Source: Candidatus Moraniibacteriota bacterium (GTDB lineage Bacteria > Patescibacteriota > Minisyncoccia > Moranbacterales > UBA2206). Taken from it: a stretch of DNA of 64,000 bases. A program made the position numbers and the translations under genes. The notes below the pieces were generated by a model. The model worked only from the letters and a program-made list of their open reading frames with translations, did not search any database and had not been told where the DNA came from. Where the stretch lies: the NCBI GenBank assembly GCA_030645735.1, contig JAUSNP010000006.1, positions 132,095 to 196,094 of the forward strand. The letters run 5' to 3'. Below are positions 1-64,000 of this stretch, piece after piece (within the stretch, counting starts at the first letter, position 1; each line of letters opens with the position of its first letter).

Positions 1-12
1 GATTTTTTTAAG

Positions 13-240
13 ATGGGGGAAAATATTCATATAAAACATGTTCGTGACTATATTGTTTTTTGTTCACAAAAAACCATCAATGATGTAAGAAGTTTCTTGA
101 TTGCCAAAGCGCCTGATGAATTCCAGAGCCGTGATAACAACAATCAAGAAATTATAAAATATCTAGTTTCACAAGCATTATTCTTATATTCATATCTGGC
201 TAAATCTTCCGTGCATCAACAAGAACAAGACAAGCAATAA
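13..240 (+). CDS. Hypothetical protein; the frame is open to the window edge, so this may be the 3' part of a longer gene
   Basis: ORF ending in a stop, followed by a bidirectional hairpin terminator; no recognisable motifs. Confidence 0.25.
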   Translation: MGENIHIKHVRDYIVFCSQKTINDVRSFLIAKAPDEFQSRDNNNQEIIKYLVSQALFLYSYLAKSSVHQQEQDKQ

Positions 241-276
241 AAAAATCCATCGCATTAAGCTAGATGGATTTTTTTA
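241..276. terminator. Bidirectional rho-independent terminator between convergent genes
   Basis: AAAAATCCATC-loop-GATGGATTTTT inverted repeat flanked by A/T runs. Confidence 0.6.
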
Positions 277-286
277 TGCGTCACTA

Positions 287-1114
287 TTATTTCACAAGCT
301 CATAATTCTTACTCTTCCAAACATCTAGACCGTCAGAAAGAGTGAGGGTATTGAAGACTCCCATATCAAACAATCGAACGCCGGCCTTGAAAGCCCACAA
401 TCCATCATTATCATAGAGCACGATTTTTTTGTTGGATGGAATTTCAGTGCGTTTCTTTTCTAAATCTTCTAGAAAAATGTTGACGGCACCTTTTATATGC
501 CCCTCATCGAACTGATTCTTTTTGCGCACATCAATGATAGTTAAATAATCACCCGCTTCCAACATTTCTTTCAATTTGTCTGTCTGGATGTAGGTGACTT
601 TTGATTGATCAATAAATGAATTTGGATCACCTGCGGAAACTGTTGAGTTGAAGCCTTCCTTCCAGCCATCAAAGCCTCCGTCTAAATAGGCTATATTTTT
701 AAATCCAGCATCAGTCAAGATTTTGACGATTGTGGCGATTGCTTCCACCGATGAATCATAATTGATAATGGTGTAATTTTTATCCTTATCCAGTGGCAAC
801 ATAGCATCCATAATAGTTGGCAAGGGCGTATTTTGTGAGTCCAGCAAATGCTCTTTGGCAAAATCATCCGCACCACGGACATCAATAAGAGTCAGATCGC
901 TTTGGCGATCCAGCATTTTTTTGACCAAATCACTGGCAGAAATTTTGGCGGCTTTTTTTATATTTTCGGCCGCAGCATTTTTAGGCGCCTCGCTGGCTTT
1001 CTTGGCAACATCCTGTGATTTGTTCAACCGAAAAAAGGCTAATCCAGCTATAAGAATAATCAATGCAAACCCAACGATTATGGCGACAAGATTGCTATTG
1101 TGATCTTTTCGCAT
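287..1114 (-). CDS. Membrane-anchored tandem rhodanese-domain sulfurtransferase
   Basis: N-terminal TM helix; two rhodanese-like segments (IDVRGADDFAKEHL and IDVRKKNQFDEGHIKGAVNI). Confidence 0.65.
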   Translation of the reverse strand: MRKDHNSNLVAIIVGFALIILIAGLAFFRLNKSQDVAKKASEAPKNAAAENIKKAAKISASDLVKKMLDRQSDLTLIDVRGADDFAKEHLLDSQNTPLPTIMDAMLPLDKDKNYTIINYDSSVEAIATIVKILTDAGFKNIAYLDGGFDGWKEGFNSTVSAGDPNSFIDQSKVTYIQTDKLKEMLEAGDYLTIIDVRKKNQFDEGHIKGAVNIFLEDLEKKRTEIPSNKKIVLYDNDGLWAFKAGVRLFDMGVFNTLTLSDGLDVWKSKNYELVK

Positions 1115-1118
1115 AGTG

Positions 1119-2069
1119 TTAATTTAAATCTAGAATACTGCCAACAAAATTTTTATAGCCATTGGAAAAATCAAGAATTTTTGTAGCAGGCCTACCTTCC
1201 AATTGTACTTCTTTAAGTTCAATCGCGCCAGAACCTGTTTGCGCAAAGATAGTATTATCAATTCGAAAAACTTCACCAATCTCATGCGCATCAAGATTAT
1301 CCATAGTAATTTCAATGACATTTAATTTCAAACGCTTGCCGTTCCAAGTCGTAAAAATTCCAGGCCAATTACAGAAAGCCCGATATTTGTTAAAAATAAT
1401 TTCAGCCGGGGCATTCCAATTGATCTGACCTTCTTCTTTGCGAATCATCTTACAGTATGACGCTTCATCACCGTTTTGTTTTTGCGGTTCAGCTTGGCCC
1501 GCAAGTAGTTTGGGTAAAGTTTCTAGGAGTAATTTCACCGATATGTTAGTCAGCTTTTTTTCTAGTTCGAAATAGGTTTCGTTGTCATCGATGGCAATTT
1601 GTTCTTGTTGCAAAATGTCACCCGTATCAATCCCAGCATCCATCAACATGATAGTCGTGCCGGTTATTTTTTCACCAGCTAGTAACGCGCTTTGAATGGG
1701 GGATGGGCCACGGAATTTTGGCAGGAGTGAAGGATGGATATTGACTGCGCCTAGCCTAGGCAAATCCAAAACGACCTGGGGCAAAATTTTGCCATAGGCG
1801 ATGAGCACAATCAGATCTGGATTTTGTTCACGTAATTTTTCAATGGCATCTTCGTCCAATCTCCTTGGATCAAAAACTGGAATAGAGTTTTTCTCCGCCA
1901 AGATTTTGACTGGTGATTTTTGTAAGACTTGTTTGCGTCCAACTTTCTTATCTGGCTGAGTATAGACGCCGACGACATTGTAGTTATCTTGAAGAAGCGC
2001 CTCAAGAATATTGGCTGAAATTTCAGGCGTGCCCATAAAGATAACTCGTAAATCTTTTTTGTCTAACAT
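1119..2069 (-). CDS. fmt: Methionyl-tRNA formyltransferase
   Basis: MGTPEIS N-terminus; NIHPSLLPKFRGPSPIQ signature of formyltransferase family. Confidence 0.9.
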   Translation of the reverse strand: MLDKKDLRVIFMGTPEISANILEALLQDNYNVVGVYTQPDKKVGRKQVLQKSPVKILAEKNSIPVFDPRRLDEDAIEKLREQNPDLIVLIAYGKILPQVVLDLPRLGAVNIHPSLLPKFRGPSPIQSALLAGEKITGTTIMLMDAGIDTGDILQQEQIAIDDNETYFELEKKLTNISVKLLLETLPKLLAGQAEPQKQNGDEASYCKMIRKEEGQINWNAPAEIIFNKYRAFCNWPGIFTTWNGKRLKLNVIEITMDNLDAHEIGEVFRIDNTIFAQTGSGAIELKEVQLEGRPATKILDFSNGYKNFVGSILDLN

Positions 2070-2225
2070 ATTTTTTTAATAACCAATAACCAAAATATAG
2101 GCGTTAAGTAAATTACAAAGACCAAGATACAATAACCAAATAAAATTCAAATTTCAAACATCAAACTACAAACCTTTGTTTATTGAATTTTGAGTATTGA
2201 TATTTGTTTGGTGCTTGTCTTTTGG

Positions 2226-2717
2226 TTATTGTTTCTTTTTTAGTATATCTTGTTTTTTGTTCTTTTGACGTAGTCTTACTTCTTTTTCGATATAAAGTTT
2301 TCCGTCCAAATGGTCAATTTCATGTTGTAACGCGCGAGATAAAAGACCTTCAGCCTTGATAGTGATCTCTTCGCCCAATTCATTTTGTGCTTTGACGCGA
2401 ACTTTTTTGGGTCGTTTGACCGGAATGAATTTTCCAGGGAATGATAAACAACCTTCCTCCCAAGTTTCTTGCAACCAAGATTTATATGTTACACGCGGAT
2501 TGATTAAAATGTAAGTTATGCCATCAACCTTGATTACGCACAGTCGTACTGATTTGCCGACTTGCGGAGCAGCCAAACCGACACCATTATTCAAATCCAT
2601 CGTTTCCAGCATATCTGCAATCAACTTTTTGATAGCAGGTTTTTTGACATCTAAAATCGGCTCAGTTTTTTTGAGAAGGATTGGGTCTGGATATTCGACT
2701 ATCTTTAGTTCAGCCAT
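2226..2717 (-). CDS. def: Peptide deformylase
   Basis: GVGLAAPQVG, EGCLSFPG and QHEIDHLDG motifs. Confidence 0.9.
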   Translation of the reverse strand: MAELKIVEYPDPILLKKTEPILDVKKPAIKKLIADMLETMDLNNGVGLAAPQVGKSVRLCVIKVDGITYILINPRVTYKSWLQETWEEGCLSFPGKFIPVKRPKKVRVKAQNELGEEITIKAEGLLSRALQHEIDHLDGKLYIEKEVRLRQKNKKQDILKKKQ

Positions 2718-2725
2718 GAAATTTT

Positions 2726-2913
2726 TAGAGTCTGTTTATAATCTCATGCCTAGATAAAATATTATAATTTCGTGCGAAAACCGTGAAAAGTGAGGAAGGC
2801 TATCGAGATAACCTGACGAGCTTTGAAGGGTTTGCAGCCGAAATTAGAATATTTTAGCAGGCAAGCAATATATTAGTTTTTAAAATAAGCGGTGAGATTA
2901 TAAACAGACTCTA
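2726..2913. repeat. Perfect 20-bp inverted repeat (TAGAGTCTGTTTATAATCTC / GAGATTATAAACAGACTCTA) bracketing the whole def-priA intergenic region
   Basis: The two arms are exact reverse complements, separated by 148 bp. Confidence 0.6.
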
Positions 2914-4920
2914 TATTATACTAATTGGGTCAACATCGATGAGCCAGCCAGTTGGCAAGGACTCGATGATAGTTTTGATTTCTGAGGGTAGTTCTTTATT
3001 TTTCAGTTTTATAATAATTTGTTCTCGATGTCGGCCACGCACATTGGCAATGAAAGATTTTTGCGGTTCTGAAATACCAATCTGTTCGCCAATGAATTTT
3101 TCTAGTGTTGCATAGAGTGTGCGAGTGGCAACAGAAACTTTCTTGGCATCATAGTCTTGGAAAACCAATTTGATCAATTTGCCGAAAGGCGGCAATGACA
3201 AATCTTTTCTGGCTTTGATTTCACGCGCAAAGAATTTTTCAAAATCGCGCTCAGCGGCGAAACGGAAAAGTTCCAAGTTTGGATTAAAGGTTTGAATAAT
3301 GACTACTCCACGGAATTTGGCATGCGGTCGATTGGATCGACCAGACACCTGCACGATATTTGAATATGCTCGATAATTCACGGAAAAATCAGGTATAGAA
3401 ACCATATTATCCGCGTCAATTATACCAATCAAAGCCATATTTGGCAAGTCCCAACCCTTGGTCAACATTTGCGTGCCAATTAAAATATCAATCTTGCCTT
3501 CGGCAAAATCATGGTAGGTTTTTTCTTGCGCGCCAGCTTCTTTCATAGTCTGTGAATCCATACGTCCAATTTTGGCCGAAGCAAACATCGAGGCCATTTC
3601 GCGTTCAATTTTTTGGGTACCTAATCCAATGTTTTGAAAAACTAAACTCTTGCATTTGGAGCAAGTGGGTGTGATAGAAGATTGAAAAGTGCAACTGACA
3701 CATTTATACACCCCGCTATTATCATAAATCAACGCCCGTTCACATTTCGGACAGCGTAAAACGGTTTTGCAACCAGCGCAGATAGAAAAACTACTCATGC
3801 CTTGGCGATTGATGAACAAAATTGTTTGCAAACCATTTTTCAAAGCATAGGCAATTTCACTGCGCAACTTGCGTGAGATGGGGGAATGATTTTTCTCCCA
3901 TTTTTCTTTTTTCAAATCCACAAGCAAAACTTCCGGTCCATCATAATCCTTTTTCGGTGCGCCAGGAATTTGCAGATGCGGAATTTCTACGAGTGCGAAT
4001 TCTTGATCAAGAGTTTTTTGAAAGGATTCAATGCTGGGTGTAGCGGAACCGAAAATGATTTTGCATTTGTGCAATTCAGATAATTTTTCGGCCACTGTGC
4101 GCGCATCATAGCGCGGATTCATATCCCATTGTTTGAAAGACATGTCTTGCTCTTCATCCACCACAATCAGCCCTAGTTTTTTGAAAGGCGCAAAAACCGC
4201 CATGCGGGTGCCGATGACAATTTTGATTTCACCTGATTTGATTTTCTGCCACTGCGTGAAAAATTCACCCTTGGAAACCTTGCTCGTCAACACGGCAATA
4301 TTTTCTCGCCCAAATTGCGCGCTATACCTCTCAATGGCTTGAGGTGTCAAAGTCAGTTCTGGTACCAAAATCAAAGTCTGCTCATTTTTCTTGAGCTTCT
4401 TGATACTTTCAATATAAACTTCAGTCTTGCCACTACCCGCTGGACCGAAAAGCAAAAAACGTGGAACGTGGAACGTGGAACGTGGAACCTCTTGTGCAAT
4501 TTTTTCTATGGCCAATACTTGTTCTTTAGTTAATATAATATTTTTTTCTAGTTTTGCGTTATACGTTTCGCGTTTCGCGTTTCGCGCTTTTACGCGTTTC
4601 GGCACAAAAGATTTCATCACAATGCCCAGTGGTGAGAAATAATACTCTGAAATAAATTGAGCTAATTTGATTTGTTTAGCCTCTAAAAAATTCTCTTCAA
4701 TTACACCCAAAATATTTTTTAATTCAATATTGCCCAAGCGTGCAAAGTCTGGTCGATACCCAGTCACAATGCCTTGTACCTTGCGATGAAAAAGTGGCAC
4801 CTCCACTAAAGATCCAGCTGGAATTTCAACATCGGACAAATACGAAAAAGACTGATTCCGCGATAGGGGAATCCTTGCAATCGGCACGACATCAACGATG
4901 ATTTTGGCAGATTTTTTCAT
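2911..4920 (-). CDS. priA: Primosomal protein N' (replication restart helicase PriA)
   Basis: Walker A FGPAGSGKTEVY, DEEQD box, Cys-rich zinc-binding insert (CAGCKTVLRCPKCE...CVSC), C-terminal helicase motifs. Confidence 0.85.
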   Translation of the reverse strand: MKKSAKIIVDVVPIARIPLSRNQSFSYLSDVEIPAGSLVEVPLFHRKVQGIVTGYRPDFARLGNIELKNILGVIEENFLEAKQIKLAQFISEYYFSPLGIVMKSFVPKRVKARNAKRETYNAKLEKNIILTKEQVLAIEKIAQEVPRSTFHVPRFLLFGPAGSGKTEVYIESIKKLKKNEQTLILVPELTLTPQAIERYSAQFGRENIAVLTSKVSKGEFFTQWQKIKSGEIKIVIGTRMAVFAPFKKLGLIVVDEEQDMSFKQWDMNPRYDARTVAEKLSELHKCKIIFGSATPSIESFQKTLDQEFALVEIPHLQIPGAPKKDYDGPEVLLVDLKKEKWEKNHSPISRKLRSEIAYALKNGLQTILFINRQGMSSFSICAGCKTVLRCPKCERALIYDNSGVYKCVSCTFQSSITPTCSKCKSLVFQNIGLGTQKIEREMASMFASAKIGRMDSQTMKEAGAQEKTYHDFAEGKIDILIGTQMLTKGWDLPNMALIGIIDADNMVSIPDFSVNYRAYSNIVQVSGRSNRPHAKFRGVVIIQTFNPNLELFRFAAERDFEKFFAREIKARKDLSLPPFGKLIKLVFQDYDAKKVSVATRTLYATLEKFIGEQIGISEPQKSFIANVRGRHREQIIIKLKNKELPSEIKTIIESLPTGWLIDVDPISII
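4459..4488. repeat. Tandem heptamer repeat (ACGTGGA)x4 inside priA, in-frame (encodes VPRSTFHVPRF)
   Basis: Direct reading of acgtggaacgtggaacgtggaacgtggaac. Confidence 0.8.
4553..4602. repeat. Tandem CGTTTCG-type heptamer repeat inside priA, in-frame (encodes KARNAKRETY)
   Basis: cgtttcgcgtttcgcgtttcgcg plus flanking degenerate units. Confidence 0.75.
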
Positions 4921-5072
4921 AGCTCCATTATACCAATCTTATGATTACTCCGCCAATTAGCATTAAACGAATCAATTTTTTAGTTGCATTGACCTTACAA
5001 TAGGATTACCATGAAATCATGAGTCAGTTGTTTTATTTATTAATATTCTAAAAACTGAGGCGGAGGCTGAAA

Positions 5073-5426
5073 ATGTTCAAAAAAATCGCAACATTGGAGA
5101 TTGATGGATGCGGTTTGATTTTCAGCCGCATAGTTTTAGACAGAGTTATCTTATTGGCATCTGGAATGCTACTAAGAAGATCGGGCAAAGGTGAGATTAG
5201 GAATGACTCTTGCCAAGGAATGCTCTCAACAATCTTTCAGAAAATGCCAATGGGTGGCACTGAATTCAATCTTGAATTAGAAATTCAAGGAAAAGTAACC
5301 ACATCAAAGCTTGGGCTGATTCGCGTAGCTACCAGAGAGGAGTTGGGTTCATACATATGGGCAGAATCTTGCTCAATGGAAAATTCCAACAGAAAGTCCT
5401 ATGCATTAATCTGGGACAGAAGATGA
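5073..5426 (+). CDS. Hypothetical protein
   Basis: GGAGG RBS 8 nt upstream of the ATG; own hairpin terminator downstream. Confidence 0.4.
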   Translation: MFKKIATLEIDGCGLIFSRIVLDRVILLASGMLLRRSGKGEIRNDSCQGMLSTIFQKMPMGGTEFNLELEIQGKVTTSKLGLIRVATREELGSYIWAESCSMENSNRKSYALIWDRR

Positions 5427-5448
5427 TCTATCTTTATAGTTTGCAGAT

Positions 5449-5483
5449 CAGGGAGTTGGATTTTTTCTAGCTCCCTGTTTTTA
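5449..5483 (+). terminator. Rho-independent terminator
   Basis: CAGGGAG-loop-CTCCCTG stem followed by TTTTTATT. Confidence 0.6.
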
Positions 5484-5524
5484 TTGCATCAAACCTTGCT
5501 TTTAGGCTCTGAATAGGCTAAAAT

Positions 5525-6073
5525 TTGAATATGAAACGAAAAATCTTTATTAATATCAATTTGCCGGATCGGACGAAAAAACGGCTAACTAGAGCCATCG
5601 AGAGATGGGCGGATTTGCCAGTGAAGTGGGTGCGAGAGGAAAATCGGCATGTTTCTTTGTTTTTCTTGGGTTTTGTGGATGACGATTCGACCTACGAAGT
5701 GTGCGAGGCGGTCACTCGAGCGGCGCAAACTGAGGAGATTTTTGACATTGAATTTGACACCATCAAATTCAGTCCATCGGCCGAAGATCCACGTATGGTT
5801 GTGGTGACTGGTCAGCCCAATGAAAATTTGCGCAACTTGGCCGAAAAAATTGAAAAAGAACTCGGCATTTTTTCCAGTTCCAAAAAAGAATTTCGTCCGC
5901 AAATCACTCTAGGCAAAGTTCGCAAAAATATGTGGAATGAGCTTGCAGAGAAGCCAGTAGTTGATAAAGAATATCCATTATTGGCTACGGTAGAGAGCGT
6001 AGATGTGATGGCCAGCAACTTTGAAGGTGATGACGCCGAATTTGCCATTATTGAAAGTTGCCAGTTAGCGTAG
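5525..6073 (+). CDS. 2H phosphoesterase / RNA 2',3'-cyclic phosphodiesterase (LigT/ThpR-like); second catalytic His replaced by Gln
   Basis: First H-x-S-x motif HVSLFFLG is present; second motif reads RPQITLGK instead of RPHITLG. Confidence 0.5.
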   Translation: MNMKRKIFININLPDRTKKRLTRAIERWADLPVKWVREENRHVSLFFLGFVDDDSTYEVCEAVTRAAQTEEIFDIEFDTIKFSPSAEDPRMVVVTGQPNENLRNLAEKIEKELGIFSSSKKEFRPQITLGKVRKNMWNELAEKPVVDKEYPLLATVESVDVMASNFEGDDAEFAIIESCQLA

Positions 6074-6106
6074 CAACTCGTAACTAGTAATTAGTAACTA
6101 GCAAAT

Positions 6107-6886
6107 ATGAGTAGTATTTTGGGAGTTACAATTGATAATTTTTCTAAACAAGAAATACTTCACAAAGTAGACACTTTTTTATTAGAAGACTGTTTCCATC
6201 AAATAGCCACAGTCAATCCGGAGTTTATTTTGCAAGCGCAAAAAGACGCAGAATTCAAAAGCATTCTGAATGCTTGTGATTTGCACGTAGCAGATGGGGT
6301 TGGTATTTGGTTTGCTTTTTTACGCTTCGGGAGCTTCTTGAAAAACAGAATGACTGGCATTGATTTGATGTCGGATATTTTGCGCATGGCCAATGAAAAA
6401 AAGTTGAAAGTTTTTCTGGTTAGCTATGCTGGCGCTTTGAGTTCGTGGGAAGAAACAAGGGATGCTATTGCGAAAATTTATCCTAATTTAGAAATTAATG
6501 GAGCAAATTTAAACACTGTCATTGCGAGGAGAGAAACGACGAAGCAATCTCATACTGATACACAAAAGTCTGGTGAGTCTAAAAAGGAGATTGCCACGCT
6601 CCTTTCAGTCGCTCGCAATGACATTGTGTTTTGCAATTTAGGAATGTCTAAACAAGAAAAATTCCTGCACTCGCTAAAAACCCTAGAAAATGCTAAAATA
6701 AAACTAACAATGGGAGTGGGTGGCAGCTTCGATTTCTTGACTGGTAAGCGCCAAAGAGCCCCAAAATTTTTGCAAAAAATCGGACTGGAATGGCTGTGGC
6801 GCTTTGTCCAAGAACCGAAATATCGCGCCAAAAGAATTTTTCACGCCGTGGTGATTTTTTCAATCAAAGTAATTTTTAATTTGTAA
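6107..6886 (+). CDS. WecG/TagA/CpsF-family glycosyltransferase (GT26) carrying a ~35-aa in-frame insertion of a palindromic element
   Basis: HQIATVNPEF, DGVGIWFA and LGMSKQEKF motifs typical of the family; the insert lies between them. Confidence 0.7.
   Translation: MSSILGVTIDNFSKQEILHKVDTFLLEDCFHQIATVNPEFILQAQKDAEFKSILNACDLHVADGVGIWFAFLRFGSFLKNRMTGIDLMSDILRMANEKKLKVFLVSYAGALSSWEETRDAIAKIYPNLEINGANLNTVIARRETTKQSHTDTQKSGESKKEIATLLSVARNDIVFCNLGMSKQEKFLHSLKTLENAKIKLTMGVGGSFDFLTGKRQRAPKFLQKIGLEWLWRFVQEPKYRAKRIFHAVVIFSIKVIFNL
6517..6623. mobile_element. Palindromic element family A, copy 1 (TGTCATTGCGAG...CTCGCAATGACA), inside a coding sequence
   Basis: 12-bp terminal inverted repeats; ~90 percent identical to the copy at 30528-30634 when reverse-complemented. 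Confidence 0.75.
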
Positions 6887-6887
6887 A

Positions 6888-6920
6888 TCGTTTTGCGTTC
6901 TACGCTTCACGATTTGCGCA
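6888..6920. repeat. CG-period-7 heptamer repeat (CGTTTTG CGTTCTA CGCTTCA CGATTTG CG) at the gene junction and N-terminus of the next ORF
   Basis: CG dinucleotide recurs exactly every 7 nt. Confidence 0.6.
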
Positions 6921-7333
6921 AATCTATGACACCGAAAACAAAGTTGATTCGTACAGTCTATCTGTACATCGCAGCTCTGGGTAGTTTGATTTTCGTAGCC
7001 AGCGGTACTGGTATGCTTATCAACACGGGTTTGAAATATTATGTTTTTCCCAAAGCTGAAAAAGGAGGATATAGTCAATGTAACCAACAACCCCCTGTTT
7101 ATGGTCTAGAGAAAAGTGGTTATGTTGCAATTTCCACAGCTGACCAAAAGATCCAATTGGAAAATCTTTTGAATGATTATGCGCAATGGAAACAAAATAA
7201 TACTGGCGAAGAATGCTATATTGCACAAAGACAATCCACAATCGTGGATGCTTTGACTATGATTGTCATTGCACTGCCAATTCTTTTGTTGCACTGGATA
7301 ATTATCAAAAAAGAAAAAGCTGAAAAAGAATAA
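6893..7333 (+). CDS. Hypothetical membrane protein (2 TM)
   Basis: ORF with hydrophobic segments; start uncertain (an alternative ATG lies at 6926). Confidence 0.35.
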   Translation: MRSTLHDLRKSMTPKTKLIRTVYLYIAALGSLIFVASGTGMLINTGLKYYVFPKAEKGGYSQCNQQPPVYGLEKSGYVAISTADQKIQLENLLNDYAQWKQNNTGEECYIAQRQSTIVDALTMIVIALPILLLHWIIIKKEKAEKE

Positions 7334-7413
7334 TATTATGATGCTTGGGATTATAATTATTTTTGTGATTTTCATCGCCGCCAGCGCCTGGATAATTTTT
7401 AGTAAAGATAACG

Positions 7414-7767
7414 GTGATAAGTAGTATACAGAAAATTTCAGGCATTGTTGTGAAAGGCAAGCAAAAAGGTCGTAAGTTGGGTTTTCCAACTGCCAATTTA
7501 GCATTAAACAATTCCACAATACAAAGCGGGGTTTATGTTGGCAAGGCTAATTTCGCTGGCGGAAAATATACGGCAGCAATTTTTGTACCAGATTCAGGTG
7601 ATTTACTTGAGGCGCATATTCTGGATTTTCAGGGTGATCTATATGGTCAGGAAATCGAAATTGAAATTGGCCAAAAAATTCGCGAAGTGATGAAATTTGA
7701 AAATAAAGCAGGTTTGATCAAACAAATATCAAAAGACCTATTACAAATCAGAAAGGCTAAGTCATAA
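7414..7767 (+). CDS. Riboflavin kinase (monofunctional; RibF C-terminal-domain type)
   Basis: GRKLGFPTANL motif; length fits a kinase domain only. Confidence 0.7.
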   Translation: MISSIQKISGIVVKGKQKGRKLGFPTANLALNNSTIQSGVYVGKANFAGGKYTAAIFVPDSGDLLEAHILDFQGDLYGQEIEIEIGQKIREVMKFENKAGLIKQISKDLLQIRKAKS

Positions 7768-7780
7768 TTCCAAAAATTTT

Positions 7781-8371
7781 ATGTTTACGGGTATTATTCA
7801 AAAAGTTTCTGTGGTAGAAAAAGTTTCGCGAAAAAATAACAGCCTTTTTGTGTCAGTGAAAATTCCAACCAAATGGAAAGTTTGGCAAGGTGAAAGCATT
7901 GCAATTGATGGAGTTTGTTCGACAGTCAAAAGTTTGACCAAAAAAGATTTCACGGTGGAATATATGCCAGAAACAATCCAAAAAACTATCGTGGGAAATT
8001 TCGCCAAAGGCACAGAAGTGAATTTGGAAAGAAGTCTCAAACTAAATGATTTGTTGGATGGTCACATAGTTCAAGGACATGTGGACACAACTGGTCAAAT
8101 CATGGAAATCAAGAAAGTTCAAGAATCCAAAGTTATCAAAATAAAAATTCCCAGCAGTTTTATGCGTTTGGTGGTGGACAAAGGTTCAGTGACCATCAAT
8201 GGTATCAGTCTAACAGTTGTTGTCACAGGCAAGAATTGGTTCACAATTTCTCTGGTCAGCTATACTTTAGAAAATACCAATCTGGGCACGATTGCGGTTG
8301 GTGATAGTGTGAATATTGAAACAGATGTTTTGGCAAAATATGTAGAAAAATTAATTAAGCATAGGAAATAA
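7781..8371 (+). CDS. ribE: Riboflavin synthase alpha subunit
   Basis: MFTGII N-terminus and two lumazine-binding repeats. Confidence 0.85.
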   Translation: MFTGIIQKVSVVEKVSRKNNSLFVSVKIPTKWKVWQGESIAIDGVCSTVKSLTKKDFTVEYMPETIQKTIVGNFAKGTEVNLERSLKLNDLLDGHIVQGHVDTTGQIMEIKKVQESKVIKIKIPSSFMRLVVDKGSVTINGISLTVVVTGKNWFTISLVSYTLENTNLGTIAVGDSVNIETDVLAKYVEKLIKHRK

Positions 8372-8375
8372 GACT

Positions 8376-8786
8376 ATGGCAAAAAATATCGCAATTATTC
8401 TGGGTTCTTTTCACAAGAATCAAGTGGAAGAAATGTTGGATGAAGCCAGGAAGACTGCCACTGAATTTGACTTGAACATTATTGAGGAGATTTGGGTGCC
8501 TGGGTCATATGAAAAACCATTGGTATTGAAAAGTCTATTGTCACGTAATGACGTGGCTGGAGCAGTAGTTTTGGGCATCATTGAAAAAGGCGAGACCAAG
8601 CACGGCTTGATTATGGCGCAAGCTGTGATGGGAAAAATTTTGGATTTGGAATTGGAATATATGAAACCAGTAGGCATTGGAATTTTGGGACCAGAAATTT
8701 TGCCAGAGCAGATTCCTGTCCGCTTGCGACCCTATGCCAATGCTGCAATCAAAGCCACTAAAAAAATGTTGGATATAGTGATGTAG
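8376..8786 (+). CDS. ribH: 6,7-dimethyl-8-ribityllumazine synthase
   Basis: IAIILGSFH...VPGSYEKP pattern; ~136 aa. Confidence 0.85.
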   Translation: MAKNIAIILGSFHKNQVEEMLDEARKTATEFDLNIIEEIWVPGSYEKPLVLKSLLSRNDVAGAVVLGIIEKGETKHGLIMAQAVMGKILDLELEYMKPVGIGILGPEILPEQIPVRLRPYANAAIKATKKMLDIVM

Positions 8787-8908
8787 ACGCGGATAATGAG
8801 ATAATAAAAAAAATATTAAAAAGAGCTTGATTTAGGTATTTAGATGTCTTTGATTTTTCCTGAAAAAGTGCTAAAATACAGAAGCTTTAGGATTAAAATA
8901 CAATATTT

Positions 8909-10462
8909 ATGGATAAAAAAGTCAGGGTCAGATTTGCGCCGTCACCGACGGGTTATTTGCATGTTGGAGGCTTGCGAAGCGCTTTATATAACTATTTGTT
9001 CGCCAAGAAAAATGGCGGGGATTTTATTTTGAAAATAGAAGACACAGACCGTAAGAGATTTGTCGAAGGTGCTGTAGAGAGCTTGATTAGCTCTTTGGAT
9101 TGGGTGGGACTCAATCGCAATGAAGGCGTGTTTTTGAAAGAGCATGTTTTGAATCCAGAGAATAAGAAAATCATTGAATCTGCAAGTTATCCAGGCGTGA
9201 TGGAAATAGGAGAATTTGGACCATATATCCAATCAGAAAATTTAGCTGTGTATAAAAAATATGCGGAGGAGCTGGTGGCTGCTGGCAAGGCTTATTATTG
9301 TTTTTGTGAACAAGAGAGATTGGACCAAGTCAAAGCAGAACGCATCGCCAACAAACAAGCGCCAATGTATGATCGCTATTGTTTGAAAAATGTCAGCGCG
9401 GAAGAAGTCAATGAAAAGTTGAAATCCAATTGCGCCTACACAATTCGCTTGAAAGTCCCAGCGGATGAAGTCATTGAATTTGAAGATTTGATTCGTGGCA
9501 AAGTTTCTATCAACTCCAACACAGTTGATGACCAAGTCCTGATGAAATCGGATGGTTTTCCAACCTATCATTTGGCCAATGTGATTGATGATCATATGAT
9601 GGGCACCACGCAAGTGATTCGTGGCGAGGAATGGTTGCCGAGTACGCCAAAACATATTTTGTTATATCGCGCTTTTGGCTGGGACATTCCTGAATTTGCC
9701 CATCTACCTCTTTTGCTCAGCACTGACAAAAAGAAATTATCCAAACGCATGGGGGATGTAGCTGTGGAAGATTATATCAAGAAAGGCTATTTGAAAGAAG
9801 CGATCATCAACTTCGTGGTGCTTTTGGGTTGGAACATTGGCGACGGTAGCACGCAAGAAGTTTTTTCATTGGCAGAATTGGAACAAGTTTTTGACTTGAA
9901 GCGCGTACACAAGGCTGGTGCAGTTTTTGATTTGAAAAAATTGGATTGGCTCAATGCGCAATATATCAAAAAACTTTCGGTGGATGAATTGTATGAAAAA
10001 TCCTTGGAATTTTTTGCGCAAAAAGAATTTTACAAGACGTGGAACGTGGAACGTGAATCGTGGAGCGCAGAAGAGAAAGAAATATATTTGAAAAAAGTTT
10101 TACAAATTGAACAAGAACGTTTGAACAATTTGTCTGAGGTGGGGGAGAACAATCAGTTTTTCTTTGCACCCATCGCCTATGACAAAACCATGCTCAACTG
10201 GAAGGATATGTCGCCAGAAGCATTGCGAGAATCACTGCAAAAATCAATTGAAACACTGAGCGGAATTTCTGAAGAAAATTGGGAACTGAAAAACATTGAA
10301 GAAAAACTTTTTGCTACCGCCGGAGACAAAAAAGGTGATTTGCTGTGGCCACTCCGCGTGGCTTTGTCGGGTGCGCAAAAATCTCCCTCACCAATGGAAT
10401 TGGCTTGGGTCTTGGGCAAAACTGAATCTTTGCAACGATTACAAAACGCATTGGAAAAATAA
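8909..10462 (+). CDS. gltX: Glutamyl-tRNA synthetase
   Basis: RFAPSPTGYLHVGG (HIGH motif) and KLSKR (KMSKS motif). Confidence 0.9.
   Translation: MDKKVRVRFAPSPTGYLHVGGLRSALYNYLFAKKNGGDFILKIEDTDRKRFVEGAVESLISSLDWVGLNRNEGVFLKEHVLNPENKKIIESASYPGVMEIGEFGPYIQSENLAVYKKYAEELVAAGKAYYCFCEQERLDQVKAERIANKQAPMYDRYCLKNVSAEEVNEKLKSNCAYTIRLKVPADEVIEFEDLIRGKVSINSNTVDDQVLMKSDGFPTYHLANVIDDHMMGTTQVIRGEEWLPSTPKHILLYRAFGWDIPEFAHLPLLLSTDKKKLSKRMGDVAVEDYIKKGYLKEAIINFVVLLGWNIGDGSTQEVFSLAELEQVFDLKRVHKAGAVFDLKKLDWLNAQYIKKLSVDELYEKSLEFFAQKEFYKTWNVERESWSAEEKEIYLKKVLQIEQERLNNLSEVGENNQFFFAPIAYDKTMLNWKDMSPEALRESLQKSIETLSGISEENWELKNIEEKLFATAGDKKGDLLWPLRVALSGAQKSPSPMELAWVLGKTESLQRLQNALEK
10038..10065. repeat. Heptamer repeat ACGTGGA/ACGTGAA x4 inside gltX, in-frame (encodes TWNVERESW)
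   Basis: acgtggaacgtggaacgtgaatcgtggag. Confidence 0.75.
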
Positions 10463-10474
10463 TTTCCAAGAAGT

Positions 10475-11722
10475 ATGAGCAAAATAAAAAACAAAAAAAT
10501 AACTATTTCCAATATTGCCATATTATCGGCCACTATTTCCGTGTGGTCAGCTTTTAGTTTTTTAAGCAGGGATGTAGCCCAGGCCTCTAATTGTGATACG
10601 ATTGTTGACGCGACTAAGAAAAATCAATGCATAGCCTTGGAAAAGAAAGCGCAGGCCTATCAAGATATTATTGATATCAAGGTTAAGCAACAAACCACTT
10701 TGCAAAAACAAATGGCTTTGATTGATGCTGAACAATCCAAAAATCAATCAGCCTTGCAAGAAGTGCATGAAAAATTTCAAACTGTTTCACAGCAAATTTC
10801 CAGTTTAGAAAAAAGGATCTCCAGTGAAGAAGAGCAAATTGATCAGCAAAAAATAATCCTTTCTGGACTTATGCGCGTATACTACGAAGATTATCAGCGG
10901 GGAGTGCTAGATGTTGTTTTGGTTGACAAGGACTTTTCAGAATTTATGAATCAATCTGACTATGTGCAACAATCTAGCTTGAAAGTTTCGGATGTGTTGA
11001 AATCCATTCAGTATATCAAAGCAGATTTGGAAAATCAGAAGACAGACTTGGAAGGCAAGAAAGCTGAACATGAACAACTCCAGGGACAACTGGAAGAAAA
11101 GAATTTGAATTTACAAAAAACTGAAAATCAAAAGCAAACCTTGCTTGGTCAAACCAAGGCTGAGGCGGAAAAATATCAAAGTTTATTAGCTAACATTGAA
11201 GATGAAATTAGCGCCTTGGAACAGAATCTTGCTGGCACCATAAATTATGCTAATTTACCACCAGACAAAAGCGGTTATTTCACTTGGCCAGTCAATCCAC
11301 ATGTCATTACACAAGGCTATGGTAAAACAGCCTTTGCCAGGTCATCTGGAATGTATAAAAATAACTTTCATAATGGCTTAGACTTCGGCATAAAATTTAG
11401 CAATTTATACGCCGCCAAGGGTGGCAAGGTGGTCGGTTCAGGTGACAATGGTAAATATGCCTATGGCAAATGGTTGGCGATTGATCATGGTGATGGCCTA
11501 GTGACGCTCTATGGTCATCTAAGTGTCAAAAATGTCACCAATGGCTCCAAGGTCACTGAAGGTCAAAAGATTGGCGTGACTGGCAACACTGGCAACTCAA
11601 CTGGTCCACATTTACATTTTTCAGTTTTTGCTTCCAACACTTTCAAGACAGTTGAGTCATCCTATGTCAAAGGACTTATGATTCCGACTGGTGCGCCTGT
11701 GACTCCAAGAAAATATTTATAA
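10475..11722 (+). CDS. M23 family metallopeptidase with N-terminal signal/TM and long coiled coil (EnvC-like)
   Basis: HNGLDFG...HLHF LytM motifs; Q/E/K-rich heptad region. Confidence 0.8.
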   Translation: MSKIKNKKITISNIAILSATISVWSAFSFLSRDVAQASNCDTIVDATKKNQCIALEKKAQAYQDIIDIKVKQQTTLQKQMALIDAEQSKNQSALQEVHEKFQTVSQQISSLEKRISSEEEQIDQQKIILSGLMRVYYEDYQRGVLDVVLVDKDFSEFMNQSDYVQQSSLKVSDVLKSIQYIKADLENQKTDLEGKKAEHEQLQGQLEEKNLNLQKTENQKQTLLGQTKAEAEKYQSLLANIEDEISALEQNLAGTINYANLPPDKSGYFTWPVNPHVITQGYGKTAFARSSGMYKNNFHNGLDFGIKFSNLYAAKGGKVVGSGDNGKYAYGKWLAIDHGDGLVTLYGHLSVKNVTNGSKVTEGQKIGVTGNTGNSTGPHLHFSVFASNTFKTVESSYVKGLMIPTGAPVTPRKYL

Positions 11723-12142
11723 AATTATTTTTCTATCCTAAAAAAAATGGCTCAATCACATTTTTGAGTCATTTTTGATTTTGGGCATCTCAAAGGGGGA
11801 TAGTCAGGTTCCTTGGAAATAAAAACCCAAAAAAGGTGTTTTTGGGTATACATCAATGTATGTCTAATTTGGGCAAGCTGGGTTCAAAACGTCAAATTTA
11901 AGGTCAGAAATTTTTTCGACAGAAATTTCGGATACATGGCAGTATATAAAAATAAAAAAATACTTTTGCAAATATTTTTTTATTTATGTATTTAGTTTTG
12001 AGATAGCGACACAAAAGAGTTCGAATGGGATAGGTAGGTGTATCTATGTATTAAGCGTACTCAGCCTTAGATTCTTTTGTGCAGTGTCGTAAAAGATAGA
12101 TTGTGCGACACTGTCCATATTTCAAGATGCACACTTCCCCTT

Positions 12143-12712
12143 CTAAATTTGGGTATTTTTTGGATTATAGCTTTTTATAAAACTAATTGGTTCTTTCCAA
12201 TATTCAATCTCCGTAATGTTCTCACCCTTCTCCTGCTCCTTGAAATAGCCTGGCAAAACTTTTCCGTGAAATGGTCCAGCATAAATTCCAAAATGCAGAT
12301 GCTCCTCTTCCCAAGCTCCATTGGACTCACTTAGCGACTTCCCAATAGTTCCCATTAGTCCACCCATCTCAATCGTGTCACCTCTTTTCACGAAACGCCT
12401 ACCTAGATGGCCATACAAGGAATAGAAAACTTTTTTTGTTTTTGGATCCTTGTGCGCGATGATGACGATACCACCCCAATTTCTTTTAGTAACTTCACCG
12501 CTTTCGGAAAATTCCCCGGGATGCAATTTTGAATACACAACGATACCTCGACCAATGGAAAAAACTTTCGTTTCCACAGGTGCTGAGATGTCGATGCCAA
12601 GATGTCTGCCCCACAGTTTTTTGTCATACACATTCATCTCGCCAAAACCAGAAGAAATGTTTTTGAAATTTCCCACTGGGAACATTAGATTGGGTGTGAC
12701 TCGATACGCCAT
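12143..12712 (-). CDS. M23 family peptidase
   Basis: HLGIDI...HLHFGIY motifs. Confidence 0.7.
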   Translation of the reverse strand: MAYRVTPNLMFPVGNFKNISSGFGEMNVYDKKLWGRHLGIDISAPVETKVFSIGRGIVVYSKLHPGEFSESGEVTKRNWGGIVIIAHKDPKTKKVFYSLYGHLGRRFVKRGDTIEMGGLMGTIGKSLSESNGAWEEEHLHFGIYAGPFHGKVLPGYFKEQEKGENITEIEYWKEPISFIKSYNPKNTQI

Positions 12713-12793
12713 ATACGCAACTCACGAATGTAAAACGAATTTTCGGCAAATTAATGCTAATATTTTTCGTTTTAATTCGCTTTAGATTAGTGT

Positions 12794-13183
12794 TTAATTT
12801 GTGAGTTTACTTTGATAATCCTTGATGGCTTCATGCAAGGCCTCGTCAGCCAGATTTGAACAATGCATTTTGATCGGCGGCAAACCTTCTAAAGCATCGG
12901 CCACATCATTGCGTGTGATTTTCAACGCCTGCTCAATAGTTTTACCCATCGCCAAATCTGTCACCATAGATGAAGTGGCAATGGCTGAGGCGCATCCTAG
13001 AGTTTCAAATTTGATATCCTTGATTACATCCCCTTTTTCTTTGTCCTGCTTGACCTTAATATAAATCTTCATCAAATCACCACACACTGGATTGCCCACC
13101 ATACCAACGCCAGAAGCGTTTTTAATCACCCCCTGATTGTGAGGTCGCGTGAAATGATCGAGAACTTTTTTTGAATATTGCAT
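12794..13183 (-). CDS. iscU: Fe-S cluster assembly scaffold IscU/NifU
   Basis: GNPVCGDLMKIYIKV and LGCASAIATSS motifs with conserved Cys. Confidence 0.85.
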   Translation of the reverse strand: MQYSKKVLDHFTRPHNQGVIKNASGVGMVGNPVCGDLMKIYIKVKQDKEKGDVIKDIKFETLGCASAIATSSMVTDLAMGKTIEQALKITRNDVADALEGLPPIKMHCSNLADEALHEAIKDYQSKLTN

Positions 13184-13188
13184 AGTAT

Positions 13189-13238
13189 TCGTGGAACGTG
13201 AATCGTGAATCGCGTAACACTGCGGTTCACGTTACGCG
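13189..13238. repeat. Heptamer repeat (CGTGGAA CGTGAAT CGTGAAT CG) fused to an 8-bp-stem hairpin CGCGTAAC...GTTACGCG, in the iscU-iscS junction
   Basis: Direct reading of the sequence. Confidence 0.7.
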
Positions 13239-14477
13239 TTATGCTTTATGAGATTTATTATAGTATTCCCCTAGTATATTTCCGGAAATCTTGCGCAATC
13301 TTTCTACGATTGTTTTCAATTTTTTCACTGCTGCATCAATTTCCTGTTTGGTTGTATATTTGCCAAGCGTGAATCGCAATGATCCATGCGCTTGTTCAGC
13401 CTTGAGTCCAATAGACAATAAGACATGCGATGGTGACAATGCGCCCGATGAACAGGCTGAACCAGTTGAACAAGCGATGCCTTCCATGTCCAATGACAAC
13501 AAGAGTCCCTCCCCTTCCACATCCGCAAAACTGAAATTGGCATTGTTAGGTGAGCGTAAAATTTTTGAACCATTCAAAACTGCTTTGGGAATTTCTTTGG
13601 AAACCTTGGCTATCAAATAATCCCGCAACTCCAAAACTTTGCGATTTACGTTTTGCGTTTTGCGGTTTGCGATTTGCTCAATGGCTTTACCAAATCCAAC
13701 AATGCCCGGCACATTATGTGTACCAGCCCGCATTTTATATTCCTGATCACCACCATCCTGTATTTTTTTGATAGTAGTCCCCTTTTTGACATACAACATG
13801 CCTACACCCTTAGGTCCATAAATTTTGTGCGCTGACATCGACAGCAAATCTACACTCAATTTTGCCACATTGCAATCAAAATAATTCACCGCTTGCGTCG
13901 CGTCAGTGTGAAACAAAAGTTTGAATTCATTTTCTTTTTTAGTTGCGTTCAGTTTCTTCACTAGTTTTCCAATTTTTTCAATTGGTTGCACCGTGCCAAT
14001 CTCATTGTTCACATACATCACTGAAATCAAAATTGTGTTTGATTTGATAGCCTTGGCGATATCACTAACCTTAATCAAGCCGTCCTTGTCCGGTTTGATA
14101 TAGGAAACTTCAGCTAAACCTTCTTTTTCCACAGTCTTACATGAATCCAGAACACAATGATGCTCAAAGGCAGTGGTGATGATATGTGGTTTGATCTTGG
14201 CATTTTCAGCCTTAGAATAATATGATTTCAAAACGCCCTTAATAGTGATGTTATTTGATTCAGTAGCACCACTAGTAAAAATTATTTCTGATGGCACAGC
14301 GCCAAAAAAAGTTGCAATCTTGCCGCGTGCCGAGTCCACTGCTTGCAGAGCGTCTTGCCCAAAAGAATGAATTGACATGGCATTGCCAAAATTCTCAGAA
14401 AAATATGGCAACATTTCCTTCAAAACTTCTTTGTCTGCTGGTGTAGTAGCGGCATAATCCAAATATATTCTTTTCAT
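13239..14477 (-). CDS. iscS: Cysteine desulfurase
   Basis: PLP-lysine region SAHKIYGPKGVG; C-terminal active-site Cys (CSTGSACSS); carries an in-frame heptamer insert. Confidence 0.9.
   Translation of the reverse strand: MKRIYLDYAATTPADKEVLKEMLPYFSENFGNAMSIHSFGQDALQAVDSARGKIATFFGAVPSEIIFTSGATESNNITIKGVLKSYYSKAENAKIKPHIITTAFEHHCVLDSCKTVEKEGLAEVSYIKPDKDGLIKVSDIAKAIKSNTILISVMYVNNEIGTVQPIEKIGKLVKKLNATKKENEFKLLFHTDATQAVNYFDCNVAKLSVDLLSMSAHKIYGPKGVGMLYVKKGTTIKKIQDGGDQEYKMRAGTHNVPGIVGFGKAIEQIANRKTQNVNRKVLELRDYLIAKVSKEIPKAVLNGSKILRSPNNANFSFADVEGEGLLLSLDMEGIACSTGSACSSGALSPSHVLLSIGLKAEQAHGSLRFTLGKYTTKQEIDAAVKKLKTIVERLRKISGNILGEYYNKSHKA
13639..13677. repeat. CG-period-7 repeat (CGATTTA CGTTTTG CGTTTTG CGGTTTG CGATTTG) inside iscS, in-frame (encodes ANRKTQNVNRKV)
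   Basis: Direct reading of the sequence. Confidence 0.75.
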
Positions 14478-14491
14478 ATTTTTTAATTTTT

Positions 14492-14887
14492 TTATTTATT
14501 ATTCACCAAATCACTCAACTTTATTCCCCGTAATGTTTTTTCAATTTGAATGCCGAGAATTTCCCACACAACCTTAGATGAACACAGATGCTCCATTTTG
14601 CAAACCTTGCCCACGCATTTCATTGGCGCAATTGGACCTTCCAGTGCAATGACGATGTCAGCCACACTGATTTTCTTAGCTGGAATTTTCAAGGCATATC
14701 CCCCATTAGTGCCCTTGAAACTATCCACTAAGTCATATTTTCGCAAAACATTCAAAAGGCGCTCCAGATATTTGATCGAGATCGACTCTTCTTTGGCAAT
14801 CAATTTGATGTTCTTAATTTTGGCTTCATCTTTTGCTAGATTAACCATCGCTTTGAGGCCATATTCCGCTTTAGTGGAAAACTTCAT
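14492..14887 (-). CDS. iscR: Rrf2-family transcriptional regulator (IscR-like), first gene of the isc operon
   Basis: Rrf2 wHTH N-terminus (KAEYGLKAM...ISIKYLERLL...GTNGGYAL); C-terminal Cys residues. Confidence 0.8.
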   Translation of the reverse strand: MKFSTKAEYGLKAMVNLAKDEAKIKNIKLIAKEESISIKYLERLLNVLRKYDLVDSFKGTNGGYALKIPAKKISVADIVIALEGPIAPMKCVGKVCKMEHLCSSKVVWEILGIQIEKTLRGIKLSDLVNNK

Positions 14888-14904
14888 AATGTAACTCCTA
14901 CTAA

Positions 14905-14917
14905 ATTAGTATACATT
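14905..14917. promoter_or_regulatory. Palindrome TACTAA-A-TTAGTA just upstream of the iscR start; candidate Rrf2 auto-operator
   Basis: 6-1-6 palindrome ~15 nt upstream of the start codon. Confidence 0.3.
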
Positions 14918-15168
14918 CATGATACAAAAAAACCTGACGTGAGTCAAGTCTGTATTTGGGGCTTATATTAGCTGGGTGATTTCATAAGAAACAGACACTA
15001 CGACTATCAAAAACACTGAAATAATGATTGCCAATGCAAATTTGAACAACTCGTCTTGCTCTGGCTTTTTCACATCCTTAAGCATATTTGTTTTTGTATT
15101 AATATCCTTACACCTACATTATAAGACTACTCACCTTTTCTGGCAAGTCCCCTGTTTGACCGCTAGAT

Positions 15169-16341
15169 GTGGATAAACTACAATTAGAGAGTAAAGATGG
15201 ACTTCATTATAATACTATGCGAATTTCATACTCCGCCCTCGATTCCTATCAAAACTGTTCCCTGAAATACAAATTTCAGAATATTGATCATATCAAAACC
15301 CCCAAATCCAAGGAGGCAGTTTTCGGTACCACCATTCATGACACTATGAAATTCATTCACACGCCTGCCATTCTCTCTCCGACGGTGGACGAAGCCTTGG
15401 AGCATTTTTCCAATGCCTGGAATCCGACAGTCTTTGAAACCCCCGATGAAGAACGGGCCGCTTTTTCGCAAGGCGTGAAAATCATTCAAGATTATTATCA
15501 AAAAAACAATCCGGCCAATTTCAATATTGTGGATTTGGAATCGCGTTTTCAGATTGAAATCGGTTCTGGCGAAAACAAACACATTGTTTCTGGCATCATT
15601 GACCGCATCGACAAAACTGAGAATGGCTATGAAATCATTGACTACAAAACCACCAAAAAAATGCCATCCCAAGACAAGGTGGACAATGATTTGCAGTTGT
15701 CGGTCTATCTGCAAGCTTTTTTGGCGCGCTATCCCAAAGAAATCGCCAACATTGAAAAGTTGACCGTGAGTCTCTATTATCTCAAACATGGCGTAAAACT
15801 TTCTGCCACTCGCACAGTTGAGCAACTCAAAAAAAGTGAAGAGCTTTTCTTGGACGTGATCGCACAAATTGAAAGTGGCAAATTTGAACCCAACATCACT
15901 CCCCTGTGTGATTGGTGTGGCTATCAAAATATTTGTCCGATGTGGCGACACAAATTCAAAGAACTGCGCAAAATTGACACAGCCGAAATTGATTCCGCCA
16001 TCAATGAATATGTCGAACTCAAATCCGCCATTTCTCTCACCAAAGACCGCTTGGCTGAAATTCAAGAGACCATTCTAAGTTATATGGACCAAGAAGGTGT
16101 GGAACGTGTTTTTGGCGCTCAAGGCATCATCGCCCGCTCCCTGCGCAAGACCTACAAATATGATGACAAAAAAATTCGTGAAATTCTGGAACCACTCGAC
16201 AAATGGGAATCTGTCCTGAAAGTCGATGGCGTGGCTCTCAAACAGATCCTTGGCGTCCTGCCCTTTGACGCCCGCACCGAAATTGAAAAAGCCAAAGTAG
16301 TCGACAAAGAAACCAAGACCTTGGCGGTGAAGAAAAAATAA
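15169..16341 (+). CDS. PD-(D/E)XK nuclease superfamily protein with C-terminal Cys cluster (Cas4/AddB-nuclease-domain-like), stand-alone
   Basis: IIDRID...EIIDYKT (D...E-x-K) core; CDWCGYQNICPMW Cys motif. Confidence 0.55.
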   Translation: MDKLQLESKDGLHYNTMRISYSALDSYQNCSLKYKFQNIDHIKTPKSKEAVFGTTIHDTMKFIHTPAILSPTVDEALEHFSNAWNPTVFETPDEERAAFSQGVKIIQDYYQKNNPANFNIVDLESRFQIEIGSGENKHIVSGIIDRIDKTENGYEIIDYKTTKKMPSQDKVDNDLQLSVYLQAFLARYPKEIANIEKLTVSLYYLKHGVKLSATRTVEQLKKSEELFLDVIAQIESGKFEPNITPLCDWCGYQNICPMWRHKFKELRKIDTAEIDSAINEYVELKSAISLTKDRLAEIQETILSYMDQEGVERVFGAQGIIARSLRKTYKYDDKKIREILEPLDKWESVLKVDGVALKQILGVLPFDARTEIEKAKVVDKETKTLAVKKK

Positions 16342-16359
16342 TCATAATTTAATTACTGC

Positions 16360-16698
16360 TCAGGCGAATCTGTATAAAACTGCAACCGAGCTAATGCCGA
16401 GTATAATTCCAAATATTTCCCAAGTCGTTATTTTTTCGTGGAACACAAATACGCTCACTATCGCCAAAATTGCAATGCAGCTGACACCGTAAATCACCCC
16501 ACTAGTCGATAGTTTTATGTTTTTCACAACATAAACCCAGCCCAGTCCAGTTAATCCATATATTACTATACCAATAAAAAGAAATTTGTTCCAAACGGAA
16601 TTTTCAAGAGAAGCTTTTTTGATAAAATAGTCTGCTATTACAGTAATAATAGATAAGCCTACAGCGGCAAGAAAATATAAAGATTTTAGCATATGCAA
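16360..16698 (-). CDS. Small 4-TM membrane protein (SMR/DMT-like)
   Basis: Four hydrophobic helices, 112 aa. Confidence 0.4.
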   Translation of the reverse strand: MHMLKSLYFLAAVGLSIITVIADYFIKKASLENSVWNKFLFIGIVIYGLTGLGWVYVVKNIKLSTSGVIYGVSCIAILAIVSVFVFHEKITTWEIFGIILGISSVAVLYRFA

Positions 16699-16712
16699 AA
16701 AATTAGTGACTT

Positions 16713-17405
16713 TTATTTTATAATCGTCCCTTTGGCTTTCTTGCCCTCCAAATAGTTTTTCAGGTTCGGCAGGTTTTTGCCATTCATAATGGCCACTTCC
16801 AAATTGTTTTCTTGCGCTTCTTTGGAAGCGATTGGATCAAAGGGCGCGTTCATGCCTGGGTCCCATTTGTTGCCGACCATCTTGCGGAATTCTGCCCAAG
16901 ACATCTCTTTGATTTTTTTGCAATCTGGAAACTTACGCGGATCTTTGTCGCAAACATAATCAATGTTAGAAAGATTGATGATAGTTTTGATGTCCAAATA
17001 TTTTGCTAACAAAACAGCATCAAAATCAGTTGAGAAACCTGGGCGCCAACCTGCCGCTACTAAAATGTCTTCTTTGAAATCATAGAAGTCCTCCAGATCA
17101 TGCGGGTTCTTGTTGATTCTTGGATGGGCGTGTTTTCTAAAAATTGTACGAATGAAATGCGCATTCATGCGAGTGGCGTGGATCCCGATCCAATCTTTGT
17201 CATCATCCGTGATGTTGTCCACCTTGGCAGCCGCGTCAATATATTTGCGCGCCGTCTTGCCACCACCCGTGATCAAAATAAATTTATAACCTTTCTTGAT
17301 TTGTTCCTCAATGAGCGCCTTGAACTTCTTCACAAATTTCCAATCAATCTCCTCCGGCACAATAAGCGACCCACCCAACGAAATAATTACTGTTTTTTTG
17401 TCCAT
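16713..17405 (-). CDS. Amino-acid-kinase family protein; possible archaeal-type UMP kinase
   Basis: TVIISLGGSLI N-terminus and ILITGGG glycine-rich region. Confidence 0.45.
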   Translation of the reverse strand: MDKKTVIISLGGSLIVPEEIDWKFVKKFKALIEEQIKKGYKFILITGGGKTARKYIDAAAKVDNITDDDKDWIGIHATRMNAHFIRTIFRKHAHPRINKNPHDLEDFYDFKEDILVAAGWRPGFSTDFDAVLLAKYLDIKTIINLSNIDYVCDKDPRKFPDCKKIKEMSWAEFRKMVGNKWDPGMNAPFDPIASKEAQENNLEVAIMNGKNLPNLKNYLEGKKAKGTIIK

Positions 17406-17421
17406 AATTTTTTTATAATAA

Positions 17422-18330
17422 TTATTTATTTAAAAAATACACACCGATAAACATTATAGCAATTGAAACGAATCTTTGCACGAGATGTTTTTTGAGCAAA
17501 CTTTCCTCGCCCAATTTTGGTGCAAATATCGTGATGATTATTCCTAATAGAAAAACAAAGAAGGGTTGAAAACCATTCACCACCCAAACTAGTGTAATTG
17601 GAGCTAGGAGTGAGGCAAAAGAAAAAATAAGTTTACTGGATATATTGATAAATTCAGTTAGAGCATTTAAGCTCAAAATTGGCAGCCCATTTAATTTGAA
17701 GATTTTAAAAAATTGTTGGCGATATGATTTAACCACCAACAAAGCAGCTGCGGCCAAACTAAACCCAACATATTCCCAAAAAGTAGTGACCCAAAAACTT
17801 TCTTGAATAGCTACAAATTTGAAAATCAAACTATTAGTTGCAAAAAATAATGATGACAACGCCATCAATCCCAAAACTTTCATTTTCAGCTTAACTGTTC
17901 CAACTCCAATCTCCAAAGAGATTCCCATTGCACCCAAAATAATCATAACTGATGCAAAGAGTTGCGTTGCATTCAAACTCTCACCTAACAAAAAATATGC
18001 GCCCACATACGAAAACAATGGAATTATCTGAAACAAGGGAGCAACAATTGAAGCCTCCTCTTCTTGCATAGCATGCAAATACGGTAAATAGGCATATAAA
18101 TATAATGTCCCACTAATTGTAACTGTAATCGCAGATATGAGTGGCACAGAAAAAACTCCGTCATTAAAAATCGGAATAAGTATCGCCAGCAATGAACCAA
18201 GAAAAACTGAAAAAATCATCAGCGCGCCAGCACTCGCTCCTTTGAAATATCTGGTTAGTATGAATTTATCAAGATGATTAGAAAGCGCCCAAAGTGCCGG
18301 CGCTATCAATGCAATGAAAAACCAAGTCAT
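17422..18330 (-). CDS. EamA/DMT-superfamily transporter (10 TM)
   Basis: Duplicated 5-TM hydrophobic pattern. Confidence 0.6.
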   Translation of the reverse strand: MTWFFIALIAPALWALSNHLDKFILTRYFKGASAGALMIFSVFLGSLLAILIPIFNDGVFSVPLISAITVTISGTLYLYAYLPYLHAMQEEEASIVAPLFQIIPLFSYVGAYFLLGESLNATQLFASVMIILGAMGISLEIGVGTVKLKMKVLGLMALSSLFFATNSLIFKFVAIQESFWVTTFWEYVGFSLAAAALLVVKSYRQQFFKIFKLNGLPILSLNALTEFINISSKLIFSFASLLAPITLVWVVNGFQPFFVFLLGIIITIFAPKLGEESLLKKHLVQRFVSIAIMFIGVYFLNK

Positions 18331-18343
18331 TATTTTCTATAAA

Positions 18344-18796
18344 TTAATATTTACATCCCGTGCTGCGTGTGCGGCCTTGAGCGGTTGCCTCCCCTTCTGT
18401 TTTGAAACAAGCTAGATTTTCCGGCTTGATTCTTTTGGCATAGGAGCAGGTTGGCGGATAATATTTGTCTGAACTTTTACTGCCCACATAGGTACAATTG
18501 GCCATGTTTGACGGTTGTTGTGAATTGGCCACTAGAGCAGTCTTTTGTGCGGGGGTGCTGTTGGATTCAATTATACCACTAACTGGGCTTTCTGGGCTAG
18601 TTTTGGGGCTTTCAGAGGGCTTTTCGATGACCAAAGGGCTAGTTTTGATGGATTTACCCTGGACATAGCCGAATTCAAAAGAAATGCCCGCCACTAGCAA
18701 AAATCCGACAGCCAAAACTATCTTATATTCATATTGCGTCCAAAAGGACTTTATAGACTTTATGAACTTTTCACTTTCTGACTCCATAGTTGACAT
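18344..18796 (-). CDS. Secreted/anchored hypothetical protein with S/P-rich linker and C-terminal 4-Cys domain
   Basis: N-terminal TM, low-complexity linker, Cys cluster. Confidence 0.4.
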   Translation of the reverse strand: MSTMESESEKFIKSIKSFWTQYEYKIVLAVGFLLVAGISFEFGYVQGKSIKTSPLVIEKPSESPKTSPESPVSGIIESNSTPAQKTALVANSQQPSNMANCTYVGSKSSDKYYPPTCSYAKRIKPENLACFKTEGEATAQGRTRSTGCKY

Positions 18797-18819
18797 TATA
18801 CCATATTTTGCTATAATTC
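18791..18819 (+). promoter_or_regulatory. Sigma70-like promoter (TTGACA-16-TATAAT) for rpmA, followed by a ~175-nt structured leader
   Basis: Near-consensus hexamers; leader contains a GCCTTCGGC tetraloop hairpin. Confidence 0.45.
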
Positions 18820-18998
18820 TATTCGTATGTGAATTGCGAATGGCTATCCCAGTATCGATTCCGACAGAACCTTGAAGTGATGGCTTTAATGTTCCACGGA
18901 TTCGCCTTCGGCTTTAGCCTGTAATTCTTTTAAGTATTAAGTAAGAATCGATACGGGACGCTCATTTTTATGGCTTCTCGCTATCGCTCAAGATAAAA

Positions 18999-19352
18999 AT
19001 GGCGCATCGTAAAGCTGGTGGTTCTACCCAGCTGGGCCGAGATTCAATCTCGAAACGGCTCGGCGTAAAAATCTTTGGAGATCAAAAAGTTCAAGCTGGC
19101 AACATCATTATCCGACAAAGAGGTTCCAAATGGAGACCCGGAAAAAATGTTCGTCGCGGTGAAGATGACACTCTTTATTCAGTAATCGATGGAATGGTAA
19201 AATTCACTAAAAAGAAAGTTATTACTTTCACTGGCAAGCTAGAAGAAAAAAGATTTGTTTCAGTGGTGGAAGCTGTAACTGTTGAAAGAAAAGTTAGAGC
19301 TCCTCGCGCCAAAACAAAGGCTGGCAAAATTAGCAACGCAAAAAAGAAATAA
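18999..19352 (+). CDS. rpmA: Ribosomal protein L27 with ~30-aa Lys-rich C-terminal extension
   Basis: MAHKKAGGST-like start and GNIIIRQRG core; 117 aa instead of the usual ~85. Confidence 0.85.
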
Positions 19353-19368
19353 GCTATCTTGCATAAAA

Positions 19369-19400
19369 AAATCCTCTCATTTATTTGAGAGGATTTTTTG
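19369..19400 (+). terminator. Rho-independent terminator of rpmA
   Basis: AATCCTCTCA-loop-TGAGAGGATT followed by TTTTTGTTG. Confidence 0.65.
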
Positions 19401-19404
19401 TTGT

Positions 19405-19475
19405 GTTATTGGGAAGCGGACAGTCCGCTCAACACTCAGACACCGAGTGTCCAACATTTGCGGACAGTCCGCCTA
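19405..19475. repeat. Left palindrome array of the cassette: GCGGACAGTCCGC, GACACCGAGTGTC, GCGGACAGTCCGC
   Basis: Three 6-N-6 palindromes; a 17-nt stretch is the exact reverse complement of sequence at 20547-20563. Confidence 0.7.
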
Positions 19476-19497
19476 TAATTGCAAAAAGTTATTTTTT

Positions 19498-20529
19498 TTA
19501 TTCTTCTTCCTTGTTAATATCTTTTGCGTCTCTTTCTGCTACAAATTTTTTTACCTCTTCATAACTCATTCTTTTTGGCCACCAAAGATTACCTTTAACA
19601 TCATACACAGGAACCAATAAATCCGTAGAAAACATCATATCCACTATCTTGGTAACCATTTTCATAACATCTTCTGGGTCATCACTAATATTTAAAGTAT
19701 AGAGATCCTCCTTATTTATATAATTAGGATAGACATAGTCATACATATTTTCTGGAATTTTTGGTATTTTATCTTTTAAAATATTGGCAATAAAATGTTT
19801 TCTCTTCTCTTCAATATTATTTTTTTCGTGGCATCGAAAAATTATTCCGGTTAAAAGTTTTGGACTTATGCGTGGAAAAAGAGAAAATCCAAATTCTGCA
19901 AGATCACAATTTTCAAAAGGTTTGCCATCATTGTTAGAGTATGTACGTAATTGCAGGGAGTCAGACCCAAACTTGCTCCTGTCTAACTCTTGAAATTTAT
20001 CAAGGTCAAATATAATGCCCATTTGGTCACCACCACCCAACCTGTCTTTTCCAAAAGAACCTGTACGCATCAATCTGGGATATTTACCTTTTTCAACCTC
20101 ATCATTTGATCTCCCAACAATATTAAAACATTGACTTATACCTCCTCCTTTACCATGTATTGAATCTCTTTGAATTTTTGCCCATTCATTTTTTTCAACT
20201 TGCCCTCTTCCGTTTTGTTTGCCGAGAGATCCGTTTATTAGAACATCTTTAAGATGGGTGTACGGGAGTTTTTTCTCGAGCCATTCTTCATGAGTTTTTC
20301 CAGTTAGTGCTCTATACGCTATCCCATCTCTATCAATATCTTGCACCTTTGCCATAATCTGCTCAATTTGCTCCGGTGAAAGTTCTTGTTCTAAATTTTG
20401 AACAATCTCGGTTTCTTCAATATGTTCTATTGGCATTGGTTTTGGAACCTCAGTTGGCATTTGATCAAATTTCATAAAATAAAAAATAAAATTTATTTTG
20501 GCGGACAATCCGAAAGTGTTGGACACCAA
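19498..20529 (-). CDS. Hypothetical protein of unknown function, cargo of the IR-flanked cassette; real start probably the ATG at 20475
   Basis: Long ORF with an acidic N-terminus and Gly-rich centre; I could recognise no family. Confidence 0.5.
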   Translation of the reverse strand: MVSNTFGLSAKINFIFYFMKFDQMPTEVPKPMPIEHIEETEIVQNLEQELSPEQIEQIMAKVQDIDRDGIAYRALTGKTHEEWLEKKLPYTHLKDVLINGSLGKQNGRGQVEKNEWAKIQRDSIHGKGGGISQCFNIVGRSNDEVEKGKYPRLMRTGSFGKDRLGGGDQMGIIFDLDKFQELDRSKFGSDSLQLRTYSNNDGKPFENCDLAEFGFSLFPRISPKLLTGIIFRCHEKNNIEEKRKHFIANILKDKIPKIPENMYDYVYPNYINKEDLYTLNISDDPEDVMKMVTKIVDMMFSTDLLVPVYDVKGNLWWPKRMSYEEVKKFVAERDAKDINKEEE

Positions 20530-20570
20530 GTGTCTCGAGTTTGTAATGACTATCGGACACTCGGTGTCTG
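20497..20570. repeat. Right palindrome array of the cassette: GGCGGACAATCCG, GACACCAAGTGTC, GACACTCGGTGTC
   Basis: Inverted with respect to the left array; sits in the 5' region of the cargo gene. Confidence 0.7.
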
Positions 20571-20598
20571 AATTTTCAAATCTTGCATAAAAACTGAT

Positions 20599-21645
20599 TT
20601 AGTATTCTGCTAATATTTTCAAAATCTTTTCAGCTAGATTTGCAAATTCCTCTTTGGATTTTTCAATATTCTCCTTAGTGCCTTGATGAATTTCTTCTAT
20701 GCAATTTGGATCTAAATCAAAAATTGCCACTCCAATCTCCTGGCATTTTGCTGGGATGCGTCCATAATCTTGTATCTCAGCCAAGGAGCTTTTCCAACTT
20801 CTTTCAACCAATCCATTTCTTCCATGTCTTTCTGAAAGATAATTTTTAACTTTTTTCGGAATTTCTTCGATCCAACGGCGATGATCTTTGATAGGTTGTT
20901 TGCCATATACATTGTATGAATTTACAATATAACCAATAAATAGTCCGTCGCCTGAAAGTACGAATTTATTTTCGGTATCACCAGAAAGCGCTTTGCCCGT
21001 ATTTTTCCAATTATATTTCCATTTTTCAAATATACTGCCAAGATTTTCAATGCCCTGTACGCTAAAAGCATCCGGCATCATCGGCACTACGAAATAATCA
21101 GATCCAAGAAATACAACTTGATTGAGCAATGATAGGCTTGGCGATGAATCAATTACAAAAATATCTACTTCATCATTCAATCCTCTTTCGCGCAAAAAGC
21201 GATCAATGGCACTGGTTTGAAAGTATCCTAACTGTTGCCCAGCTGCTGCCTGTCCATAGGCCATAACTAATATATTTTCATACAATGAAAGATTGACACT
21301 GCCTTTCAGTAAAGAGAGATTGCCTTCGCTATTTGGAACTGGAATAAAAGGTACGCTCAAATCAATGTCGGCTCCACCCTCAATCACTCCTCGCAAAACA
21401 TCATAAATATCCTTTTCTGTTGAAGAAAATAATGTTTTCTCAAATTGATTATCGCCCATAGCCAAGCGAGAAAGATTGCATTGCGGATCAAGATCAACCA
21501 GCACAGTTTTATAACCAAGCTTCGCAAAAGACATTGCACAATTAAAAGCCAGTGTTGTCTTGCCGACTCCGCCTTTATTATTGGCAAATAGAAGTTTTTT
21601 TGTTCGAGTGAATTTCATAGATGCAGTATAGCACAAAAACACCAA
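20599..21645 (-). CDS. ParA/MinD-family P-loop ATPase with ~100-aa C-terminal extension
   Basis: Deviant Walker A NKGGVGKTT; VLVDLDPQ; no ParB-like gene recognisable nearby. Confidence 0.7.
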   Translation of the reverse strand: MVFLCYTASMKFTRTKKLLFANNKGGVGKTTLAFNCAMSFAKLGYKTVLVDLDPQCNLSRLAMGDNQFEKTLFSSTEKDIYDVLRGVIEGGADIDLSVPFIPVPNSEGNLSLLKGSVNLSLYENILVMAYGQAAAGQQLGYFQTSAIDRFLRERGLNDEVDIFVIDSSPSLSLLNQVVFLGSDYFVVPMMPDAFSVQGIENLGSIFEKWKYNWKNTGKALSGDTENKFVLSGDGLFIGYIVNSYNVYGKQPIKDHRRWIEEIPKKVKNYLSERHGRNGLVERSWKSSLAEIQDYGRIPAKCQEIGVAIFDLDPNCIEEIHQGTKENIEKSKEEFANLAEKILKILAEY

Positions 21646-21681
21646 TATAGTTAATACACGCTAAAAAAACGCAATACGATA

Positions 21682-23322
21682 CTATTTCCTCTTCAAATCT
21701 TGTCCGGCTTTGATGAAAGCGTTGAAGAGTGGATGACCACTCAGCGGACTGGTTTTTAGTTCTGGATGGAATTGAGTGGCCAAGAAGAATGGATGCACAG
21801 CTGTTGGCAATTCAGTGATTTCCATCAATTTGCCATTTGGCGATTTGCCTGAGAAAACCAAGCCAGCTTTTTCCAATCGTTCAATGTAACTTGGATTGAC
21901 TTCCCAACGATGTCTATGTCGTTCAGAAATTTTTGTCGCTTTGTAGGCTTTGTTGGCCAAACTGCCTTTCTGCAAATTAGCTGGATAAGCACCCAAACGC
22001 ATAGTAGCTCCATAATTGCCATCTTCCAAATTCTTTTTCTGCTCCGGCATAATATCAATAACTGGATTTTTCGTTTTGCGATCCACTTCGGTAGTATTGG
22101 CATCTTTGAGACCCAAGACATTTCTAGAATATTCAATCACAGCCAATTGCATACCATAGCAAAGTCCAAAAAATGGAATTTTATTTTTACGTAAAAATTC
22201 AATCGCTACAATCTTGCCTTCAATTCCACGAGAACCAAATCCTCCAGGAATCACCACACCGTCATATTGTTTCAAGTCTTCCAATTTCTCAGGATTTTTT
22301 TCATATGTTTCAGAACTGATCCAATCAATTTGCGGCTTCACTTTGTTGTGATAACTAGCATGTTTCACCGCCTCAATCACACTGATGTAGGCATCAGACA
22401 AAACAAAATCACCAGTGCCAAAATATTTACCCACAATTCCAATTTTTGCCACACCTGTTGGATGTTTAATTTTTTCTACCAAGTCATACCACCTTTTCAA
22501 ATCAGTCGCCTTATATTTCAAGCCCAATTTTTTCAAAATCAACCGACTGAAATCATCACGTTCGAAATTGATTGGCACTTCATAAATGCTTTCAATATCT
22601 GGAGCAGAAATCACGTCGCGTTCCGGAATATTACAAAACATCGCGATTTTTTCTTTTCTTCTCTGGTCAAGATATGTCTCGGAACGAGCAATGATAAAGT
22701 CAGGCTGGATGCCTGCCCCATTTAATGTGCGCACAGCATATTGAGTTGGTTTGGTTTTCATTTCCCCAACCTTGGAAGGAATTGGCAAATAACTAACCAT
22801 CACCGTAATGATATCATCGGGATATTTGATTTTCATCATGCGAGCTGCTTCCAAGAAAAGAATATTTTGATATTCACCAACTGTACCACCAACCTCAATC
22901 AAAGTGATATCTGACTTGGCTTTTTCAGAAGCCCTCTCAATGCGATCAATCACTTCCATCGGAATGTGAGGCACGACCTCCACGCACTTACCTTTATATT
23001 CCAAATTTCTTTCTTTATGAATAACCGTCTCATAGACACTGCCAGTGGTCATATAATTTTCTGATGGCAAAGTCAACTCCATGAAACGCTCATAATTTCC
23101 CATGTCTTGATCAGTCTCCAAGCCAGAATCTAACACGAAAGTCTCGCCATGTTCCGTTGGGTTCATCGTGCCAGCATCAACATTGATGTATGGATCAATC
23201 TTTAAAGCTGTCACCGCAAAACCACGAGCTTTTAGAATCGCTCCGATTGACGAAGTTGTAATTCCTTTCCCCACCCCACTCATCACTCCCCCAACCACGA
23301 AAATGTACTTTCGGTTTTTCAT
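21682..23322 (-). CDS. pyrG: CTP synthase
   Basis: GGVMSGVGKGITTSS N-terminus; glutamine amidotransferase GLCYGMQ motif. Confidence 0.92.
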   Translation of the reverse strand: MKNRKYIFVVGGVMSGVGKGITTSSIGAILKARGFAVTALKIDPYINVDAGTMNPTEHGETFVLDSGLETDQDMGNYERFMELTLPSENYMTTGSVYETVIHKERNLEYKGKCVEVVPHIPMEVIDRIERASEKAKSDITLIEVGGTVGEYQNILFLEAARMMKIKYPDDIITVMVSYLPIPSKVGEMKTKPTQYAVRTLNGAGIQPDFIIARSETYLDQRRKEKIAMFCNIPERDVISAPDIESIYEVPINFERDDFSRLILKKLGLKYKATDLKRWYDLVEKIKHPTGVAKIGIVGKYFGTGDFVLSDAYISVIEAVKHASYHNKVKPQIDWISSETYEKNPEKLEDLKQYDGVVIPGGFGSRGIEGKIVAIEFLRKNKIPFFGLCYGMQLAVIEYSRNVLGLKDANTTEVDRKTKNPVIDIMPEQKKNLEDGNYGATMRLGAYPANLQKGSLANKAYKATKISERHRHRWEVNPSYIERLEKAGLVFSGKSPNGKLMEITELPTAVHPFFLATQFHPELKTSPLSGHPLFNAFIKAGQDLKRK

Positions 23323-23363
23323 AATTTTTTAGAAATATAATTTAAATTTGTTTATTTTTTTAC

Positions 23364-23384
23364 AAACGAAAAAGTCGCCTCCCC
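23364..23384 (-). terminator. Hairpin terminator downstream of rplI
   Basis: AAGTCGC-loop-GCGACTT; the minus strand has a U-tract after it. Confidence 0.5.
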
Positions 23385-23457
23385 TGCGACTTCATATAAT
23401 ATTTTTAAATCATGCTTGCCAACAGGCAAACAGCCTAAAATTTCTTTACAAAAAACT

Positions 23458-23901
23458 TTAACTTGCGCTCTCCACCAAAACGGCAACCGTTGTTTCTATC
23501 CCATGATCCAACTCAATTTTCACTTCATATTCACCTAGTTCCTTGATAGGGTTTTCTAACACGACTGATTTTTCGGGCAGGATAATATTTTCTTTTTTCA
23601 ATTCTTTCAAAATATCTTTCACATGCACGGCGCCAAAAAGTTTGCCGTCTTTTTCTTTGACTAAAAGCGTCACGCTTTTCCCATCCAATTGATCAGCCAA
23701 CTCTTGAGTTTTTTCCAAATCCAATTGTTCTTTTTCTTTTTGTTTGCTTTTAATGACTTCGATTTTTTTCACGCCTGATCCCGTGGCAATCTCCGCTAGT
23801 TTTTTCACGAACAAAAAATTCCGCGCATACCCTTCGGACACTTCTTTGATATCGCCTCTCTTGCCGAGACCCTTCACATCTTGCAGTAGGATTATTTTCA
23901 T
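23458..23901 (-). CDS. rplI: Ribosomal protein L9
   Basis: MKIILLQDVKGLGKRGDIKEV...GYARNFL; the annotated ORF extends further 5', but that extension is not L9-like. Confidence 0.8.
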   Translation of the reverse strand: MKIILLQDVKGLGKRGDIKEVSEGYARNFLFVKKLAEIATGSGVKKIEVIKSKQKEKEQLDLEKTQELADQLDGKSVTLLVKEKDGKLFGAVHVKDILKELKKENIILPEKSVVLENPIKELGEYEVKIELDHGIETTVAVLVESAS

Positions 23902-24141
23902 AGATTTGATCTTATCTCTAACTTCTCTATTATAGCAAAAATTTGGAGTGTGGCAAATAAAAGAGCCGACCCATAAATACATGGAATCGGCTGGCACAAC
24001 TAAGCCCTGAGGGTAGCGAAATCAATTTATCTTTTTTATGCCGTCAGCCATGATAGCAGATAATTCGATTTATACTCGTTGGGTAGACGAGCGCTAATCC
24101 TGTACAAAGCTTAGTCATTGCGTATTAAGAAAATACCGTAA

Positions 24142-25431
24142 TTAATTGGTTTTGTCAACAACACCCTTGATAATTTCCATTGCCTTGTCTAGCTGTGGAT
24201 CTTTTTCGTTTTTGAAATCTTCCAAGGTCAATTCAACTTCTGTGTCAGGCGTGATGCCTTTTTCCATGATGTAATCGCCATTCGGGGTCATCCATTTCGC
24301 CACTGTGACCTTGACGCTCGATTTGTTGGGCAAAGCGATGAGTTCCTGCACTGAACCCTTGCCAAATGATTTTTTGCCGATCAGTTGCACTCCACGATCA
24401 TCACGCAACGCACCAGCCAAAATTTCCGAAGCGCTAGCACTGCCTTCATTAATTAGAACCACCAACGGGATTGTGCTTAGTTTGTCGCCACCAGTGGTGT
24501 ATAAATTATCTTTTTTGCCAACCGCATCTTCCTCAATCACTACGATTTTTCCCTTAGGAATGAATCGACTCGCAATTTCAACTGATTTATCCAAAAACCC
24601 CCCAGGATTATTGCGCAGATCCAGAACGATTCCCTTGGAACCCTGTGCAATAATTTGATTCATCGCCAAGTCAAATTCCTTGGCAGTTTTTTCTCCAAAT
24701 TGATTTATTTTCAAATAGGCAATGCCGTTTTCTTTAAATTCAACTTTCACACTCTTCACCTCAATTGTGTCTCTAACAATCGTGATTTCTCTAGTCTCTT
24801 GATCACCCTTATGAAAAACTGTCAACTTCACCTCAGTGCCTTTCTTGCCACGAATCAAATCAACAGCAGAATCAATGGTCAAATCTTGCGTAGTTTTGTC
24901 GCCAATTTTAACAATCTTGTCGCCTGACATTAGTCCTGCCTTTTGTGCCGGCGAACCATCTAGTGGCGCAATGACCGTCAGAACATCATCCTTGATACCC
25001 AACTCCGCTCCAATGCCGTCAAAACTGCCTCCAATGTCTTGCGCAAATTCTTTGGTTTCCTTGGGATCAAAAAAAGTCGTGTATGGATCATCAGTGGCTT
25101 TGAGCATGCCTCTGATAGCGCCATAAACCAATTTTTGCGCATCTAGCGAGTCTTGGTTTACATATTTTTCACTAAGAGTGTCCCAAACTTTCCAAAAAAG
25201 CGCAAAATCCACACTGTCCTTGCCGGTGGAAAATTTGTTGGTCACAATTGTTGAGCCAATCGGATGAGTTTGATTTAGCACTAATTCATCGGCAGATTTT
25301 TTGCCACTAGCGTAGCCAACCCCAAAAGCTCCAACTAGGAGAAATAGGATTATAAAAAAAGAAAGGTATTTCGAAAAGATATTTTGATTTTTTTCTTCCG
25401 GATTTGTTTTTGGCGCTTGTTCGTCAATCAT
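24142..25431 (-). CDS. ctpA: C-terminal processing (S41, tail-specific) protease
   Basis: PDZ domain (SPAQKAGLMSGDKIVKI), catalytic region GSASASEILAGALRD, N-terminal TM. Confidence 0.8.
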   Translation of the reverse strand: MIDEQAPKTNPEEKNQNIFSKYLSFFIILFLLVGAFGVGYASGKKSADELVLNQTHPIGSTIVTNKFSTGKDSVDFALFWKVWDTLSEKYVNQDSLDAQKLVYGAIRGMLKATDDPYTTFFDPKETKEFAQDIGGSFDGIGAELGIKDDVLTVIAPLDGSPAQKAGLMSGDKIVKIGDKTTQDLTIDSAVDLIRGKKGTEVKLTVFHKGDQETREITIVRDTIEVKSVKVEFKENGIAYLKINQFGEKTAKEFDLAMNQIIAQGSKGIVLDLRNNPGGFLDKSVEIASRFIPKGKIVVIEEDAVGKKDNLYTTGGDKLSTIPLVVLINEGSASASEILAGALRDDRGVQLIGKKSFGKGSVQELIALPNKSSVKVTVAKWMTPNGDYIMEKGITPDTEVELTLEDFKNEKDPQLDKAMEIIKGVVDKTN

Positions 25432-25447
25432 TCAGTTTATTTTTTAT

Positions 25448-26257
25448 TTAATTGTGCTTGGGAATTTCTTTGCCTGAATATTTTAAGAAATATTTAATCG
25501 CGCTTGCGATGTGAATCCAGGTCAAGCGATTTGAAAGCAATGACTGAATAACACTCTTGCCAGCTGAGCCCCGACCATGATAGTGAAACATTTGCGACCC
25601 AGGGAAGTATATTACTTTTAACCCTTGCTCCCAAAATCGGCGACACCAGTCAGTGTCTTCAAAATATAATTTAAAACGATCATCCATCAGTCCGACTTTT
25701 TCCACTGCCACACGGCTAGTCATCAGCGCAGAACCCATTATCCAATCAACCTCCTTAACACTTTGATGATCAAAGTCTTTCATCAAAAATTTATCTAAGT
25801 GTTTTTTGGCAAAACTAAGCTTGCCTAATGGAGTTCGGCGATATACAATCGTCAATGGCGTATAGAACCTAAAGGTTGAGGGCTGGGATGTTTCATTGAA
25901 ATTCAGAAGTTGCGGTCCAGCAATACCGACATCTGGATTATTTTTGATGTAATCCAAAAGATTTTCAACTGAATCTTTTTTGACAATAATGTCGCCATTC
26001 AAAATCAAAATATATTTGCCCTTCGCAATTGCCAACCCATTATTGACTGTTAAGCTGAAACCGACATTTTCCTTGGCTGGCAAAAATTTGATCTCTGGAA
26101 AATATTCCTTCATCATCGTCTCGGTTCGCTCCTCCGTCTCACTATCTGAAACGATAATTTCATAATTAGACAGGCTAACATTTTGTGTTATCGATTCAAG
26201 GCAAGTCTTAAGAAGTTCTGGATTTTTATAGTGCGTAACGATGATAGAAAGTTCCAT
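25448..26257 (-). CDS. Family 2 glycosyltransferase
   Basis: IIVTHYKN...DSETEE...NGD GT-A layout. Confidence 0.7.
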   Translation of the reverse strand: MELSIIVTHYKNPELLKTCLESITQNVSLSNYEIIVSDSETEERTETMMKEYFPEIKFLPAKENVGFSLTVNNGLAIAKGKYILILNGDIIVKKDSVENLLDYIKNNPDVGIAGPQLLNFNETSQPSTFRFYTPLTIVYRRTPLGKLSFAKKHLDKFLMKDFDHQSVKEVDWIMGSALMTSRVAVEKVGLMDDRFKLYFEDTDWCRRFWEQGLKVIYFPGSQMFHYHGRGSAGKSVIQSLLSNRLTWIHIASAIKYFLKYSGKEIPKHN

Positions 26258-26276
26258 TTTAGAATAATCTTAATGA

Positions 26277-27476
26277 TTATATTTTTGGTTTAATATCTGA
26301 TTGTGCTGGCATCGTGAAGATATTTTTAGCCATATCACGAATCTTGTCATAATTGTCGCCAATCGGCAATAAGATATAACCTGCGCCATTAGCCGGCGGA
26401 TTATATAAGAAGCCCTCTTCGGAATTTTCCAAAACTCTCTGATAGATTTGTGGGTTGTTCATTGTTAGATACAAGTCGTAGAATCGCTTCATTTCCCAAG
26501 CTTGCATATCAGTGCGGGTGTTGTCACCCAAGTCGTTCAAAATCTTATTCAATTTCGCAAAGTCAGTCAAAGTTCCAGCACTCAAAAGTTTGTCTTTGAT
26601 AGCTTGAATGATCAATTGTTGCCTTTTGGCTCTTTCAAAGTCGCTAGATGTTACACGAGAGCGGGAAAGGCACAAAGCTTGATCACCATTGAGCGTGACA
26701 TCGCCAGCTGGCAATGCAAAATCCCCACCACATTCCAATTCTTCTTTTTTAATTTCTTTGGCATAGCACAAAGGATAAACCTTTGGATTGGCATAGTAGG
26801 TTCCATTCTTTCTTTGAATTCTTTTGGTTTCCACATTGCCAGATGGCACAGTATAAGTAATGGCGTCACAGCGTTGTTCTAAACCGCGGAATTGCATCGT
26901 TTCAGAAAACGGCGCGTCCAAATGGAAAGTGATACCGCCAATATTATCTACCAATTTCTTGAAGCCCTCAAAATTAATACTAGCCGCATACGCCACATTG
27001 AGTCCGGTCACTTCGCTCAAGATTTTTTTCATATCCTGCATACCCTGCCCCTTACCTTTTTGTTCACCATAGGCATGCACGGCGTTGATTTTTTGTTGGT
27101 CTTGTGTTCCTGGCACAGTCACATACAAATCTCTCGGCACTGAAATCATCGAAATTTTATTGTCCACCGGTCGAATACTCACCACCATAATCGTATCAGC
27201 CAAAAGTCCGCCACCTGCGACGCCTTCACCACGCATACCCAAAAGCGCGATATTGACTTGCCCATCCTTCTCGCCTTCCAGTTCCTCTGACACTCCTGGC
27301 AATGAATGAATCAAACTAGAGAACATTCCGCCTTTGCCATCAGAAATCTTGTTCAAAAGACTCCCGGCCTTCCAAGCAAAAACGCCTCCACCAATAGCGA
27401 GGATTGCGATAATTATCATCGAAACCTTAACCCATCTTCTTTTGAAAAAACTAGGTTTGTAATTTGCCTCTAGCAT
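26277..27476 (-). CDS. LytR-CpsA-Psr (LCP) family protein
   Basis: N-terminal TM; ILLLGMRGEG...ADTIMVVSI...MISVPRDLYV LCP core. Confidence 0.8.
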   Translation of the reverse strand: MLEANYKPSFFKRRWVKVSMIIIAILAIGGGVFAWKAGSLLNKISDGKGGMFSSLIHSLPGVSEELEGEKDGQVNIALLGMRGEGVAGGGLLADTIMVVSIRPVDNKISMISVPRDLYVTVPGTQDQQKINAVHAYGEQKGKGQGMQDMKKILSEVTGLNVAYAASINFEGFKKLVDNIGGITFHLDAPFSETMQFRGLEQRCDAITYTVPSGNVETKRIQRKNGTYYANPKVYPLCYAKEIKKEELECGGDFALPAGDVTLNGDQALCLSRSRVTSSDFERAKRQQLIIQAIKDKLLSAGTLTDFAKLNKILNDLGDNTRTDMQAWEMKRFYDLYLTMNNPQIYQRVLENSEEGFLYNPPANGAGYILLPIGDNYDKIRDMAKNIFTMPAQSDIKPKI

Positions 27477-27611
27477 AACTTTTTTCTTTTTAAAATTAAT
27501 AATAAACCGTCTGCTTCATATATGGCAGACATAGTATATATTTTACTTTTGATTACGTTTGGTGTCAATCGATTCCAATCCCCATTCACTTTACCCTATA
27601 TTTCAAGCTTT

Positions 27612-27992
27612 TTATAGCATCTGACAAATTTGAACATCTTTTTGACTATCACTTGCGTATTCCAACAGAATGCCGAACTGACTGTTTGAATTATTAACAA
27701 CTGCGTGACCCAAATCAGATGGTATCACAAAAAGAATGTTTTTCCCCTCAGGATTCATCTTCTTAGTCATCCTCTTATTCCCATCCATCCAAATCAACTC
27801 AAGCTCTTCGCCGATTCCAACAAAAGCTTCTTGCCTTGGATGTTTGTGATTTCCGCCAAATTGTTTGGGTGGAATATTAACAACTGAAATGTCCTTGACT
27901 TCAAAAGGGATCTTAATACTGTTAATGTCTAAGATATACAAACCATTCTCCTTTTTATATCTTGGCTCAATAACGAATTCTTGAATTTTCAT
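27612..27992 (-). CDS. Small cupin-fold protein; possible sugar 3,4-ketoisomerase (FdtA/WxcM C-terminal-domain-like)
   Basis: GGNHKHPRQEAF resembles the RGGHAH cupin metal site; lies in the glycan locus. Confidence 0.35.
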   Translation of the reverse strand: MKIQEFVIEPRYKKENGLYILDINSIKIPFEVKDISVVNIPPKQFGGNHKHPRQEAFVGIGEELELIWMDGNKRMTKKMNPEGKNILFVIPSDLGHAVVNNSNSQFGILLEYASDSQKDVQICQML

Positions 27993-28013
27993 GATTTGAA
28001 AAATTAATTCCTA

Positions 28014-29159
28014 CTATTTACTATTATTGTATATCTCCAACATCTTTTCTGCGGTCTGACGCCAAGAGAATTTGGCAGATTGGAGGAGCTCTTTTTGGGT
28101 CAGATCAAAGCGCAAGGCGTCGTCGGAGACAATGCGGGTGAGTTTTTGGGAGAAGTCGTCGGCGTTGGTCACATCGAATAGCAGTGCTGAGTCTTCGGTT
28201 ATTTCTAGGTGTGGTGGAATATCAGAGGCCAAAGTTGGCACGCCCAATGTCATAGCCTCCAAAATTGGGATGCCAAAACCTTCATACAAGGATGGAAAAC
28301 AAAAGACATGTGCCAATTTGAAAATCGCAGCCTTGTCTGCTTCATCAATGAAACCTGGCAACAGCACTTCGTCTTGCAATCCATAATTTTTGATGAATTC
28401 ATCAATGCGTGCGTCAAAGTTGTGTCCGCGACCACCAGCCAAAACCAATTTCAAATCTTTTCTTTTTTCCGTCGTGATTTTGATGAAGGCTTCAATCAAG
28501 GCTGGCAGATTTTTGCGTGGTTGCAAGGTGCCGATATATAGAATGAATTTTTGTGGCAAAGAATATTTTTGCCTAACTATTTCCAATTGCTCTGCTGAAA
28601 TATTCTCAGCGAAACCATCTGCCACGGCGTTGTGAATCCAGTCCAGCTTTTCATCTGGAATTTGATAGAACTTTTTTATCTCTGAAATAGTGAATTGTGA
28701 AACACCCACAATTTTGTCGGCGCGTTTCAAGCTCATTGGGATCAATTTGTCCAAAAAAAACAAATCAGATTTTTTAATCATCTGTGGGAAAACTTTAAAA
28801 GAGACATCATGCACAATTGTCACAATCTTGATATTCTTGGGAATGAAAAATGGCGTGATGTATTGCACCTGTAAGATGTCCACCAGATTGGCTTTCAAAT
28901 ATTTCGGCAGAATCCACGCGTTCCAAAAAAACTTATTGGTACCATTTTCGCATAAGCTAATCACTTTGAAATTTTCTGCCAGATTCAATCGCGCAATCTC
29001 CGTAGCTAATAACTCGTCGCTATTTGGATTTCTGTCAGTTAGTAGGAGATACTCGTTTTTCGTATCGAGCGTGGAAAGATTTTTAATTAGATTGAAAAAG
29101 ACGGCTTCTGAGCCAGTTTGTTTTCTACCAATCAACCTAATATCAAATGCTATTTTCAT
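28014..29159 (-). CDS. GT4-family glycosyltransferase
   Basis: C-terminal FCFPSLYEGFGIPILEAM (E-x7-E) motif. Confidence 0.8.
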   Translation of the reverse strand: MKIAFDIRLIGRKQTGSEAVFFNLIKNLSTLDTKNEYLLLTDRNPNSDELLATEIARLNLAENFKVISLCENGTNKFFWNAWILPKYLKANLVDILQVQYITPFFIPKNIKIVTIVHDVSFKVFPQMIKKSDLFFLDKLIPMSLKRADKIVGVSQFTISEIKKFYQIPDEKLDWIHNAVADGFAENISAEQLEIVRQKYSLPQKFILYIGTLQPRKNLPALIEAFIKITTEKRKDLKLVLAGGRGHNFDARIDEFIKNYGLQDEVLLPGFIDEADKAAIFKLAHVFCFPSLYEGFGIPILEAMTLGVPTLASDIPPHLEITEDSALLFDVTNADDFSQKLTRIVSDDALRFDLTQKELLQSAKFSWRQTAEKMLEIYNNSK

Positions 29160-29168
29160 AAAATTTAC

Positions 29169-29720
29169 TTAAGCCAATACTTTATTTAAATCTTCCGGAT
29201 TATTAAAGAAAATTATTTTCGATTTAGTTTTATGCCCTTCTTTAATAAATTCTTTTATTGTATGCCCTGTTATGCCCCCACTTCCCTCTAAAACATACAT
29301 GTCCTTCGACATTCCACTAGTTATTGTAACCTCGTACATTGTGCCTACCTTCCCGCTAATAACTATTGCCATGTCAATGTTTAAGCACATATCCAAAGAC
29401 CTCAGATAATTATCAATGCCTAATAATTTTTTATTAAAATACTTTTTTTGAAAAATAACATTGGCATATTTTGATAAATCAACATTATGAAATTGTGAAT
29501 GATCCGACATGGATTTCCCAACGGCATATGAAATTACTTTTCCACCATTTTTAATTGCAGAAAGTGCTACTGCATGAGGATAGCCGCTTGTGCCACCCGT
29601 TACTACGGTATGATTATTAATGGCAATCAATTTGCCAATTTCTTTCGCCTTTTTAATTATTTCTTTATCACTAGCCTTGGTTGTTCCAAAAATTCCTATT
29701 TTCATAATTTTATTTCTCAT
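29169..29720 (-). CDS. LOG/SLOG-like Rossmann-fold protein (TIGR00725-like)
   Basis: IGIFG...VVTGGTSGYPHAVALSA and later VLEGSGGITGHT segments. Confidence 0.45.
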   Translation of the reverse strand: MRNKIMKIGIFGTTKASDKEIIKKAKEIGKLIAINNHTVVTGGTSGYPHAVALSAIKNGGKVISYAVGKSMSDHSQFHNVDLSKYANVIFQKKYFNKKLLGIDNYLRSLDMCLNIDMAIVISGKVGTMYEVTITSGMSKDMYVLEGSGGITGHTIKEFIKEGHKTKSKIIFFNNPEDLNKVLA

Positions 29721-31329
29721 TACTAATAAAAGCTATTCCCAAAAACACCCACAAAAATCCCAGCATAATTCCGGAGTTGAAGAGATTTGGAATAGTCAAA
29801 GCAAACCAACCGAGCAGGATGAAGAGTGGCAAGAATTTCTGTGAATCTTTGGCCAGGAAAAAGTCGCGCGCGGATTTGCCAAGAATCCAAAGCCAAACTG
29901 CCAAAAATGCCAAGAGACCAATGATACCAGAACCCAACCAAATTTCCAGAAAGATGTTGCTGGCATTGAGTCCAGTTCCACGCTCATCGGTGCCCAAGTA
30001 TGAACTGACGTTGCCCCAACCGATTCCTAGGATTGGATTTTGCTTTATCAAATTCCAAGATTTTTTGTAAATTTCTGATCGCACATTCACATTGGGATCC
30101 CTTCGGAAAACTTCCGTCACAAAATGACCAGCTGATTTTTCAGTTTCAACTTCTTCCAAATTTATATGCCTACAATTTATTGTTTCTAGATCGCTAAGTT
30201 CTTGTGGTTGCGCATCAAAACTTTTTTCTTCCAAACAAGAGATGGTTATCTTCTGCAACCCACCCGTGCTTTGCACACGATTAGCTAATTGAAAATTGGT
30301 CAGATGGAAAAAATATACCATGACAACAGCAATCATGAATGCGCATATCACTTTGATTTTCATCCAAAAAGCCTCTCTCCATTGCCACTCCCTAAAATTC
30401 AATTTCAATCGAGTGATGACCGCAAACCACAAAAGAATAGTCACTCCCACTGCTCCCAGCCAAGCGCTTCTTGAGACAGTGAGAATAAGTGCTATAAAAA
30501 TTAGTGTCAAAAAAATAAATATGATCATGTCATTGCGAGCGACTGAAAGGAGCGCGGCAATCTCTTTCTGAGACTCCTCAGGCCTTTGTGTATCAGTATG
30601 AGATTGCTTCGTCGTTTCCCTCCTCGCAATGACAGTGTTTTGGTATAAAATAGTATAAATAATTGCCAACAAAAGAACTAGGAAAATGCCGAGCCAATCC
30701 GCTTCCGCAAAAGTTCCATTCGGTCTCCCTGGCATCACTTCAAAATGACTTGCGCCACGCATAAACTGAATATTTTGCCAGATGCCATACAAAACTACGA
30801 CAACCGACGAGCTCAAGAAAAATGGAATGACTTTTTTCAAATCTTCTGATGTCTGAATATAATTGCGTACGAGGAAGTATAAAAAAATAAACGATGTCAA
30901 AACCACTGATTGCTTCAAGCCCACTCCTCTGTTGCTAGCAAAAATTGCACTCACAAAACTGGCGGCGCCAAACACAATCATTGCCCAATCATACCAAGCT
31001 AATCTAATTAATTTGAAATTCAAACGTTTGGTCGCCAAGCGAATGATGATGGCCAAAATTGTCAGCCCGCCAAAAAATTGATACGGACGAATAGCTATGC
31101 CCAATTCCACTGGCGCCAAATTGATATTTTCCAACATACTTGTCCCGGCAAACAACAAAAATCCCCAGCCGGGACGATAGAGTGTCAAAAGCAAAGTCAA
31201 AATCGCGAAGAAAATGAAATCTTCCAAACGCAATGGCAAAACATTCAGATTGAAAAGCATAATGGCAAAAAAGACCAAAGCGACATTGGTAATTAGCAGG
31301 AGTATTTGATTTTTATTTTTTAGAAACAT
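29710..31329 (-). CDS. O-antigen ligase / Wzy-like polytopic membrane protein carrying an in-frame palindromic-element insertion
   Basis: About 11 TM helices plus periplasmic loop; contains VIARRETTKQSHTDTQ...LLSVARND as in the GT26 gene. Confidence 0.55.
   Translation of the reverse strand: MFLKNKNQILLLITNVALVFFAIMLFNLNVLPLRLEDFIFFAILTLLLTLYRPGWGFLLFAGTSMLENINLAPVELGIAIRPYQFFGGLTILAIIIRLATKRLNFKLIRLAWYDWAMIVFGAASFVSAIFASNRGVGLKQSVVLTSFIFLYFLVRNYIQTSEDLKKVIPFFLSSSVVVVLYGIWQNIQFMRGASHFEVMPGRPNGTFAEADWLGIFLVLLLAIIYTILYQNTVIARRETTKQSHTDTQRPEESQKEIAALLSVARNDMIIFIFLTLIFIALILTVSRSAWLGAVGVTILLWFAVITRLKLNFREWQWREAFWMKIKVICAFMIAVVMVYFFHLTNFQLANRVQSTGGLQKITISCLEEKSFDAQPQELSDLETINCRHINLEEVETEKSAGHFVTEVFRRDPNVNVRSEIYKKSWNLIKQNPILGIGWGNVSSYLGTDERGTGLNASNIFLEIWLGSGIIGLLAFLAVWLWILGKSARDFFLAKDSQKFLPLFILLGWFALTIPNLFNSGIMLGFLWVFLGIAFISNEK
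30528..30634. mobile_element. Palindromic element family A, copy 2, inside a coding sequence (inverted relative to copy 1, same orientation relative to its host gene)
   Basis: TGTCATTGCGAG...CTCGCAATGACA termini; ~90 percent identical to copy 1. Confidence 0.75.
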
Positions 31330-31343
31330 TTTATTTATTGCAT

Positions 31344-31423
31344 TGTCATTCCCGTGAAAACGGGAATCTAGTGTAGAAACTTAATAATGCACGACTGGAT
31401 TCCCGATCAGGTCGGGAATGACA
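31344..31423. repeat. Element family B, short variant (TGTCATTCCCG...CGGGAATGACA) filling a stop-to-start gap
   Basis: Two hairpins, ATTCCCG-TGAAAA-CGGGAAT and TCCCGA-TCAGG-TCGGGA. Confidence 0.65.
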
Positions 31424-31429
31424 AAAAAA

Positions 31430-32587
31430 TTATAAACTCTTAACCACATTAAAAACTTTAGCACTGAACTTGCCCCAGGAAAAATATTGCGCTCGCTCTT
31501 TGCCACGCACCACCAACGCCAAACGCAATTGTGCATGCAACAAAAGATTTTTCATGACCATCGCAATATCCAAAACATCTTTGGGGTCGCAATACAAAGC
31601 TCCGTCTTGTCCAACCTCTGGCAAAGAAGAATGCTTGGAGGTGATGGCTGGTGTGCCTGCGCTCATGGCTTCCAAAACTGGCATCCCAAAACCTTCATAG
31701 TGTGATGGGTAAACGAACATCACCGATTGGTTATATAGTGACGGCAAATCAGCTTGTGGCACGAAACCCAGCAGACGCACATGTTTGGTCAAATTCAATT
31801 CCTTGGTCAGCTTTTGCACATCCGTGATAAGTGGCGCCAACTCCGGCATCATCTTACCAGAAACAACCAGCTTGGGAAATTCATGTACAAAATGTTCATT
31901 GGCATTTTTTTCCAACAAAAATTTGTAGGCGCGAATGACGCCCTCGGTGTTCTTGCGCACCTCCAATCCTCCACCAGTATATATGTAGCCAGGTTTCAAA
32001 CGATATTTTTTCAGTACAGACGAGGCATGCCTCGTCTCTACCTTTTTTTTGTAGATTGCATCCACATCAATATAATTCACTGAGATTTCTTGTGGATCAA
32101 TTCCCAAATGTTCAATCAGATCCTTCTCGGTGCGCGATGACACAGCCAAGATCCTGTCGGCGCGCTTGATGGCTTTTTCAGTCAATGACCAATACAACTT
32201 CTTGCGCCAATTGTTCAGATATTCTGGAAACAACTTGGGAATCAAATCATGCACCACCATCACATGCTTGATGTTTTTGTTCAAAATAGTCGGACATTGA
32301 TACATCGAAATCAAAGCTTCACAGCCATCTTGCTTGACCATCTTGGGCAAACTCCACTTCTCCCACCAAATCTTGCGAATCAAATCATCCCTCTTCCAAG
32401 CTGGCAAAAAAATCTTCTTGCTGAAGTTTTTGGGCAATTTGATGTCTCTCGGCAGATCCTCTTCCAAATACAACACAAACTCATCGCTCGTTTTTTTCTG
32501 AGCGATCTTCTTCAAAAAATTGATTGTCACCTGCCCAATCCCACTTCCAGGCTTGCGGGCAAATGAGGCGTTGATTGCAATTTTCAT
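31430..32587 (-). CDS. GT4-family glycosyltransferase
   Basis: YPSHYEGFGMPVLEAM motif. Confidence 0.8.
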   Translation of the reverse strand: MKIAINASFARKPGSGIGQVTINFLKKIAQKKTSDEFVLYLEEDLPRDIKLPKNFSKKIFLPAWKRDDLIRKIWWEKWSLPKMVKQDGCEALISMYQCPTILNKNIKHVMVVHDLIPKLFPEYLNNWRKKLYWSLTEKAIKRADRILAVSSRTEKDLIEHLGIDPQEISVNYIDVDAIYKKKVETRHASSVLKKYRLKPGYIYTGGGLEVRKNTEGVIRAYKFLLEKNANEHFVHEFPKLVVSGKMMPELAPLITDVQKLTKELNLTKHVRLLGFVPQADLPSLYNQSVMFVYPSHYEGFGMPVLEAMSAGTPAITSKHSSLPEVGQDGALYCDPKDVLDIAMVMKNLLLHAQLRLALVVRGKERAQYFSWGKFSAKVFNVVKSL

Positions 32588-32717
32588 AATGACTATATTG
32601 TAGCATATTTTTTATTTTTTATGCCATTTGACTCCCTCGCTCAGTATCATATAATAATATCTAGTTACCCAGACAGTCTGGATAGCTACTAATTATAAAA
32701 AATATTAAATTAATCGT

Positions 32718-34001
32718 ATGTCAGAAAAAAGAACACAGAAAGTTTGCGTTGTCGGCTTGGGCTATGTTGGTTTGCCATTGGCCGTGCGTTGCGTAGAAAA
32801 AGGCTATGAGACATATGGACTAGAAAGAGATCAGAAAAAAGTTGATTTGATCAACAAAGGCAAGAGTCCGATTGAAGAAAAATTCTTAGAAGACAATTTG
32901 CCAAAATTCAAACCGACTACCACCACTGATGAAAAAATCATCAAGAAGTGTGACATCATTTTGATTTGCGTGCCAACTCCGGTTGACTCTATGTATATGC
33001 CAGATCTGACTCCAGTTATTGGTGCTAGCGAAGCTGTGATGCGCAATCTGAAAAAAGGCGCTTTGGTAGTTTTGGAATCTACGGTGAATCCTGGTGTCAG
33101 CGAAGAAGTTATCCGACCAATTTTCGAAGAAGCTGGTTTCAAAGTGGGCAAAGATGTTTTCATCGCGCATTGCCCAGAAAGAATCAATCCAGGCGACCCA
33201 AAATGGAATGTGACCAACATCCCACGCGTGGTTGGATCATTCGACAAAACCGGTCTTGATATCGCCGTGAAATTTTATGAAAGCATCGTGGATGGCAACA
33301 TCCGCCCAATGAAATCAATTCGTGAAGCGGAAGCGGTGAAAATTGTGGAAAATTCATTCCGCGACATCAATATTGCTTTCGTGAATGAACTAGCCAAATC
33401 TTTCGACAAGCTCGGTATTGATGTAAAAGATGTGATCCTAGGAGCTTCGACCAAACCATTTGCTTTTATGCCTCACTTCCCTGCTTGCGGAGTCGGCGGA
33501 CATTGCATTCCAGTTGATCCCTATTATTTGATTGAGCGCGCCAAGAAATCTGGCTTCGATCACAAATTCTTGAAAATTGCGCGAGAAATAAACAATTCTA
33601 TGCCAGCCTACACGACTGAATTGATGCAAGACGCCTTGAATGAATTGCAAATGCCCATGAAAGGCACCAAAATTGGCGTGTTAGGAATTTCCTACAAAGC
33701 CAACGTAGATGACACGCGTGAATCTCCAACTTTCAAAATTTTAGACCTGTTGGAAGAACATGGTGTGAAATATGACACTTTCGATCCGCACATCTTGGGC
33801 AAATCCAGCATCAAAACTCTCGGCGCACTTTTGAAAAAAGTTGACGCTTTGATTATTGCGACCGACCACAAAGAATTCAAAGAAATTGATCCGAAACTTT
33901 TCAAACAAAACGGCATCAAAGTCATCATCGACGGCAAGAACTGTCTCGACAAAGACGCCATCAAAAAACTCGGTATTATTTATAAAGGTATTGGACGATA
34001 A
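32718..34001 (+). CDS. Nucleotide-sugar dehydrogenase (UDP-ManNAc/UDP-Glc dehydrogenase family)
   Basis: VVGLGYVGLPLAV NAD fold; catalytic Cys region GVGGHCIPVDP. Confidence 0.8.
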   Translation: MSEKRTQKVCVVGLGYVGLPLAVRCVEKGYETYGLERDQKKVDLINKGKSPIEEKFLEDNLPKFKPTTTTDEKIIKKCDIILICVPTPVDSMYMPDLTPVIGASEAVMRNLKKGALVVLESTVNPGVSEEVIRPIFEEAGFKVGKDVFIAHCPERINPGDPKWNVTNIPRVVGSFDKTGLDIAVKFYESIVDGNIRPMKSIREAEAVKIVENSFRDINIAFVNELAKSFDKLGIDVKDVILGASTKPFAFMPHFPACGVGGHCIPVDPYYLIERAKKSGFDHKFLKIAREINNSMPAYTTELMQDALNELQMPMKGTKIGVLGISYKANVDDTRESPTFKILDLLEEHGVKYDTFDPHILGKSSIKTLGALLKKVDALIIATDHKEFKEIDPKLFKQNGIKVIIDGKNCLDKDAIKKLGIIYKGIGR

Positions 34002-34033
34002 AAATATAATTTTATCTTTTTAAATGACCACAC

Positions 34034-34060
34034 CATCAAGCTTCGAGAAATCGAAGCTTG
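34034..34060 (+). terminator. Perfect 11-bp-stem hairpin with GAAA loop (TCAAGCTTCGA-GAAA-TCGAAGCTTGA); putative terminator
   Basis: Direct reading; T-rich stretch follows. Confidence 0.4.
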
Positions 34061-34109
34061 ACTTGCTATTTGGTCGATTTTTTGCCATAATAAAAATAAT
34101 GTGAAGCCT

Positions 34110-34210
34110 TGTCATTGCGAGGAAGTTCCGCCTCGGAACGACCGCGGCAATCCCAAGCATTGATGCATTGAATATGAGATTGCCACGCTCCTTCGTCGCT
34201 CGCAATGACA
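34110..34210. mobile_element. Palindromic element family A, copy 3 (intergenic)
   Basis: Same TGTCATTGCGAGGA...GAGATTGCCACGCTCCT...CTCGCAATGACA termini and subterminal blocks. Confidence 0.7.
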
Positions 34211-34245
34211 GTGAATATAAATTCTAATTTAATAAAAAATAAATT

Positions 34246-34482
34246 ATGTTTGACCTATTGAAATCAATCGTCTGGATCGTCGTGATGCTTGCACTGGCCT
34301 ATTTCATAATGAGCTACTTTGGCTATGAACCAAATTTAGAATATTTCTCCACTAGCAAAGAAGCTTGCCAAGCCAAAATCAAGGATTGTACAAACAATGT
34401 GATTCACAATGGCATTGATAACGCTGACAAATGCAATTTCAATTGCGTCAATCCAGAACTAATCATTAAGAAAGCAAACTAA
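34246..34482 (+). CDS. Small membrane protein with Cys-rich tail (hypothetical)
   Basis: One TM helix followed by 5 Cys. Confidence 0.3.
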   Translation: MFDLLKSIVWIVVMLALAYFIMSYFGYEPNLEYFSTSKEACQAKIKDCTNNVIHNGIDNADKCNFNCVNPELIIKKAN

Positions 34483-35468
34483 TGCGACTAATTGTAAACA
34501 TTCCAGCCTACAACGAAGAAAGTATTGTGGGTGAAACCATCGCCAAAATCAAAGAAAGCTTCAAGGCTGATTTTTATACCAATAAAGGCGCTGTCATCAC
34601 GGAAAAATTGATCCAAGTGGTAGACGATGGCTCTACTGATGCCACCGCGCAAGTTGCCAAGGAAGCTGGCGCAGATATCGTAGTTTCCTACAAACCCAAT
34701 CGCCGACTCGCCTATTCTTTCAAGCAGGCCGTGGAAAGTTCACTCGTAAACGGCGCTGATTTGATGGTCAACATTGACGCTGACGGACAATTCAATGCCA
34801 ATGACATTCCGCAACTTTTGACTCCGATTTTGGAAGGTGATGTGGACATGGTCATCGCCAATCGCTTTGGTGAAATTGCCGCCAAAAACATTCCGTGGGT
34901 TAGAAAAAATCTAAATAAATTTGCTGCCAGCGTAATCGGCTTTTTCTTAGGTTACAAAACTAACGACCTGACTTGCGGTTTCCGTGCGCACAATCGCGAA
35001 GCTATGTTGCGCTTGAATTTGACCAATGTGCATTTCACCTACACTCAAGAAACTATCATCGATGCGATTGGCAAAAATTTGAAACTGGCCTGGGTGCCGA
35101 TTGAAGTCACCTATTTCGACCACCGTGAGGCCAAAATCACCAAATCACTTTGGAAATTTGTGAACAACTCCACCAAAATCATCTTGAAGGCCGTGCGGGA
35201 TGTGCGACCAATGAAATTCTTTGGAATTCCTGGGCTATTCTTGATTTTCCTTTCCCTGATTTCATTTGCAATTTTCCTATACAACTATTTCCCTGATTTC
35301 AAAATCACTCAATATAGAAACTACCTAATTTTCGGCATTGCCTTGTTTTTAGTTGGACTGCAATTTGTCGTCTTCGCCCTGATTGCTGACATGATCAAAT
35401 CCTCACGTCAATTGACGGAAGAATTGATGTATCAGTGGAAGAAGGATAAGTTTAATAATAAAAAGTAG
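34482..35468 (+). CDS. GT2 glycosyltransferase (polyprenyl-phosphate sugar transferase-like) with C-terminal TM helices
   Basis: IPAYNEE...DDGSTD...D-x-D layout. Confidence 0.75.
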   Translation: MRLIVNIPAYNEESIVGETIAKIKESFKADFYTNKGAVITEKLIQVVDDGSTDATAQVAKEAGADIVVSYKPNRRLAYSFKQAVESSLVNGADLMVNIDADGQFNANDIPQLLTPILEGDVDMVIANRFGEIAAKNIPWVRKNLNKFAASVIGFFLGYKTNDLTCGFRAHNREAMLRLNLTNVHFTYTQETIIDAIGKNLKLAWVPIEVTYFDHREAKITKSLWKFVNNSTKIILKAVRDVRPMKFFGIPGLFLIFLSLISFAIFLYNYFPDFKITQYRNYLIFGIALFLVGLQFVVFALIADMIKSSRQLTEELMYQWKKDKFNNKK

Positions 35469-35516
35469 TTTACTTTTTTATACAAAGCTTTAATTAAGCC
35501 GAAATACATCGGCTAT

Positions 35517-35545
35517 ATTGACTTATTTGCAAAATAGGTATATAA
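35517..35545 (+). promoter_or_regulatory. Consensus sigma70-type promoter TTGACT-17-TATAAT
   Basis: Hexamers and spacing read directly; ~75-nt leader with AAAGGAGA RBS follows. Confidence 0.5.
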
Positions 35546-35619
35546 TATTAATCTGGCTGAAATCAGTGCCAGCATCGTATAATTGGGTCATAGTGAACCC
35601 ATCTCAAAGGAGAAAAATC

Positions 35620-35997
35620 ATGAACTTTAAAAAATTAACTATCACCATTGCAGGAGACCTCAAAGGTAAACTTCAAGGAAATTACGCATTGCAAACCTCC
35701 TTGGGAATGCAGTCTGCATTGAAGTTTTCAAATGGAATCATACTCATCAATTTGACTCCAGCAGATTCAAACCTTGAATTATTTTCTGATTGTAAACTAT
35801 TTAAAAGCAAAGCCATCAGAAATGATGATTTGCGAAAAGCATTTGACGCGTGCAACCGCATATCTGTCGAGCTGTCAGCATGTAATGCCGGAGCAATTTG
35901 TCTCAGAGCTAAATTCTTCAGTTCTGGTAAAAATTCGTTCTTCGAGATTACGGCACTATTCGCCATCGAAGATGGTAGAATCATTGCGCTAGCCTAA
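35620..35997 (+). CDS. Small hypothetical protein (125 aa; 5 Cys); start chosen at the ATG that has an RBS
   Basis: AAAGGAGAAAAATC-ATG; the annotated longer ORF start lacks an RBS and overlaps the promoter. Confidence 0.4.
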   Translation: MNFKKLTITIAGDLKGKLQGNYALQTSLGMQSALKFSNGIILINLTPADSNLELFSDCKLFKSKAIRNDDLRKAFDACNRISVELSACNAGAICLRAKFFSSGKNSFFEITALFAIEDGRIIALA

Positions 35998-36077
35998 TTC
36001 GCAACAGAACAGTCAGACTGGCAAGGGCTGTTCAAGTGCCACAAGCACTGAAGTTTTGCTAAACCTCTAATTTATGG

Positions 36078-36103
36078 ATTTTTCTTAGTAGCGGCGAGCG
36101 AAC
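36078..36103. other. Short 23S rRNA-like fragment (GATTTTTCTTAGTAGCGGCGAGCGAAC)
   Basis: 17-mer AGTAGCGGCGAGCGAAC is identical to the conserved domain I 23S rRNA sequence; flanks are not rRNA-like. Confidence 0.4.
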
Positions 36104-36237
36104 AGAAAAGATTTCTTTTCAGCACCAGCTGAGGAAATGTAGTGTCCATATTGCAGAGGTTTTTTTATTTTTTCATAGCCCACAGATAGCTTGAAAATTA
36201 ACTTGTTTTAAGGTAGAATTAGATAGTAAATTAACCC

Positions 36238-36337
36238 TGTCATCCTGAACTTTATTCAGGATCTACTCTGCGTTTCACTGAGATAAATTTAGATTAATGA
36301 TACAGTGAGCAGATTCCGGGTCAAGCCCGGAATGACA
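36238..36337. repeat. Element family B, copy 2 (orientation 1)
   Basis: TGTCATCCTGAAC...TTCAGGAT and ATTCCGGGTCAAGCCCGGAATGACA hairpins; ends 11 nt before the ATG of the next gene. Confidence 0.75.
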
Positions 36338-36348
36338 GCACTATACTT

Positions 36349-37431
36349 ATGCGAATTTTATTTATTTCCCACGCTTATCCGCCTACTGTTGGTGGCGTGG
36401 AAAACCAGAATTTTGAACTTTCCACTTGGCTAGGAGAAATTGCGGAAGTCAAAACCATTGCCAACGGACGAGGCAAGAAGTTTTTGCCATTTTGGATGCC
36501 CTACGCTCTCGTAAAGAGTCTTTTTCTGATGCCAAAATATGATGTCATCCTTTTGGGCAATGCCCTCTTAGCACACATGGGCTGGATATTGAAAATCATT
36601 TATAGAAAACCTGTAGTTGTTGTAGTGCATGGATTGGATTTAACTTTCCAGAATTGGTGCTACCAAAAATTCTGGGTCAATTTTTTCATCCCCAAAATGG
36701 ACAAACTTGTTTGTGTTGGCAACGAAACAGTTCGCGTAGCCAAAGAAAAAGGCATCGCGGAAGACAAATTGGTTTTCATTCCCAATGGCGTCAACACCAA
36801 CAAATTTCAGTCGGAATATAATTGGTCAGAAATTAAAAAAATCTTTGGACGAAAACTGGAAAGCAAAAAAGTTTTGATGACTTCTGGCAGACTGGCCAGA
36901 AGAAAAGGCGTGGCTTGGTTTGTGCGCAATGTGATGCCGAAGTTGCCGGAAAATATTTTGTATATCGTGGCAGGTGACGGCGCTGATCGAGAAAATATTG
37001 AGCAAGCTATCACAGAAAACAATTTATCCGAACGCGTGAAAATGATTGGCTACATGGGCGACCCGGTGCGCGACATGCTTTTCCACACTTGCGATCTTTT
37101 CATTCAACCCAACATCAAAGTGGCTGGTGATATGGAAGGCTTTGGCTTGTCAGTTATTGAAGCAGCTTTTTGTGGCATTCCAGTCATTGCTTCGCGTTTG
37201 GAAGGCTTGCAAGACGCCATCAAAGATGGTCAAGACGGCTTTTTGATTGAACCAGAAGACGCGTCAGGCTATGTCACAAAAATCAATGAACTTTTGTCAG
37301 ATGACACAGCCCGCAAAGCTTTTGGACAACAAGCACGACAATTTGTCATTGATAATTTTGGTTGGGAAAAGATTGCGCAAAAATATTTAGATGAAATTGA
37401 GAAAGTGATCAATAAGAAAAATATCACATAA
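36349..37431 (+). CDS. GT4-family glycosyltransferase
   Basis: N-terminal HAYPPTVGGVE and C-terminal EGFGLSVIEA motifs. Confidence 0.8.
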   Translation: MRILFISHAYPPTVGGVENQNFELSTWLGEIAEVKTIANGRGKKFLPFWMPYALVKSLFLMPKYDVILLGNALLAHMGWILKIIYRKPVVVVVHGLDLTFQNWCYQKFWVNFFIPKMDKLVCVGNETVRVAKEKGIAEDKLVFIPNGVNTNKFQSEYNWSEIKKIFGRKLESKKVLMTSGRLARRKGVAWFVRNVMPKLPENILYIVAGDGADRENIEQAITENNLSERVKMIGYMGDPVRDMLFHTCDLFIQPNIKVAGDMEGFGLSVIEAAFCGIPVIASRLEGLQDAIKDGQDGFLIEPEDASGYVTKINELLSDDTARKAFGQQARQFVIDNFGWEKIAQKYLDEIEKVINKKNIT

Positions 37432-37435
37432 ACTC

Positions 37436-37535
37436 TGTCATTCCGGCCTTGAGCCGGAATCTACTCACCGTATCGTGAATCTAAATTTAATTCAGTGAAA
37501 TGTAAAATAGATCCCGGGTCAAGCCCGGGATGACA
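37436..37535. repeat. Element family B, copy 3 (orientation 2)
   Basis: TGTCATTCCGGCCTTGAGCCGGAATCT...GATCCCGGGTCAAGCCCGGGATGACA; fills the gap from 4 nt after the stop to 10 nt before the next start. Confidence 0.8.
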
Positions 37536-37545
37536 TTACAAAAAT

Positions 37546-39411
37546 ATGCTACAAACAATCGGCAATCAAATATTATTTTATCTCACATTAGTTTTTGTGT
37601 TATTTATTCCGGGCTACTCTTTGCTTTTGACGATTTTTGGTCGCAGCAAAACATTGAGCGTTTTGGAAAAATTCATAATTTCCTTTGGCCTGAGCATCAT
37701 CAGCGTGGATTTTATTTTTTTCGCCTTTTCCAAAGCCGATATTGCCATCACTCGCCTCTCATCTATCATCGGCATTGCAGCTTTCATTCTGATTTGTCTA
37801 GCTATTTTCAAATTTAGAAAATTCTCCGATTCAGTCGAAGACAATAAATTATTTTCTTTTTCCAAAAATCAATTCATTCTCATTCTGCTTTTGATTTTTT
37901 TGAGCATTTTTATTAAAACTGCCTATTTGACTGACACCGTTTTTCCGACCGCCACTGACATGGGACATCATATGTATTGGGCCAAATGGATGGTGGAAAA
38001 TCATCAGTTGCCAACCTATGACGGTATGCCAGATTTCATCATCGGTGAACACATCATTTTTGCCACCGTTGCCACCTTGAGTGGTGCCAACTTCTTCTCA
38101 GCTTTCCCAATTGTGATTCTGTTTTTAGTAAATTTGCTCAGTATCTTGATGGTTTTCATTTTGACTTTGCGCATTTTCAAAGAAAAAAATGTAGCTATCT
38201 TGTCATTGCTATTCTTGGGAGTCCTGTATGCTGTGAGCTCACCCCAAGCCAAATTTGTCAGTGGTGGCGTAGTTGGCAATATTCTTGGCAATCTACTTTT
38301 GCCAATGTCGCTCTATTTTTATTATCGCGCTTTCAGTTTTTTTGAAGCTGATGAAAAAGTTTCCAGTGAATCAAAAACATTTTTGGCCTTGGCCTTTTTC
38401 TCAACTTTCGGATTGCTCTACACGCACCATTTGACGGCTTTTATATTCCTATTTATTTTTGCTTTAATCGTTGCAATTTTCTTAATTTTAAATTTTAAGA
38501 ATTTAAAAAATATTTTTGCCTCACTATTCAAAATTGTTTTTTCTCCGCAGGTCCTAGCCACATTGGCCATCTGTTTTATTTTTTTCTTTTGGGTTTTCAC
38601 GCCCAACTACATAAAAGGTGGCGCCGTGGACACCGCTGTGGGTGCGCCCAGCAAAGAAACTCGCGCTGGCCTCACCATTGCCAACTTGCGTTCTTCCATT
38701 GGCGAAGCGCGCATCGCCTTGGGCTTCCTAGGACTTCTAGTTTTAGCCATCGGATTTAAGCGTAAAAATTTTGGCTACACTATTATCGCCGCTTGGGCCA
38801 TTATGATTTTCATCATGTCCACCCAACCAAATCTCCTTTTAGTGAATCTACCCAGCAGTCGCATCGGCAACTATCTCTCCTATCCTTTCGCCATCCTCAG
38901 TGCCTACACATTTTATTTTGTTTTCAAAAACAAAACCAATCAATTTTTGAAAGTTAGTTTCATTGTCATCGCCACTTTTGTTTTGGTAGATGGAATTTCT
39001 GATTCGGCCTATAGCTTCAAAAACAAGGAAGACTTAAGTCCCCTTGCCCAAACATTCAACGCTTCAAATTATCTAGCCACACACACCACAACTGATGATG
39101 AGATTTTGAAAGACCACAACTACATCACCGCTGACTCTTGGATGAAAATCATCTTGATGCGCGGTTACAAATATCCACAATCCCGTGGCTACTTCAAGCG
39201 TTATGATGACCAAACCAAGCCACGCGAAATGTGCACCCTCAATATGATTTCCACACCCGACAGCCCAGAAGCCAAGACTTGTTTTGCTGACACCAACACC
39301 AATTTCATCGCCATCAATCCGAACTTTGATAGCGCGCAATTTTTGAAATTGAAAAATTTTGATCAAGTCTATTCCAGCACTGGCATAAATATTTATTACA
39401 AAAATAACTAA
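37546..39411 (+). CDS. Large polytopic membrane protein, probable GT-C-fold glycosyltransferase / polymerase
   Basis: About 13 TM helices in the N-terminal two-thirds, then a soluble C-terminal domain. Confidence 0.45.
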   Translation: MLQTIGNQILFYLTLVFVLFIPGYSLLLTIFGRSKTLSVLEKFIISFGLSIISVDFIFFAFSKADIAITRLSSIIGIAAFILICLAIFKFRKFSDSVEDNKLFSFSKNQFILILLLIFLSIFIKTAYLTDTVFPTATDMGHHMYWAKWMVENHQLPTYDGMPDFIIGEHIIFATVATLSGANFFSAFPIVILFLVNLLSILMVFILTLRIFKEKNVAILSLLFLGVLYAVSSPQAKFVSGGVVGNILGNLLLPMSLYFYYRAFSFFEADEKVSSESKTFLALAFFSTFGLLYTHHLTAFIFLFIFALIVAIFLILNFKNLKNIFASLFKIVFSPQVLATLAICFIFFFWVFTPNYIKGGAVDTAVGAPSKETRAGLTIANLRSSIGEARIALGFLGLLVLAIGFKRKNFGYTIIAAWAIMIFIMSTQPNLLLVNLPSSRIGNYLSYPFAILSAYTFYFVFKNKTNQFLKVSFIVIATFVLVDGISDSAYSFKNKEDLSPLAQTFNASNYLATHTTTDDEILKDHNYITADSWMKIILMRGYKYPQSRGYFKRYDDQTKPREMCTLNMISTPDSPEAKTCFADTNTNFIAINPNFDSAQFLKLKNFDQVYSSTGINIYYKNN

Positions 39412-39412
39412 T

Positions 39413-39766
39413 ATGCGACAACAAACTAAAATCATTTTGTTTTTCATTGTTCTCTTCTTAGCCAGCTCGGTCTATCTTTTTTCCATTGATTCCAGATACA
39501 ATGACCCGACATACAACAAGAATTGGTATGCGCTATCGTTTGTTGAACCAAAATCAGACAGTTTGAATTTCGCTATTGAAAATTTTTCTGCCAACATAAA
39601 TTTCCATTGGGAGCTTTTAGCTGGCAAAGAAAAAGTTGAGACTGGTAATGTTGAAATTCAAACGGGAGAGAAAAAAGAGATTAGCCTGTCCCAAATAGCC
39701 GCTGATCAAAAAATGACCGTGCGTGTTTCTTCTGGAGATGCTACACAAGAAATTTATAAAAACTAA
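39413..39766 (+). CDS. Small signal-anchored hypothetical protein
   Basis: N-terminal TM; translationally coupled to the upstream gene. Confidence 0.35.
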   Translation: MRQQTKIILFFIVLFLASSVYLFSIDSRYNDPTYNKNWYALSFVEPKSDSLNFAIENFSANINFHWELLAGKEKVETGNVEIQTGEKKEISLSQIAADQKMTVRVSSGDATQEIYKN

Positions 39767-39773
39767 CATAGCC

Positions 39774-39874
39774 TGTCATCCCGGGCTTGACCCGGGATCT
39801 ACTCTGCGTTTCACTGAATTAAATTTAGATTCGCAATTACAGTGAGCAGATTCCGGCTCAAGGCCGGAATGACA
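39774..39874. repeat. Element family B, copy 4 (orientation 1)
   Basis: TGTCATCCCGGGCTTGACCCGGGATCT...AGATTCCGGCTCAAGGCCGGAATGACA. Confidence 0.8.
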
Positions 39875-39875
39875 A

Positions 39876-41015
39876 TTGAAAAATATGTCCAACCCTAAAA
39901 AAATATTATTAGTCACTCGCCCAATCGCCCCACCTTGGGATGAGGCCTCTAAGAATTTTGCTTTTTATCTCGCCAAAAGTGTAGCTAATTTTGATTTGAA
40001 TCTTTTGACTAATGGCCTGATCGCTGAAATTCCCAATGCTCAACAAAAACCCATTTACACCTCCAATGATTTCAGCTATTTTCAAAAACTGCGCCTCATC
40101 AAACATTTGCGCAAAATGAAAAATGATTTTGACATCTTGCATTATATTTTCACACCCACCAAACAAAATTCTTTTTTATTAAAACATTTTGTGAATGCTG
40201 GCAAAAAGAAAACTACCAAAATCATCCAAACCATAGCAACTTTGCGCGAAGATTTGTATTCTGATTCGGATCTGAAAGATTTGATGTTTGGTGATTTAAT
40301 TATCACCTATTCTGATTATGCCAAAAATAAACTCGCTTCTTTGGGATTTAAAAATGTGCAACGAGTCTATCCAGGAATTGATTTGCAATATTATTCAGCA
40401 AAACCAAAAAATATAGAAATACTTCAACAGCTTGGAATTACACAAGAAGATTTTGTAGTGACCTATCCCGGAGAATATATTCGCTTAGGCGCAACAGATG
40501 ACATCGTGCGAATGATCACAGAAAACGTTGAGGTCTTTAGAGAAAAAAAGATCAAAATATTTTTAGCCTGTCGACTGAAAAATGACAGTGAAGCTATCAA
40601 AAAAAGAGATGCGGTGCTTGAAGAACTAAAAAAACATAACGCGATGGACGTAGCTATTGTCGCTGATACATTTTCTGATATGTCAGCTATTTATAATTTG
40701 TCAGATATTGTTATTTTCCCTGTCCAAAATATGCGTGGCAAGTTTGATGTGCCTTTGGCCGCAGTTGAACCGATGGCCTGTGAAAAGCCCGTGATTGTTT
40801 CAGACCTACCGATTCTCAAGGAGTTTGCCAATGAAACCAATTCTGTCACAATTGAAAAAGGCAATTCACAACAATTGGCTGATGCAATTTTTGATCTCTA
40901 CAACAATCCAGAAAAACGAGCGACTCTCGGCAAAGGCGGACGCAAATTCTGTGAAGAAAATTTCGACATCAAAAAAGTCGCCTCAATCTACGAAAAAATT
41001 TACACCGAACTATAA
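39876..41015 (+). CDS. GT4-family glycosyltransferase; possibly starts at the ATG at 39885
   Basis: C-terminal GT-B domain with ...PMACEKPVIVSD... Confidence 0.7.
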   Translation: MKNMSNPKKILLVTRPIAPPWDEASKNFAFYLAKSVANFDLNLLTNGLIAEIPNAQQKPIYTSNDFSYFQKLRLIKHLRKMKNDFDILHYIFTPTKQNSFLLKHFVNAGKKKTTKIIQTIATLREDLYSDSDLKDLMFGDLIITYSDYAKNKLASLGFKNVQRVYPGIDLQYYSAKPKNIEILQQLGITQEDFVVTYPGEYIRLGATDDIVRMITENVEVFREKKIKIFLACRLKNDSEAIKKRDAVLEELKKHNAMDVAIVADTFSDMSAIYNLSDIVIFPVQNMRGKFDVPLAAVEPMACEKPVIVSDLPILKEFANETNSVTIEKGNSQQLADAIFDLYNNPEKRATLGKGGRKFCEENFDIKKVASIYEKIYTEL

Positions 41016-41055
41016 TTTTTATTTTTAATTCTTAATTCGTCTTATCAGTCCTATT

Positions 41056-42549
41056 ATGACTTATTCAATCAACAACCTCTCCCCTCACAAAAAACAATTT
41101 CAAACTCCTGCCATGCAAGTGCCGGCTATTTTGCATGTCTCTGATGATTTGATGCCCAATGATGCCACTTTGGCCGAAATTGAAGGCGTAGCCTCTGATC
41201 CGCATGCTTTTCATCATGTGGCTGCCATGTCTGACGTGCACAGCAAAAAGGGCCGTAAGAACCCAACTGGCACCGTGATGGCCTCAGAGGCTCATCTTTT
41301 GCCCCAAATCAATGACACCGCCCCCAATTGTGGCATGCGCTTTTTGAAGACCAATCTCACCGACGCAGATTTGACCCCAGAAAACATCGACCGACTTTTT
41401 CAAGAATTGATTGGCGTCATCCCAACCAAGACATACGTTGGCACCAAAGTGCCCTATTCTTTAATCATAGACATCTGTCGCAAAGGCATCGCACCCGTGC
41501 GGGAATTTTTTGGCTCTCGCACCAAAAATGAAATTGAAAACGCTTTTGAAGGTGGCAACTTTTTTTCCGAAATTCCCACTGAAAAAGAAATCCTCAATGC
41601 CATTCCAAAGTTATTTTTGCACATCGGACAATATCGCCTAGGTATCCTCGGCGCTGCCGGCAATCACTTTTTGGATTTGATGAAAATCACCGAAATTGAA
41701 AACCAAGAGATTGCCACAAAATTCGGATTGCAAACCGGACAATATATTTTCTTGTTGCATACCGGCTCAGGACTCCTAGGACAATACGCGTCATACTTAT
41801 ACACTCCAAAAAGGAAAGAGCATTTGAGCCAAAGAATTATTTTGGAAATTGGCAAGTTTTTATTTAAAACTGATTATAAAAAAGAATTCAAAGCGCTGTG
41901 GAAAAAAATTGAAAGTTTCAAGGACAGCAAAGAATATTTTGCCTACGATGACCAAAGTTTGGAAGGCAAACTCTTTTTGACTTCGCACAATGCCGCTGCC
42001 AATCAAGGCTATGCCAATCGTTCAATTTTGAATCATCAGTTGGATTTGGCAATTGAAAAAGTTCTTGGCAAAAATCCAGAGCTGGATATGCTTTATGACA
42101 TGCCCCATGTTTTTGTGCATCGCGAAAAGAATCATTTTGGCAAAGATGTTTGGATTCACCGCAATGGCACCGTGAGGGCTAATGGTCCAGCGCGTATGAA
42201 TCATCCATTGTTCTCCCAAACTGGAGAGCCAGTTTTCATTCCCTCTTCCATGAGCACGCCCGCCTACATTTGCGCCGGTACTGACGCCAATGAATCTAGT
42301 TTTTTCTCAGCCAGCCATGGCACCGGTCGTCGCAAAGATCCTTTGGCAGATGCGACGCACAACAAAGCTGAACTTTTTGACAAACTCAAACAACGTCAAG
42401 TCAAACTTTTCAATGCCAAATCCAAAGGCGTGGTCATGCAAGACAGTTCATACTACAAAGATGTCGAGGAAGTTATCGCTGGCATGGAAGCCAACCAAAT
42501 CGTCAAAGCCGTGGCCAAGATGGAACCAGTGGCGGTTTTAATGTACTAG
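41056..42549 (+). CDS. rtcB: RNA-splicing ligase RtcB
   Basis: DVHSKKG, APNCGMRF and SHGTGRR motifs, which include the metal-binding His/Cys of RtcB. Confidence 0.85.
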   Translation: MTYSINNLSPHKKQFQTPAMQVPAILHVSDDLMPNDATLAEIEGVASDPHAFHHVAAMSDVHSKKGRKNPTGTVMASEAHLLPQINDTAPNCGMRFLKTNLTDADLTPENIDRLFQELIGVIPTKTYVGTKVPYSLIIDICRKGIAPVREFFGSRTKNEIENAFEGGNFFSEIPTEKEILNAIPKLFLHIGQYRLGILGAAGNHFLDLMKITEIENQEIATKFGLQTGQYIFLLHTGSGLLGQYASYLYTPKRKEHLSQRIILEIGKFLFKTDYKKEFKALWKKIESFKDSKEYFAYDDQSLEGKLFLTSHNAAANQGYANRSILNHQLDLAIEKVLGKNPELDMLYDMPHVFVHREKNHFGKDVWIHRNGTVRANGPARMNHPLFSQTGEPVFIPSSMSTPAYICAGTDANESSFFSASHGTGRRKDPLADATHNKAELFDKLKQRQVKLFNAKSKGVVMQDSSYYKDVEEVIAGMEANQIVKAVAKMEPVAVLMY

Positions 42550-42573
42550 AAGTTTCATAAAAAATTAGAATTG

Positions 42574-42605
42574 GGCGGGAATGTAGGTTCACACTCCCGC
42601 TTTTT
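42574..42605 (+). terminator. Rho-independent terminator after rtcB
   Basis: GCGGGA-loop-TCCCGC plus TTTTT. Confidence 0.6.
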
Positions 42606-42624
42606 ACACAAGATGAATGCATCC

Positions 42625-42819
42625 TTATAGCCCAAACTGCCTTCTAAGGTCGCTACTTGTGTCCGGTTTAAATCTTGGGGCTTTTCTTGTCACAGTCTTG
42701 TGCTGCTCTATGTCTCCGCCATGCAAAATGGTACAGCCTAGACATATTCCACCCGCAGTTATACAAGATTTTGGATGACCACAAAATGCTAAAGCAACTT
42801 TCTTCGCTTTTCGTGCCAT
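42625..42819 (-). CDS. Small Cys-rich protein (64 aa; C13, C19, C26, C29)
   Basis: Strong GAGGGGG RBS 5 nt upstream; CGHPKSC...CLGC. Confidence 0.45.
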   Translation of the reverse strand: MARKAKKVALAFCGHPKSCITAGGICLGCTILHGGDIEQHKTVTRKAPRFKPDTSSDLRRQFGL

Positions 42820-42835
42820 AATTCAACCCCCTCAT

Positions 42836-43054
42836 TCAGATTCTTAACTTGGCCGAACTCATGTCACATTGCCCATACATATTGCAGACAGCAATTTCTT
42901 GCCCGCAATTATCGCAGCTAGTCACCCAAAACATAACAGCATGTATGAGTGTAGTGCAGGCTGGGCAATTGAAGTTTTTATTTCCACCGACCTTAATCCT
43001 TATTATTGGTTTCTTAGCATTTTCTTTCTCTTCTTTAACATCCCAAAAGGACAT
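42836..43054 (-). CDS. Small zinc-ribbon-like protein (72 aa; CPAC...CDNC plus two further Cys)
   Basis: GGAGG RBS; tandem with the preceding small gene. Confidence 0.45.
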   Translation of the reverse strand: MSFWDVKEEKENAKKPIIRIKVGGNKNFNCPACTTLIHAVMFWVTSCDNCGQEIAVCNMYGQCDMSSAKLRI

Positions 43055-43245
43055 GGCGCGCCTCCATATTGAATTGTGATTAGAGCTAGTTTTTTACATT
43101 TACCATCACCCAATTCTAATTTTTCATTTTATTGTAAAAGTTCTTATTATCAAACTAGCCCATTCTTGTAATAAATGCAAGTACTCCAGACTGGCTCCCC
43201 ACCCTATTTTATGCTATGATTTTGATGTAATAAGTTAAATATTTT

Positions 43246-43872
43246 ATGAAAATCATCACTATTTCCGGCGTAGATGGCTCAGGCAAATCGACCCAAATCA
43301 AACTTTTGCAAGCATATTTAGAATCGCAAGGTCAGCGGGTTTTTTATTTCCATGCCATCGAGTTTGGTCTAGCCACAAAACTAGCCAATTTCAAGAAAAA
43401 ATATTGCCTGATTTGCAAAATCAAAGGCCTATGTCAAATCAAGCCCACCGAAGCCAAAAGCGTCATCAAGGCCAATTGGTTGCAAATCCAACTGCGCAAA
43501 ATCTTCCTACGCATCGACATCTGCCGTTTCAAAAAACTCCTCAAAAAATTAGAAAAGGAGAAATTCGACTATCTCCTGAGTGATCGATTCTTTTACGATA
43601 CAGTCATAAATATTCACTATCTTGAAAATTCTGACATTAAAAATTCGGCCTTGATTCGAAATTCGAAATTCGAAATTCAGAATTCTTTTTATATGGACAT
43701 ATCTCCTGAACAAATCATGCAACGTGAAAGAAAGCCCGATCAAGGCCTTGAATATTTGCAAAAAAAGACTGGGTTATTCAAACAAAAAATTACTGATTGG
43801 AATATGCAAATCATTGACGCCTCAGAAAATAAAGAGATAGTTTTTGATAAAATAAAAAAGGGCCTAAGCTAA
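43246..43872 (+). CDS. tmk: Thymidylate kinase with in-frame heptamer-repeat insert
   Basis: ISGVDGSGKSTQ P-loop and DRFFYDT (DRY-like) motif. Confidence 0.7.
   Translation: MKIITISGVDGSGKSTQIKLLQAYLESQGQRVFYFHAIEFGLATKLANFKKKYCLICKIKGLCQIKPTEAKSVIKANWLQIQLRKIFLRIDICRFKKLLKKLEKEKFDYLLSDRFFYDTVINIHYLENSDIKNSALIRNSKFEIQNSFYMDISPEQIMQRERKPDQGLEYLQKKTGLFKQKITDWNMQIIDASENKEIVFDKIKKGLS
43655..43687. repeat. Tandem heptamer (TTCGAAA)x3 plus degenerate units inside tmk, in-frame (encodes IRNSKFEIQNS)
   Basis: attcgaaattcgaaattcgaaattcagaattc; CG every 7 nt. Confidence 0.75.
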
Positions 43873-43912
43873 AAGCGCCTAGGCCCATAAACCCAAATAT
43901 TCACGTTGTGAA

Positions 43913-44074
43913 TTATCTAAAGATTTGGGTTAAATCACCGCCACCAAGTGGATCACTGACGCCTCGCCGGCGAGTGGTCACATCACGAGAAGGTTTTTTT
44001 CGCGATACTCCACAAGGACATTGATAGGTACTGCCTTTGAGTTTCATTTTTTCTCCACAATCTGGACAAGTCAT
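43913..44074 (-). CDS. Unlisted small zinc-ribbon protein (53 aa: MTCPDCGEKMKLKGSTYQCPCG...)
   Basis: GGAGG RBS 6 nt upstream of the ATG; CxxC...CxC arrangement; too short for the supplied ORF track. Confidence 0.35.
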   Translation of the reverse strand: MTCPDCGEKMKLKGSTYQCPCGVSRKKPSRDVTTRRRGVSDPLGGGDLTQIFR

Positions 44075-44149
44075 ACTGCCTCCGCTTGAAAAGAGTGAAA
44101 TAAAAAAACAACCAACTACTGCAAATAATCATATCAATAAAATCAAGCT

Positions 44150-45674
44150 TATGTCAATTAGCATCGCCAAATCAGCCCTCTGGGTCACTGTTTCAGAAAT
44201 CATCTTCAACTTGTCAGGATTTATCATTCACAGCGTTCTGGGGCGCGTTTTGGGTCCGGCAGACTATGGCAGATATGGCCTGATTGTGACTTTGACCACC
44301 ATGGTCATCGTTCTGATTGGCAATGGCATCCCAACTGCTATGGCGAAATACATCAGCGAGATTTTCGAGTCAGATCCACAAATGGTTCTCAAAATAAAAA
44401 AGCAAGCCATCAAATTGCAAATGCTCATCGTCGGATCAATTACGGTAATTTTCTATCTTTCTGCCGGTCTGATTTCCAAGGCTTTGGGCGATCCAAGCTT
44501 GGCGCCACTCTTCCGCTTTTCAACTTTGATTATCCCAGCCTTCGCTGCGGCATCTTTCTATTTTTCCTACTACACTGGCTTGCACAAATTCAACACCCAA
44601 GCTACCCTCAAAACTATTCGCTCTGTGATGCGCATTGGTTTTGTGGTCGGCTTGGCTTTTATTTTCGGTCTCAAGGGTTCCATCTCCGGCTATGTCATTG
44701 CGCCTTTTTCCGTTTTTGCAATTGCTTTTCTGATTGATAAATTCAAAATCTCTCCAGAACTAAAAAAACAATCTGCATTAATTGCATCCACTAAAATTGA
44801 CTTCGATTGGAAAAAATTGGTCAACTATGGCTGGCAAGTAGTGATTTTCTTTTTAGCCTATGAGCTACTCATCAGCATTGATCTATATATGGTCAAAGCG
44901 ATTTTGCGCGATGATGTTTTGACTGGAATCTACAATGCTTCACTCACCGTCGGACGCATCCCCTACTACATTTTCTATGCCATGACGGTTTTTCTATTGC
45001 CAATGATGTCAAAATCCACCGCGCAAAACAATCATGGCGAAACAACTAGAATCCTTGCTCAAGCATTGCGCATAATTTTGATTCTGCTCGTGCCAATGAT
45101 CATCTTGCTTTCCATCTTTGCTTTGCCAACACTACAATTGCTATATGGCCAAAAATACATAGCGGGAGCTGTGCCAATGTCAGTCCTCGTGTTTGGCGTC
45201 GGATTTTTGACACTTTTTTATGTCTTGAGTTTCGCTATGAACGGCGCTGGCAAAACCAAACTTGTGATGTGGATTGCTTCAATCGGACTGGCCATCAACT
45301 CGATTTTGAATTATTTTTTTATCCACAAATATGGCATCCTCGGCTCGGCCATCGCCACTTCCGTCGCTTCATTTGTCATCATGGTCATTATGCTCTACTA
45401 TCTGAAACGTGATTTCGGCGTTGCATACAAGATGAGAAGTGTTCTGCGCGTGGCCCTAGCTGGATTCCATATTTATATTTTCTCCCTAATCCTTCCACTT
45501 AGTCCCAAACTATTTATCCTTGAAACTATTCTTCTTTTGGGTGTTTATTTTGGTTTCCTTTGGATTTTGCGAGAAATCAAAAAGGAGGACCTTGCAATCC
45601 TCCAAAATATTATTCGTCGCAAGAAAGTCATTGAAGTTGAGCAAGAATTATCTGGAACGGAACCAAGCGCGTAA
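44150..45674 (+). CDS. Wzx-like polysaccharide flippase (MOP superfamily)
   Basis: About 14 TM helices; start taken at MSISIAK rather than the longer annotated ORF. Confidence 0.65.
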
Positions 45675-45686
45675 ACTTTTCATAGC

Positions 45687-45787
45687 TGTCATTCCGGCCT
45701 TGAGCCGGAATCTACTTACTGTTATCGCGAATCTAAATTTATCTTAGTGAAAGATAAAGAAGATCCCGGGTCAAGCCCGGGATGACA
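45687..45787. repeat. Element family B, copy 5 (orientation 2)
   Basis: TGTCATTCCGGCCTTGAGCCGGAATCT...GATCCCGGGTCAAGCCCGGGATGACA. Confidence 0.8.
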
Positions 45788-45812
45788 AAAGCCTGCGAAG
45801 CCATTCAGTAAT

Positions 45813-47339
45813 TTAATTTCCCCAACGATACACACCAATGTCACCGCGCACCGCGATGGCATTTATTTTTTCCAAGTTTTGCTCAACATATTCTTGCACC
45901 GCTTCAGAAATATAATCTTTGTCATTGCCCGAAAAAATAAACCAGCCCGATGGATTTTCACTCATGATTTTTTGCAACTCTGCTAGGCTGAATTTTTCTT
46001 GTGACAATTCTCCACCAAAATCAAAGGTTGCAACCTTTTGTCCACTCCAATAATAGTTGCGGAAATCCCGAGTGATTAAAACATCAGTCGGTTTTTTGTT
46101 TTTCTTGAAATAGGTGAAAACACTGCGATAGTTTGGATTTTCTGAACGCGATGTTTGATTGTAAACATTGTTTTCTTGAAAGAAATAAGCATAGTTTGGC
46201 AAAATCAAGAAAGCAATGATACTCGCGATATAAAAAGGTTTTTTCTTGTATTGTAATAGACTATCTTGAAAGAAAACGGCCACTGAATAAATTCCCGCCG
46301 CAATCAAAATCATTTCAAAAGATTGGATGAAGAAAATATATTGCTCGCCGACATTTCTGCGCCACATGAAAATTGCGAATAGCAATGGCACAAAAAATGA
46401 AATTGACAGCCACAAAGCCTCCTTGCCCAGAAATCTGGTTTTGACCAAATAATAAATTCCCAACAGCGCAAACGCAATCGCAATCAGCACATCATTATAA
46501 TCACGCAAAACAATGTTTAGATAACTGAAATGTGTCGTGAAAAAAACTAAAGTTACCCAAAATTTATCTATCAAGTTTTTGGCAAAAATTTCAACCAAAA
46601 CAAATCCGGCCACAGCCATGGCCAGCATCACCGCATATTTATTTTGCAATGATTTTGTTTTGCGATAAACACTCACCAAACGCACCGCAAGATACACTGC
46701 GACAACAATAGCAATGTTCGCGGTGAGCTGATGCAAATGAAAACTCAGCGCTCCCAGCGCCAGCATCGGCACCAAATACATCAAATTCAATCCGTATTCA
46801 ACATTAATTTTTTTTATCCAAGCCACATCGCCCTCATATTTTCTTTCCAAGAATTTGAAAGTTGACCATGAAAACAGCAGGAAGATTGGAAAAAACATAG
46901 CATACATCCGCACATGCCGATCAAAAATGATGCCCGAAACGCTCAGAGCGAACAAAGTTGCGCTCAAAAGGCCAACGGCACGTTTTTTGGTGAAACTAGT
47001 TGCCACTAGATACATCGCCACCATAGAAATCATGCCCCAAAAAACACTCACCGCGCGAGCTGTGGCTTCAGTAGGTGGAAAGAATTTGTATAGTTGCGCC
47101 ATTTGCCAGCGATAGGCCCAAGCTCGCTCATCACTGGGGTCATTCACTCTCTCAGCCGGAGCGCCCAAATTGAAATCCCATGCATGCCAATCGCCCGTTT
47201 TGAAATAGCCATAACTGGCATTCACATCCAAAAACTCATCCGCCACAAACGAAGAATTGCCCAATTTATATATGCGCAAAAATCCACCCAACAAGATTAT
47301 TAGAAACAGGATAGCAAAGAACCTTTTTTTGTCTAACAT
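45813..47339 (-). CDS. GT-C-fold membrane glycosyltransferase (ArnT/PMT-like, GT39/83 family)
   Basis: Periplasmic-loop DEFLD motif after the first TM; about 12 TM helices. Confidence 0.55.
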   Translation of the reverse strand: MLDKKRFFAILFLIILLGGFLRIYKLGNSSFVADEFLDVNASYGYFKTGDWHAWDFNLGAPAERVNDPSDERAWAYRWQMAQLYKFFPPTEATARAVSVFWGMISMVAMYLVATSFTKKRAVGLLSATLFALSVSGIIFDRHVRMYAMFFPIFLLFSWSTFKFLERKYEGDVAWIKKINVEYGLNLMYLVPMLALGALSFHLHQLTANIAIVVAVYLAVRLVSVYRKTKSLQNKYAVMLAMAVAGFVLVEIFAKNLIDKFWVTLVFFTTHFSYLNIVLRDYNDVLIAIAFALLGIYYLVKTRFLGKEALWLSISFFVPLLFAIFMWRRNVGEQYIFFIQSFEMILIAAGIYSVAVFFQDSLLQYKKKPFYIASIIAFLILPNYAYFFQENNVYNQTSRSENPNYRSVFTYFKKNKKPTDVLITRDFRNYYWSGQKVATFDFGGELSQEKFSLAELQKIMSENPSGWFIFSGNDKDYISEAVQEYVEQNLEKINAIAVRGDIGVYRWGN

Positions 47340-47357
47340 TTTTATATAAAATAATAA

Positions 47358-49115
47358 TTATTCTTCATCACCAGTTTCAGATAAGATTTCCTCCCAACGA
47401 AAACGCACTGGCACATTTGGTCCACTTTGTGGCTTGCCCTTGGGTCTGAATTCCTGACTGTCAGTGGTAATAAATTCTTTTTTCGGTATCAAATTCATCA
47501 CCAAAAGCGTACCGAATTCTTTTTGGCCTACAATATCGAATTTTCCAGTATAATCGTCTAGTTCAGCATCCAAGTTTGCTCCGGATGGATAGATTAAGAA
47601 ATAATTACTATCACGATATATTTTATTGGTGCGCATATCATCGCGCGGAATCTGACGTTGCTCTAGGTTATATAAAAAAGCTCGGCGATAGAAAGGATCA
47701 CTATCCAAATAAATTGGGAAACCATTCTTTTTGTGAAATTCTTCCAAGTAGTCAGTGATGATTTCTTGCTGAAGCATAGTCACTCGCTCTTGTTCCTTAA
47801 GAATCCTGTCAGTTTTAATTTTGAAATTTTCAAATGGCGCCCTACTCAATTCTGAGAATCTAACTTGGGTTTCGCGCAAATTGGAAAACAAAATAATGGC
47901 CACAATCGCAATCAACACAGCCAACGCGGTTCGCCTATTTTTGATAATCTGGCCAAAAAATTGCAACATCAATCCCAAAAATATAAACGGCAATCCCGCC
48001 ACTATCAAGAAAAATCTGGGCGCAAAATCATAGGCAATCGGTGTGAAAGCTACAAAAGAAATGCCGAACCACAAACAAACCAAAATGACAAAATCTCGCT
48101 GTGGACTGTTTTCCTTGCGCCAAATTCTTATCAAATTATACGCCAGCAAGATTATGCCAGCCGAAAACAAAATCACCGACAAAATTCCCATCGGCGTGCC
48201 ATTCTTGCAATCTTCATCACAAACCAAAACCGCGGGAACAACTTTGTGGTTAACTTTGGGCAACTCAGCTTCCTGATAACTGCTCACCAACAACAAATAA
48301 CTCAGGGAGTTTTCTTTATAGTTTCGAACGGCTTTTTCAAAAAACGAATTGTCATTTTTGGTGGATTTTTTAGTGAAAACTTTAGCAAATTGTTTGATAT
48401 TCGCTCCGCCTGTGCCAAAATCATTCACAATTGGCGGGATATATAGAACTACAAAAATCAAGACTGCCGCAAACCAATGAATCAATCTCAATTTTGGTCG
48501 CTTAATTAGAAGATATACCATCGTCACTGCTGGCACTACCAAAAACGCCACGAAATGCAGTTGGGTGGTGATAGCCATTGCGCCTGATGCCAATGCTACC
48601 CACCAACCCTTCCTTTTTTCATTGGGATCAACTGTGCGCAACAGCGCATAAAAAGTCAGCAGAATGAAAAATGGCAAATTGTTCGGATTCCACGCAAAAC
48701 GCGAATACATAATCAAAAACAGCGAAGTGGAAAAAACCGCCAAAAGTGCCACGGATATTTTTCGATCAAAATATCTGCGCACAAAAAGATAAAACACTGG
48801 CAGGGTCAAAATAGAAAAAATCAAATTGACTGTCGCAATGCCTGGCGGGGTGTTGCCAAAAATCTTGGCGCTTACATATTCAAAATAATAAAAAGCTGGT
48901 CCGAGTCGCAAAAATGAACCCGCCGCCTTGGGCCCCAAAAGTGGCAAATTCGATGCCCCTTCCTCCACGGCCAAATCAATCACAATGGCGTCGCGAGATT
49001 GATCCAATTCAAAATGCAACCAATCGGAAAAATGATAGACGCGCAGAAAGGTTCCCAGCGCCAAAATAGCCAAAATCAACCCAACAAACCAATACTTTTT
49101 GAAATAGTTATTCAC
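47358..49115 (-). CDS. GT-C-fold membrane glycosyltransferase (ArnT/PMT-like)
   Basis: N-terminal TM followed by D-x-D-containing loop; polytopic. Confidence 0.55.
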   Translation of the reverse strand: MNNYFKKYWFVGLILAILALGTFLRVYHFSDWLHFELDQSRDAIVIDLAVEEGASNLPLLGPKAAGSFLRLGPAFYYFEYVSAKIFGNTPPGIATVNLIFSILTLPVFYLFVRRYFDRKISVALLAVFSTSLFLIMYSRFAWNPNNLPFFILLTFYALLRTVDPNEKRKGWWVALASGAMAITTQLHFVAFLVVPAVTMVYLLIKRPKLRLIHWFAAVLIFVVLYIPPIVNDFGTGGANIKQFAKVFTKKSTKNDNSFFEKAVRNYKENSLSYLLLVSSYQEAELPKVNHKVVPAVLVCDEDCKNGTPMGILSVILFSAGIILLAYNLIRIWRKENSPQRDFVILVCLWFGISFVAFTPIAYDFAPRFFLIVAGLPFIFLGLMLQFFGQIIKNRRTALAVLIAIVAIILFSNLRETQVRFSELSRAPFENFKIKTDRILKEQERVTMLQQEIITDYLEEFHKKNGFPIYLDSDPFYRRAFLYNLEQRQIPRDDMRTNKIYRDSNYFLIYPSGANLDAELDDYTGKFDIVGQKEFGTLLVMNLIPKKEFITTDSQEFRPKGKPQSGPNVPVRFRWEEILSETGDEE

Positions 49116-49198
49116 TTTGTTTTTTCCTTAATTTATAGTAAAATAAGCCTTATGAGCTACTTCTATTTTATTACATAATCCATAACAAATCAAACGCC

Positions 49199-51475
49199 AT
49201 GTCAAATCAATTGCGAGGGTTCCTGAGAGACAAAACCAACCTACTTTTTTTGTTTTTATCCGCCGTATTAGCTGTTAATTCTCTATTTTTTCTTGCTTCT
49301 CAAGAAGCTGTCTTCCATTTATTTCTAAATTCACTCAGTCATAACTTAACCTACTTTGTGTATCTGTCGATATCCGCCGTTGGAATTGGTTTTTATTTTT
49401 TCAAAAACAAATTCAATCTACTGAATCTTCTGCAAAAAATTCTAATTCTATATTTGCCCACGGAAATTGTTTTCATATATGGCCTGCAAAAAACCACCGA
49501 ACTCAGTCCGAACATTGGCATAGCCAGCGCCATCTATACTCTAGCGCTAGCATTGTTTATCGTTTTGCATGGTTTGAATAGCGACAAACTGACCCTAATT
49601 GAAAATACTCAGCCAAAAACAAAAAGCTCCGTGCTAATTGCAATCGCAATTTTTTCCATTATGTTGACTTCGCTGTTATTCGGCAATTACCATATTGGCA
49701 AAATGGCTATCGTTGATGAACCGCTCTGGACCTTTGACCGCATTCCGGATTTCTGGAAAAATGTCGGCGAAAGAGATTGGTACAACAGTCGGGTCAGTGA
49801 CAAACCAGGGTTGACTGTCGCCATGCTGTCTGGCACTGGTCTTTTTTTCGAAAAAAATCCGCAATATTTTGAAAATATGCCGTGGGTTAACAATGAAATC
49901 ATATCTGAAAAAGCTATTGAAAATTTCAACTATGCTTTCCGCTTTCCAATTTGGCTTTTTGTCATCCTATCACTGCCGATTTTTTATCTCTTGCTCAAAA
50001 AACTAATCGGGCAATCCAGCGCGCTCCTGTCCATTTCCTTTATTGGACTTTCTCCAATTATGCTTGGCAATGCCAGAATCATCAATCCTGATTCAATTTT
50101 GTGGATTTTTGTGTCACTTTCTATCATAACCTACTTGATTTATCTCAAGACTGTTCGCAAGGCCGATCTTTTTTTGAGCGCGCTTTTTTTGAGCCTTGGC
50201 ATTCTCACCAAATATACTGCCAACATTCTCTATTTCTTTTTTCTCGCCCTCATCTTCGCTGAATATATTTTCAACCACGAAAAATATGTCAAAGAATCTT
50301 TCTATGTCTATCTCAAAAAACATCTGCTAAATTATGGCCTGCTCGTTGCATTGTCTTTTGCGATTTTTTATGCCTGTTATCCAGGTGTCTGGGAAAAACC
50401 AAGCCGAGTCTTGATTGGCACAATTTACAGCCAAGCTTTCGAACCACTCTGGCCTTTCTTCGCCAGTGTCCTAGGATTTATCTTATTAGATCTTTTGGCT
50501 CTGAAAAGTTTCCTAATGAGCGCGATTGTTAATTTTTTTGTGAAATTCAAACGAACATTGTTTGTTGGCATCAGCAGTGTTTTTCTGGCATCTATCCTAG
50601 CCACCCTCGCCAATGTCTATCTCGGCATGAAATTTTTTGACTTTGAAAATATCCTCGCTTCTCCCAAATCGTCTTTTGCCGCCACTAGCGCGCTTGGTTT
50701 TTTCTTGTCAAATTTCTATCCAATGATTTTTGGAATTTCTATTGTTGCTCTACTAACAATAATCGTCTTTCTAATTTTATCCTTGCAGAATAAAACTAAA
50801 TTAAACCAACAATCTGTCCTGACTGCATTCTATCTGATGCTATTTATCATCGCCTACTATCTTGGCGCCGTGGCATCGCATGTCGCTTCCATCATTCGTT
50901 ATCAAATCGTCATCTTTCCTATCATTTTCATCATTGCGGGCATTGCTGGCAGTGAGCTTTTTCGAATTTTTATTTTGCAGAAAAATGATGGCGCTCAAAA
51001 AATATTCCTCAAGCAAATTATATTTTTTGTTGGATTGTTAATTGTGCTTTTCGCTTCCCTGTGGCAAAGCAAGCCATTCTATATGAGCTATGCTTCGGTT
51101 CTATTGCCCGAAAAATATTATCTCGATATCAAGGATATGGGCGAAGGCAGTTATGAAGCCGCTCATTATCTCAATTCTTTGCCTAACGCAAAAGAATTGA
51201 ACATTTGGACTGACAAGCAAGGCGTCTGCGTTTTCTTTGTTGGCAAGTGTCATTCGGCGCTTTCGGCCAAAACTTTCGCTACTCGCAAAATAGATTATTT
51301 CGTTGTTTCTTCTGGTCGGAAAAGTCGCACTACCAAAATGAGTAGCATGATTTTCATCAATGGCGCCTCATTTCTGGATATCTACAACAGTGAAAAATTT
51401 GTACAAAAAATAGAACTGGGTGGTCGACCTAATAATTTCGTTAAAATTGTTGAAACTAATTCCATCAAAAAGTAA
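49199..51475 (+). CDS. GT-C-fold membrane glycosyltransferase (PMT_2/ArnT-like), paralog A
   Basis: VDEPLW...DKPGLTVAM loop; C-terminal soluble domain GVCVFFVGKC shared with the next gene. Confidence 0.55.
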   Translation: MSNQLRGFLRDKTNLLFLFLSAVLAVNSLFFLASQEAVFHLFLNSLSHNLTYFVYLSISAVGIGFYFFKNKFNLLNLLQKILILYLPTEIVFIYGLQKTTELSPNIGIASAIYTLALALFIVLHGLNSDKLTLIENTQPKTKSSVLIAIAIFSIMLTSLLFGNYHIGKMAIVDEPLWTFDRIPDFWKNVGERDWYNSRVSDKPGLTVAMLSGTGLFFEKNPQYFENMPWVNNEIISEKAIENFNYAFRFPIWLFVILSLPIFYLLLKKLIGQSSALLSISFIGLSPIMLGNARIINPDSILWIFVSLSIITYLIYLKTVRKADLFLSALFLSLGILTKYTANILYFFFLALIFAEYIFNHEKYVKESFYVYLKKHLLNYGLLVALSFAIFYACYPGVWEKPSRVLIGTIYSQAFEPLWPFFASVLGFILLDLLALKSFLMSAIVNFFVKFKRTLFVGISSVFLASILATLANVYLGMKFFDFENILASPKSSFAATSALGFFLSNFYPMIFGISIVALLTIIVFLILSLQNKTKLNQQSVLTAFYLMLFIIAYYLGAVASHVASIIRYQIVIFPIIFIIAGIAGSELFRIFILQKNDGAQKIFLKQIIFFVGLLIVLFASLWQSKPFYMSYASVLLPEKYYLDIKDMGEGSYEAAHYLNSLPNAKELNIWTDKQGVCVFFVGKCHSALSAKTFATRKIDYFVVSSGRKSRTTKMSSMIFINGASFLDIYNSEKFVQKIELGGRPNNFVKIVETNSIKK

Positions 51476-51476
51476 T

Positions 51477-53315
51477 ATGCCAAATAAAAAAATATCTATC
51501 CTATTTCTACTTATCTTGTCTGTGGGACTTTTTTTTGCCTTTGGTTTTCATCATCTGACTAAATTTGTGACGGCCGATGAACATTATTGGACCTATGAAC
51601 GGATTCCGCAATATTGGCAGGCTCTAGGTGATTTCAATCTCAAAAAAACCTTCATCAACGACAAACCCGGCATCACTGTGGCCATGTTTTCAGGTGCTGG
51701 ACTCCTCGCAGAAAAAGATCCAGCTAATCATACCGCCAAAGTTGATGCGGATCTGCGAACATTTGATGTTGCCAGAACTGAAAATATCAATTTTGCTTTT
51801 CGCTTGCCAATTCTAATTATCAATAGCCTTCTATTGCTATATTTATTTTGGATTATCAAAAAGGTCACGGGCAATGTTTGGATTGCTTTGTGGAGCGTCA
51901 TTTTGATGGCACTTTCCCCCATTCTCATTGGCATCTCGCAAATCATCAATCCTGATGCTTTGTTCTGGTCATTCAGCACGGCGGGGATTTTTTCCTATCT
52001 AGCTGTTCTGAAACATAATCAGAAAAAATTTGTTTTTCTGACAGCGCTTTTTGTCGGCCTAGCTATGCTTTCCAAATACACTGCCAACATTCTTCTGCCA
52101 TTTTTCTTTTTCAATATATTTTTCTACTACCTATTTATCTGCGAAAAATACACTCGGGCAGAAATCAAAAAATATTTCATCTCACAAATTTTTAATTTGG
52201 CAGCCATTGCCATTGGCGCGCTCGCTGTCATTGCCATCTTTCTACCCGCTGTGATCGTCAAACCAATCTACCTTTATCGCTTGACCCTGGGCTTCGGAGC
52301 TATGCAACCAATCATCTGGATAATGTCTGTTATTTCCCTAATATTTTTATTTGATCAATTTGCTTTCAAAAGCGCTCTTTCGTTTTGGCTAAAAAAATAT
52401 TCCCAAACACTCATCGCCATTTCAAAAATTGTACTGGCTCTGGTTTTTTCAATTTTTGTCATCCTGATTGTCGGACGCAATGTGATTCAACATTGGCAAC
52501 TCTTCGAGGTGGTGCCATTTGATGTGAAGGAATTGAAATATATTGATGATTATGGTTATTTCATCACCTTGTGGGAAAAATTTCTTTTTGAATTCAATCC
52601 ACTGGTTTTTTCCATCACCCCCATCGCCTTGCTAGCCGCGCTATTTATTTGGCTCGAAACCTTTTTTACTAAAAAATCATCTGGGGCTTTCTTGGTTATT
52701 TCTGCCACATTTTTTATTCTGATTTATTACATCGCCTCAGTTATTATGGGCATCACCTCTATTGTTCGCTACAGCATTATCCTCTATCCAATGATTGCTT
52801 TTTTGGGTGGCCTCGGACTTTGGCAAATGACACAAAAAATCAAAATCAAGAATGTTCTCAATTTGAACATTGCCATCACGCTTGCCTTGATAATTTTTTC
52901 TTCGGCTATTGTGTTTTCCATCAAGCCTTTCTATTTCAACTACACCAGTTCGCTGTTGCCTAAAAAGGATTTGATTTCCGATGCTTGGGGTTATGGCGGT
53001 TATGAAGCCACCCAATATCTCAACGCCATGCCCGATGCCAAAAACATTACTGTCTGGGCAGACTACTACGGTGTCTGTGAATTTTTTGTTGGCAAATGCA
53101 TCACCGACTACAATTTGGAAACTGGCAATTATTCAATCGATTACTATGTCATGACGCGTCGCGGACAAATCCGATACATGCAAAACAGCGCCAAATGGAT
53201 TGATCGACCCAACGGCATCCGAGTTGAATCATACTACGCAGATCCCAATCCAATCTGGAAAATTGAAATTGGAAACCGCCCAGACAATTTTATTAAGATT
53301 GTGAAAAAATACTAA
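51477..53315 (+). CDS. GT-C-fold membrane glycosyltransferase, paralog B (tandem duplicate of the previous gene)
   Basis: ADEHYW...DKPGITVAM and GVCEFFVGKC blocks parallel to paralog A; start moved to the ATG after the upstream stop. Confidence 0.55.
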   Translation: MPNKKISILFLLILSVGLFFAFGFHHLTKFVTADEHYWTYERIPQYWQALGDFNLKKTFINDKPGITVAMFSGAGLLAEKDPANHTAKVDADLRTFDVARTENINFAFRLPILIINSLLLLYLFWIIKKVTGNVWIALWSVILMALSPILIGISQIINPDALFWSFSTAGIFSYLAVLKHNQKKFVFLTALFVGLAMLSKYTANILLPFFFFNIFFYYLFICEKYTRAEIKKYFISQIFNLAAIAIGALAVIAIFLPAVIVKPIYLYRLTLGFGAMQPIIWIMSVISLIFLFDQFAFKSALSFWLKKYSQTLIAISKIVLALVFSIFVILIVGRNVIQHWQLFEVVPFDVKELKYIDDYGYFITLWEKFLFEFNPLVFSITPIALLAALFIWLETFFTKKSSGAFLVISATFFILIYYIASVIMGITSIVRYSIILYPMIAFLGGLGLWQMTQKIKIKNVLNLNIAITLALIIFSSAIVFSIKPFYFNYTSSLLPKKDLISDAWGYGGYEATQYLNAMPDAKNITVWADYYGVCEFFVGKCITDYNLETGNYSIDYYVMTRRGQIRYMQNSAKWIDRPNGIRVESYYADPNPIWKIEIGNRPDNFIKIVKKY

Positions 53316-53329
53316 CAGAATATATATAT

Positions 53330-53428
53330 TGTCATTCCGGCCTTGAGCCGGAATCTGCTTACTGTAATCGTGAAATTTAATTTATTGCATGAACCAAAAG
53401 AAGATCCCGGGTCAAGCCCGGGATGACA
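53330..53428. repeat. Element family B, copy 6 (orientation 2)
   Basis: Same two hairpins and TGTCAT/ATGACA ends. Confidence 0.8.
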
Positions 53429-53486
53429 GTTATTAAAAAATCGAGAATTTTCATCTCGATTTTTTATATCTGAAACTTGCTCTAAT

Positions 53487-54428
53487 TTATTTATTCTTCA
53501 AATACACCGGTAGGGCTAAGAAACTCAAGAGCATTTGGAGGAAACGACTGAGGATGGCCACGGTGATGACCAAGGCTGAGCTGACCCCAAAAAAGCCGAA
53601 GAATGTGACATAGGCCCATTCCTTCACGCCGATGTTGTTGATGCTGATTGGGGCTGATGAAACGATGCTGATCAAAAAGATGACCGATAGATAGTCCAGA
53701 AGCCCTATTTTGGCTCCCAGAGCCAAGAATAGCACAAAATTGGCTCCTGCAAGCCCAATCAGACTGAAGGCCACTGAGCCTGCCACAGCCTGCCACAGCA
53801 CGCCTGAATTGTCATGATAATGAGCCATTTCTAGCATGAATTTTGAGGCTTTTTCCGGCACATACTGGCCTAATTTGGTTTTGTGTAAAGCCAGTTTTTC
53901 CCAAAATTGCATCTTGCGCGTCACAAAAAACAGCACCACCACAATCACTCCCGCCAACACACCCGCATTCAAAACCGACAAAATATATTTAGTGCTGATT
54001 ATTCTATAATTGAGCAGCGAAAAAAACAAAGTCAAAAGCATCGCTCCAAAAAGTCCGGTCAAGCGATCCACTACCACTGATGAAGCAGCTTGGGTATATT
54101 TCTTTTCCGCTTTGCCAATTTGATAGGCGCGAAAAGTGTCGCCACCGATGAAAGATGGCATAAAATTATTGATGAAAGTTCCAGCTAAATAGAATTTGAA
54201 AAAATCACGCAGGGGCAAATGAATGCCTTTGAACTCGGCTAATTTTTTCCACTTATAGGCCGATACAAGAATTCCGGCAACCAGAACAATAAAATACAAA
54301 ACGATGTATTTTATTTCAATCTTACTTAGTAGCGCCAGAACTTCCTGCCAATTGATTTTGAAAATAAGCCAAAACAAAAACGCCAAACTAATGGCGAGCT
54401 TAATAATAAATTTAGTAATTTTTTTCAT
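53487..54428 (-). CDS. Flippase-like domain membrane protein (TIGR00374/UPF0104, LPG-synthase-TM-like)
   Basis: About 8 TM helices; ...FINNFMPSFIGGDTFRAYQIGK... segment typical of this family. Confidence 0.55.
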   Translation of the reverse strand: MKKITKFIIKLAISLAFLFWLIFKINWQEVLALLSKIEIKYIVLYFIVLVAGILVSAYKWKKLAEFKGIHLPLRDFFKFYLAGTFINNFMPSFIGGDTFRAYQIGKAEKKYTQAASSVVVDRLTGLFGAMLLTLFFSLLNYRIISTKYILSVLNAGVLAGVIVVVLFFVTRKMQFWEKLALHKTKLGQYVPEKASKFMLEMAHYHDNSGVLWQAVAGSVAFSLIGLAGANFVLFLALGAKIGLLDYLSVIFLISIVSSAPISINNIGVKEWAYVTFFGFFGVSSALVITVAILSRFLQMLLSFLALPVYLKNK

Positions 54429-55586
54429 TTATTTAGAAACTTTTTGATAGAGTTCAAAATATTGTCGCGCCACCGAACCCCAGCTCATTGTCTCGGCCAC
54501 CTTGCGACTCTCTTGTCCCATCTTTGCACATAGTTCCGGATTGGAAATGACTTTTTCAATTTTTTCCGCCATATCATCTGCATCACCCATCTCAATCACC
54601 AGGCCATTTTGACCTTCCGTGACCAATTCCTTGGTTCCACCCGTGTCAGTAGCTACAATCGGAAGACCAGAGGCCAAAGCTTCCAACATGGCATTGCTCA
54701 TACCTTCATTGAAAGATGGCAACACAAACAGACTGGCCTCTTGATAATATGGCGTGGTTTCTTCGCGTGGCACGCGGCCAATGAGTTGTATGTTTTTCTC
54801 CAATCCCATTTCGGCCACCATTGCCGTCAAATTTTCCTTTTCATCTCCATCCCCCATCACCTTCAAAAAAATCTGCGGATATTTCGGCAACAACTGCGCC
54901 ACCGCTTTGATCAAAAAATCCAAACCTTTTCTCTTGGTCACACGTGAAGCGCCAGGGGTGATGATAAATCTGTCAGCTGGTTTTTTGCTTGCATCCGGCT
55001 TGAAATTTTCAATATCAATGCCATTGAAAATAACACCAACCTCTTGATCAGGTTTAGCCTTGAGCGCTAATTCTTTAAGTCCAATGCTATTGGAAATCAC
55101 CGCGTCTGATTTTTTCCAGACATATTTGATGATAGGTGTGAAAACATAATAAGCCAAACCGAATCTTTCGCTATACCCAGGCACATCCGAACCGCGCAAT
55201 GACACAATGTAAGGCAAGCCATATTTGCGTTTCAATAGCATCGACAAAAATCCGCATGGAATGGAAAAAAAAGAATGCGTCAAATCATATTTATTGGCTT
55301 TGATAAGTTCTTTGGAAAACTGATAAGCTTTCCACGAATACACCAGCAAATCTTTTTGCGATTGAAAATGCAGATTGCTGGAATTTTTGCCGATCGGCAA
55401 GCGATGCACGCGAATTTTTTCACTAATATTGTCTAGATGATATTTTTCATCAATCGAAGAAGTCACCAAATCAACTTCCAAATCTGGAATTTTGGCAAAC
55501 TCGCCCAAGATATAGGCCGTGGCGTTCGCTGCTCCGCCACCCAATGGCGGATATTCATAATTGAAAAACAAAACCTTCATAATCAA
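54429..55586 (-). CDS. GT4-family glycosyltransferase
   Basis: FVLPSFNEGMSNAMLEALASGLPIV motif. Confidence 0.8.
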   Translation of the reverse strand: MIMKVLFFNYEYPPLGGGAANATAYILGEFAKIPDLEVDLVTSSIDEKYHLDNISEKIRVHRLPIGKNSSNLHFQSQKDLLVYSWKAYQFSKELIKANKYDLTHSFFSIPCGFLSMLLKRKYGLPYIVSLRGSDVPGYSERFGLAYYVFTPIIKYVWKKSDAVISNSIGLKELALKAKPDQEVGVIFNGIDIENFKPDASKKPADRFIITPGASRVTKRKGLDFLIKAVAQLLPKYPQIFLKVMGDGDEKENLTAMVAEMGLEKNIQLIGRVPREETTPYYQEASLFVLPSFNEGMSNAMLEALASGLPIVATDTGGTKELVTEGQNGLVIEMGDADDMAEKIEKVISNPELCAKMGQESRKVAETMSWGSVARQYFELYQKVSK

Positions 55587-55643
55587 TTTGATTTAGACTT
55601 TCGTAGATTCGTGTAACATTCGTAGTTTCGTATCGGTCTTACT

Positions 55644-56975
55644 TTAGACATTGCGTCCAATTGATTTATAGTCAAAGCCCAATTCTTTCATTTTCTTTGG
55701 ATTATACAGCAATCGTCCATCAAAAATTACTGCATCCTTCATTCTCTTTTTCATTTCATCAAAATCCACACTGCGGAATTCTTTCCATTCAGTAACAACG
55801 AGCAATCCATCCACTCCATTTAAAGCTTCGTATTTACTATCAAAATAGCTGATGCTCGGATTGTTGCCAAAATATTCCGGCTGTGTCGCCATGCCCATCG
55901 CTTCTGGATCATGTGCTTTGATAGTTGCACCCTTGCCAATCAAATCATTGACAATATCCACGGCAGATGACTCACGCATATCATCCGTGCCAGCTTTGAA
56001 AGCCAAGCCCCAAATAGCAAAAGTCTTGCCAGTCAAATCCGGACCAAGATTAGTGATGACCATATCAGACAAAATATGCTTTTGCTCATTATTAGTTTCA
56101 AGGGTTTGCATAAACATCTTAGCCTCATAACCATTGTCATTGGCAATCTTAATCAGCGCGCGCACATCTTTGGGAAAACAACTGCCTCCAAAACCAGGAC
56201 TAGCATACATAAACGGTTCACCGATGCGCGGATCAGCTCCCATAGCTCTACGCACATCATCAAAATCAGCACCTACTCGCGCGCAAATGTTAGCCAACTC
56301 GTTATTGACTGAAATCTTAGCTGCCAAAAAACAATTTGAAGCATATTTCACAGTTTCCGCAGTCTTGGGATCCATAGCATAAAAACGACCCTCTCTTCGC
56401 ATAAATGGACTGTACAATTCTTGCATCGTCTCAAGCACTTTCGGATCATCCGCACCCACTACGATTCGACTTGGTTCCATGAAATCCTTAACGGCTGTGC
56501 CCTGGGCCAAAAATTCCGGGTTACTGACTACATCGAATTTAATATCCGCGCCTCGTTTCTTGAGTTCTTCCGCAATGGTGTTGCTCACCATCTCAGCTGT
56601 GCCGATTGGTACAGTAGATTTGTCCACCACAATCAAAGGATGATCCATCAATTGCCCGATGGATTGCGCCACAGTTACCACATGACTCAAATCTGCGCTG
56701 CCATCTTCATTTGGCGGAGTTCCCACGGCAATAAAAATGATATCACTGTTTCGAAGCGCATCATTCAAATCAGTCGTAAAACGCAAATTTTTGTTATCCA
56801 AATTTCGCTCTACCAATTCATCCAAACCTTTTTCATGCAAAGGCACCTTGCCCTGCGAAAACTGAGCCACTTTGTCCGCATTATTATCTACGCAAATAAC
56901 AGTATTGCCCATTTCAGCCAAGCATGCGCCTGTCACTGAACCAACATAGCCTGTTCCGATTACTGCAACTTTCAT
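55644..56975 (-). CDS. ugd: UDP-glucose 6-dehydrogenase
   Basis: MKVAVIGTGYVGSV NAD fold; catalytic GFGGSCFPKD. Confidence 0.85.
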   Translation of the reverse strand: MKVAVIGTGYVGSVTGACLAEMGNTVICVDNNADKVAQFSQGKVPLHEKGLDELVERNLDNKNLRFTTDLNDALRNSDIIFIAVGTPPNEDGSADLSHVVTVAQSIGQLMDHPLIVVDKSTVPIGTAEMVSNTIAEELKKRGADIKFDVVSNPEFLAQGTAVKDFMEPSRIVVGADDPKVLETMQELYSPFMRREGRFYAMDPKTAETVKYASNCFLAAKISVNNELANICARVGADFDDVRRAMGADPRIGEPFMYASPGFGGSCFPKDVRALIKIANDNGYEAKMFMQTLETNNEQKHILSDMVITNLGPDLTGKTFAIWGLAFKAGTDDMRESSAVDIVNDLIGKGATIKAHDPEAMGMATQPEYFGNNPSISYFDSKYEALNGVDGLLVVTEWKEFRSVDFDEMKKRMKDAVIFDGRLLYNPKKMKELGFDYKSIGRNV

Positions 56976-57072
56976 ATAGTTTAGTTCTTAAAGTCCGTAA
57001 AGTCGAAAGTCCGTAAAGCCAATTTTAAAAAAAACTGCTTTATGAACTTTATAGACTTGATGGACTTTTGAC

Positions 57073-58014
57073 TTAGTTATTAGTTATTTCTTTGATTGAA
57101 TAATTCATGCGATTCTGATTCTTGTAATAATTTTTCACCAAGATATCAGCAAGAAGTCCTGAAATGAACAATTGAATTCCAGCTAGGATAAAGAAGATGC
57201 CCATAAGCGGCCAAACTCTTTCGGATAAAGAAGCATTGAAAAATATTTTTTCAACAGCCATCCATAGAAGAATCAATGTGCCAACTACAGAAAAAGCGAT
57301 GCCAGCTCCGCCAAACAAATGCAATGGCCGGTTGGCATATTTTCTCCAGAACCAAATTGAAACCATATCTACAAAACCTTTGATAGCTCGTTTCCAGTTA
57401 TATTTAGTTTGGCCATGCACACGCGCATGATGAGAAACAATCACTTCGCCAACTTTATAGCCTTGCATTTCCAAAACAGCCGGCATGAAACGATGCATTT
57501 CACCAAACAAATCCACTTCCGCAAAACAAGCTCGTTTATACGCCTTCAAACTGCATCCACTATCATGAATTTTATCTTGAATCAAAATTTTTCTCAAAAC
57601 ATTAGCTCCGCGAGAAAAAAATCTCTTCATGAAAGTGTCTTTGCGATGAAATCTCCAACCGGAAACCACGTCATATCCGCCTCTATTCATCTCATCCAAA
57701 AGTGAACCAATGTCGGCAGGATCATTTTGCAAGTCACCATCCATCGTAATAATAATTTCACCCTTAGCTTCTTTGATGCCAGCATCAAATCCAGCAGTTT
57801 GACCAAAATTCTTGCGGAAACGAATAAATTTCAAAGGTGTCAAACCAACTGCTTCCTCCGCAGTTTTGTCTTTGGATCCATCATCAATAAAAATAATTTC
57901 ATAGCTCTTCCCCAATGCCACACATGCATCCTTAATTCTTTGGTGTAACAACGCTACATTTCCCTCCTCATTGTATAGAGGAACGACAACTGACAAATAC
58001 GGGTTTTCTTCCAT
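57073..58014 (-). CDS. GT2 polyprenyl-phosphate glycosyltransferase (ArnC/DPM1-like) with 2 C-terminal TM helices
   Basis: LSVVVPLYNEE...DDGSKD...DGD layout. Confidence 0.75.
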   Translation of the reverse strand: MEENPYLSVVVPLYNEEGNVALLHQRIKDACVALGKSYEIIFIDDGSKDKTAEEAVGLTPLKFIRFRKNFGQTAGFDAGIKEAKGEIIITMDGDLQNDPADIGSLLDEMNRGGYDVVSGWRFHRKDTFMKRFFSRGANVLRKILIQDKIHDSGCSLKAYKRACFAEVDLFGEMHRFMPAVLEMQGYKVGEVIVSHHARVHGQTKYNWKRAIKGFVDMVSIWFWRKYANRPLHLFGGAGIAFSVVGTLILLWMAVEKIFFNASLSERVWPLMGIFFILAGIQLFISGLLADILVKNYYKNQNRMNYSIKEITNN

Positions 58015-58154
58015 GTTTTTTTAAAAAGCTTATCTACAATCTCCTGAGATCATGAATAAACTCTAATATTTATTTACCTTTATATTTTAAGCCAATTTGC
58101 AATTATTGGCAACACAAGCACAAATCCACCTGTGGACAACCAAATGCTCAAATT

Positions 58155-59072
58155 TTAGCGCTTTTTAAGATGTCTTTCGAATTCCTCTTGATCTGATTTG
58201 TTGATTGAATCCAAAATCAAGCCATTCGAGAAGCTGATAATCGCCAGCACCATCAAACCAGAGGCCAAAATAGCCGAAGGAACCTTGGAAACGAAGCGTG
58301 TCTCAATGAATTCAACCACCACTGGGATGCCAAATGACACACCCACCAAGAAAAAGATTGCTGCCACCAGACTGAAATAGCGCAAGGGATAGAAATAGCG
58401 ATATAGATTGAAAATGGTTGTCAGCACCCGAAAGCCATCTGAAAAAGTGTTGAGCTTGGATTCACTGCCAGCTGGCCGATCACGATAGATAATCGGAACT
58501 TCTTGAATTTTCAATTTCCGACTCAAAGCAAAAATTGTCATATCAGTTTCCAGTTGAAAACCCTCGCACAAAGCTGGATAAGTTTTCACAAAGCGTCGCG
58601 AAAAAACCCGATAACCACTCATGATGTCTTTCAATTTCACATCGTACAAATGATTGATGAGAAAAAGCACCAAGCCGTTGCCAAAAGTATGAAAATCTCT
58701 TTTATTTTCTCTAGTATAAGTTCCGTTAGACAATCGGTCACCCACCACCACATCCGCGCCCAACTCAGCTTCTTGCAAAAGTGCCTGCACGCTCTCAGCT
58801 GGATAGGTATCATCTCCGTCAATCAAAACATAAAAATCGGCTTCGATGTCACGCAACATCGAACGCACCACATTGCCCTTGCCTTGACGCGATTCTTTGC
58901 GCACAATCGCACCAGCTTCTTTGGCAATGGCAAAAGTGGCGTCCTTGGAATTGTTATCATAAACATAGATTTCCGCTTGCGGAATTTCTCGCTTGAAATC
59001 AGCCACCACCTTGGCAATGGTCTGGGCTTCGTTGTAGCAAGGGACGAGAACGGCGATTTTTTTATCTGTCAT
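58155..59072 (-). CDS. GT2 polyprenyl-phosphate glycosyltransferase (ArnC-like) with C-terminal TM helices
   Basis: VLVPCYNE...DNNSKD...DGDD layout. Confidence 0.75.
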   Translation of the reverse strand: MTDKKIAVLVPCYNEAQTIAKVVADFKREIPQAEIYVYDNNSKDATFAIAKEAGAIVRKESRQGKGNVVRSMLRDIEADFYVLIDGDDTYPAESVQALLQEAELGADVVVGDRLSNGTYTRENKRDFHTFGNGLVLFLINHLYDVKLKDIMSGYRVFSRRFVKTYPALCEGFQLETDMTIFALSRKLKIQEVPIIYRDRPAGSESKLNTFSDGFRVLTTIFNLYRYFYPLRYFSLVAAIFFLVGVSFGIPVVVEFIETRFVSKVPSAILASGLMVLAIISFSNGLILDSINKSDQEEFERHLKKR

Positions 59073-59090
59073 AGTTCATTTAACTAAAAA

Positions 59091-60473
59091 TTATTTTCTA
59101 ATATACAGATCGCTATAGGCAGGAGATTTTGCATAGTTGTCCGCCACGGCTGGATTTTTTATTTTGATGAATGAATTGGAAATCACTTTTGGCTTGAACT
59201 TATCAATCAAAGTATAGGCATTATAATCATACTCCCGCATCAGGCGATATGAAGTCAGCACGCCAGTTTTTGGTTTCGTCGAAAACCAGAAATAATCCAG
59301 GTCTTTGCGAAAAACATTGAAATTAGCATCACCATCATAAATGCGATCATTTTTATTGGTTATCGACAAAACATAATCAATTTTTTGCAATTGTTTTTTG
59401 TTATTTTCGCTGACATACCCCAACACGCCCAATGAACCAGCCACTGTTGCCAACATCAAGAAAATCGCCACTTGCTTCTTCCACTCAAACAGTTTCACAA
59501 ATTGCGCCGCTGCAACCATCACGATGAACGGCATCGAGGTCAAATAATATTGCGGGAAGGGTGATTTCGTCGCAAAAATGAAACTCAACATCCCCAGCGC
59601 TAAAAAAGCAATAACACTAAAAGATTTCCTGCGAACCAGCTCGACAATCCCCACCACAAACAAAATCCACACCAACGGGTTTTGTTCCATTGAAATCAAC
59701 AGATATTTATACAACGGAAAAGTGTTGAGCAAATTGGCGTTGATCAACCAGTTCAGGAAAAAATATTCCGACCAAGTGAAAGTCACTGCAACATACCAAA
59801 TAAATATTCCCGAAAAAACTGCCATCATTCCCCAGAAGATCAAAAAGTCTTTCCACGCAATTTCTTTTTTCCAAAGTTTATACAAAAAAATCAAGCCGAT
59901 CAAAAAAATCAAAAACACCGCTTTTTGCAAAAACAAGAAAGACACAAACAAAGCCGTGGCACTCAGCAAGAGTTGCCAAAGTTTTTTCGTCTCAAAAAAT
60001 CGTAAAAGAAAAAACACCGCCAAAAGTTCAAACAACACCAACGGCACATCCGGTCGCACTTCCAAAATCTTCTGCAAAAAAATGACTGTCGAAGACAAAA
60101 AGAACACACTCAGGAGTGCAACATTTTTGTCATAGGCTATTTTGGCAATTCGATACACAAGTCCCGCCACCCCAACAGCCATCGCCAAAGACAAGAGTCT
60201 GGAAGCAATGATGGCCTTCACACCTTCGCCGACAATAGCAATCAAATCACTCAAGACATAGTACAGCATGAAATGATGCTGTTGCAGAAAATCCACATAA
60301 ATCTTCTCACCCGCAAAAATCTTCCAACCTGAATGGATAGCCTCAAATTCATCATGATTGAATGACCGATACAACGAAAGCGCCACCGCCACCAGCGCAA
60401 ACAAAACAATGCTAACCATGGCAATTGGACGATAACTCGGCTTTTGCGAAATGAATTTTTTGATAATTTCCAT
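59091..60473 (-). CDS. Polytopic membrane protein, probable GT-C-fold glycosyltransferase
   Basis: N-terminal TM followed by NHDEFE loop (DE-like motif); more than 10 TM helices. Confidence 0.45.
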   Translation of the reverse strand: MEIIKKFISQKPSYRPIAMVSIVLFALVAVALSLYRSFNHDEFEAIHSGWKIFAGEKIYVDFLQQHHFMLYYVLSDLIAIVGEGVKAIIASRLLSLAMAVGVAGLVYRIAKIAYDKNVALLSVFFLSSTVIFLQKILEVRPDVPLVLFELLAVFFLLRFFETKKLWQLLLSATALFVSFLFLQKAVFLIFLIGLIFLYKLWKKEIAWKDFLIFWGMMAVFSGIFIWYVAVTFTWSEYFFLNWLINANLLNTFPLYKYLLISMEQNPLVWILFVVGIVELVRRKSFSVIAFLALGMLSFIFATKSPFPQYYLTSMPFIVMVAAAQFVKLFEWKKQVAIFLMLATVAGSLGVLGYVSENNKKQLQKIDYVLSITNKNDRIYDGDANFNVFRKDLDYFWFSTKPKTGVLTSYRLMREYDYNAYTLIDKFKPKVISNSFIKIKNPAVADNYAKSPAYSDLYIRK

Positions 60474-60669
60474 ACTATAATTATATAGCCAAACCCAGAT
60501 AATGCCTAGCTAGGCAGTTTGGTACAAAAAAAAATCGGAGTCAGACTCCGATTTTTGATATTGTCTAGAAAGTTCATAGTTAACTGTGAACTATGAACTA
60601 ATACGAAATACATGTCATAATCTGTCAAATTTGAGATTTATGAACTACAAGTGTTATTTTTTCTAACCT

Positions 60670-61716
60670 TTAGTTTATCAACTTATAATAGGTCGCTTTG
60701 CCCTTGCCCATTTTTTCAATAATACCCAGATCTATCAATTTTCTAAAATCTTGGTTCCTTGTGGGTTTGGCCCGGTCAGTTAGTTTGGAATAATCACGAT
60801 CAGCTATATAGCCATGCGCTGTTATATATTCAATTATTTTCTGATGATAATCTTTCAGCTCTTTTTCTGGTGAGGAAGTTTGTTGAATCAATCCTTTTTC
60901 AACCCTAAGCAGTTCATCAATAATTCCATCGGTGAAATATTCAAGCCAAGAAGTAAAATCAATCTGATCCTTGATATCATAATAATTGCCTAGTAGGCCG
61001 ACTTCTTGAAAATATTTGCTAATATTTTGATTATAATAATTTTCAAAACTAAAAAGATTGAAAGTGTTGAGCCCCATCTTTGCCAACAATACCTTAGTTG
61101 CCAAACGAGCTGTTCGCCCATTGCCATCAATAAATGGATGGATAATAACAAATTGTTTATGGAAAATTCCAGCCAAAATCAATGGATCGATTATATTTTT
61201 ATTCTTGCCAATATAAGCAAACAATTCATCCATCAACTCCACAACTTCAGAATGTTCTGGTGGAAGATACGCGACTTGACGAAGCCGAGGATCATTGACA
61301 AAAACTGGTTCGGTTCTCAATCGACCACAACGATACTCTTCAATCAAGTCTTGTGTTATAGTTTTTTGAATATTTAAAACCAATGTCAAATCAAAATCAT
61401 GTGTCTCTTGCTCAATCAAATTGTTCAATTCAACCAGCGCCTTGTTGTAGTTCAGAACCTCTTTCTCGCTATCGCGAACATGCTCAGGTCTATTTTTCAG
61501 AATTCTTTTGACATCAGTTAGCGGCAATGGATTGCCTTCTATACTAGTTGATGAAAAGGCTGAAATTTCCCTGGCTCTTTTTTCCAATTCTGCCAAAACT
61601 ACACCTGAAAAAGTCCGGCTGTTTAAGTCGGCAATAATTTCAGTTATTCTCTTGATATTAGCCAATAATCGATTAGAAATCGTGTATTTAGGCTCAAACA
61701 TATTATTCTTATTCAT
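60670..61716 (-). CDS. Fic/DOC-family protein with C-terminal winged-helix domain
   Basis: Canonical Fic motif HPFIDGNGRTARL. Confidence 0.8.
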   Translation of the reverse strand: MNKNNMFEPKYTISNRLLANIKRITEIIADLNSRTFSGVVLAELEKRAREISAFSSTSIEGNPLPLTDVKRILKNRPEHVRDSEKEVLNYNKALVELNNLIEQETHDFDLTLVLNIQKTITQDLIEEYRCGRLRTEPVFVNDPRLRQVAYLPPEHSEVVELMDELFAYIGKNKNIIDPLILAGIFHKQFVIIHPFIDGNGRTARLATKVLLAKMGLNTFNLFSFENYYNQNISKYFQEVGLLGNYYDIKDQIDFTSWLEYFTDGIIDELLRVEKGLIQQTSSPEKELKDYHQKIIEYITAHGYIADRDYSKLTDRAKPTRNQDFRKLIDLGIIEKMGKGKATYYKLIN

Positions 61717-61799
61717 GTCTTATAGTCTAATTATAGACGATTGATAGACGATTGTCAATACTAGATTTTTATGGCTTAATACAGCCACTCTCACCCCCG

Positions 61800-61975
61800 C
61801 TTGACGCTTGTATCTTGCTCAGCACTTGGCTTTTGTATCTTGGAACTTGTATCTTGCGTAGCCCTTGTATCTTGGAATTTGTGATTTGCAACTTGCTTGG
61901 TTATATTGTATCTTGGAATTTGTACCTTGCTTAGCACTTGTATCTTGCCTGTGCCTTTGTATCTTATCCTGCTCG
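61800..61975. repeat. Iteron-like imperfect tandem array of ~8 TTGTATCTTG(G/C) units at 13-19 nt spacing, upstream of Fic and of the kinase gene
   Basis: Direct reading of the sequence. Confidence 0.7.
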
Positions 61976-62062
61976 CAAGCTTTATCCAGCTTACTTAGGA
62001 CGACTCTGGAGAGAATTGAGACTTGATGGGATTTTAACAGTTATTATGATAAACTAGATATT

Positions 62063-63097
62063 ATGGAAATTACTAAAAAAATCACTAGCCAGAAGCACTG
62101 CGATATTCTCGGAATTGGCAGTCCCCTGCTTGATATTGTAATAAATATTGAGGAGACTATGTTTTGTGAATTAAATATGAAGAAGGGATCGATGAATTTG
62201 ATCTCTGCAAAAGAAAGCCGAGATATGCTCAAAAAGTTTGGGCACATCAAACAAAAAATAACACCGGGTGGAAGCGTGGCCAACACGCTTTCAGGAGCAA
62301 GTGCTCTGGGAAATAAAACATCTTTCCTAGGGGTTATCGGCAAGGATATCTATGGGCAAACATATCAGACGGAAATAAAAAATGAAGGCATTGTCTCTCA
62401 TCTAACATGCCATACTAGCGATACAACCGGACATGCGATTATTTTTGTTACACCAGATGGAGAACGAACAATGGCAACCCACCTAGGCGCGGCTTTGAGA
62501 TTTGAAAAAGAACATATCAAAGAAGATCAAATTAAAAATAGCCAGATATTGCACATTGAAGCCTATCAGCTAGAAAATTCGGATACCTGTCAGGCAATTT
62601 TGCATGCAATCAAAATCGCAAAAGATAACAATGTCACGATTTCACTTGATCTTTCTGATGTCGGACTCATTCAACGAAATAGAAAACTTTTCAAAAGCAT
62701 TGTTAAAGAACATATCGATGTTGTTTTTGCAAATGAAGCTGAGGCCGTTGCATTTACTGGTAAAAATGACTCAATAACTGCTTTGCATGAAATAGCTAAA
62801 GCCTGCGATATCGCAGTAGTAAAATTGGGAGCAAAAGGAAGCCTAATCAAAAAAGGTGAGAAAATTTTCAATATCCAGCCATATCCAGTTGATATGGTAA
62901 ACACAAACGGAGCCGGCGACACCTATGCCGCAGGGATTTTACATGGCCTGATAAATGGATTAGACTTACAAGATGCTGGAGAAATAGCCAGTCACATTTC
63001 AGCTTTAGTTGTTGCTAGTGTTGGCGCGCGTTTAGATAAAAAATATATTAAATCAATTAGTAAATACAAACGACATGGAAAAGAAACAAGATTATAA
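62063..63097 (+). CDS. PfkB-family carbohydrate/nucleoside kinase (adenosine-kinase-like)
   Basis: Internal N-x-x-E motif FANEAE; C-terminal [12 protein letters not shown] anion-hole motif. Confidence 0.75.
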
Positions 63098-64000
63098 GAT
63101 TGCAGACATCAGCCTAGCTGAATACGGTAGAAAAGAAGTTATAATTGCGGAAAAAGAAATGCCTGGTCTTATGGCATTGCGAAAAAAATTTGGCAAAAAA
63201 AAGCCACTCAAAGGAGCCAGAATTCTAGGGAGTCTGCATATGACCATTCAGACCGCCGTTTTGATTGAAACACTAGTTGAATTGGGTGCGGAGGTGCGTT
63301 GGGTTTCTTGTAATATTTTTTCAACCCAAGATCACGCGGCAGCGGCAATAGCTCAGACTGGAGTTCCAGTTTTTGCTTGGAAGGGTGAAACATTAGAGGA
63401 ATATTGGTGGTGCACGGAACAAGCTTTTAGATTTGATGGTGGTCAGGGTCCGAATCTAATTGTAGATGACGGAAGTGACGCAACTTTGATGTTGCATTTG
63501 GGCGTGGAAATTGAAAAAGATCCAAAAATTCTGAAGAAAAATTATTCTAACAAGGGCGAAGATGAAAAAGAGTTGATGAAAATTTTAGCTCGAATTTATA
63601 GCGAAAGTCCGACCTTCTGGAGCAAGATTATAAAAAATGTGCGAGGTGTTTCCGAGGAAACAACTACGGGCGTGCATCGACTCTATCAAATGTTTGAACA
63701 GAAAAGATTGCTATTCCCCGCTATCAATGTGAATGATTCTGTAACGAAAAGTAAATTTGACAATTTGTACGGATGTCGCGAAAGCTTGGCTGATGGAATC
63801 AAGCGTGGGACGGATGTTATGGTGGCCGGCAAGGTTGCTGTTATTTGTGGTTATGGCGATGTTGGCAAAGGTTGCGCACAAAGCATGCGCGGTTTCGGTG
63901 CGCGAGTTATTGTGACAGAAATTGACCCTATTTGTGCTTTGCAAGCAGCTATGGAGGGCTTTGAAGTTAAAACGATTGAAGAATCTTTGGCAGAAGGCAA
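63075..64000 (+). CDS. ahcY: Adenosylhomocysteinase, 5' part (runs off the window)
   Basis: [15 protein letters not shown] start; NAD-binding [10 protein letters not shown]; overlaps the pfkB-like gene by 23 nt in another frame. Confidence 0.85.

Follow-up and report, generated by a model that had tools for sequence, protein, structure and literature searches.

The excess of tandem heptamers in bacterial genomes is already known. Three STRR heptanucleotides have been reported from cyanobacteria; reportedly described by Mazel and co-workers in 1990, their units are CCCCAGT, TTGGTCA and CAACAGT. Small dispersed repeats of Nostoc reportedly sit inside heptamer repeats, as Elhai and co-workers are said to have found in 2008. 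Rickettsia palindromic elements (RPEs), palindromes of ~100–150 nt with a conserved sequence and a clean presence/absence pattern, occur in frame in essential genes. Heptanucleotides are reported to be the most abundant class of long simple sequence repeats (SSRs) in many bacteria, with slippage as the proposed source (PMC4679880, PMC4692102, citing Mrazek et al. 2007). The sole published proposal for period 7 is that 7 nt corresponds to the length of DNA gripped by the polymerase. Elements made of four heptamers are found within and between genes of Geobacter metallireducens (GGGACCG/GGACCGG, 49 copies; MTYCTGA, 15 sites; PMC2700814), and other heptamer repeats belong to Xanthomonas and Nostoc (GGGAATC/GGGGAYT; PMC4692102) and to Beggiatoaceae (TAACTGA; PMC4679880).

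The window, i.e. the whole 64,000-nt stretch of DNA analysed here, comes from a metagenome-assembled genome (MAG) of Candidatus Moranbacteria (CPR), an uncultivated bacterium. It carries heptamer runs of four to five units each in priA (two sites), gltX, iscS and a tmk-like gene, together with two intergenic composites. The probable reading is that these are heptanucleotide microsatellites, STRR-like long SSRs, that occupy structurally permissive loops and linkers in housekeeping proteins as well as short spacers between genes, their units evolving in concert and selection letting through frame-preserving outcomes only. New are the occurrence in a CPR lineage, the fact that most arrays lie in frame and the turnover of units at orthologous sites; no description of in-frame intragenic heptamer arrays at recurrent protein positions of a CPR lineage was found among the literature matches listed.

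RPEs resemble the arrays as repetitive DNA that is accepted, in frame, where housekeeping proteins form surface loops. The arrays, however, are ~30 nt long, tandem and non-palindromic, without conserved sequence, and the hairpin inserts of relatives (PAGRQG, PSPxxGRGG) are a closer analogue of RPEs. With cyanobacterial STRRs the arrays share short dispersed tandem heptamers of unknown function and origin. STRRs comprise few fixed units per genome, reported mainly from intergenic DNA, whereas Moranbacteria have many units, differing from site to site, in coding loops: 102 TRF rows fall into 57 canonical classes, with no common unit, and 47 of 61 arrays, about three quarters, inside ORFs, most of them in protein loops and away from gene starts. 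Like the long SSRs of Mrazek, Guo and Shah 2007, as summarised in PMC4679880 and PMC4692102, the arrays are tandem 7-nt units, are lineage specific, have slippage as a proposed source and show period 7 above all other periods of 5–11 nt. They have at least three head-to-tail copies, exceed what composition and other periods give, and show concerted units. In those surveys, the repeats most often located within genes were those with multiple-of-three units (PMC4679880, PMC4692102), in contrast to the in-frame heptamers of Moranbacteria. The Geobacter metallireducens elements are similar in their ~four to five heptamers and in their genic and intergenic locations, but that family, which BLAST revealed as a repeat, has one genome-wide consensus unit (PMC2700814); at least five different units occur in the window. 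The repeats of Xanthomonas, Nostoc and Beggiatoaceae have in common with those of Moranbacteria a preference for ~four units and a locus length and sequence that vary among close relatives, and some form inverted pairs, like the intergenic composites of the window (PMC4692102, PMC4679880). The Beggiatoaceae unit TAACTGA carries stop codons, as does the TAGTAAC array of the window (PMC4679880). The Xanthomonas and Nostoc units, unlike those of Moranbacteria, are G-rich and quadruplex-forming (PMC4692102).

Heptamer arrays of the window

TRF returns period 7 at six sites of the window, with 3.4–5.7 copies and 82–100% match (Table 1). The seven sites listed in the first-pass annotation exist where it placed them and are non-random. 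Runs of CG with at least four units number six at period 7 and none at any other period from 3 to 14, and the string CGTGGAACGTGAATCGTG, allowing up to 3 mismatches, has 6 matches in the window versus 0.00 in 100 shuffles. The first 14 kb of the window contain six of its seven strong arrays.

Table 1. Heptamer arrays and composites of the window
Feature	Position (nt)	Strand	Units	Encoded segment or context
priA site A array	4458..4488	-	TRF AACGTGG x4.4, 100% match; sense GTTCCAC x4.4	VPRSTFHVPRF, PriA residues 145-155, directly N-terminal of Walker A strand FLLFGPAGSGKT
priA site B array	4551..4601	-	TRF 4564-4601 CGTTTCG x5.0; sense CGCGAAA x3 + degenerate units	KARNAKRETYNAK, within PriA residues 108-123; linker joining 3'-DNA-binding domain to helicase core
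CG-free intergenic array	6071..6101	+	TAGCAAC TCGTAAC TAGTAAT TAGTAAC TAG (TRF)	Overlaps LigT stop codon; stop codons in all three frames
WecG/DUF5671 junction element	6886..6925	+	Five CGs 7 nt apart (6889-6923); inverted repeat AAATCGT...ACGATTT, GCGT...ACGC	
gltX array	10037..10072	+	ACGTGGA ACGTGGA ACGTGAA TCGTGGA GCGCAGA; TRF 10037-10064 ACGTGGA x4.0	KTWNVERESW, GltX residues 376-385, between catalytic and anticodon-binding domains
iscS-iscU spacer composite	13189..13243	-	Heptamers in both orientations; TRF 13189-13212 TCGTGAA x3.4; + strand CGTGGAA CGTGAAT CGTGAAT CGCGTAA ... TTCACGT TACGCGT	
iscS array	13638..13677	-	TRF TTTGCGA x5.7; sense CAAATCG CAAACCG CAAAACG CAAAACG TAAATCG	QIANRKTQNVNRK, IscS residues 268-280
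tmk-like gene array	43654..43685	+	ATTCGAA x3 + ATTCAGA ATTC; TRF 43654-43678 ATTCGAA x3.6	LIRNSKFEIQNS, residues 136-147

The coding arrays are in frame, as had been claimed, each within an intact ORF as judged from the translations. A Pfam scan confirms PriA, GltX, the class-V aminotransferase (IscS/NifS) and NifU/IscU. The tmk ORF matches Pfam Thymidylate_kin over the P-loop only, but its homologues carry the annotation dTMP kinase. In the AlphaFold model of PriA, both arrays are predicted to fall in low-confidence coil (residues 146–150 of site A, pLDDT <50; site B, block pLDDT 56–64).

The WecG/DUF5671 junction and the iscS–iscU spacer do contain heptamers and are intergenic, but they are composites in both orientations and not simple tandem arrays. 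Folded as DNA, the junction (6880–6930) forms a hairpin of −9.5 kcal/mol (z = −3.08; equally stable shuffles, 0/200), whereas the coding arrays show no structure beyond shuffles (z −1.3 to +0.8). The spacer folded as RNA reaches z = −1.6 only, and Rfam has no match in the window. The unit TAGTAAC of the CG-free array is also present at the corresponding junction of three relatives (L081, L085 and L109).

Period 7 and unit turnover in the lineage

Arrays of ~4–5 units belong to the lineage as a whole and are not insertions private to the window genome. In 0.52 Mb of Moranbacteria DNA, TRF finds 66 period-7 arrays against 0.1 in dinucleotide shuffles; as this density comes from the priA neighbourhood, it includes repeated counts of one and the same hot spots. 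Of the 173 arrays in this DNA, 64 have period 7, versus 19 of 263 in 1.42 Mb of control DNA, the priA loci of other phyla (79/80 loci from the contig scan with full PriA alignment and universal helicase motifs). There, periods 12, 15 and 21 dominate and period-7 arrays are ~9-fold fewer per Mb. In Moranbacteria, there is a strong preference for period 7 relative to periods 6 and 9, which would be frame-neutral, and array size is uniform (median 30 nt). CG is not a general property of the arrays: it is found in 6 of 9 in the window but in 12 of 89 in relatives (Fisher p = 0.001), and the window itself has CG-free arrays, such as that at 6071–6101. Units within a genome are only marginally more alike than units between genomes (permutation p ~0.04–0.07).

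About 35 related priA loci carry heptamer arrays at the same protein positions, with different units that mostly lack CG. At site A, GTTCCAC of the window has as counterparts AATACCA, GCGATAC, AATTWGA, AAATTGT, TCAAAAT or AATTACA; most relatives have such an array, and it is absent in some lineages and in one strain. At site B, relatives show CACGAAA x3 (L093) or AAGCCCA/TAACCCA x8 (L090). Many arrays are 100% homogeneous, yet the units differ from lineage to lineage. In iscS, the segment keeps a constant length of 39–41 aa with or without an array, and relatives either have no array or show AAAATCC x5, AAGTCAA x4, GAATTAT x4 and further units. The gltX segment of the window is 18 nt longer than in most orthologues (~18 relatives); a homologous array occurs in L085/L086 and different inserts occur at the same point in L094 and L102. 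The description of the arrays as inserted is only partly true: it fits gltX and priA site A, where the array exceeds the short allele of one strain by 21 nt, but not iscS, where there is no net insertion. The iscS–iscU spacer measures 15–20 nt in some relatives and holds other heptamer or hairpin material in others, and the array region of the tmk-like gene is hypervariable among 120 homologues. The encoded peptides are not conserved in unrelated lineages. From these comparisons, the arrays look like evolving microsatellites held in frame by selection, and not like CG-specific binding sites.

Close pairs of relatives indicate how arrays change. The strains L118 and L119 have 0 substitutions over 18,243 bp and differ by nothing but an indel of 21 nt (three units) within the priA array, the one case of a whole-unit copy change between close relatives. 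The PriA sequence P0150, which lacks exactly NLKLKIK, shows the three-unit step. In the tmk-like gene, ATTCGAA x3 of the window stands at the same place and has the same length as ATTCAAA x4 of L128, a relative with 87% identity; the same A-to-G difference at three positions, spaced by exactly 7 nt, creates the phased CG. This pattern is what concerted evolution of a microsatellite would predict, and length-neutral conversion is deduced from this single clean case. Further close pairs show no array change (L126 and L127 are identical; L085 and L124 differ by 53 substitutions). The arrays are not extremely unstable: that of L125 and L126 is identical over 30 nt despite 86.5% nucleotide identity. 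The length classes of PriA site A are 17/18, 21 and 24/25 residues, not spaced by 7 aa; as their histogram has no clean 7-aa quantum, it is not claimed that every length change is a 21-nt step. No frameshifted allele associated with an array is found among ~150 PriA sequences. Truncated members of the PriA cluster are contig-end fragments, and the aberrantly short P0138 diverges downstream of the array. The proposal that copy number is constrained by the reading frame is upheld: the only copy-number polymorphism found is the three-unit step. Simple unit-by-unit slippage cannot explain iscS arrays without net length change, nor the length classes of PriA site A.

Competing explanations

Units of the CGTGGAA/CGTGAAT family occupy three unlinked loci of the window (priA, gltX and the iscS–iscU spacer), all on the + strand, and an exact 18-mer is common to the gltX array and the spacer. 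The family is present in gltX of the more distant L085, absent from the closer L081, and found at another site, within iscS, in L102, a distribution that purely local evolution does not predict. It is conceivable, though unlikely, that the arrays are insertions of a small mobile or dispersed element of ~30 nt, built of heptamers and copied into permissive sites in the manner of cyanobacterial small dispersed repeats or RPEs. Such copying would fit the ~25/28 identity (by eye) between the spacer of the window and the gltX array of L085, the gltX array of the window and L085/L086 that closer relatives are missing, and the CGTGGAA array that adjoins CGCGTTACGCG in iscS of L102, L119 and L120. Arrays outside the family are nevertheless unrelated to it, and units vary across orthologous sites and across loci, with only the marginal likeness within genomes noted above. 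True mini-inserts do exist in the lineage, namely CCTGCC...GGCAGG palindromes (one within a heptamer array) and PSPxxGRGG hairpins, but common termini, a target-site duplication or a hairpin were not found for the coding arrays; a hairpin-forming inverted repeat is restricted to the intergenic junction (z = −3.1). The insertion-free iscS arrays and the tmk difference, an in-place conversion, also argue against an element. A Y1-transposase-like gene adjoins gltX in L118–L120, but none of the ORFs examined near gltX in the window encodes a Y1 transposase, the corresponding ORFs being riboflavin genes.

Proteins that read contiguous heptads include the omega repressor of pSM19035, ToxT and H-NS at the TTTTGAT repeats of ctx, and CspB on single-stranded heptamers. 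The first-pass annotation had taken the phased CG as a sign that a specific mechanism, of generation or of binding, was at work and not random slippage. Arrays of binding sites on DNA or RNA, with CG as the recognised core, would be consistent with the uniform array size, the CG enrichment in the window arrays, the TAGTAAC unit conserved at an intergenic junction of four lineages and the regulatory roles proposed for heptamer repeats of Nostoc and Beggiatoaceae (bioRxiv 10.1101/2022.06.06.494920; PMC4679880). This is improbable, since orthologous sites carry unrelated, mostly CG-free units, most arrays lie in protein loops away from gene starts, and some lineages and one strain simply have no array. 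Operators of the omega/pSM19035 type have a conserved heptad at promoters or centromere-like sites, whereas the unit here varies among orthologous sites and the arrays sit in coding loops. The reading of the phased CG as a special signature is not supported, the tmk-like gene having acquired it through the spread of one A-to-G substitution into three neighbouring units. Phase-variable switches are known for repeats of 1–7 nt in host-adapted pathogens (PMC8262952, PMC12721329), and the gain or loss of one 7-nt unit would cause a frameshift. Contingency loci, in which slippage of single units toggles priA, gltX, iscS and tmk within the population, are nonetheless very improbable: these are housekeeping genes and not surface or restriction-modification genes, the ~150 PriA sequences include no out-of-frame array allele, and the one polymorphism found keeps the frame. 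The source is a MAG and tandem repeats are prone to mis-assembly (PMC6868369), but an assembly or sequencing artefact of low-complexity sequence is barely credible. The arrays, at ~30 nt, are below read length and assembly k-mers, and each leaves a long ORF open. The NCBI MAG and a Logan assembly give identical PriA and tmk proteins, and arrays stand at the same positions in dozens of independent samples, on >30 independent metagenome contigs. A target of a diversity-generating retroelement was rejected because array differences are whole-unit changes and not adenine-specific; pattern searches gave no match for a template repeat, and Pfam scans of 27 window ORFs gave no hit to a reverse transcriptase. 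CRISPR and telomere-like explanations were dropped for lack of a supporting feature.

Proposed mechanism and significance

If the arrays are microsatellites, misaligned pairing of repeats in replication or repair may continually duplicate, delete and overwrite units, either by slippage or by out-of-register patches of repair or conversion. As a 7-nt unit does not fit the triplet frame, selection on the genes with arrays would spare only conversions that keep the length and indels of 21 nt or some other multiple of 3. The outcome would be short, homogeneous, in-frame arrays in which the unit drifts over time. The phased CG of the window would be a by-product, a CG born in one unit spreading to its neighbours by copying. 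Probably, the arrays in coding regions have no sequence-specific function. A more far-reaching reading would be an active Moranbacteria process that writes or rewrites ~30-nt stretches as tandem heptamers without length change, or else a tiny heptamer-built element copied between unlinked sites and lineages. This is quite unlikely; if true, either version would account for the insertion-free iscS arrays, the CGTGGAA/CGTGAAT units shared by the three window loci, gltX of a distant relative and iscS of a second one, the uniform 4–5 units and the strong preference for period 7.

Since the bacterial excess of heptanucleotides was described in 2007, it has never found an explanation, and Moranbacteria offer an unusually clean natural experiment. 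Their in-frame arrays reside in housekeeping genes of single copy, for which alignments over hundreds of metagenomic relatives are possible. Orthologous sites allow the birth of arrays, the turnover of units, homogenisation at constant length and steps of three units to be followed, with the reading frame as a known selective filter. Therefore, the origin of period 7 becomes testable by comparative genomics and read-level population data. In proteins of CPR bacteria, low-complexity peptides such as that of priA site A are by-products of events at the DNA level, and should be taken neither for functional motifs nor for trustworthy alignment columns.

Heptamer arrays in the window

The window is part of a metagenome-assembled genome of Candidatus Moranbacteria (CPR/Patescibacteria) and has a GC content of ~39%. 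Every heptamer site reported in the first-pass annotation is found there, together with CG-free arrays such as that of TAGTAAC, and six of the seven strong TRF arrays fall within the first 14 kb. Array-bearing ORFs encode PriA, GltX, a class-V aminotransferase (IscS/NifS) adjoining NifU/IscU, and a 208-aa tmk-like protein whose homologues carry a dTMP kinase annotation; all stay open across the array, as had been claimed. The description as tandem runs holds for the coding sites. It fails for the WecG/DUF5671 junction and the iscS-iscU spacer, which are composites with heptamers in both orientations; the former forms a hairpin (folding z = -3.1) and the latter folds weakly as one (z = -1.6). 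Searching the whole 64 kb window against Rfam gave no family at gathering score. The arrays are genuine: two assemblies give identical proteins and arrays recur in dozens of samples, which excludes an assembly artefact.

The pattern is also non-random. Counting runs of four or more evenly spaced CGs gives six in the window at spacing 7 and zero at all other spacings from 3 to 14, and 0.52 Mb of Moranbacteria DNA (window plus related loci) contains 66 period-7 TRF arrays versus 0.1 expected in dinucleotide-preserving shuffles. Because the related loci are all priA-centred, the density of ~120 arrays per Mb in Moranbacteria priA loci, 9-fold above priA loci of other phyla, describes the priA neighbourhood only, with hot spots counted repeatedly. 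Most arrays are in-frame coding (47 of 61 within ORFs). CG is not a special feature of the arrays in general, contrary to the first reading: it occurs in the unit of 12 of 89 arrays in relatives, below its background of 23% of window 7-mers. The window has CG in six of nine units (Fisher p = 0.001 versus relatives), and these six are not independent, half of them forming one CGTGGAA/CGTGAAT family. An exact 18-mer is common to the gltX array and the iscS-iscU spacer.

Recurrence and turnover at orthologous positions

A metagenome scan with the lineage-specific PriA N-terminal domain yields 37 related loci (L numbers), most of which keep the gene order of window positions ~1-17,000. In PriA, site A (residues 145-155) lies directly before the Walker A strand and carries an array in most relatives, with differing units: GTTCCAC in the window, AATACCA in L081 (88% identical protein), GCGATAC in L085, TTYAAAA in L087, AATTWGA in L089, AAATTGT in L092, TCAAAAT in L093 and AATTACA in L105. 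The array is absent in a few lineages. Site B (residues 108-123), the linker following FVPKRVKAR, undergoes the same unit turnover (CGCGAAA in the window, CACGAAA in L093, AAGCCCA/TAACCCA x8 in L090), and other lineages have hairpin-type inserts instead. In the AlphaFold model of window PriA (34 homologues, mean pLDDT 82, pTM 0.82), site A is coil, with pLDDT <50 at residues 146-150, and site B lies in a long coil (block pLDDT 56-64); both are permissive linkers.

In IscS, the orthologous segment has 39-41 residues, array present or not, except for 42 in L111 and 54 in L102, the latter with an additional insert. Its units are CAAAWCG in the window, AAAATCC x5 in L085, AAGTCAA x4 in L101 and L113, and GAATTAT in L111; five other lineages have no array. 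In GltX, an array-free FY.NASEEKKSEEY is common to ~18 relatives. The window and L085/L086 have a homologous CGTGGA/CGTGAA array (+18 nt), and inserts of other kinds occupy this point in L094 and L102. L081 and L084, closer to the window than L085/L086, lack the gltX array, a distribution that simple vertical descent does not explain. In the tmk-like protein the array region is hypervariable (120 homologues), several homologues having 7-residue-period peptides, e.g. ENWKLIENWKLKIEN. The arrays are thus not private insertions of this genome; recurring at orthologous positions, they are a lineage-wide feature of particular loops.

L118 and L119 share 18,243 bp with 0 substitutions and differ solely by a 21-nt indel, that is three heptamers, in the site A array. 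In a 90%-identity PriA cluster, the homologue P0150 lacks exactly seven site A residues (NLKLKIK). The window tmk array (ATTCGAA ATTCGAA ATTCGAA ATTCAGA) aligns gap-free with ATTCAAA x4 of L128, an 87%-identical relative, and shows the identical A-to-G difference three times, at intervals of exactly 7 nt. A CG arising in one unit and copied to its neighbours would therefore give the strict 7-nt spacing on which the first reading turned. Each of these two modes of change, the concerted one and the three-unit step, is represented by a single case. Instability is not extreme, however: 53 substitutions separate L085 from L124, yet their arrays are unchanged, and L125 and L126 (86.5% nucleotide identity) have an identical 30-nt array. 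Site A length classes (17/18, 21 and 24/25 residues) are not spaced by seven, so other in-frame indels act there too.

Intergenic arrays and hairpin inserts

The intergenic TAGTAAC array (TAGCAAC TCGTAAC TAGTAAT TAGTAAC TAG) includes stops in all three frames and overlaps the stop codon of LigT. Unlike coding-array units, its unit persists across four lineages, near the same junction in each; the array may serve as a three-frame stop or be otherwise constrained. Between a Fic-domain gene and a PfkB kinase gene, ~8 copies of CTTGTATCTTG(G/C) spaced by 14-21 nt look like a putative operator or iteron-type array; GC skew changes sign near them. The window also holds perfect ATAGACGATTG x2 and inverted intergenic period-9 arrays; a similar inverted pair of heptamer arrays lies in the same genome just beyond the window.

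Relatives have GC-rich mini-palindromes (CCTGCC-N0-8-GGCAGG) inserted into PriA without a frame shift and translated as PAGR(Q/L)G or PASSAGRQ; besides the loci in the table, L001, L094, L104, L109 and L110 carry them, and the window has none. That of L112 lies mid-heptamer array (ACAAACTACAAACCA / CCTGCCTCGTCGGCAGGCAGG / CAAACTACAAACT). Larger in-frame hairpin inserts, CCCTCTCC...GGAGAGGG, encode PSPQPSPxYGRGG or LPSPVRSTGHPLPVTGEEG and fill loop positions that carry heptamer arrays in other lineages: PriA site B (L102, L105, L107, L108, L110, L111) and GltX (L102). Site B of L085/L086/L089 has a different hairpin, AAAGGTCCGACCTT...AAGGTCGGACCTTT. In one Moranbacteria lineage (L118-L120), which also has hairpin inserts, gltX adjoins a gene of 191 residues that weakly matches the Y1 transposase family (PF01797, IS200/RAYT-like); riboflavin genes occupy the counterpart position in the window. 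The iscS-iscU spacer varies from ~15 nt to >200 nt among relatives (L081-L113), long spacers containing inverted heptamer arrays (L093 CACGAAA... / ...TTTCATG; L105 CATGAAA x4) or large GC-rich hairpins (L094, L108, L111).

Coordinates of arrays, inserts and associated genes in the window and in related loci
Feature	Locus	Positions	Remark
AACGTGG x4.4	window	4458-4488	TRF, 100% match
CGTTTCG x5.0	window	4564-4601	TRF
TAGTAAC x4.4	window	6071-6101	TRF, CG-free unit
TAGTAAC array	L081	9364-9394	
TAGTAAC array	L085	8597-8616	
TAGTAAC array	L109	7365-7394	
Junction composite	window	6886-6925	
ACGTGGA x4.0	window	10037-10064	TRF
gltX array	window	10037-10072	
gltX array	L085	6768-6890	
gltX, array absent	L081	6712-6816	
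TCGTGAA x3.4	window	13189-13212	TRF
iscS-iscU spacer	window	13183-13239	
Spacer composite	window	13189-13243	
TTTGCGA x5.7	window	13638-13677	TRF
ATTCGAA x3.6	window	43654-43678	TRF
TAAAGTCCG x3.6 + CTTTATGGA x3.4	window	56989-57018 and 57038-57068	inverted
GTCTAAA / ACTTTAG	L122	10945-11067	inverted
Fic-domain gene	window	60670-61716	- strand
ATAGACGATTG x2	window	61733-61754	
CTTGTATCTTG(G/C) copies	window	61800-61970	
PfkB kinase gene	window	62063-63097	+ strand
Mini-palindrome	L112	3412-3462	
Mini-palindrome	L085	11033-11077	
Mini-palindrome	L100	7384-7428	
Hairpin insert, GltX	L102	6229-6366	
Y1-transposase-like gene	L118	3704-4279	
Y1-transposase-like gene	L119/L120	7526-8101	

Origin of the arrays and known heptamer repeats

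The arrays are best explained as microsatellites with a 7-nt unit, lodged in short spacers and permissive loops. Units would be duplicated, deleted or overwritten through misaligned pairing in replication or repair, and selection on housekeeping genes would purge frame-breaking products; the outcomes remaining visible would be length-neutral conversions, plus 21-nt or other multiple-of-three changes. The molecular route may be either slippage or out-of-register repair patches. The preference for period 7 is left unexplained by the microsatellite reading.

The most serious rival is a small mobile element spreading heptamer sequence. It would account for the CGTGGAA family at three unlinked window loci, on the + strand every time, for its presence in gltX of the distant L085 and not of the closer L081, and for its occurrence at a different site in iscS of L102/L119/L120, adjoining a CGCGTTACGCG motif that looks like the window spacer. 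However, neither shared ends nor a hairpin is seen in the coding arrays, iscS arrays entail no net insertion, and units are barely more alike within than between genomes (p about 0.04-0.07). Protein-binding heptad arrays are contradicted by units that are not conserved at orthologous sites. Phase variation is unlikely in genes of this type, and the PriA sequences examined include no array-associated frameshift allele.

Two papers citing Mrazek et al. 2007 report that in many bacteria heptanucleotides are over-represented among long SSRs, polymerase slippage being the proposed cause (PMC4679880, PMC4692102). In Geobacter metallireducens, 49 elements built from four GGGACCG heptamers in tandem lie inside genes as well as between them (PMC2700814); GGGAATC-type repeats, with four units preferred, are known from Xanthomonas and Nostoc (PMC4692102), and Beggiatoaceae have TAACTGA repeats (PMC4679880). 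For Nostoc heptamer repeats by gene starts, a regulatory role is proposed (bioRxiv 10.1101/2022.06.06.494920). The literature on CPR groups and SSR or heptamer repeats yielded no description of arrays such as those of Moranbacteria. These belong with the known bacterial heptanucleotide repeats as the same kind, but are set apart by their CPR host, their mostly in-frame coding location, their many different units, and the way they recur at orthologous positions of the proteins while the unit turns over.

What the first reader, a model, noticed from the sequence alone, without database searches (positions are those of the whole stretch)
6517..6623. Palindromic element sitting in-frame inside a WecG/TagA-type glycosyltransferase gene
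A 107-bp sequence with 12-bp terminal inverted repeats (TGTCATTGCGAG...CTCGCAATGACA) lies inside the coding sequence, and the reading frame continues through it. It adds roughly 35 residues (NTVIARRETTKQSHTDTQKSGESKKEIATLLSVARNDIVF) between conserved blocks of the WecG/TagA family. The only precedent I know is the Rickettsia palindromic elements (RPEs), which also sit inside genes. Both strands of the element keep open reading frames, which is what a palindrome selected to be translatable would show.
Basis: partly seen in the sequence, partly recalled or inferred. Interest (0 to 1): 0.78.

Follow-up and report, generated by a model that had tools for sequence, protein, structure and literature searches.

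The report
Mobile palindromic repeat translated inside genes
A ~107-base hairpin-forming repeat from a family found across many bacterial phyla sits in-frame in a variable loop of a cell-wall glycosyltransferase gene of a Candidatus Moranbacteria genome (and of a second gene nearby); the sequence is real, but in-frame palindromic repeats of this kind are already documented well beyond Rickettsia.

Summary
A 107-nt element with perfect 12-nt inverted ends lies at 6517-6623 inside an intact WecG/TagA gene, and the frame reads through it.

It is one of three copies in the window. A 92%-identical copy sits in the same reading frame inside an O-antigen-ligase-family (Wzy_C) gene, and a third copy is intergenic. 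Six further ~80-100-nt TGTC...GACA palindromes of sister types are all intergenic.

The same modular element occurs in at least 120 loci from many phyla: TGTCATTGCGAG - variable - CGAAGCAATCTC - loop - GAGATTGCYWCG - variable - CTCGCAATGACA. About 10-15% of copies lie in long open frames.

It shares the head (TGTC, then ATT...AAT) and the dimer layout of the published 'CGTC-tagged REP' superfamily, which includes Rickettsia RPE-4 and RPE-6. In-frame copies of that superfamily are listed for many species.

In 26 of 104 WecG homologues, four subfamilies occupy this same loop, and the carriers are polyphyletic. A syntenic relative lacks several window copies.

AlphaFold predicts helix-coil-helix for the insert, where element-free orthologues have a 15-residue coil.

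RPEs are not the only precedent.

Verdict: a new member of a known kind, of modest interest. How the element moves is unknown.

The parts
6517..6623 (+). Copy c1 of the palindromic element (the finding). Outer arms are 6517-6528 and 6612-6623; inner arms are CGAAGCAATCTC 6540-6551 and GAGATTGCCACG 6587-6598; the spacer/loop is 6552-6586. It is probably 108 nt if the C at 6516 is counted.
6107..6886 (+). Host gene: WecG/TagA-family glycosyltransferase, 259 aa, intact. Element-coded residues are about 137-172.
   Evidence: Pfam E = 6.6e-37; NCBIfam TIGR00696; PDB TagA 7mpk E = 1.5e-37; AF2 pLDDT 92.6 and Foldseek target-normalised TM 0.85-0.88 to TagA/TarA
30528..30634 (-). Copy c2, 92% identical to c1, in the opposite orientation on the + strand. 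It is in-frame in the same peptide frame (TVIARRETTKQSHTDTQRPEESQKEIAALLSVARND).
29710..31329 (-). Host gene of c2: O-antigen-ligase-family (Wzy_C) membrane protein, 539 aa. The element lies in a hypervariable loop between two hydrophobic, presumably membrane-spanning, segments.
   Evidence: Pfam Wzy_C E = 1.9e-19; the 78%-identical homologue P0124 lacks the element
34110..34210 (.). Copy c3, 101 nt, intergenic, with the same arms but a divergent middle (64-66% identity to c1). It is absent from the syntenic relative L125.
31344..31423 (.). Sister-type dimer with classical CGTC-1-like units (TGTC-ATTCCCGT-GAAA-ACGGGAAT-C ... GATTCCCGATCAGGTCGGGAATGACA). It is intergenic, and L125 has no spacer at that position.
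36238..36337 (.). Sister-type ~100-nt TGTC...GACA dimer (CCGG type), intergenic.
37436..37535 (.). Sister-type dimer (CCGG type) starting 5 nt after a stop codon. It is absent from L125.
39774..39874 (.). Sister-type dimer (CCGG type). L125 carries a different TGTC dimer at the same intergenic position.
45687..45787 (.). Sister-type dimer (CCGG type), intergenic, 13 nt after a stop codon.
53330..53428 (.). Sister-type dimer (CCGG type), intergenic, 15 nt after a stop codon.

Best explanation
The 107/108-nt sequence is a copy of a non-autonomous, hairpin-forming dispersed repeat. It is built as an inverted pair of TGTC-headed units, which makes it REP-dimer or MITE-like.

It landed in, or replaced, a structurally permissive and hypervariable loop of the WecG/TagA gene. 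It persists there because its length keeps the frame and the frame in use has no stop codon. It is therefore transcribed and translated as part of the enzyme.

The insert adds a polar helix-coil-helix excursion between two strands of the Rossmann-like fold. The catalytic blocks are left intact.

The family is or was recently mobile in this lineage and is spread across many phyla.

Shown: repeat-family membership, the insertion relative to homologues, an intact host gene, presence/absence differences from a close relative, and a compensated inner stem.

Inferred: that the protein is made with the insert; that retention in this loop is mainly a selective filter; and that movement uses a single-strand hairpin-recognising enzyme supplied in trans. 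No such enzyme was identified.
For: Repeat family:
- There are three copies in 64 kb with identical 12-nt arms, and c1 and c2 are 92% identical although they sit in unrelated genes.
- At least 120 loci in GTDB species genomes and at least 120 in JGI metagenomes carry the same modular architecture.

Insertion rather than native sequence:
- Typical homologues have a 17-18-residue loop.
- Only 5 of 104 carry this type. They are polyphyletic, and the window protein nests among non-carriers P0002/3/4/7.
- c1 is closer to c2 (92%) than to the elements at the orthologous site in L001 and L002 (79-80%).

Mobility: the syntenic locus L125 (81-90% DNA identity) lacks c3 and the dimers at 37436 and 31344. 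It has a different loop where c2 sits.

Host intact:
- All invariant columns are present.
- AF2 pLDDT is 92.6 and the fold matches TagA.

Insert structure:
- Helix 137-144, low-confidence coil 145-154, helix 155-169.
- The element-free orthologue P0003 has a 15-residue coil there.

Hairpin:
- dG is -47 kcal/mol, z = -6.5.
- Bases just inside the conserved inner arms pair more often than in any of 500 shuffles, at 4 of 6 positions across 112 elements.

Kinship with CGTC-tagged REPs:
- The TGTC head and the ATT...AAT stem ends match the published description.
- Canonical TGTC-ATTCCCGT-GAAA-ACGGGAAT units are present in the same window.
- A CGTC-1-type dimer occupies the same WecG loop in L247.
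Against: - No empty site in a close relative was available for the WecG copy. Its exact boundaries, any target duplication, and the order of events (insertion plus loss of the native ~14-residue loop, or replacement of an older element) are unresolved.
- No transposase or other recurrent neighbouring gene was found. The largest shared family occurs in 6 of 120 loci.
- The single unit has only a 5-bp ATTGC/GCAAT stem and a 12-40-nt loop. It therefore departs from the published CGTC unit, which has an 8-9-bp stem and a 4-5-nt loop.
- There is no expression or proteomic evidence that the insert is present in the mature protein.
- c1 and c2 differ mostly by non-synonymous changes in the spacer. 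This reading was done by eye on the alignment and gives no sign of selection on the peptide.
Confidence: 0.85

Rival explanations
1. Site-specific homing or replacement. The loop is a true hotspot because elements of this superfamily insert into, or recombine with, a resident palindrome through the shared TGTCATT/AATGACA ends or through hairpin targeting. On this view recurrent occupancy reflects the element's mechanism and not only selection for a permissive loop.
For: - Four TGTC subfamilies begin directly after the same N-[IL]-[NDE] codons in different WecG lineages, or 2 nt later for this type.
- The same pattern is seen in the Wzy_C loop.
- The window and L125 carry different dimers at one intergenic spot.
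- The 'element-free' L003 loop is itself a palindrome with a 17-bp stem.
- Flanks of several copies in other phyla extend the palindrome.
- PMC3733652 reports REP dimers sitting inside palindromes.
Against: - Selection alone would also concentrate surviving insertions in the few permissive loops.
- Intergenic spacers in this genome are short, so re-use by chance is plausible.
- No conserved target motif emerged from 128 flank pairs.
Confidence: 0.3
2. The hairpin is kept for an RNA- or DNA-level role in the host gene, for example translational pausing, mRNA stability, or a protein-binding site. On this view the peptide is a by-product.
For: - The hairpin is very stable and its inner stem shows compensated pairing.
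- Intergenic family members sit 5-15 nt after stop codons, as REPs with proposed RNA roles do.
- PMC3733652 discusses such roles.
Against: - The closest orthologues do without it.
- The same element occurs in unrelated contexts, including a second gene.
- Complementarity also arises automatically in an inverted-repeat element.
Confidence: 0.08
3. The segment is a native, ancestral helical segment of this WecG clade, the counterpart of the TagA helix before the VLFVALG strand, and most relatives have lost it.
For: - Canonical TagA has a helix at this position.
- The C-terminal half of the insert is predicted helical.
- Five homologues share the peptide at identical boundaries.
Against: - The DNA is a near-perfect palindrome that is 92% identical to a copy in an unrelated membrane-protein gene. 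It is also related to an intergenic copy and to hundreds of copies in other phyla.
- The carriers are polyphyletic.
Confidence: 0.02
4. The segment is an assembly or binning artefact: a repeat-induced chimera in a metagenome-assembled genome.
For: The source is a MAG, and repeats can mis-join contigs.
Against: - Both flanks belong to one continuous, full-length, well-conserved WecG ORF, in synteny with LigT upstream and the riboflavin genes downstream, as in L003.
- Independent assemblies (L001, L002, L246, L247) show elements at the same site.
Confidence: 0.01

Closest known systems
CGTC-tagged REP superfamily (Di Nocera, De Gregorio & Rocco 2013, BMC Genomics 14:522; includes Rickettsia RPE-4/RPE-6 and Neisseria dRS3)
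   Same: - The head tetranucleotide is TGTC; the paper notes that CGTC is often changed to TGTC.
- The stem starts and ends with AT (ATT...AAT).
- Units are arranged as inverted dimers that can fold into one long hairpin.
- Most copies lie just downstream of genes.
- Some copies are in-frame inside genes, giving peptides of the same style (VIPAKAGI...IPAFAGMT there, VIARRETTKQS...SVARND here).
- No dedicated transposase is known.
- Canonical units of that superfamily co-occur in this window.
   Different: - The unit here has only a 5-bp ATTGC/GCAAT stem, with a 12-40-nt interior that often carries its own side hairpin.
- There is a second conserved module (CGAAGCAATCTC / GAGATTGCTTCG).
- The tail is CTC or CCC, not CCA.
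- The family was seen here in phyla not listed in that paper, for example Patescibacteria, Chloroflexota and Bacillota MAGs.
Rickettsia palindromic elements RPE-1 and relatives (Ogata et al. 2000, from my own knowledge; summarised in PMC10969869)
   Same: Both are ~100-150-nt palindromic repeats inserted in-frame in unrelated housekeeping genes. The encoded peptides are polar and are placed where they are compatible with the fold.
   Different: - The host phylum is different.
- No detectable sequence relationship was found: the 40-aa peptide hits no Pfam or NCBIfam model.
- Most copies of this family are intergenic.
REPINs / GTAG REPs mobilised by RAYT tyrosine transposases
   Same: Both are inverted REP doublets forming a long hairpin, dispersed in the genome, and variable between close relatives.
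   Different: - The head is TGTC, not GTAG.
- No RAYT or other recurrent gene lies next to the copies.
Bacterial MITEs with in-frame insertions (Coxiella QMITE1, ERIC, Nezha, Correia)
   Same: Both are small, non-autonomous, have terminal inverted repeats, and occasionally form translational fusions.
   Different: No target-site duplication and no parent IS with the same ends were found. The architecture is two REP-like units, not the eroded ends of an IS.

Membership tests
CGTC-tagged REP superfamily | Unpaired terminal tetranucleotide CGTC (TGTC or CCTC allowed) | tested here: met
   TGTC is present at both outer ends of all three copies and of the six sister dimers. The definition is from PMC3733652.
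CGTC-tagged REP superfamily | Stem of 8-9 bp whose first two pairs are A-T and T-A | tested here: inconclusive
   The AT start is present (ATTGC...GCAAT), but the unit stem is only 5 bp. The sister units in the window do have 8-bp stems.
CGTC-tagged REP superfamily | Loop of 4-5 nt | tested here: not met
   The unit interior is 11-13 nt in c1 and c2, and 12 to about 40 nt across the 125 copies, often with a nested hairpin.
CGTC-tagged REP superfamily | Short unpaired tail, mostly CCA | tested here: inconclusive
   The tail after GCAAT is CTC, CCC or CGC, and it pairs with the partner unit.
CGTC-tagged REP superfamily | Frequent inverted dimers with 20-100-bp spacers that can fold into one hairpin | tested here: met
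   35 nt lie between the inner arms, and the whole element folds at -47 kcal/mol.
Rickettsia palindromic elements (RPE-1 to RPE-10) | Sequence similarity to an RPE consensus or domain model | tested here: not met
   The 40-aa peptide matches no Pfam or NCBIfam family at E <= 1.
Rickettsia palindromic elements (RPE-1 to RPE-10) | Palindromic repeat inserted in-frame in functional genes | tested here: met
   Two genic in-frame copies in intact genes.
MITE (IS-derived) | Terminal inverted repeats and small size | tested here: met
   12-nt perfect terminal inverted repeats; 101-107 nt.
MITE (IS-derived) | Target-site duplication | tested here: inconclusive
   No consistent direct repeat was found in 128 flank pairs. 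The comparisons with L125 are too diverged to fix boundaries.
MITE (IS-derived) | Parent IS or transposase with matching ends | tested here: not met
   No protein family recurs near the copies: at most 6 of 120 loci share one. The full genome of the window organism was not searched.
REPIN / RAYT system | GTAG head and a flanking RAYT gene | tested here: not met
   The head is TGTC, and no recurrent neighbour was found.
WecG/TagA/CpsF glycosyltransferase (host gene) | Match to the family profile above the curated cut-off, and the TagA fold | tested here: met
   PF03808 127 bits against a cut-off of 27.4; TIGR00696 112 bits against 69; Foldseek to 7mpk and 5wfg with probability 1.00.

The most novel reading that the evidence does not exclude
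The ATTGCGAG/GCAATCTC palindrome may be an undescribed, pan-bacterial branch of the TGTC/CGTC repeat superfamily. On this reading its members actively home to resident palindromes, so particular protein loops in Candidatus Moranbacteria (WecG and Wzy_C here) are repeatedly rebuilt by successive element insertions. Such elements would be a regular source of new protein segments: the C-terminal half supplies a helix where canonical TagA has one and element-free relatives have only a coil. The mobilising enzyme would be a still-unknown, widely distributed factor.
Probability: 0.2. Interest if true: 0.65.

Novelty: new member of a known kind. Interest (0 to 1): 0.4.

Why it matters
The case extends a known phenomenon, selfish palindromic repeats being translated inside functional genes, to an ultra-small-genome Candidate Phyla Radiation lineage. 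It also shows that one loop of one enzyme family has been occupied many times by different relatives of the same repeat superfamily.

This gives a tractable natural series: carriers, non-carriers and type switches at one site. That series can be used to ask whether such repeats target hairpins or are merely filtered by selection, and whether they contribute usable structure to proteins.

Practically, these peptides (VIAR..KQS, CHSERSEES, ..ARND, ..LAMT) inflate and confuse protein alignments and annotation in metagenomic genomes.

Tried and rejected
- Exact-protein look-ups of the window WecG and of P0001 found no contig on record, so the rest of this genome could not be scanned.
- A search of the 5.8-billion-protein set with the insert peptide failed twice. 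The query was too short at 36 aa, and the 40-aa version had no candidate sharing three 5-residue words.
- The exhaustive phmmer of the 40-aa peptide against 1.84 billion representatives gave only two hits. Both matched query residues 12-34 in many repeated stretches of long proteins. The host range of the translated element therefore had to be estimated from DNA loci instead.
- Rfam at E <= 10 over 6300-6850 found no relevant RNA family.
- A full-text search for the element's DNA strings returned 30 papers. None of the 20 listed concerns a bacterial repeat element, and most look like chance primer matches.
- A search for CPR/Patescibacteria papers on palindromic or intragenic repeats found none.
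- Looking for a target-site duplication or target motif in 128 flank pairs gave nothing consistent beyond a frequent C before one TGTC end.
- Intron or intein readings were rejected. The element is 107 nt, matches no ribozyme family, and has no intein motifs.
- The promoter/terminator scan added nothing decisive.

Full report
**What is there**

The window reads TGTCATTGCGAG at 6517-6528 and its exact reverse complement CTCGCAATGACA at 6612-6623. The 12-mer, allowing one mismatch, occurs seven times in the window against 0.39 expected, and none of 100 shuffles reaches seven. The 121-nt region folds into one long hairpin of -47.1 kcal/mol, z = -6.5.

The element lies inside ORF 6107-6886 (+), 259 aa. 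This ORF matches Pfam Glyco_tran_WecG at E = 6.6e-37, NCBIfam TIGR00696, and crystallised TagA (7mpk) at E = 1.5e-37. An identical protein is on record from a Candidatus Moranbacteria MAG on a 329,606-bp contig.

The frame runs through the element. The element supplies the third base of codon 137, codons 138-172, and the first base of codon 173. Every column invariant across 119 homologues is present, so the gene is not a pseudogene.

**It is a repeat**

The window contains two more copies.
- c2 (30528-30634) is 92% identical to c1 and lies in the opposite orientation on the + strand. It sits inside a 539-aa Wzy_C / O-antigen-ligase-family gene on the minus strand (Pfam E = 1.9e-19). Relative to its host it has the same orientation and frame as c1, and reads TVIARRETTKQSHTDTQRPEESQKEIAALLSVARND.
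- c3 (34110-34210) is intergenic, with the same arms and a divergent middle.

Only two of the six frames of c1 and c2 are open, both on the strand used by the hosts.

The window also holds six other 80-101-nt TGTC...GACA palindromes of sister types. They start at 31344, 36238, 37436, 39774, 45687 and 53330, and all are intergenic. Four of them begin 5-15 nt after a stop codon.

**Distribution and architecture**

The organisms named include Patescibacteria, Bacteroidota (Mucilaginibacter, Flavobacterium), Chloroflexota, Planctomycetota, Proteobacteria, Cyanobacteria, Verrucomicrobia and Bacillota.

All copies share one plan: TGTCATTGCGAG - variable stretch, often a small side hairpin - CG(A/T)(A/G)GCAATC(T/C)C - variable loop - G(A/G)GATTGC(Y)(W)CG - variable stretch - CTCGCAATGACA.

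The bases just inside the conserved inner arms pair far more often than in shuffled partners. Four of six positions exceed all 500 shuffles across 112 elements. The long hairpin is therefore maintained, or regenerated, across unrelated genomes.

A metagenome scan with the left half also hit its limit at 120 loci.

About 15% (19 of 128) and 9% (6 of 67) of complete copies lie in frames open for at least 40-50 codons on both sides. The rest are intergenic. No protein family recurs next to the copies; the best candidate occurs in 6 of 120 loci. Rfam has no matching family.

**Insertion, not native sequence**

Of the 120 WecG homologues, 104 could be scored at this loop. The typical segment between the conserved P-x-L-x-I-x-G block and the IVFCNFG strand is 17-18 residues.
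- Five carry this element type (VIAR..KQS..EIA..ARND).
- Eighteen carry a CHSERS..AQDD type.
- Two carry a CHSGL(D/E)PES type.
- One carries a canonical CHPRESGDP...LDSRLRGND type.
- All start right after the same N-[IL]-[NDE] codons.

DNA from representatives confirms TGTCAT...ATGACA palindromes of -38 to -48 kcal/mol at that spot. Even the 'empty' orthologue L003 has a different palindrome with a 17-bp stem there.

On a neighbour-joining tree built without the loop, carriers of each type are scattered. The window protein nests among non-carriers P0002/3/4/7. c1 is closer to c2 in the same genome (92%) than to the elements at the orthologous site in L001 and L002 (79-80%).

The Wzy_C loop shows the same pattern. 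Seven homologues carry the VIA type and about thirteen the CHSE type, while the closest homologue (78% identical) has neither.

**Evidence of recent mobility**

Locus L125, from the contig that encodes the 78%-identical Wzy_C homologue P0124 (a source names it Moranbacteria GW2011_GWA2_39_41), is syntenic with window positions 21-41 kb at 81-90% DNA identity.
- It lacks c3 and the dimers at 37436 and 31344.
- It has a different loop where c2 sits.
- It carries a different TGTC dimer where the window has the 39774 copy.

**Consequence for the protein**

AlphaFold2 gives a confident TagA-like model: pLDDT 92.6, and Foldseek target-normalised TM 0.85-0.88 to 7mpk and 5wfg. The insert is predicted as follows:
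- helix 137-144;
- low-confidence coil 145-154 (block pLDDT about 56);
- helix 155-169 (block pLDDT 69-89), leading into strand 173-176.

The element-free orthologue P0003 has a 15-residue coil between the corresponding strands. Canonical TagA has a native helix there. The net change relative to the nearest non-carriers is about +23 residues, because the usual ~14-residue loop is missing.

107 is not divisible by three. Counting the C that precedes TGTC in almost all copies, c1 and c2 are 108 nt and the L001/L002 copies 102 nt. These lengths are compatible with in-frame insertion without a target duplication, but the boundaries remain unproven.

**Comparison with what is known**

Di Nocera et al. 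2013 (PMC3733652) define CGTC-tagged REPs as follows:
- head CGTC, often TGTC;
- stems of 8-9 bp starting with AT;
- loops of 4-5 nt;
- short tails, mostly CCA;
- frequent inverted dimers with 20-100-bp spacers;
- Rickettsia RPE-4 and RPE-6 as members;
- no dedicated transposase.

Their supplementary table lists many in-frame copies, for example VIPAKAGI...IPAFAGMT and SFPRKRES...DSRFRGND, plus dozens of GTAG REPs in Opitutus terrae. A 2024 review states that in-frame MITE fusions are not unusual.

The element here shares the head, the ATT...AAT stem ends, the dimer layout, the position after genes, and the style of encoded peptide. It also co-occurs with canonical units. Its unit, however, has only a 5-bp stem, a long interior, and an extra conserved inner module.

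I therefore file it as working like, and probably related to, that superfamily, but not as a proven member of its four described families. I found no paper describing this particular sequence or such elements in the Candidate Phyla Radiation.

**Verdict**

The core interpretation, an in-frame palindromic mobile repeat, is right. The novelty claim and the 'both strands open' argument are not.

The most interesting residue is the repeated occupation of the same loops by different subfamilies. This may reflect hairpin-targeted insertion and not just selection, and it remains untested.

Noticed in passing
window 2726-2746 and 2893-2913: A perfect 21-nt inverted repeat (TAGAGTCTGTTTATAATCTCA) flanks 146 nt. 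It is unrelated to the TGTC family and may be another small element or a structured RNA.
   Followed up: no
window ~35468-36237: A segment of about 780 bp with a small ORF has no counterpart in the syntenic relative L125. It abuts the TGTC dimer at 36238-36337.
   Followed up: partly
window 31344-31423, 36238-36337, 37436-37535, 39774-39874, 45687-45787, 53330-53428: Six further 80-101-nt TGTC...GACA palindromic dimers of two sister types, all intergenic. Four start 5-15 nt after a stop codon, and several are absent or replaced in L125.
   Followed up: partly
L003 10400-10470 (orthologous WecG loop): The 'element-free' orthologue's loop is itself a palindrome with a 17-bp stem (TTGGACACTGGGTGTCC...GACACTCAGTGTCCAA, -29.8 kcal/mol). 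It encodes ..TGCPMD..RHSVS.., and similar ECPxGHSVS peptides occur in P0008, P0029 and P0111.
   Followed up: partly
WecG homologues P0040, P0096, P0009, P0041 (alignment A2): These homologues carry two other in-frame insert sites. One is GLPPHLYSESNSEALSNSNSLNSNNFDLQNQRCRGK after SLKxxEN; its ends (PPHL / RCRG) look reverse-complement-coded. The other is NPRTISDEKIYGK / SPSTIQGKVLGK after FLxE.
   Followed up: no
Wzy_C homologues P0125-P0240: Most homologues carry an ISNFKFQISNQFSITKFQILK-like peptide in the same loop. This suggests yet another AT-rich repeat or a clade-specific motif.
   Followed up: no
L024, L106, L067 and others: In several genomes the sequences flanking the element are themselves inverted repeats (for example ACGTCGGC|element|GCCGACGT), as if the element sits in the middle of an older palindrome.
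   Followed up: no
L023 2152-2265 and 2370-2483: Two identical 114-nt copies lie 104 nt apart, with identical flanks, in a Faecousia (Bacillota) MAG. This indicates a local duplication of the element plus its surroundings.
   Followed up: no

Follow-up and report, generated by a model that had tools for sequence, protein, structure and literature searches.

Genome-wide dispersal is a hallmark of REPs, and the BIMEs of Escherichia coli, mosaic arrays that mix REP types, occur scattered in hundreds of copies; to our knowledge, no gene family is known that BIMEs specifically bracket. IS200/IS605 elements come in tnpA-only, tnpA plus tnpB, and tnpB-only (PATE) forms. REPtrons, or REPIN-RAYT systems, were reportedly described by Nunvar and colleagues in 2010 and by Ton-Hoang and colleagues in 2012, the latter of whom are said to have found that E. 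coli TnpA-REP cleaves REP hairpins on single-stranded DNA at their foot. The host role of RAYTs and REPs is still debated, and both have been studied almost solely in Proteobacteria. Bertels and Rainey 2011 (PMC3116915) and Messing et al. 2012 (PMC3479197) treat REPIN-RAYT systems, and the latter describes recognition of REP hairpins on single-stranded DNA by E. coli TnpA-REP, with cleavage at the foot. At the foot of the REP hairpin the tetranucleotide GT[AG]G (or CGTC) is conserved (PMC6006769, PMC3733652), and REPs can serve as terminators and RNA stabilisers (PMC3733652, PMC3479197). Our literature search found no paper combining RAYT or REPIN with Patescibacteria, and none linking DarT-like proteins with IS200 or RAYT.

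Here we analyse a locus within a 64-kb window of Patescibacteria DNA (the whole stretch studied, with positions counted from its first letter). The locus probably consists of REP/BIME-like arrays of a Patescibacteria clade of RAYT-like Y1 (HUH) transposases, set in inverted orientation around a cargo gene that is a recurrent occupant of such brackets; on this reading the unit is non-autonomous, and the ParA-like gene beside it has no part in it.

Inverted palindrome arrays around a gene of an uncharacterised family

Between positions 19405 and 20575, six short GC-rich palindromes surround one minus-strand ORF. To its left lie palindrome A1 (AGCGGAC-A-GTCCGCT, 19415..19429), REP unit B1 (19436..19454, minus strand) and palindrome A2 (GCGGAC-A-GTCCGC, 19460..19472); to its right lie A3, a degenerate A-type palindrome (GCGGACAATCCGA, 20501..20513), and the plus-strand REP units B2 (TTGGACAC-CAA-GTGTCTCG, 20519..20537) and B3 (TCGGACAC-TCG-GTGTCTGA, 20553..20571), giving the mirrored order A-B-A/gene/A'-B-B. 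The clusters described in an earlier sequence-only reading are real: GACACNNNGTGTC occurs in three exact copies (19439, 20522 and 20556) where 0.02 would be expected in the whole window, and GCGGACNGTCCGC occurs exactly at 19416 and 19460 and with two mismatches at 20501, against an expectation of 0.5 for the same 64 kb. That reading had also proposed searching for other copies of the sites. Within the window the search found neither A- nor B-type units beyond this one locus, and the extended 19-nt B unit had no more copies at up to three mismatches.

The two flanks are inverted relative to each other, again as first read, with a 17-nt exact inverted match (TCAGACACCGAGTGTCC) between them and an inverted repeat of 36 nt at 81% identity (19438-19473 and 20500-20535). 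Read on the minus strand, B1 (TTGGACACTCGGTGTCTGA) equals B3 at 18 of 19 positions, indicating that the unit is oppositely oriented in the two flanks, with B1 inverted with respect to both B2 and B3. Stems in the six units measure 5-7 bp and loops 1-3 nt. When folded as single-stranded DNA, both flanks form composite hairpins (z -2.9 to -5.1), one joining A1 to A2 around B1 and the other joining B2 to B3; inverted pairs of the kind seen in REPIN-like doublets are present in B1 versus B3, A1/A2 and B2/B3. An invertible segment (inverton) was considered and set aside: no recombinase lies nearby, and each unit is palindromic by itself. Elsewhere in the window a second, different REP family is dispersed and brackets other genes.

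The enclosed cargo gene (19498..20475, minus strand) had been taken for a 343-aa ORF, but its TTG start overlaps the repeats, and the likely start is the ATG at 20475, which yields a protein of 325 aa (MKFDQ...) in agreement with the N-termini of its homologs. Its GC content is 34.3%, compared with 39.5% for the window. The impression that the product resembles no named family was borne out, as the protein has no meaningful match in Pfam, NCBIfam, PADLOC or PHROGs and none by sequence in the PDB, whether searched as a single protein or as a profile; 37 aligned family members likewise gave no match to Pfam, a scan of viral contigs returned no relative, and a fold search of BFVD gave weak, unnamed matches only. 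The protein nevertheless belongs to a family. The 44 word-indexed homologs are all hypothetical proteins of ~220-450 aa (most ~290-360 aa), and every one that carries a source name comes from Patescibacteria/CPR; an exhaustive profile search extends the family to about 775 clusters at 50% identity. Very conserved motifs lie in its N-terminal (ELSPExIExIMxKVQDID) and C-terminal (PIYDxxGNLWWPKxMSYEEVKKFVAERD) parts, the middle is hypervariable with large insertions, and E35, M41, K43, D46, G82, R202, Y291, G295, W299 and P300 are nearly invariant. The family, which is represented by one gene in the 64-kb window and one per fetched locus, is uncharacterised and fast-evolving.

Structure prediction offers a lead to its fold. 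AlphaFold models of the window cargo (pLDDT 79, pTM 0.81) and of the homolog P0015 (pLDDT 84, pTM 0.83) independently have DarT ADP-ribosyltransferases as their best, though weak, PDB fold matches, namely 8baq (E 4.6e-3 and 2.9e-3 for the two models) and 7omu (E 5.8e-3, probability 0.93), followed by other ART toxins. Scores for the DarT matches are low throughout (E 3e-3 to 6e-3, TM 0.2-0.3), and conservation is lacking at the positions taken for the NAD-binding His and the catalytic Glu, which are H in 27% and E in 57% of 164 members, with the nearly invariant residues falling outside them. Given these weak scores and the lack of conservation at the catalytic positions, we treat the modelled DarT-like fold as a lead rather than a result. 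By sequence, none of the 37 members searched against Pfam places the family with DarT, and no DarG-type partner is apparent, since a single ORF fills the space between the arrays and the neighbours of the family include no conserved small partner.

Bracketing repeats and RAYT-like genes at homologous loci

Loci of distant cargo homologs (27-45% identity) were taken from genome and metagenome collections; together with RAYT loci and seven loci fetched via ParA, the set came to 104. Several of these homologs are flanked on both sides by matching palindromes, the sequence of which differs from genome to genome: TGTCAAAG-N5-CTTTGACA in L001, CCCCTCCT-N5-AGGAGGGG together with two more types in mirrored order in L011, CAAGGG-N3-CCCTTG in L017, AGTCGAGG-N5-CCTCGACT in L036, and ACTTGGAAGC-N3-GCTTCCAAGT in L040 and, on a short contig, in L033. 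In L009 the bracketing palindrome, GACAC-N3-GTGTC, is the window's own unit; the A-type palindrome GCGGAC-A-GTCCGC is found in no other fetched locus. The hairpin foot of the B-type units reads TTGG/CCAA in the window, L009, L076 and L098, and in these four sequences no GTAG adjoins them.

The cargo family is bracketed far more often than its neighbours. Matching GC-rich palindromes enclose the gene at ~7-8 of 45-46 non-redundant family loci (L001, L009, L011, L017, L036, L040 and L033, with homologs of 27-45% identity) versus 1-2 of the 243 controls (Fisher p 5e-5 to 2e-6). The controls come from 248 further ORFs of 200 aa or more in the same loci, to which the same test was applied and of which 243 are non-RAYT. 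Bracketing among the control ORFs was confined almost solely to one gene type, an ORF of ~213 aa beside the cargo homolog. These neighbours match Pfam Y1_Tnp (PF01797) at 29-36 bits against a cutoff of 23 and visibly carry the HUH motif NHYH and Y(I/V)xxN, identifying them as Y1_Tnp domain proteins; their best NCBIfam match is 'REP-associated tyrosine transposase' (REP_Tyr_transpos), at a score below the 80-bit cutoff. They have more than 1700 homologs, some of which JGI names 'REP element-mobilizing transposase RayT'. Because the bracketed control ORF is this Y1_Tnp/RAYT-like neighbour, the palindromes are to be understood as REP-type repeats of REPtron-like units.

The repeats follow the transposase clade. 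GGACACNNNGTGTC occurs in only five of the 104 loci (L009, L076, L098, L099 and L103). In all five there is a RAYT-like gene from a single clade (65-100% identity), and at each of them the repeat is placed upstream of, inside and downstream of that gene. The internal copy lies in frame within the RAYT ORFs of this clade, and tight REP doublets are present in L009, L098 and L103. With this clade specificity, and with their capacity to form hairpins, the palindromes of the window are best read as REP/BIME-like hairpin repeats, rather than as operators or a centromere.

An operator function was weighed on its own terms. The palindromes could be operators bound as duplex DNA by a dimeric transcription factor, perhaps the cargo protein, and sites both upstream and downstream of the gene would permit repression by looping. 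Half-sites of 5-8 bp with spacers of 1-5 nt do look like dimer sites, upstream units stand ~40-60 nt before the ATG in several genomes, the motif varies between genomes as does the variable middle of the cargo, and the region has no detected sigma-70-like promoter. Several observations make this account distinctly unlikely, however: the GGACACNNNGTGTC-type unit both flanks and lies inside RAYT-like genes that have no cargo (L098, L099), no DNA-binding domain is recognisable in the cargo, such sites are missing from most family members, and an established explanation already exists for hairpin repeats that flank a Y1 transposase. The sequence-only reading had offered looping control by a palindrome-binding regulator as one of its options, and nothing that we found calls for looping.

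Adjacency of cargo and transposase supports the REP reading further. The commonest neighbour of the cargo family is a RAYT-like gene, which is immediately adjacent at about nine loci (L009, L103, L036/L104, L017, L040, L033, L035 and L076), in three relative orientations and with at least five REP types. Wherever the sequence extends far enough (L009, L103, L036/L104, L017, L040 and L033), a further REP lies beyond the cargo gene, placing the cargo inside the REP-bounded unit. The association is facultative, given that most family loci (~80%) have no bracketing repeats and that the cargo family is absent from all five of the RAYT loci sampled regardless of cargo.

Conserved gene order shows the cargo coming and going. 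Loci L098-L101 share the synteny trmD-ftsW-murG-murC-RAYT-[variable slot]-cation ATPase-murB; in the murC-RAYT-[slot]-ATPase arrangement the cargo is present in L009 and L103, where it sits between two identical REP doublets, and absent in L098, L099, L100 and L101. In L036/L104 the RAYT-cargo pair lies instead between trmD and ftsW. Occupying the same slot between the same REP doublets, L009 and L103 have RAYTs that are 80% identical and cargo proteins that are 42% identical, the latter no closer than random pairs of family members; this contrast is in keeping with either replacement of a cassette in the REP-bounded slot or very rapid evolution. Across the loci we find RAYT alone (L098-L102), RAYT with cargo (L009, L103, L036), cargo with REPs (the window, L001, L011) and cargo alone.

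Two further accounts of the bracketing bear on these data. Co-location could be fortuitous, with REPs gathering in permissive intergenic spots where the cargo family also tends to lie; the dispersed second REP family of the window does bracket other genes, and in the close relative L091 other palindromes follow both the rpmA terminator and the ParA gene. We hold such coincidence to be very unlikely in view of the low rate of bracketing among neighbours from the very same loci (1-2 of 243, as against 7-8 of 45-46 for the family) and the recurrence of RAYT adjacency with at least five REP types and three gene orientations. The second account keeps the hairpins at the RNA level only, as terminators, RNase barriers or insulators at both ends of the cargo transcript, made from fossil REPs with no current activity on DNA. 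Downstream units start 1-26 nt past the stop codon in several genomes, no RAYT is present in the 64-kb window, and roles as terminators and mRNA stabilisers are known for REPs (PMC3733652, PMC3479197). The A-type hairpins, however, with their 1-nt loops, make poor RNA hairpins, and a purely RNA-level role leaves unexplained both the bracketing by different REP types across genomes and the presence or absence of cargo in a fixed slot. We regard it as an unlikely sole explanation, and one that is compatible with the REP reading rather than opposed to it: a role as terminator or RNA stabiliser suits the REP positions because they come right after the stop codon, and these repeats probably serve the cargo transcript as insulators or 3'-end hairpins too.

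The rpmA-pyrG interval and the ParA-like gene

The left limit of the cassette is set by the rpmA terminator, a bidirectional hairpin with a symmetric A-run and T-run (19366..19399) that is the sole terminator-like site in 19300-20700. A homologous hairpin follows rpmA in L091, showing that the terminator of the window is native and that the cassette starts to the right of ~19405; the terminator lies outside any insertion. Rfam returned no family near threshold in 19300-20700. We also observed a 14-nt exact direct repeat, ATCTTGCATAAAAA, that the sequence-only reading had not mentioned, with plus-strand copies upstream of the rpmA terminator (19356..19369) and 5 nt past the ParA stop codon (20580..20593). 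As a target-site duplication it was rejected, since its first copy precedes the native terminator. We found no junction left by excision or insertion, no empty site resolved to the nucleotide and no second copy of the cassette.

The same relative bears out the expectation that the ParA-to-cargo segment would be missing from the rpmA-pyrG interval elsewhere. In L091, whose ParA is 91% identical to that of the window, rpmA lies directly beside pyrG with no cargo, and the ParA gene is 3 kb away beside a PD-(D/E)XK gene. Other REP-style palindromes stand after the rpmA terminator and after ParA in this genome, one of which, GGAGCT-N-AGCTCC, shares its core with the unit flanking the RAYT of L102. 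Their position at the corresponding junctions suggests that REP sites mark points of rearrangement in the lineage.

The ParA-like gene (start 21618) is a core gene unrelated to the cargo cassette. Its product is 339 aa long, a length shared by all close homologs; among more than 1000 homologs, the best 120 are 81-92% identical, nearly all exactly 339 aa, and come from Portnoy-, Moran-, Wolfe-, Kaiser-, Buchanan- and Paceibacteria. What had been described as an extra C-terminal extension is an integral part of the conserved protein, and the PHROG ParA-like profile extends over it. The neighbours of the gene differ between relatives. A tblastn search for ParA against 29 family loci, and then against all 104, gave matches only in the seven loci that had been fetched via ParA, so that the flanks of roughly 95 cargo-family or RAYT loci contain no ParA gene; conversely, the cargo family is absent from the ParA loci.

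These distributions decide against a partition or anti-defence module of the parA-parB-parS type, which had been another suggestion made for the locus and in which the cargo would be the centromere-binding adaptor and the palindromes the centromere. In the window ParA does adjoin the cargo on the same strand, and palindrome arrays superficially resemble centromeric repeats. Such a module would have ParA, ParB or an adaptor, and the centromere inherited together, whereas ParA and cargo do not co-occur in about 100 loci: the ParA-like protein, constant at 339 aa and 81-92% identical between CPR lineages, is the product of a core gene that occupies unrelated contexts in relatives with no cargo homolog near, the roughly 95 loci with cargo or RAYT have no ParA close by, and no ParB, RHH or HTH signature is present in the cargo. 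We reject the partition module, to which we assign next to no probability.

The cassette beside known REP and IS200/IS605 systems

The window contains no RAYT gene or fragment in its 64 kb, and none of the dcw-cluster slot genes (murC, ATPase) that usually stand beside RAYT; with no RAYT in this span, the unit is here either non-autonomous or a remnant. Its cargo unit may have been placed or exchanged at a REP site just past the rpmA terminator by a RAYT acting in trans, or the unit may be what is left of a REPtron after loss of its RAYT. In the former case a RAYT would recognise the REP hairpins on single-stranded DNA and cleave at the hairpin foot, which could let a REP-gene-REP unit be cut out, inserted or swapped in trans at REP sites. 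From the precedent of E. coli TnpA-REP, we infer that a RAYT could cleave and join DNA at the REPs of the window, and that the cassette may in fact have been mobilised. A mobile cassette that ends in inverted repeats and lacks its own transposase had been the first suggestion made from the sequence; it gains from the REP hairpins, from the RAYTs that stand beside homologs elsewhere (not in the window) and from the slots with and without cargo, and its mobile part we retain in conditional form.

These results show REPtron-like units in Patescibacteria and add an unnamed family of ~775 clusters that recurs inside a REP bracket, is gained and lost in a fixed slot, and diverges far faster than the RAYT transposase. 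They also turn the 'operator/centromere' puzzle of the window into a recognisable repeat class and take the ParA gene out of the story. If the link between cargo and RAYT is functional, RAYT biology would gain a testable partner, the family would be a candidate for a new enzyme that acts on hairpins in single-stranded DNA, and its rapid divergence and low GC would agree with a cassette that can be exchanged. One specific form of such a link, which we consider possible but rather unlikely, is that the cargo is a DarT-like single-stranded-DNA partner of RAYT that recognises or modifies REP hairpins or controls the transposase, in a modular, exchanged and fast-diversifying system parallel to tnpA/tnpB.

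DarT and DarTG proteins (PDB 8baq, 7omu, 7yk3) are the top, though weak, fold matches of the two AlphaFold models of the family, and the substrate of DarT, single-stranded DNA, is of the same class as that of RAYT. Unlike DarT, the cargo has no sequence or Pfam match to that family and does not conserve the NAD-binding and catalytic positions, and unlike in DarTG, no DarG-like macrodomain antitoxin adjoins the window cargo.

IS200/IS605 elements resemble the related loci in having a Y1 transposase with hairpin ends and a second, unrelated gene inside the hairpin-bounded unit, and the succession of RAYT alone, RAYT with cargo and cargo with hairpins parallels the tnpA/tnpB forms. The cargo, however, is not TnpB and has no RuvC-family Pfam match, and its end hairpins are near-identical palindromes rather than distinct left and right ends. 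Several copies and distinct end hairpins, as in IS200/IS605, were seen neither at the window nor at the fetched loci: one copy is present per fetched locus and in the 64-kb window, and RAYT is syntenic, not scattered. With E. coli BIMEs the arrays have in common more than one palindrome type in fixed order, as in the A-B-A/gene/A'-B-B arrangement of the window and the three mirrored types of L011; in contrast to BIMEs, the window arrays are at one locus and bracket a member of one particular family.

REPtrons and REPIN-RAYT systems come closest. The related loci have GC-rich hairpin repeats inverted around a single-copy Y1 HUH transposase gene, a repeat sequence specific to the RAYT clade, doublets that fold into long hairpins, and a RAYT whose conserved synteny (murC-RAYT-ATPase) fits vertical inheritance or domestication. 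Departing from those systems, the window has REP brackets without a RAYT, and the bracketed gene is no transposase; its six units are confined to one locus, and the A and B types are not dispersed over the 64 kb; the proteobacterial 5' GT[AG]G foot is absent, the foot in the window being TTGG; and the RAYT ORFs of this clade contain an in-frame REP copy, in a patescibacterial host. REPtrons and REPINs are already known, and what is new here is a REP-bounded unit holding an unnamed, RAYT-partnered family that is not a transposase.

REP hairpins inside the transposase genes and divergence of the cargo

In other genomes, some homologs of the cargo (the 325-aa ORF lying between two REP arrays in the window) adjoin a RAYT-like gene encoding a Y1 (HUH) transposase. 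In RAYT-like genes from loci with or without the cargo, the coding sequence itself contains an in-frame copy of the locus-specific REP, a short GC-rich hairpin repeat. Such copies lie at L009 4387-4409, L076 421-439, L098 4183-4205, L099 4276-4309, L103 4490-4508, L006 8788-8810, L100 4202-4222, L102 4160-4176, L040 1482-1504 and L017 4709-4723 (L-numbers denote fetched loci); in one example, TTTGGACACCCAGTGTCCAAA is translated as FGHPVSK. The internal hairpin is positioned ~140-200 nt from the start of the gene in most clades and, at most loci, is of the same type as the REPs that flank its own locus; L104 is an exception, with a palindrome inside the RAYT-like gene that differs in type from the flanking REPs. 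The internal copy may reflect self-targeting or autoregulation.

The cargo proteins of L009 (4896-5960) and L103 (5001-5915) are only 42% identical, as compared with 80% for the adjoining RAYTs, and their genes occupy a common syntenic slot with bracketing REP doublets that are alike. Conserved N- and C-terminal motifs of the cargo family surround a hypervariable middle, a pattern that could point to diversifying selection or to the swapping of cassettes. Elsewhere, a single contig (L043) carries back-to-back ORFs (194-851 and 857-2714) that each match the cargo-family profile; they represent a tandem duplication, or else one gene that has been disrupted or extended.

Gene order around the cargo and the ParA-like gene

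Comparison of window positions 15169-23322 with L091 (1674-1811 and 6021-6101), a relative with a 91% identical ParA, shows an order of PD-(D/E)XK, four genes, rpmA, cargo, ParA and pyrG in the former, versus PD-(D/E)XK, ParA, four genes, rpmA and pyrG in the latter. The L091 junctions carry REP-style palindromes (GGAGCT-N-AGCTCC, twice, and GGAGGCTCAA...TTGAGCCTCC). In the window, an exact 14-nt direct repeat, ATCTTGCATAAAAA, falls shortly past the rpmA stop (19356-19369) and shortly past the ParA stop (20580-20593). Between the two copies lie the terminator, the cargo and the REP array on either side of it; as a target-site duplication, this pair is not convincing.

The ParA/MinD-like ATPase itself (20599-21618, minus strand) is exceptionally conserved: it has more than 1000 homologs, and the best 120 show 81-92% identity, are spread over many CPR lineages and almost all have a length of exactly 339 aa. 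Such conservation, together with the lack of an adjoining ParB in the window, suggests an unrecognised core function.

Expression signals and recurrent neighbours

A consensus scan of window positions 19300-20700 returned no sigma-70-like promoter on either strand (5.2 expected from shuffles), and no Shine-Dalgarno sequence precedes the cargo ATG in the window. A TATAAT-like box 7-20 nt upstream of the ATG in several cargo homologs hints that their transcripts may be leaderless.

Two proteins recur beside the family, one of ~130 aa (L006 5808-6201; homologs in L012, L054, L055 and L061) and one of ~169 aa (L003 4073-4583; homologs in L057, L070 and L077). The family may share its neighbourhood with mobile or conflict-type genes. 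By eye, the shorter neighbour appears PemK/MazF toxin-like and the longer NYN domain-like.

A second palindromic repeat family

The window also holds a palindromic repeat family distinct from the cargo-flanking units (ATTCCGGCCTTGAGCCGGAAT and ATCCCGGGTCAAGCCCGGGAT; 36313-53424, also 31348 and 31399), with nine copies observed against 0.02 expected. One gene that it brackets looks, by eye, glycosyltransferase-like. No cognate RAYT was found within the window. Scattered through intergenic positions at ~36-53 kb, the doublets of this family, ~70 nt apart, resemble classical REPIN doublets.
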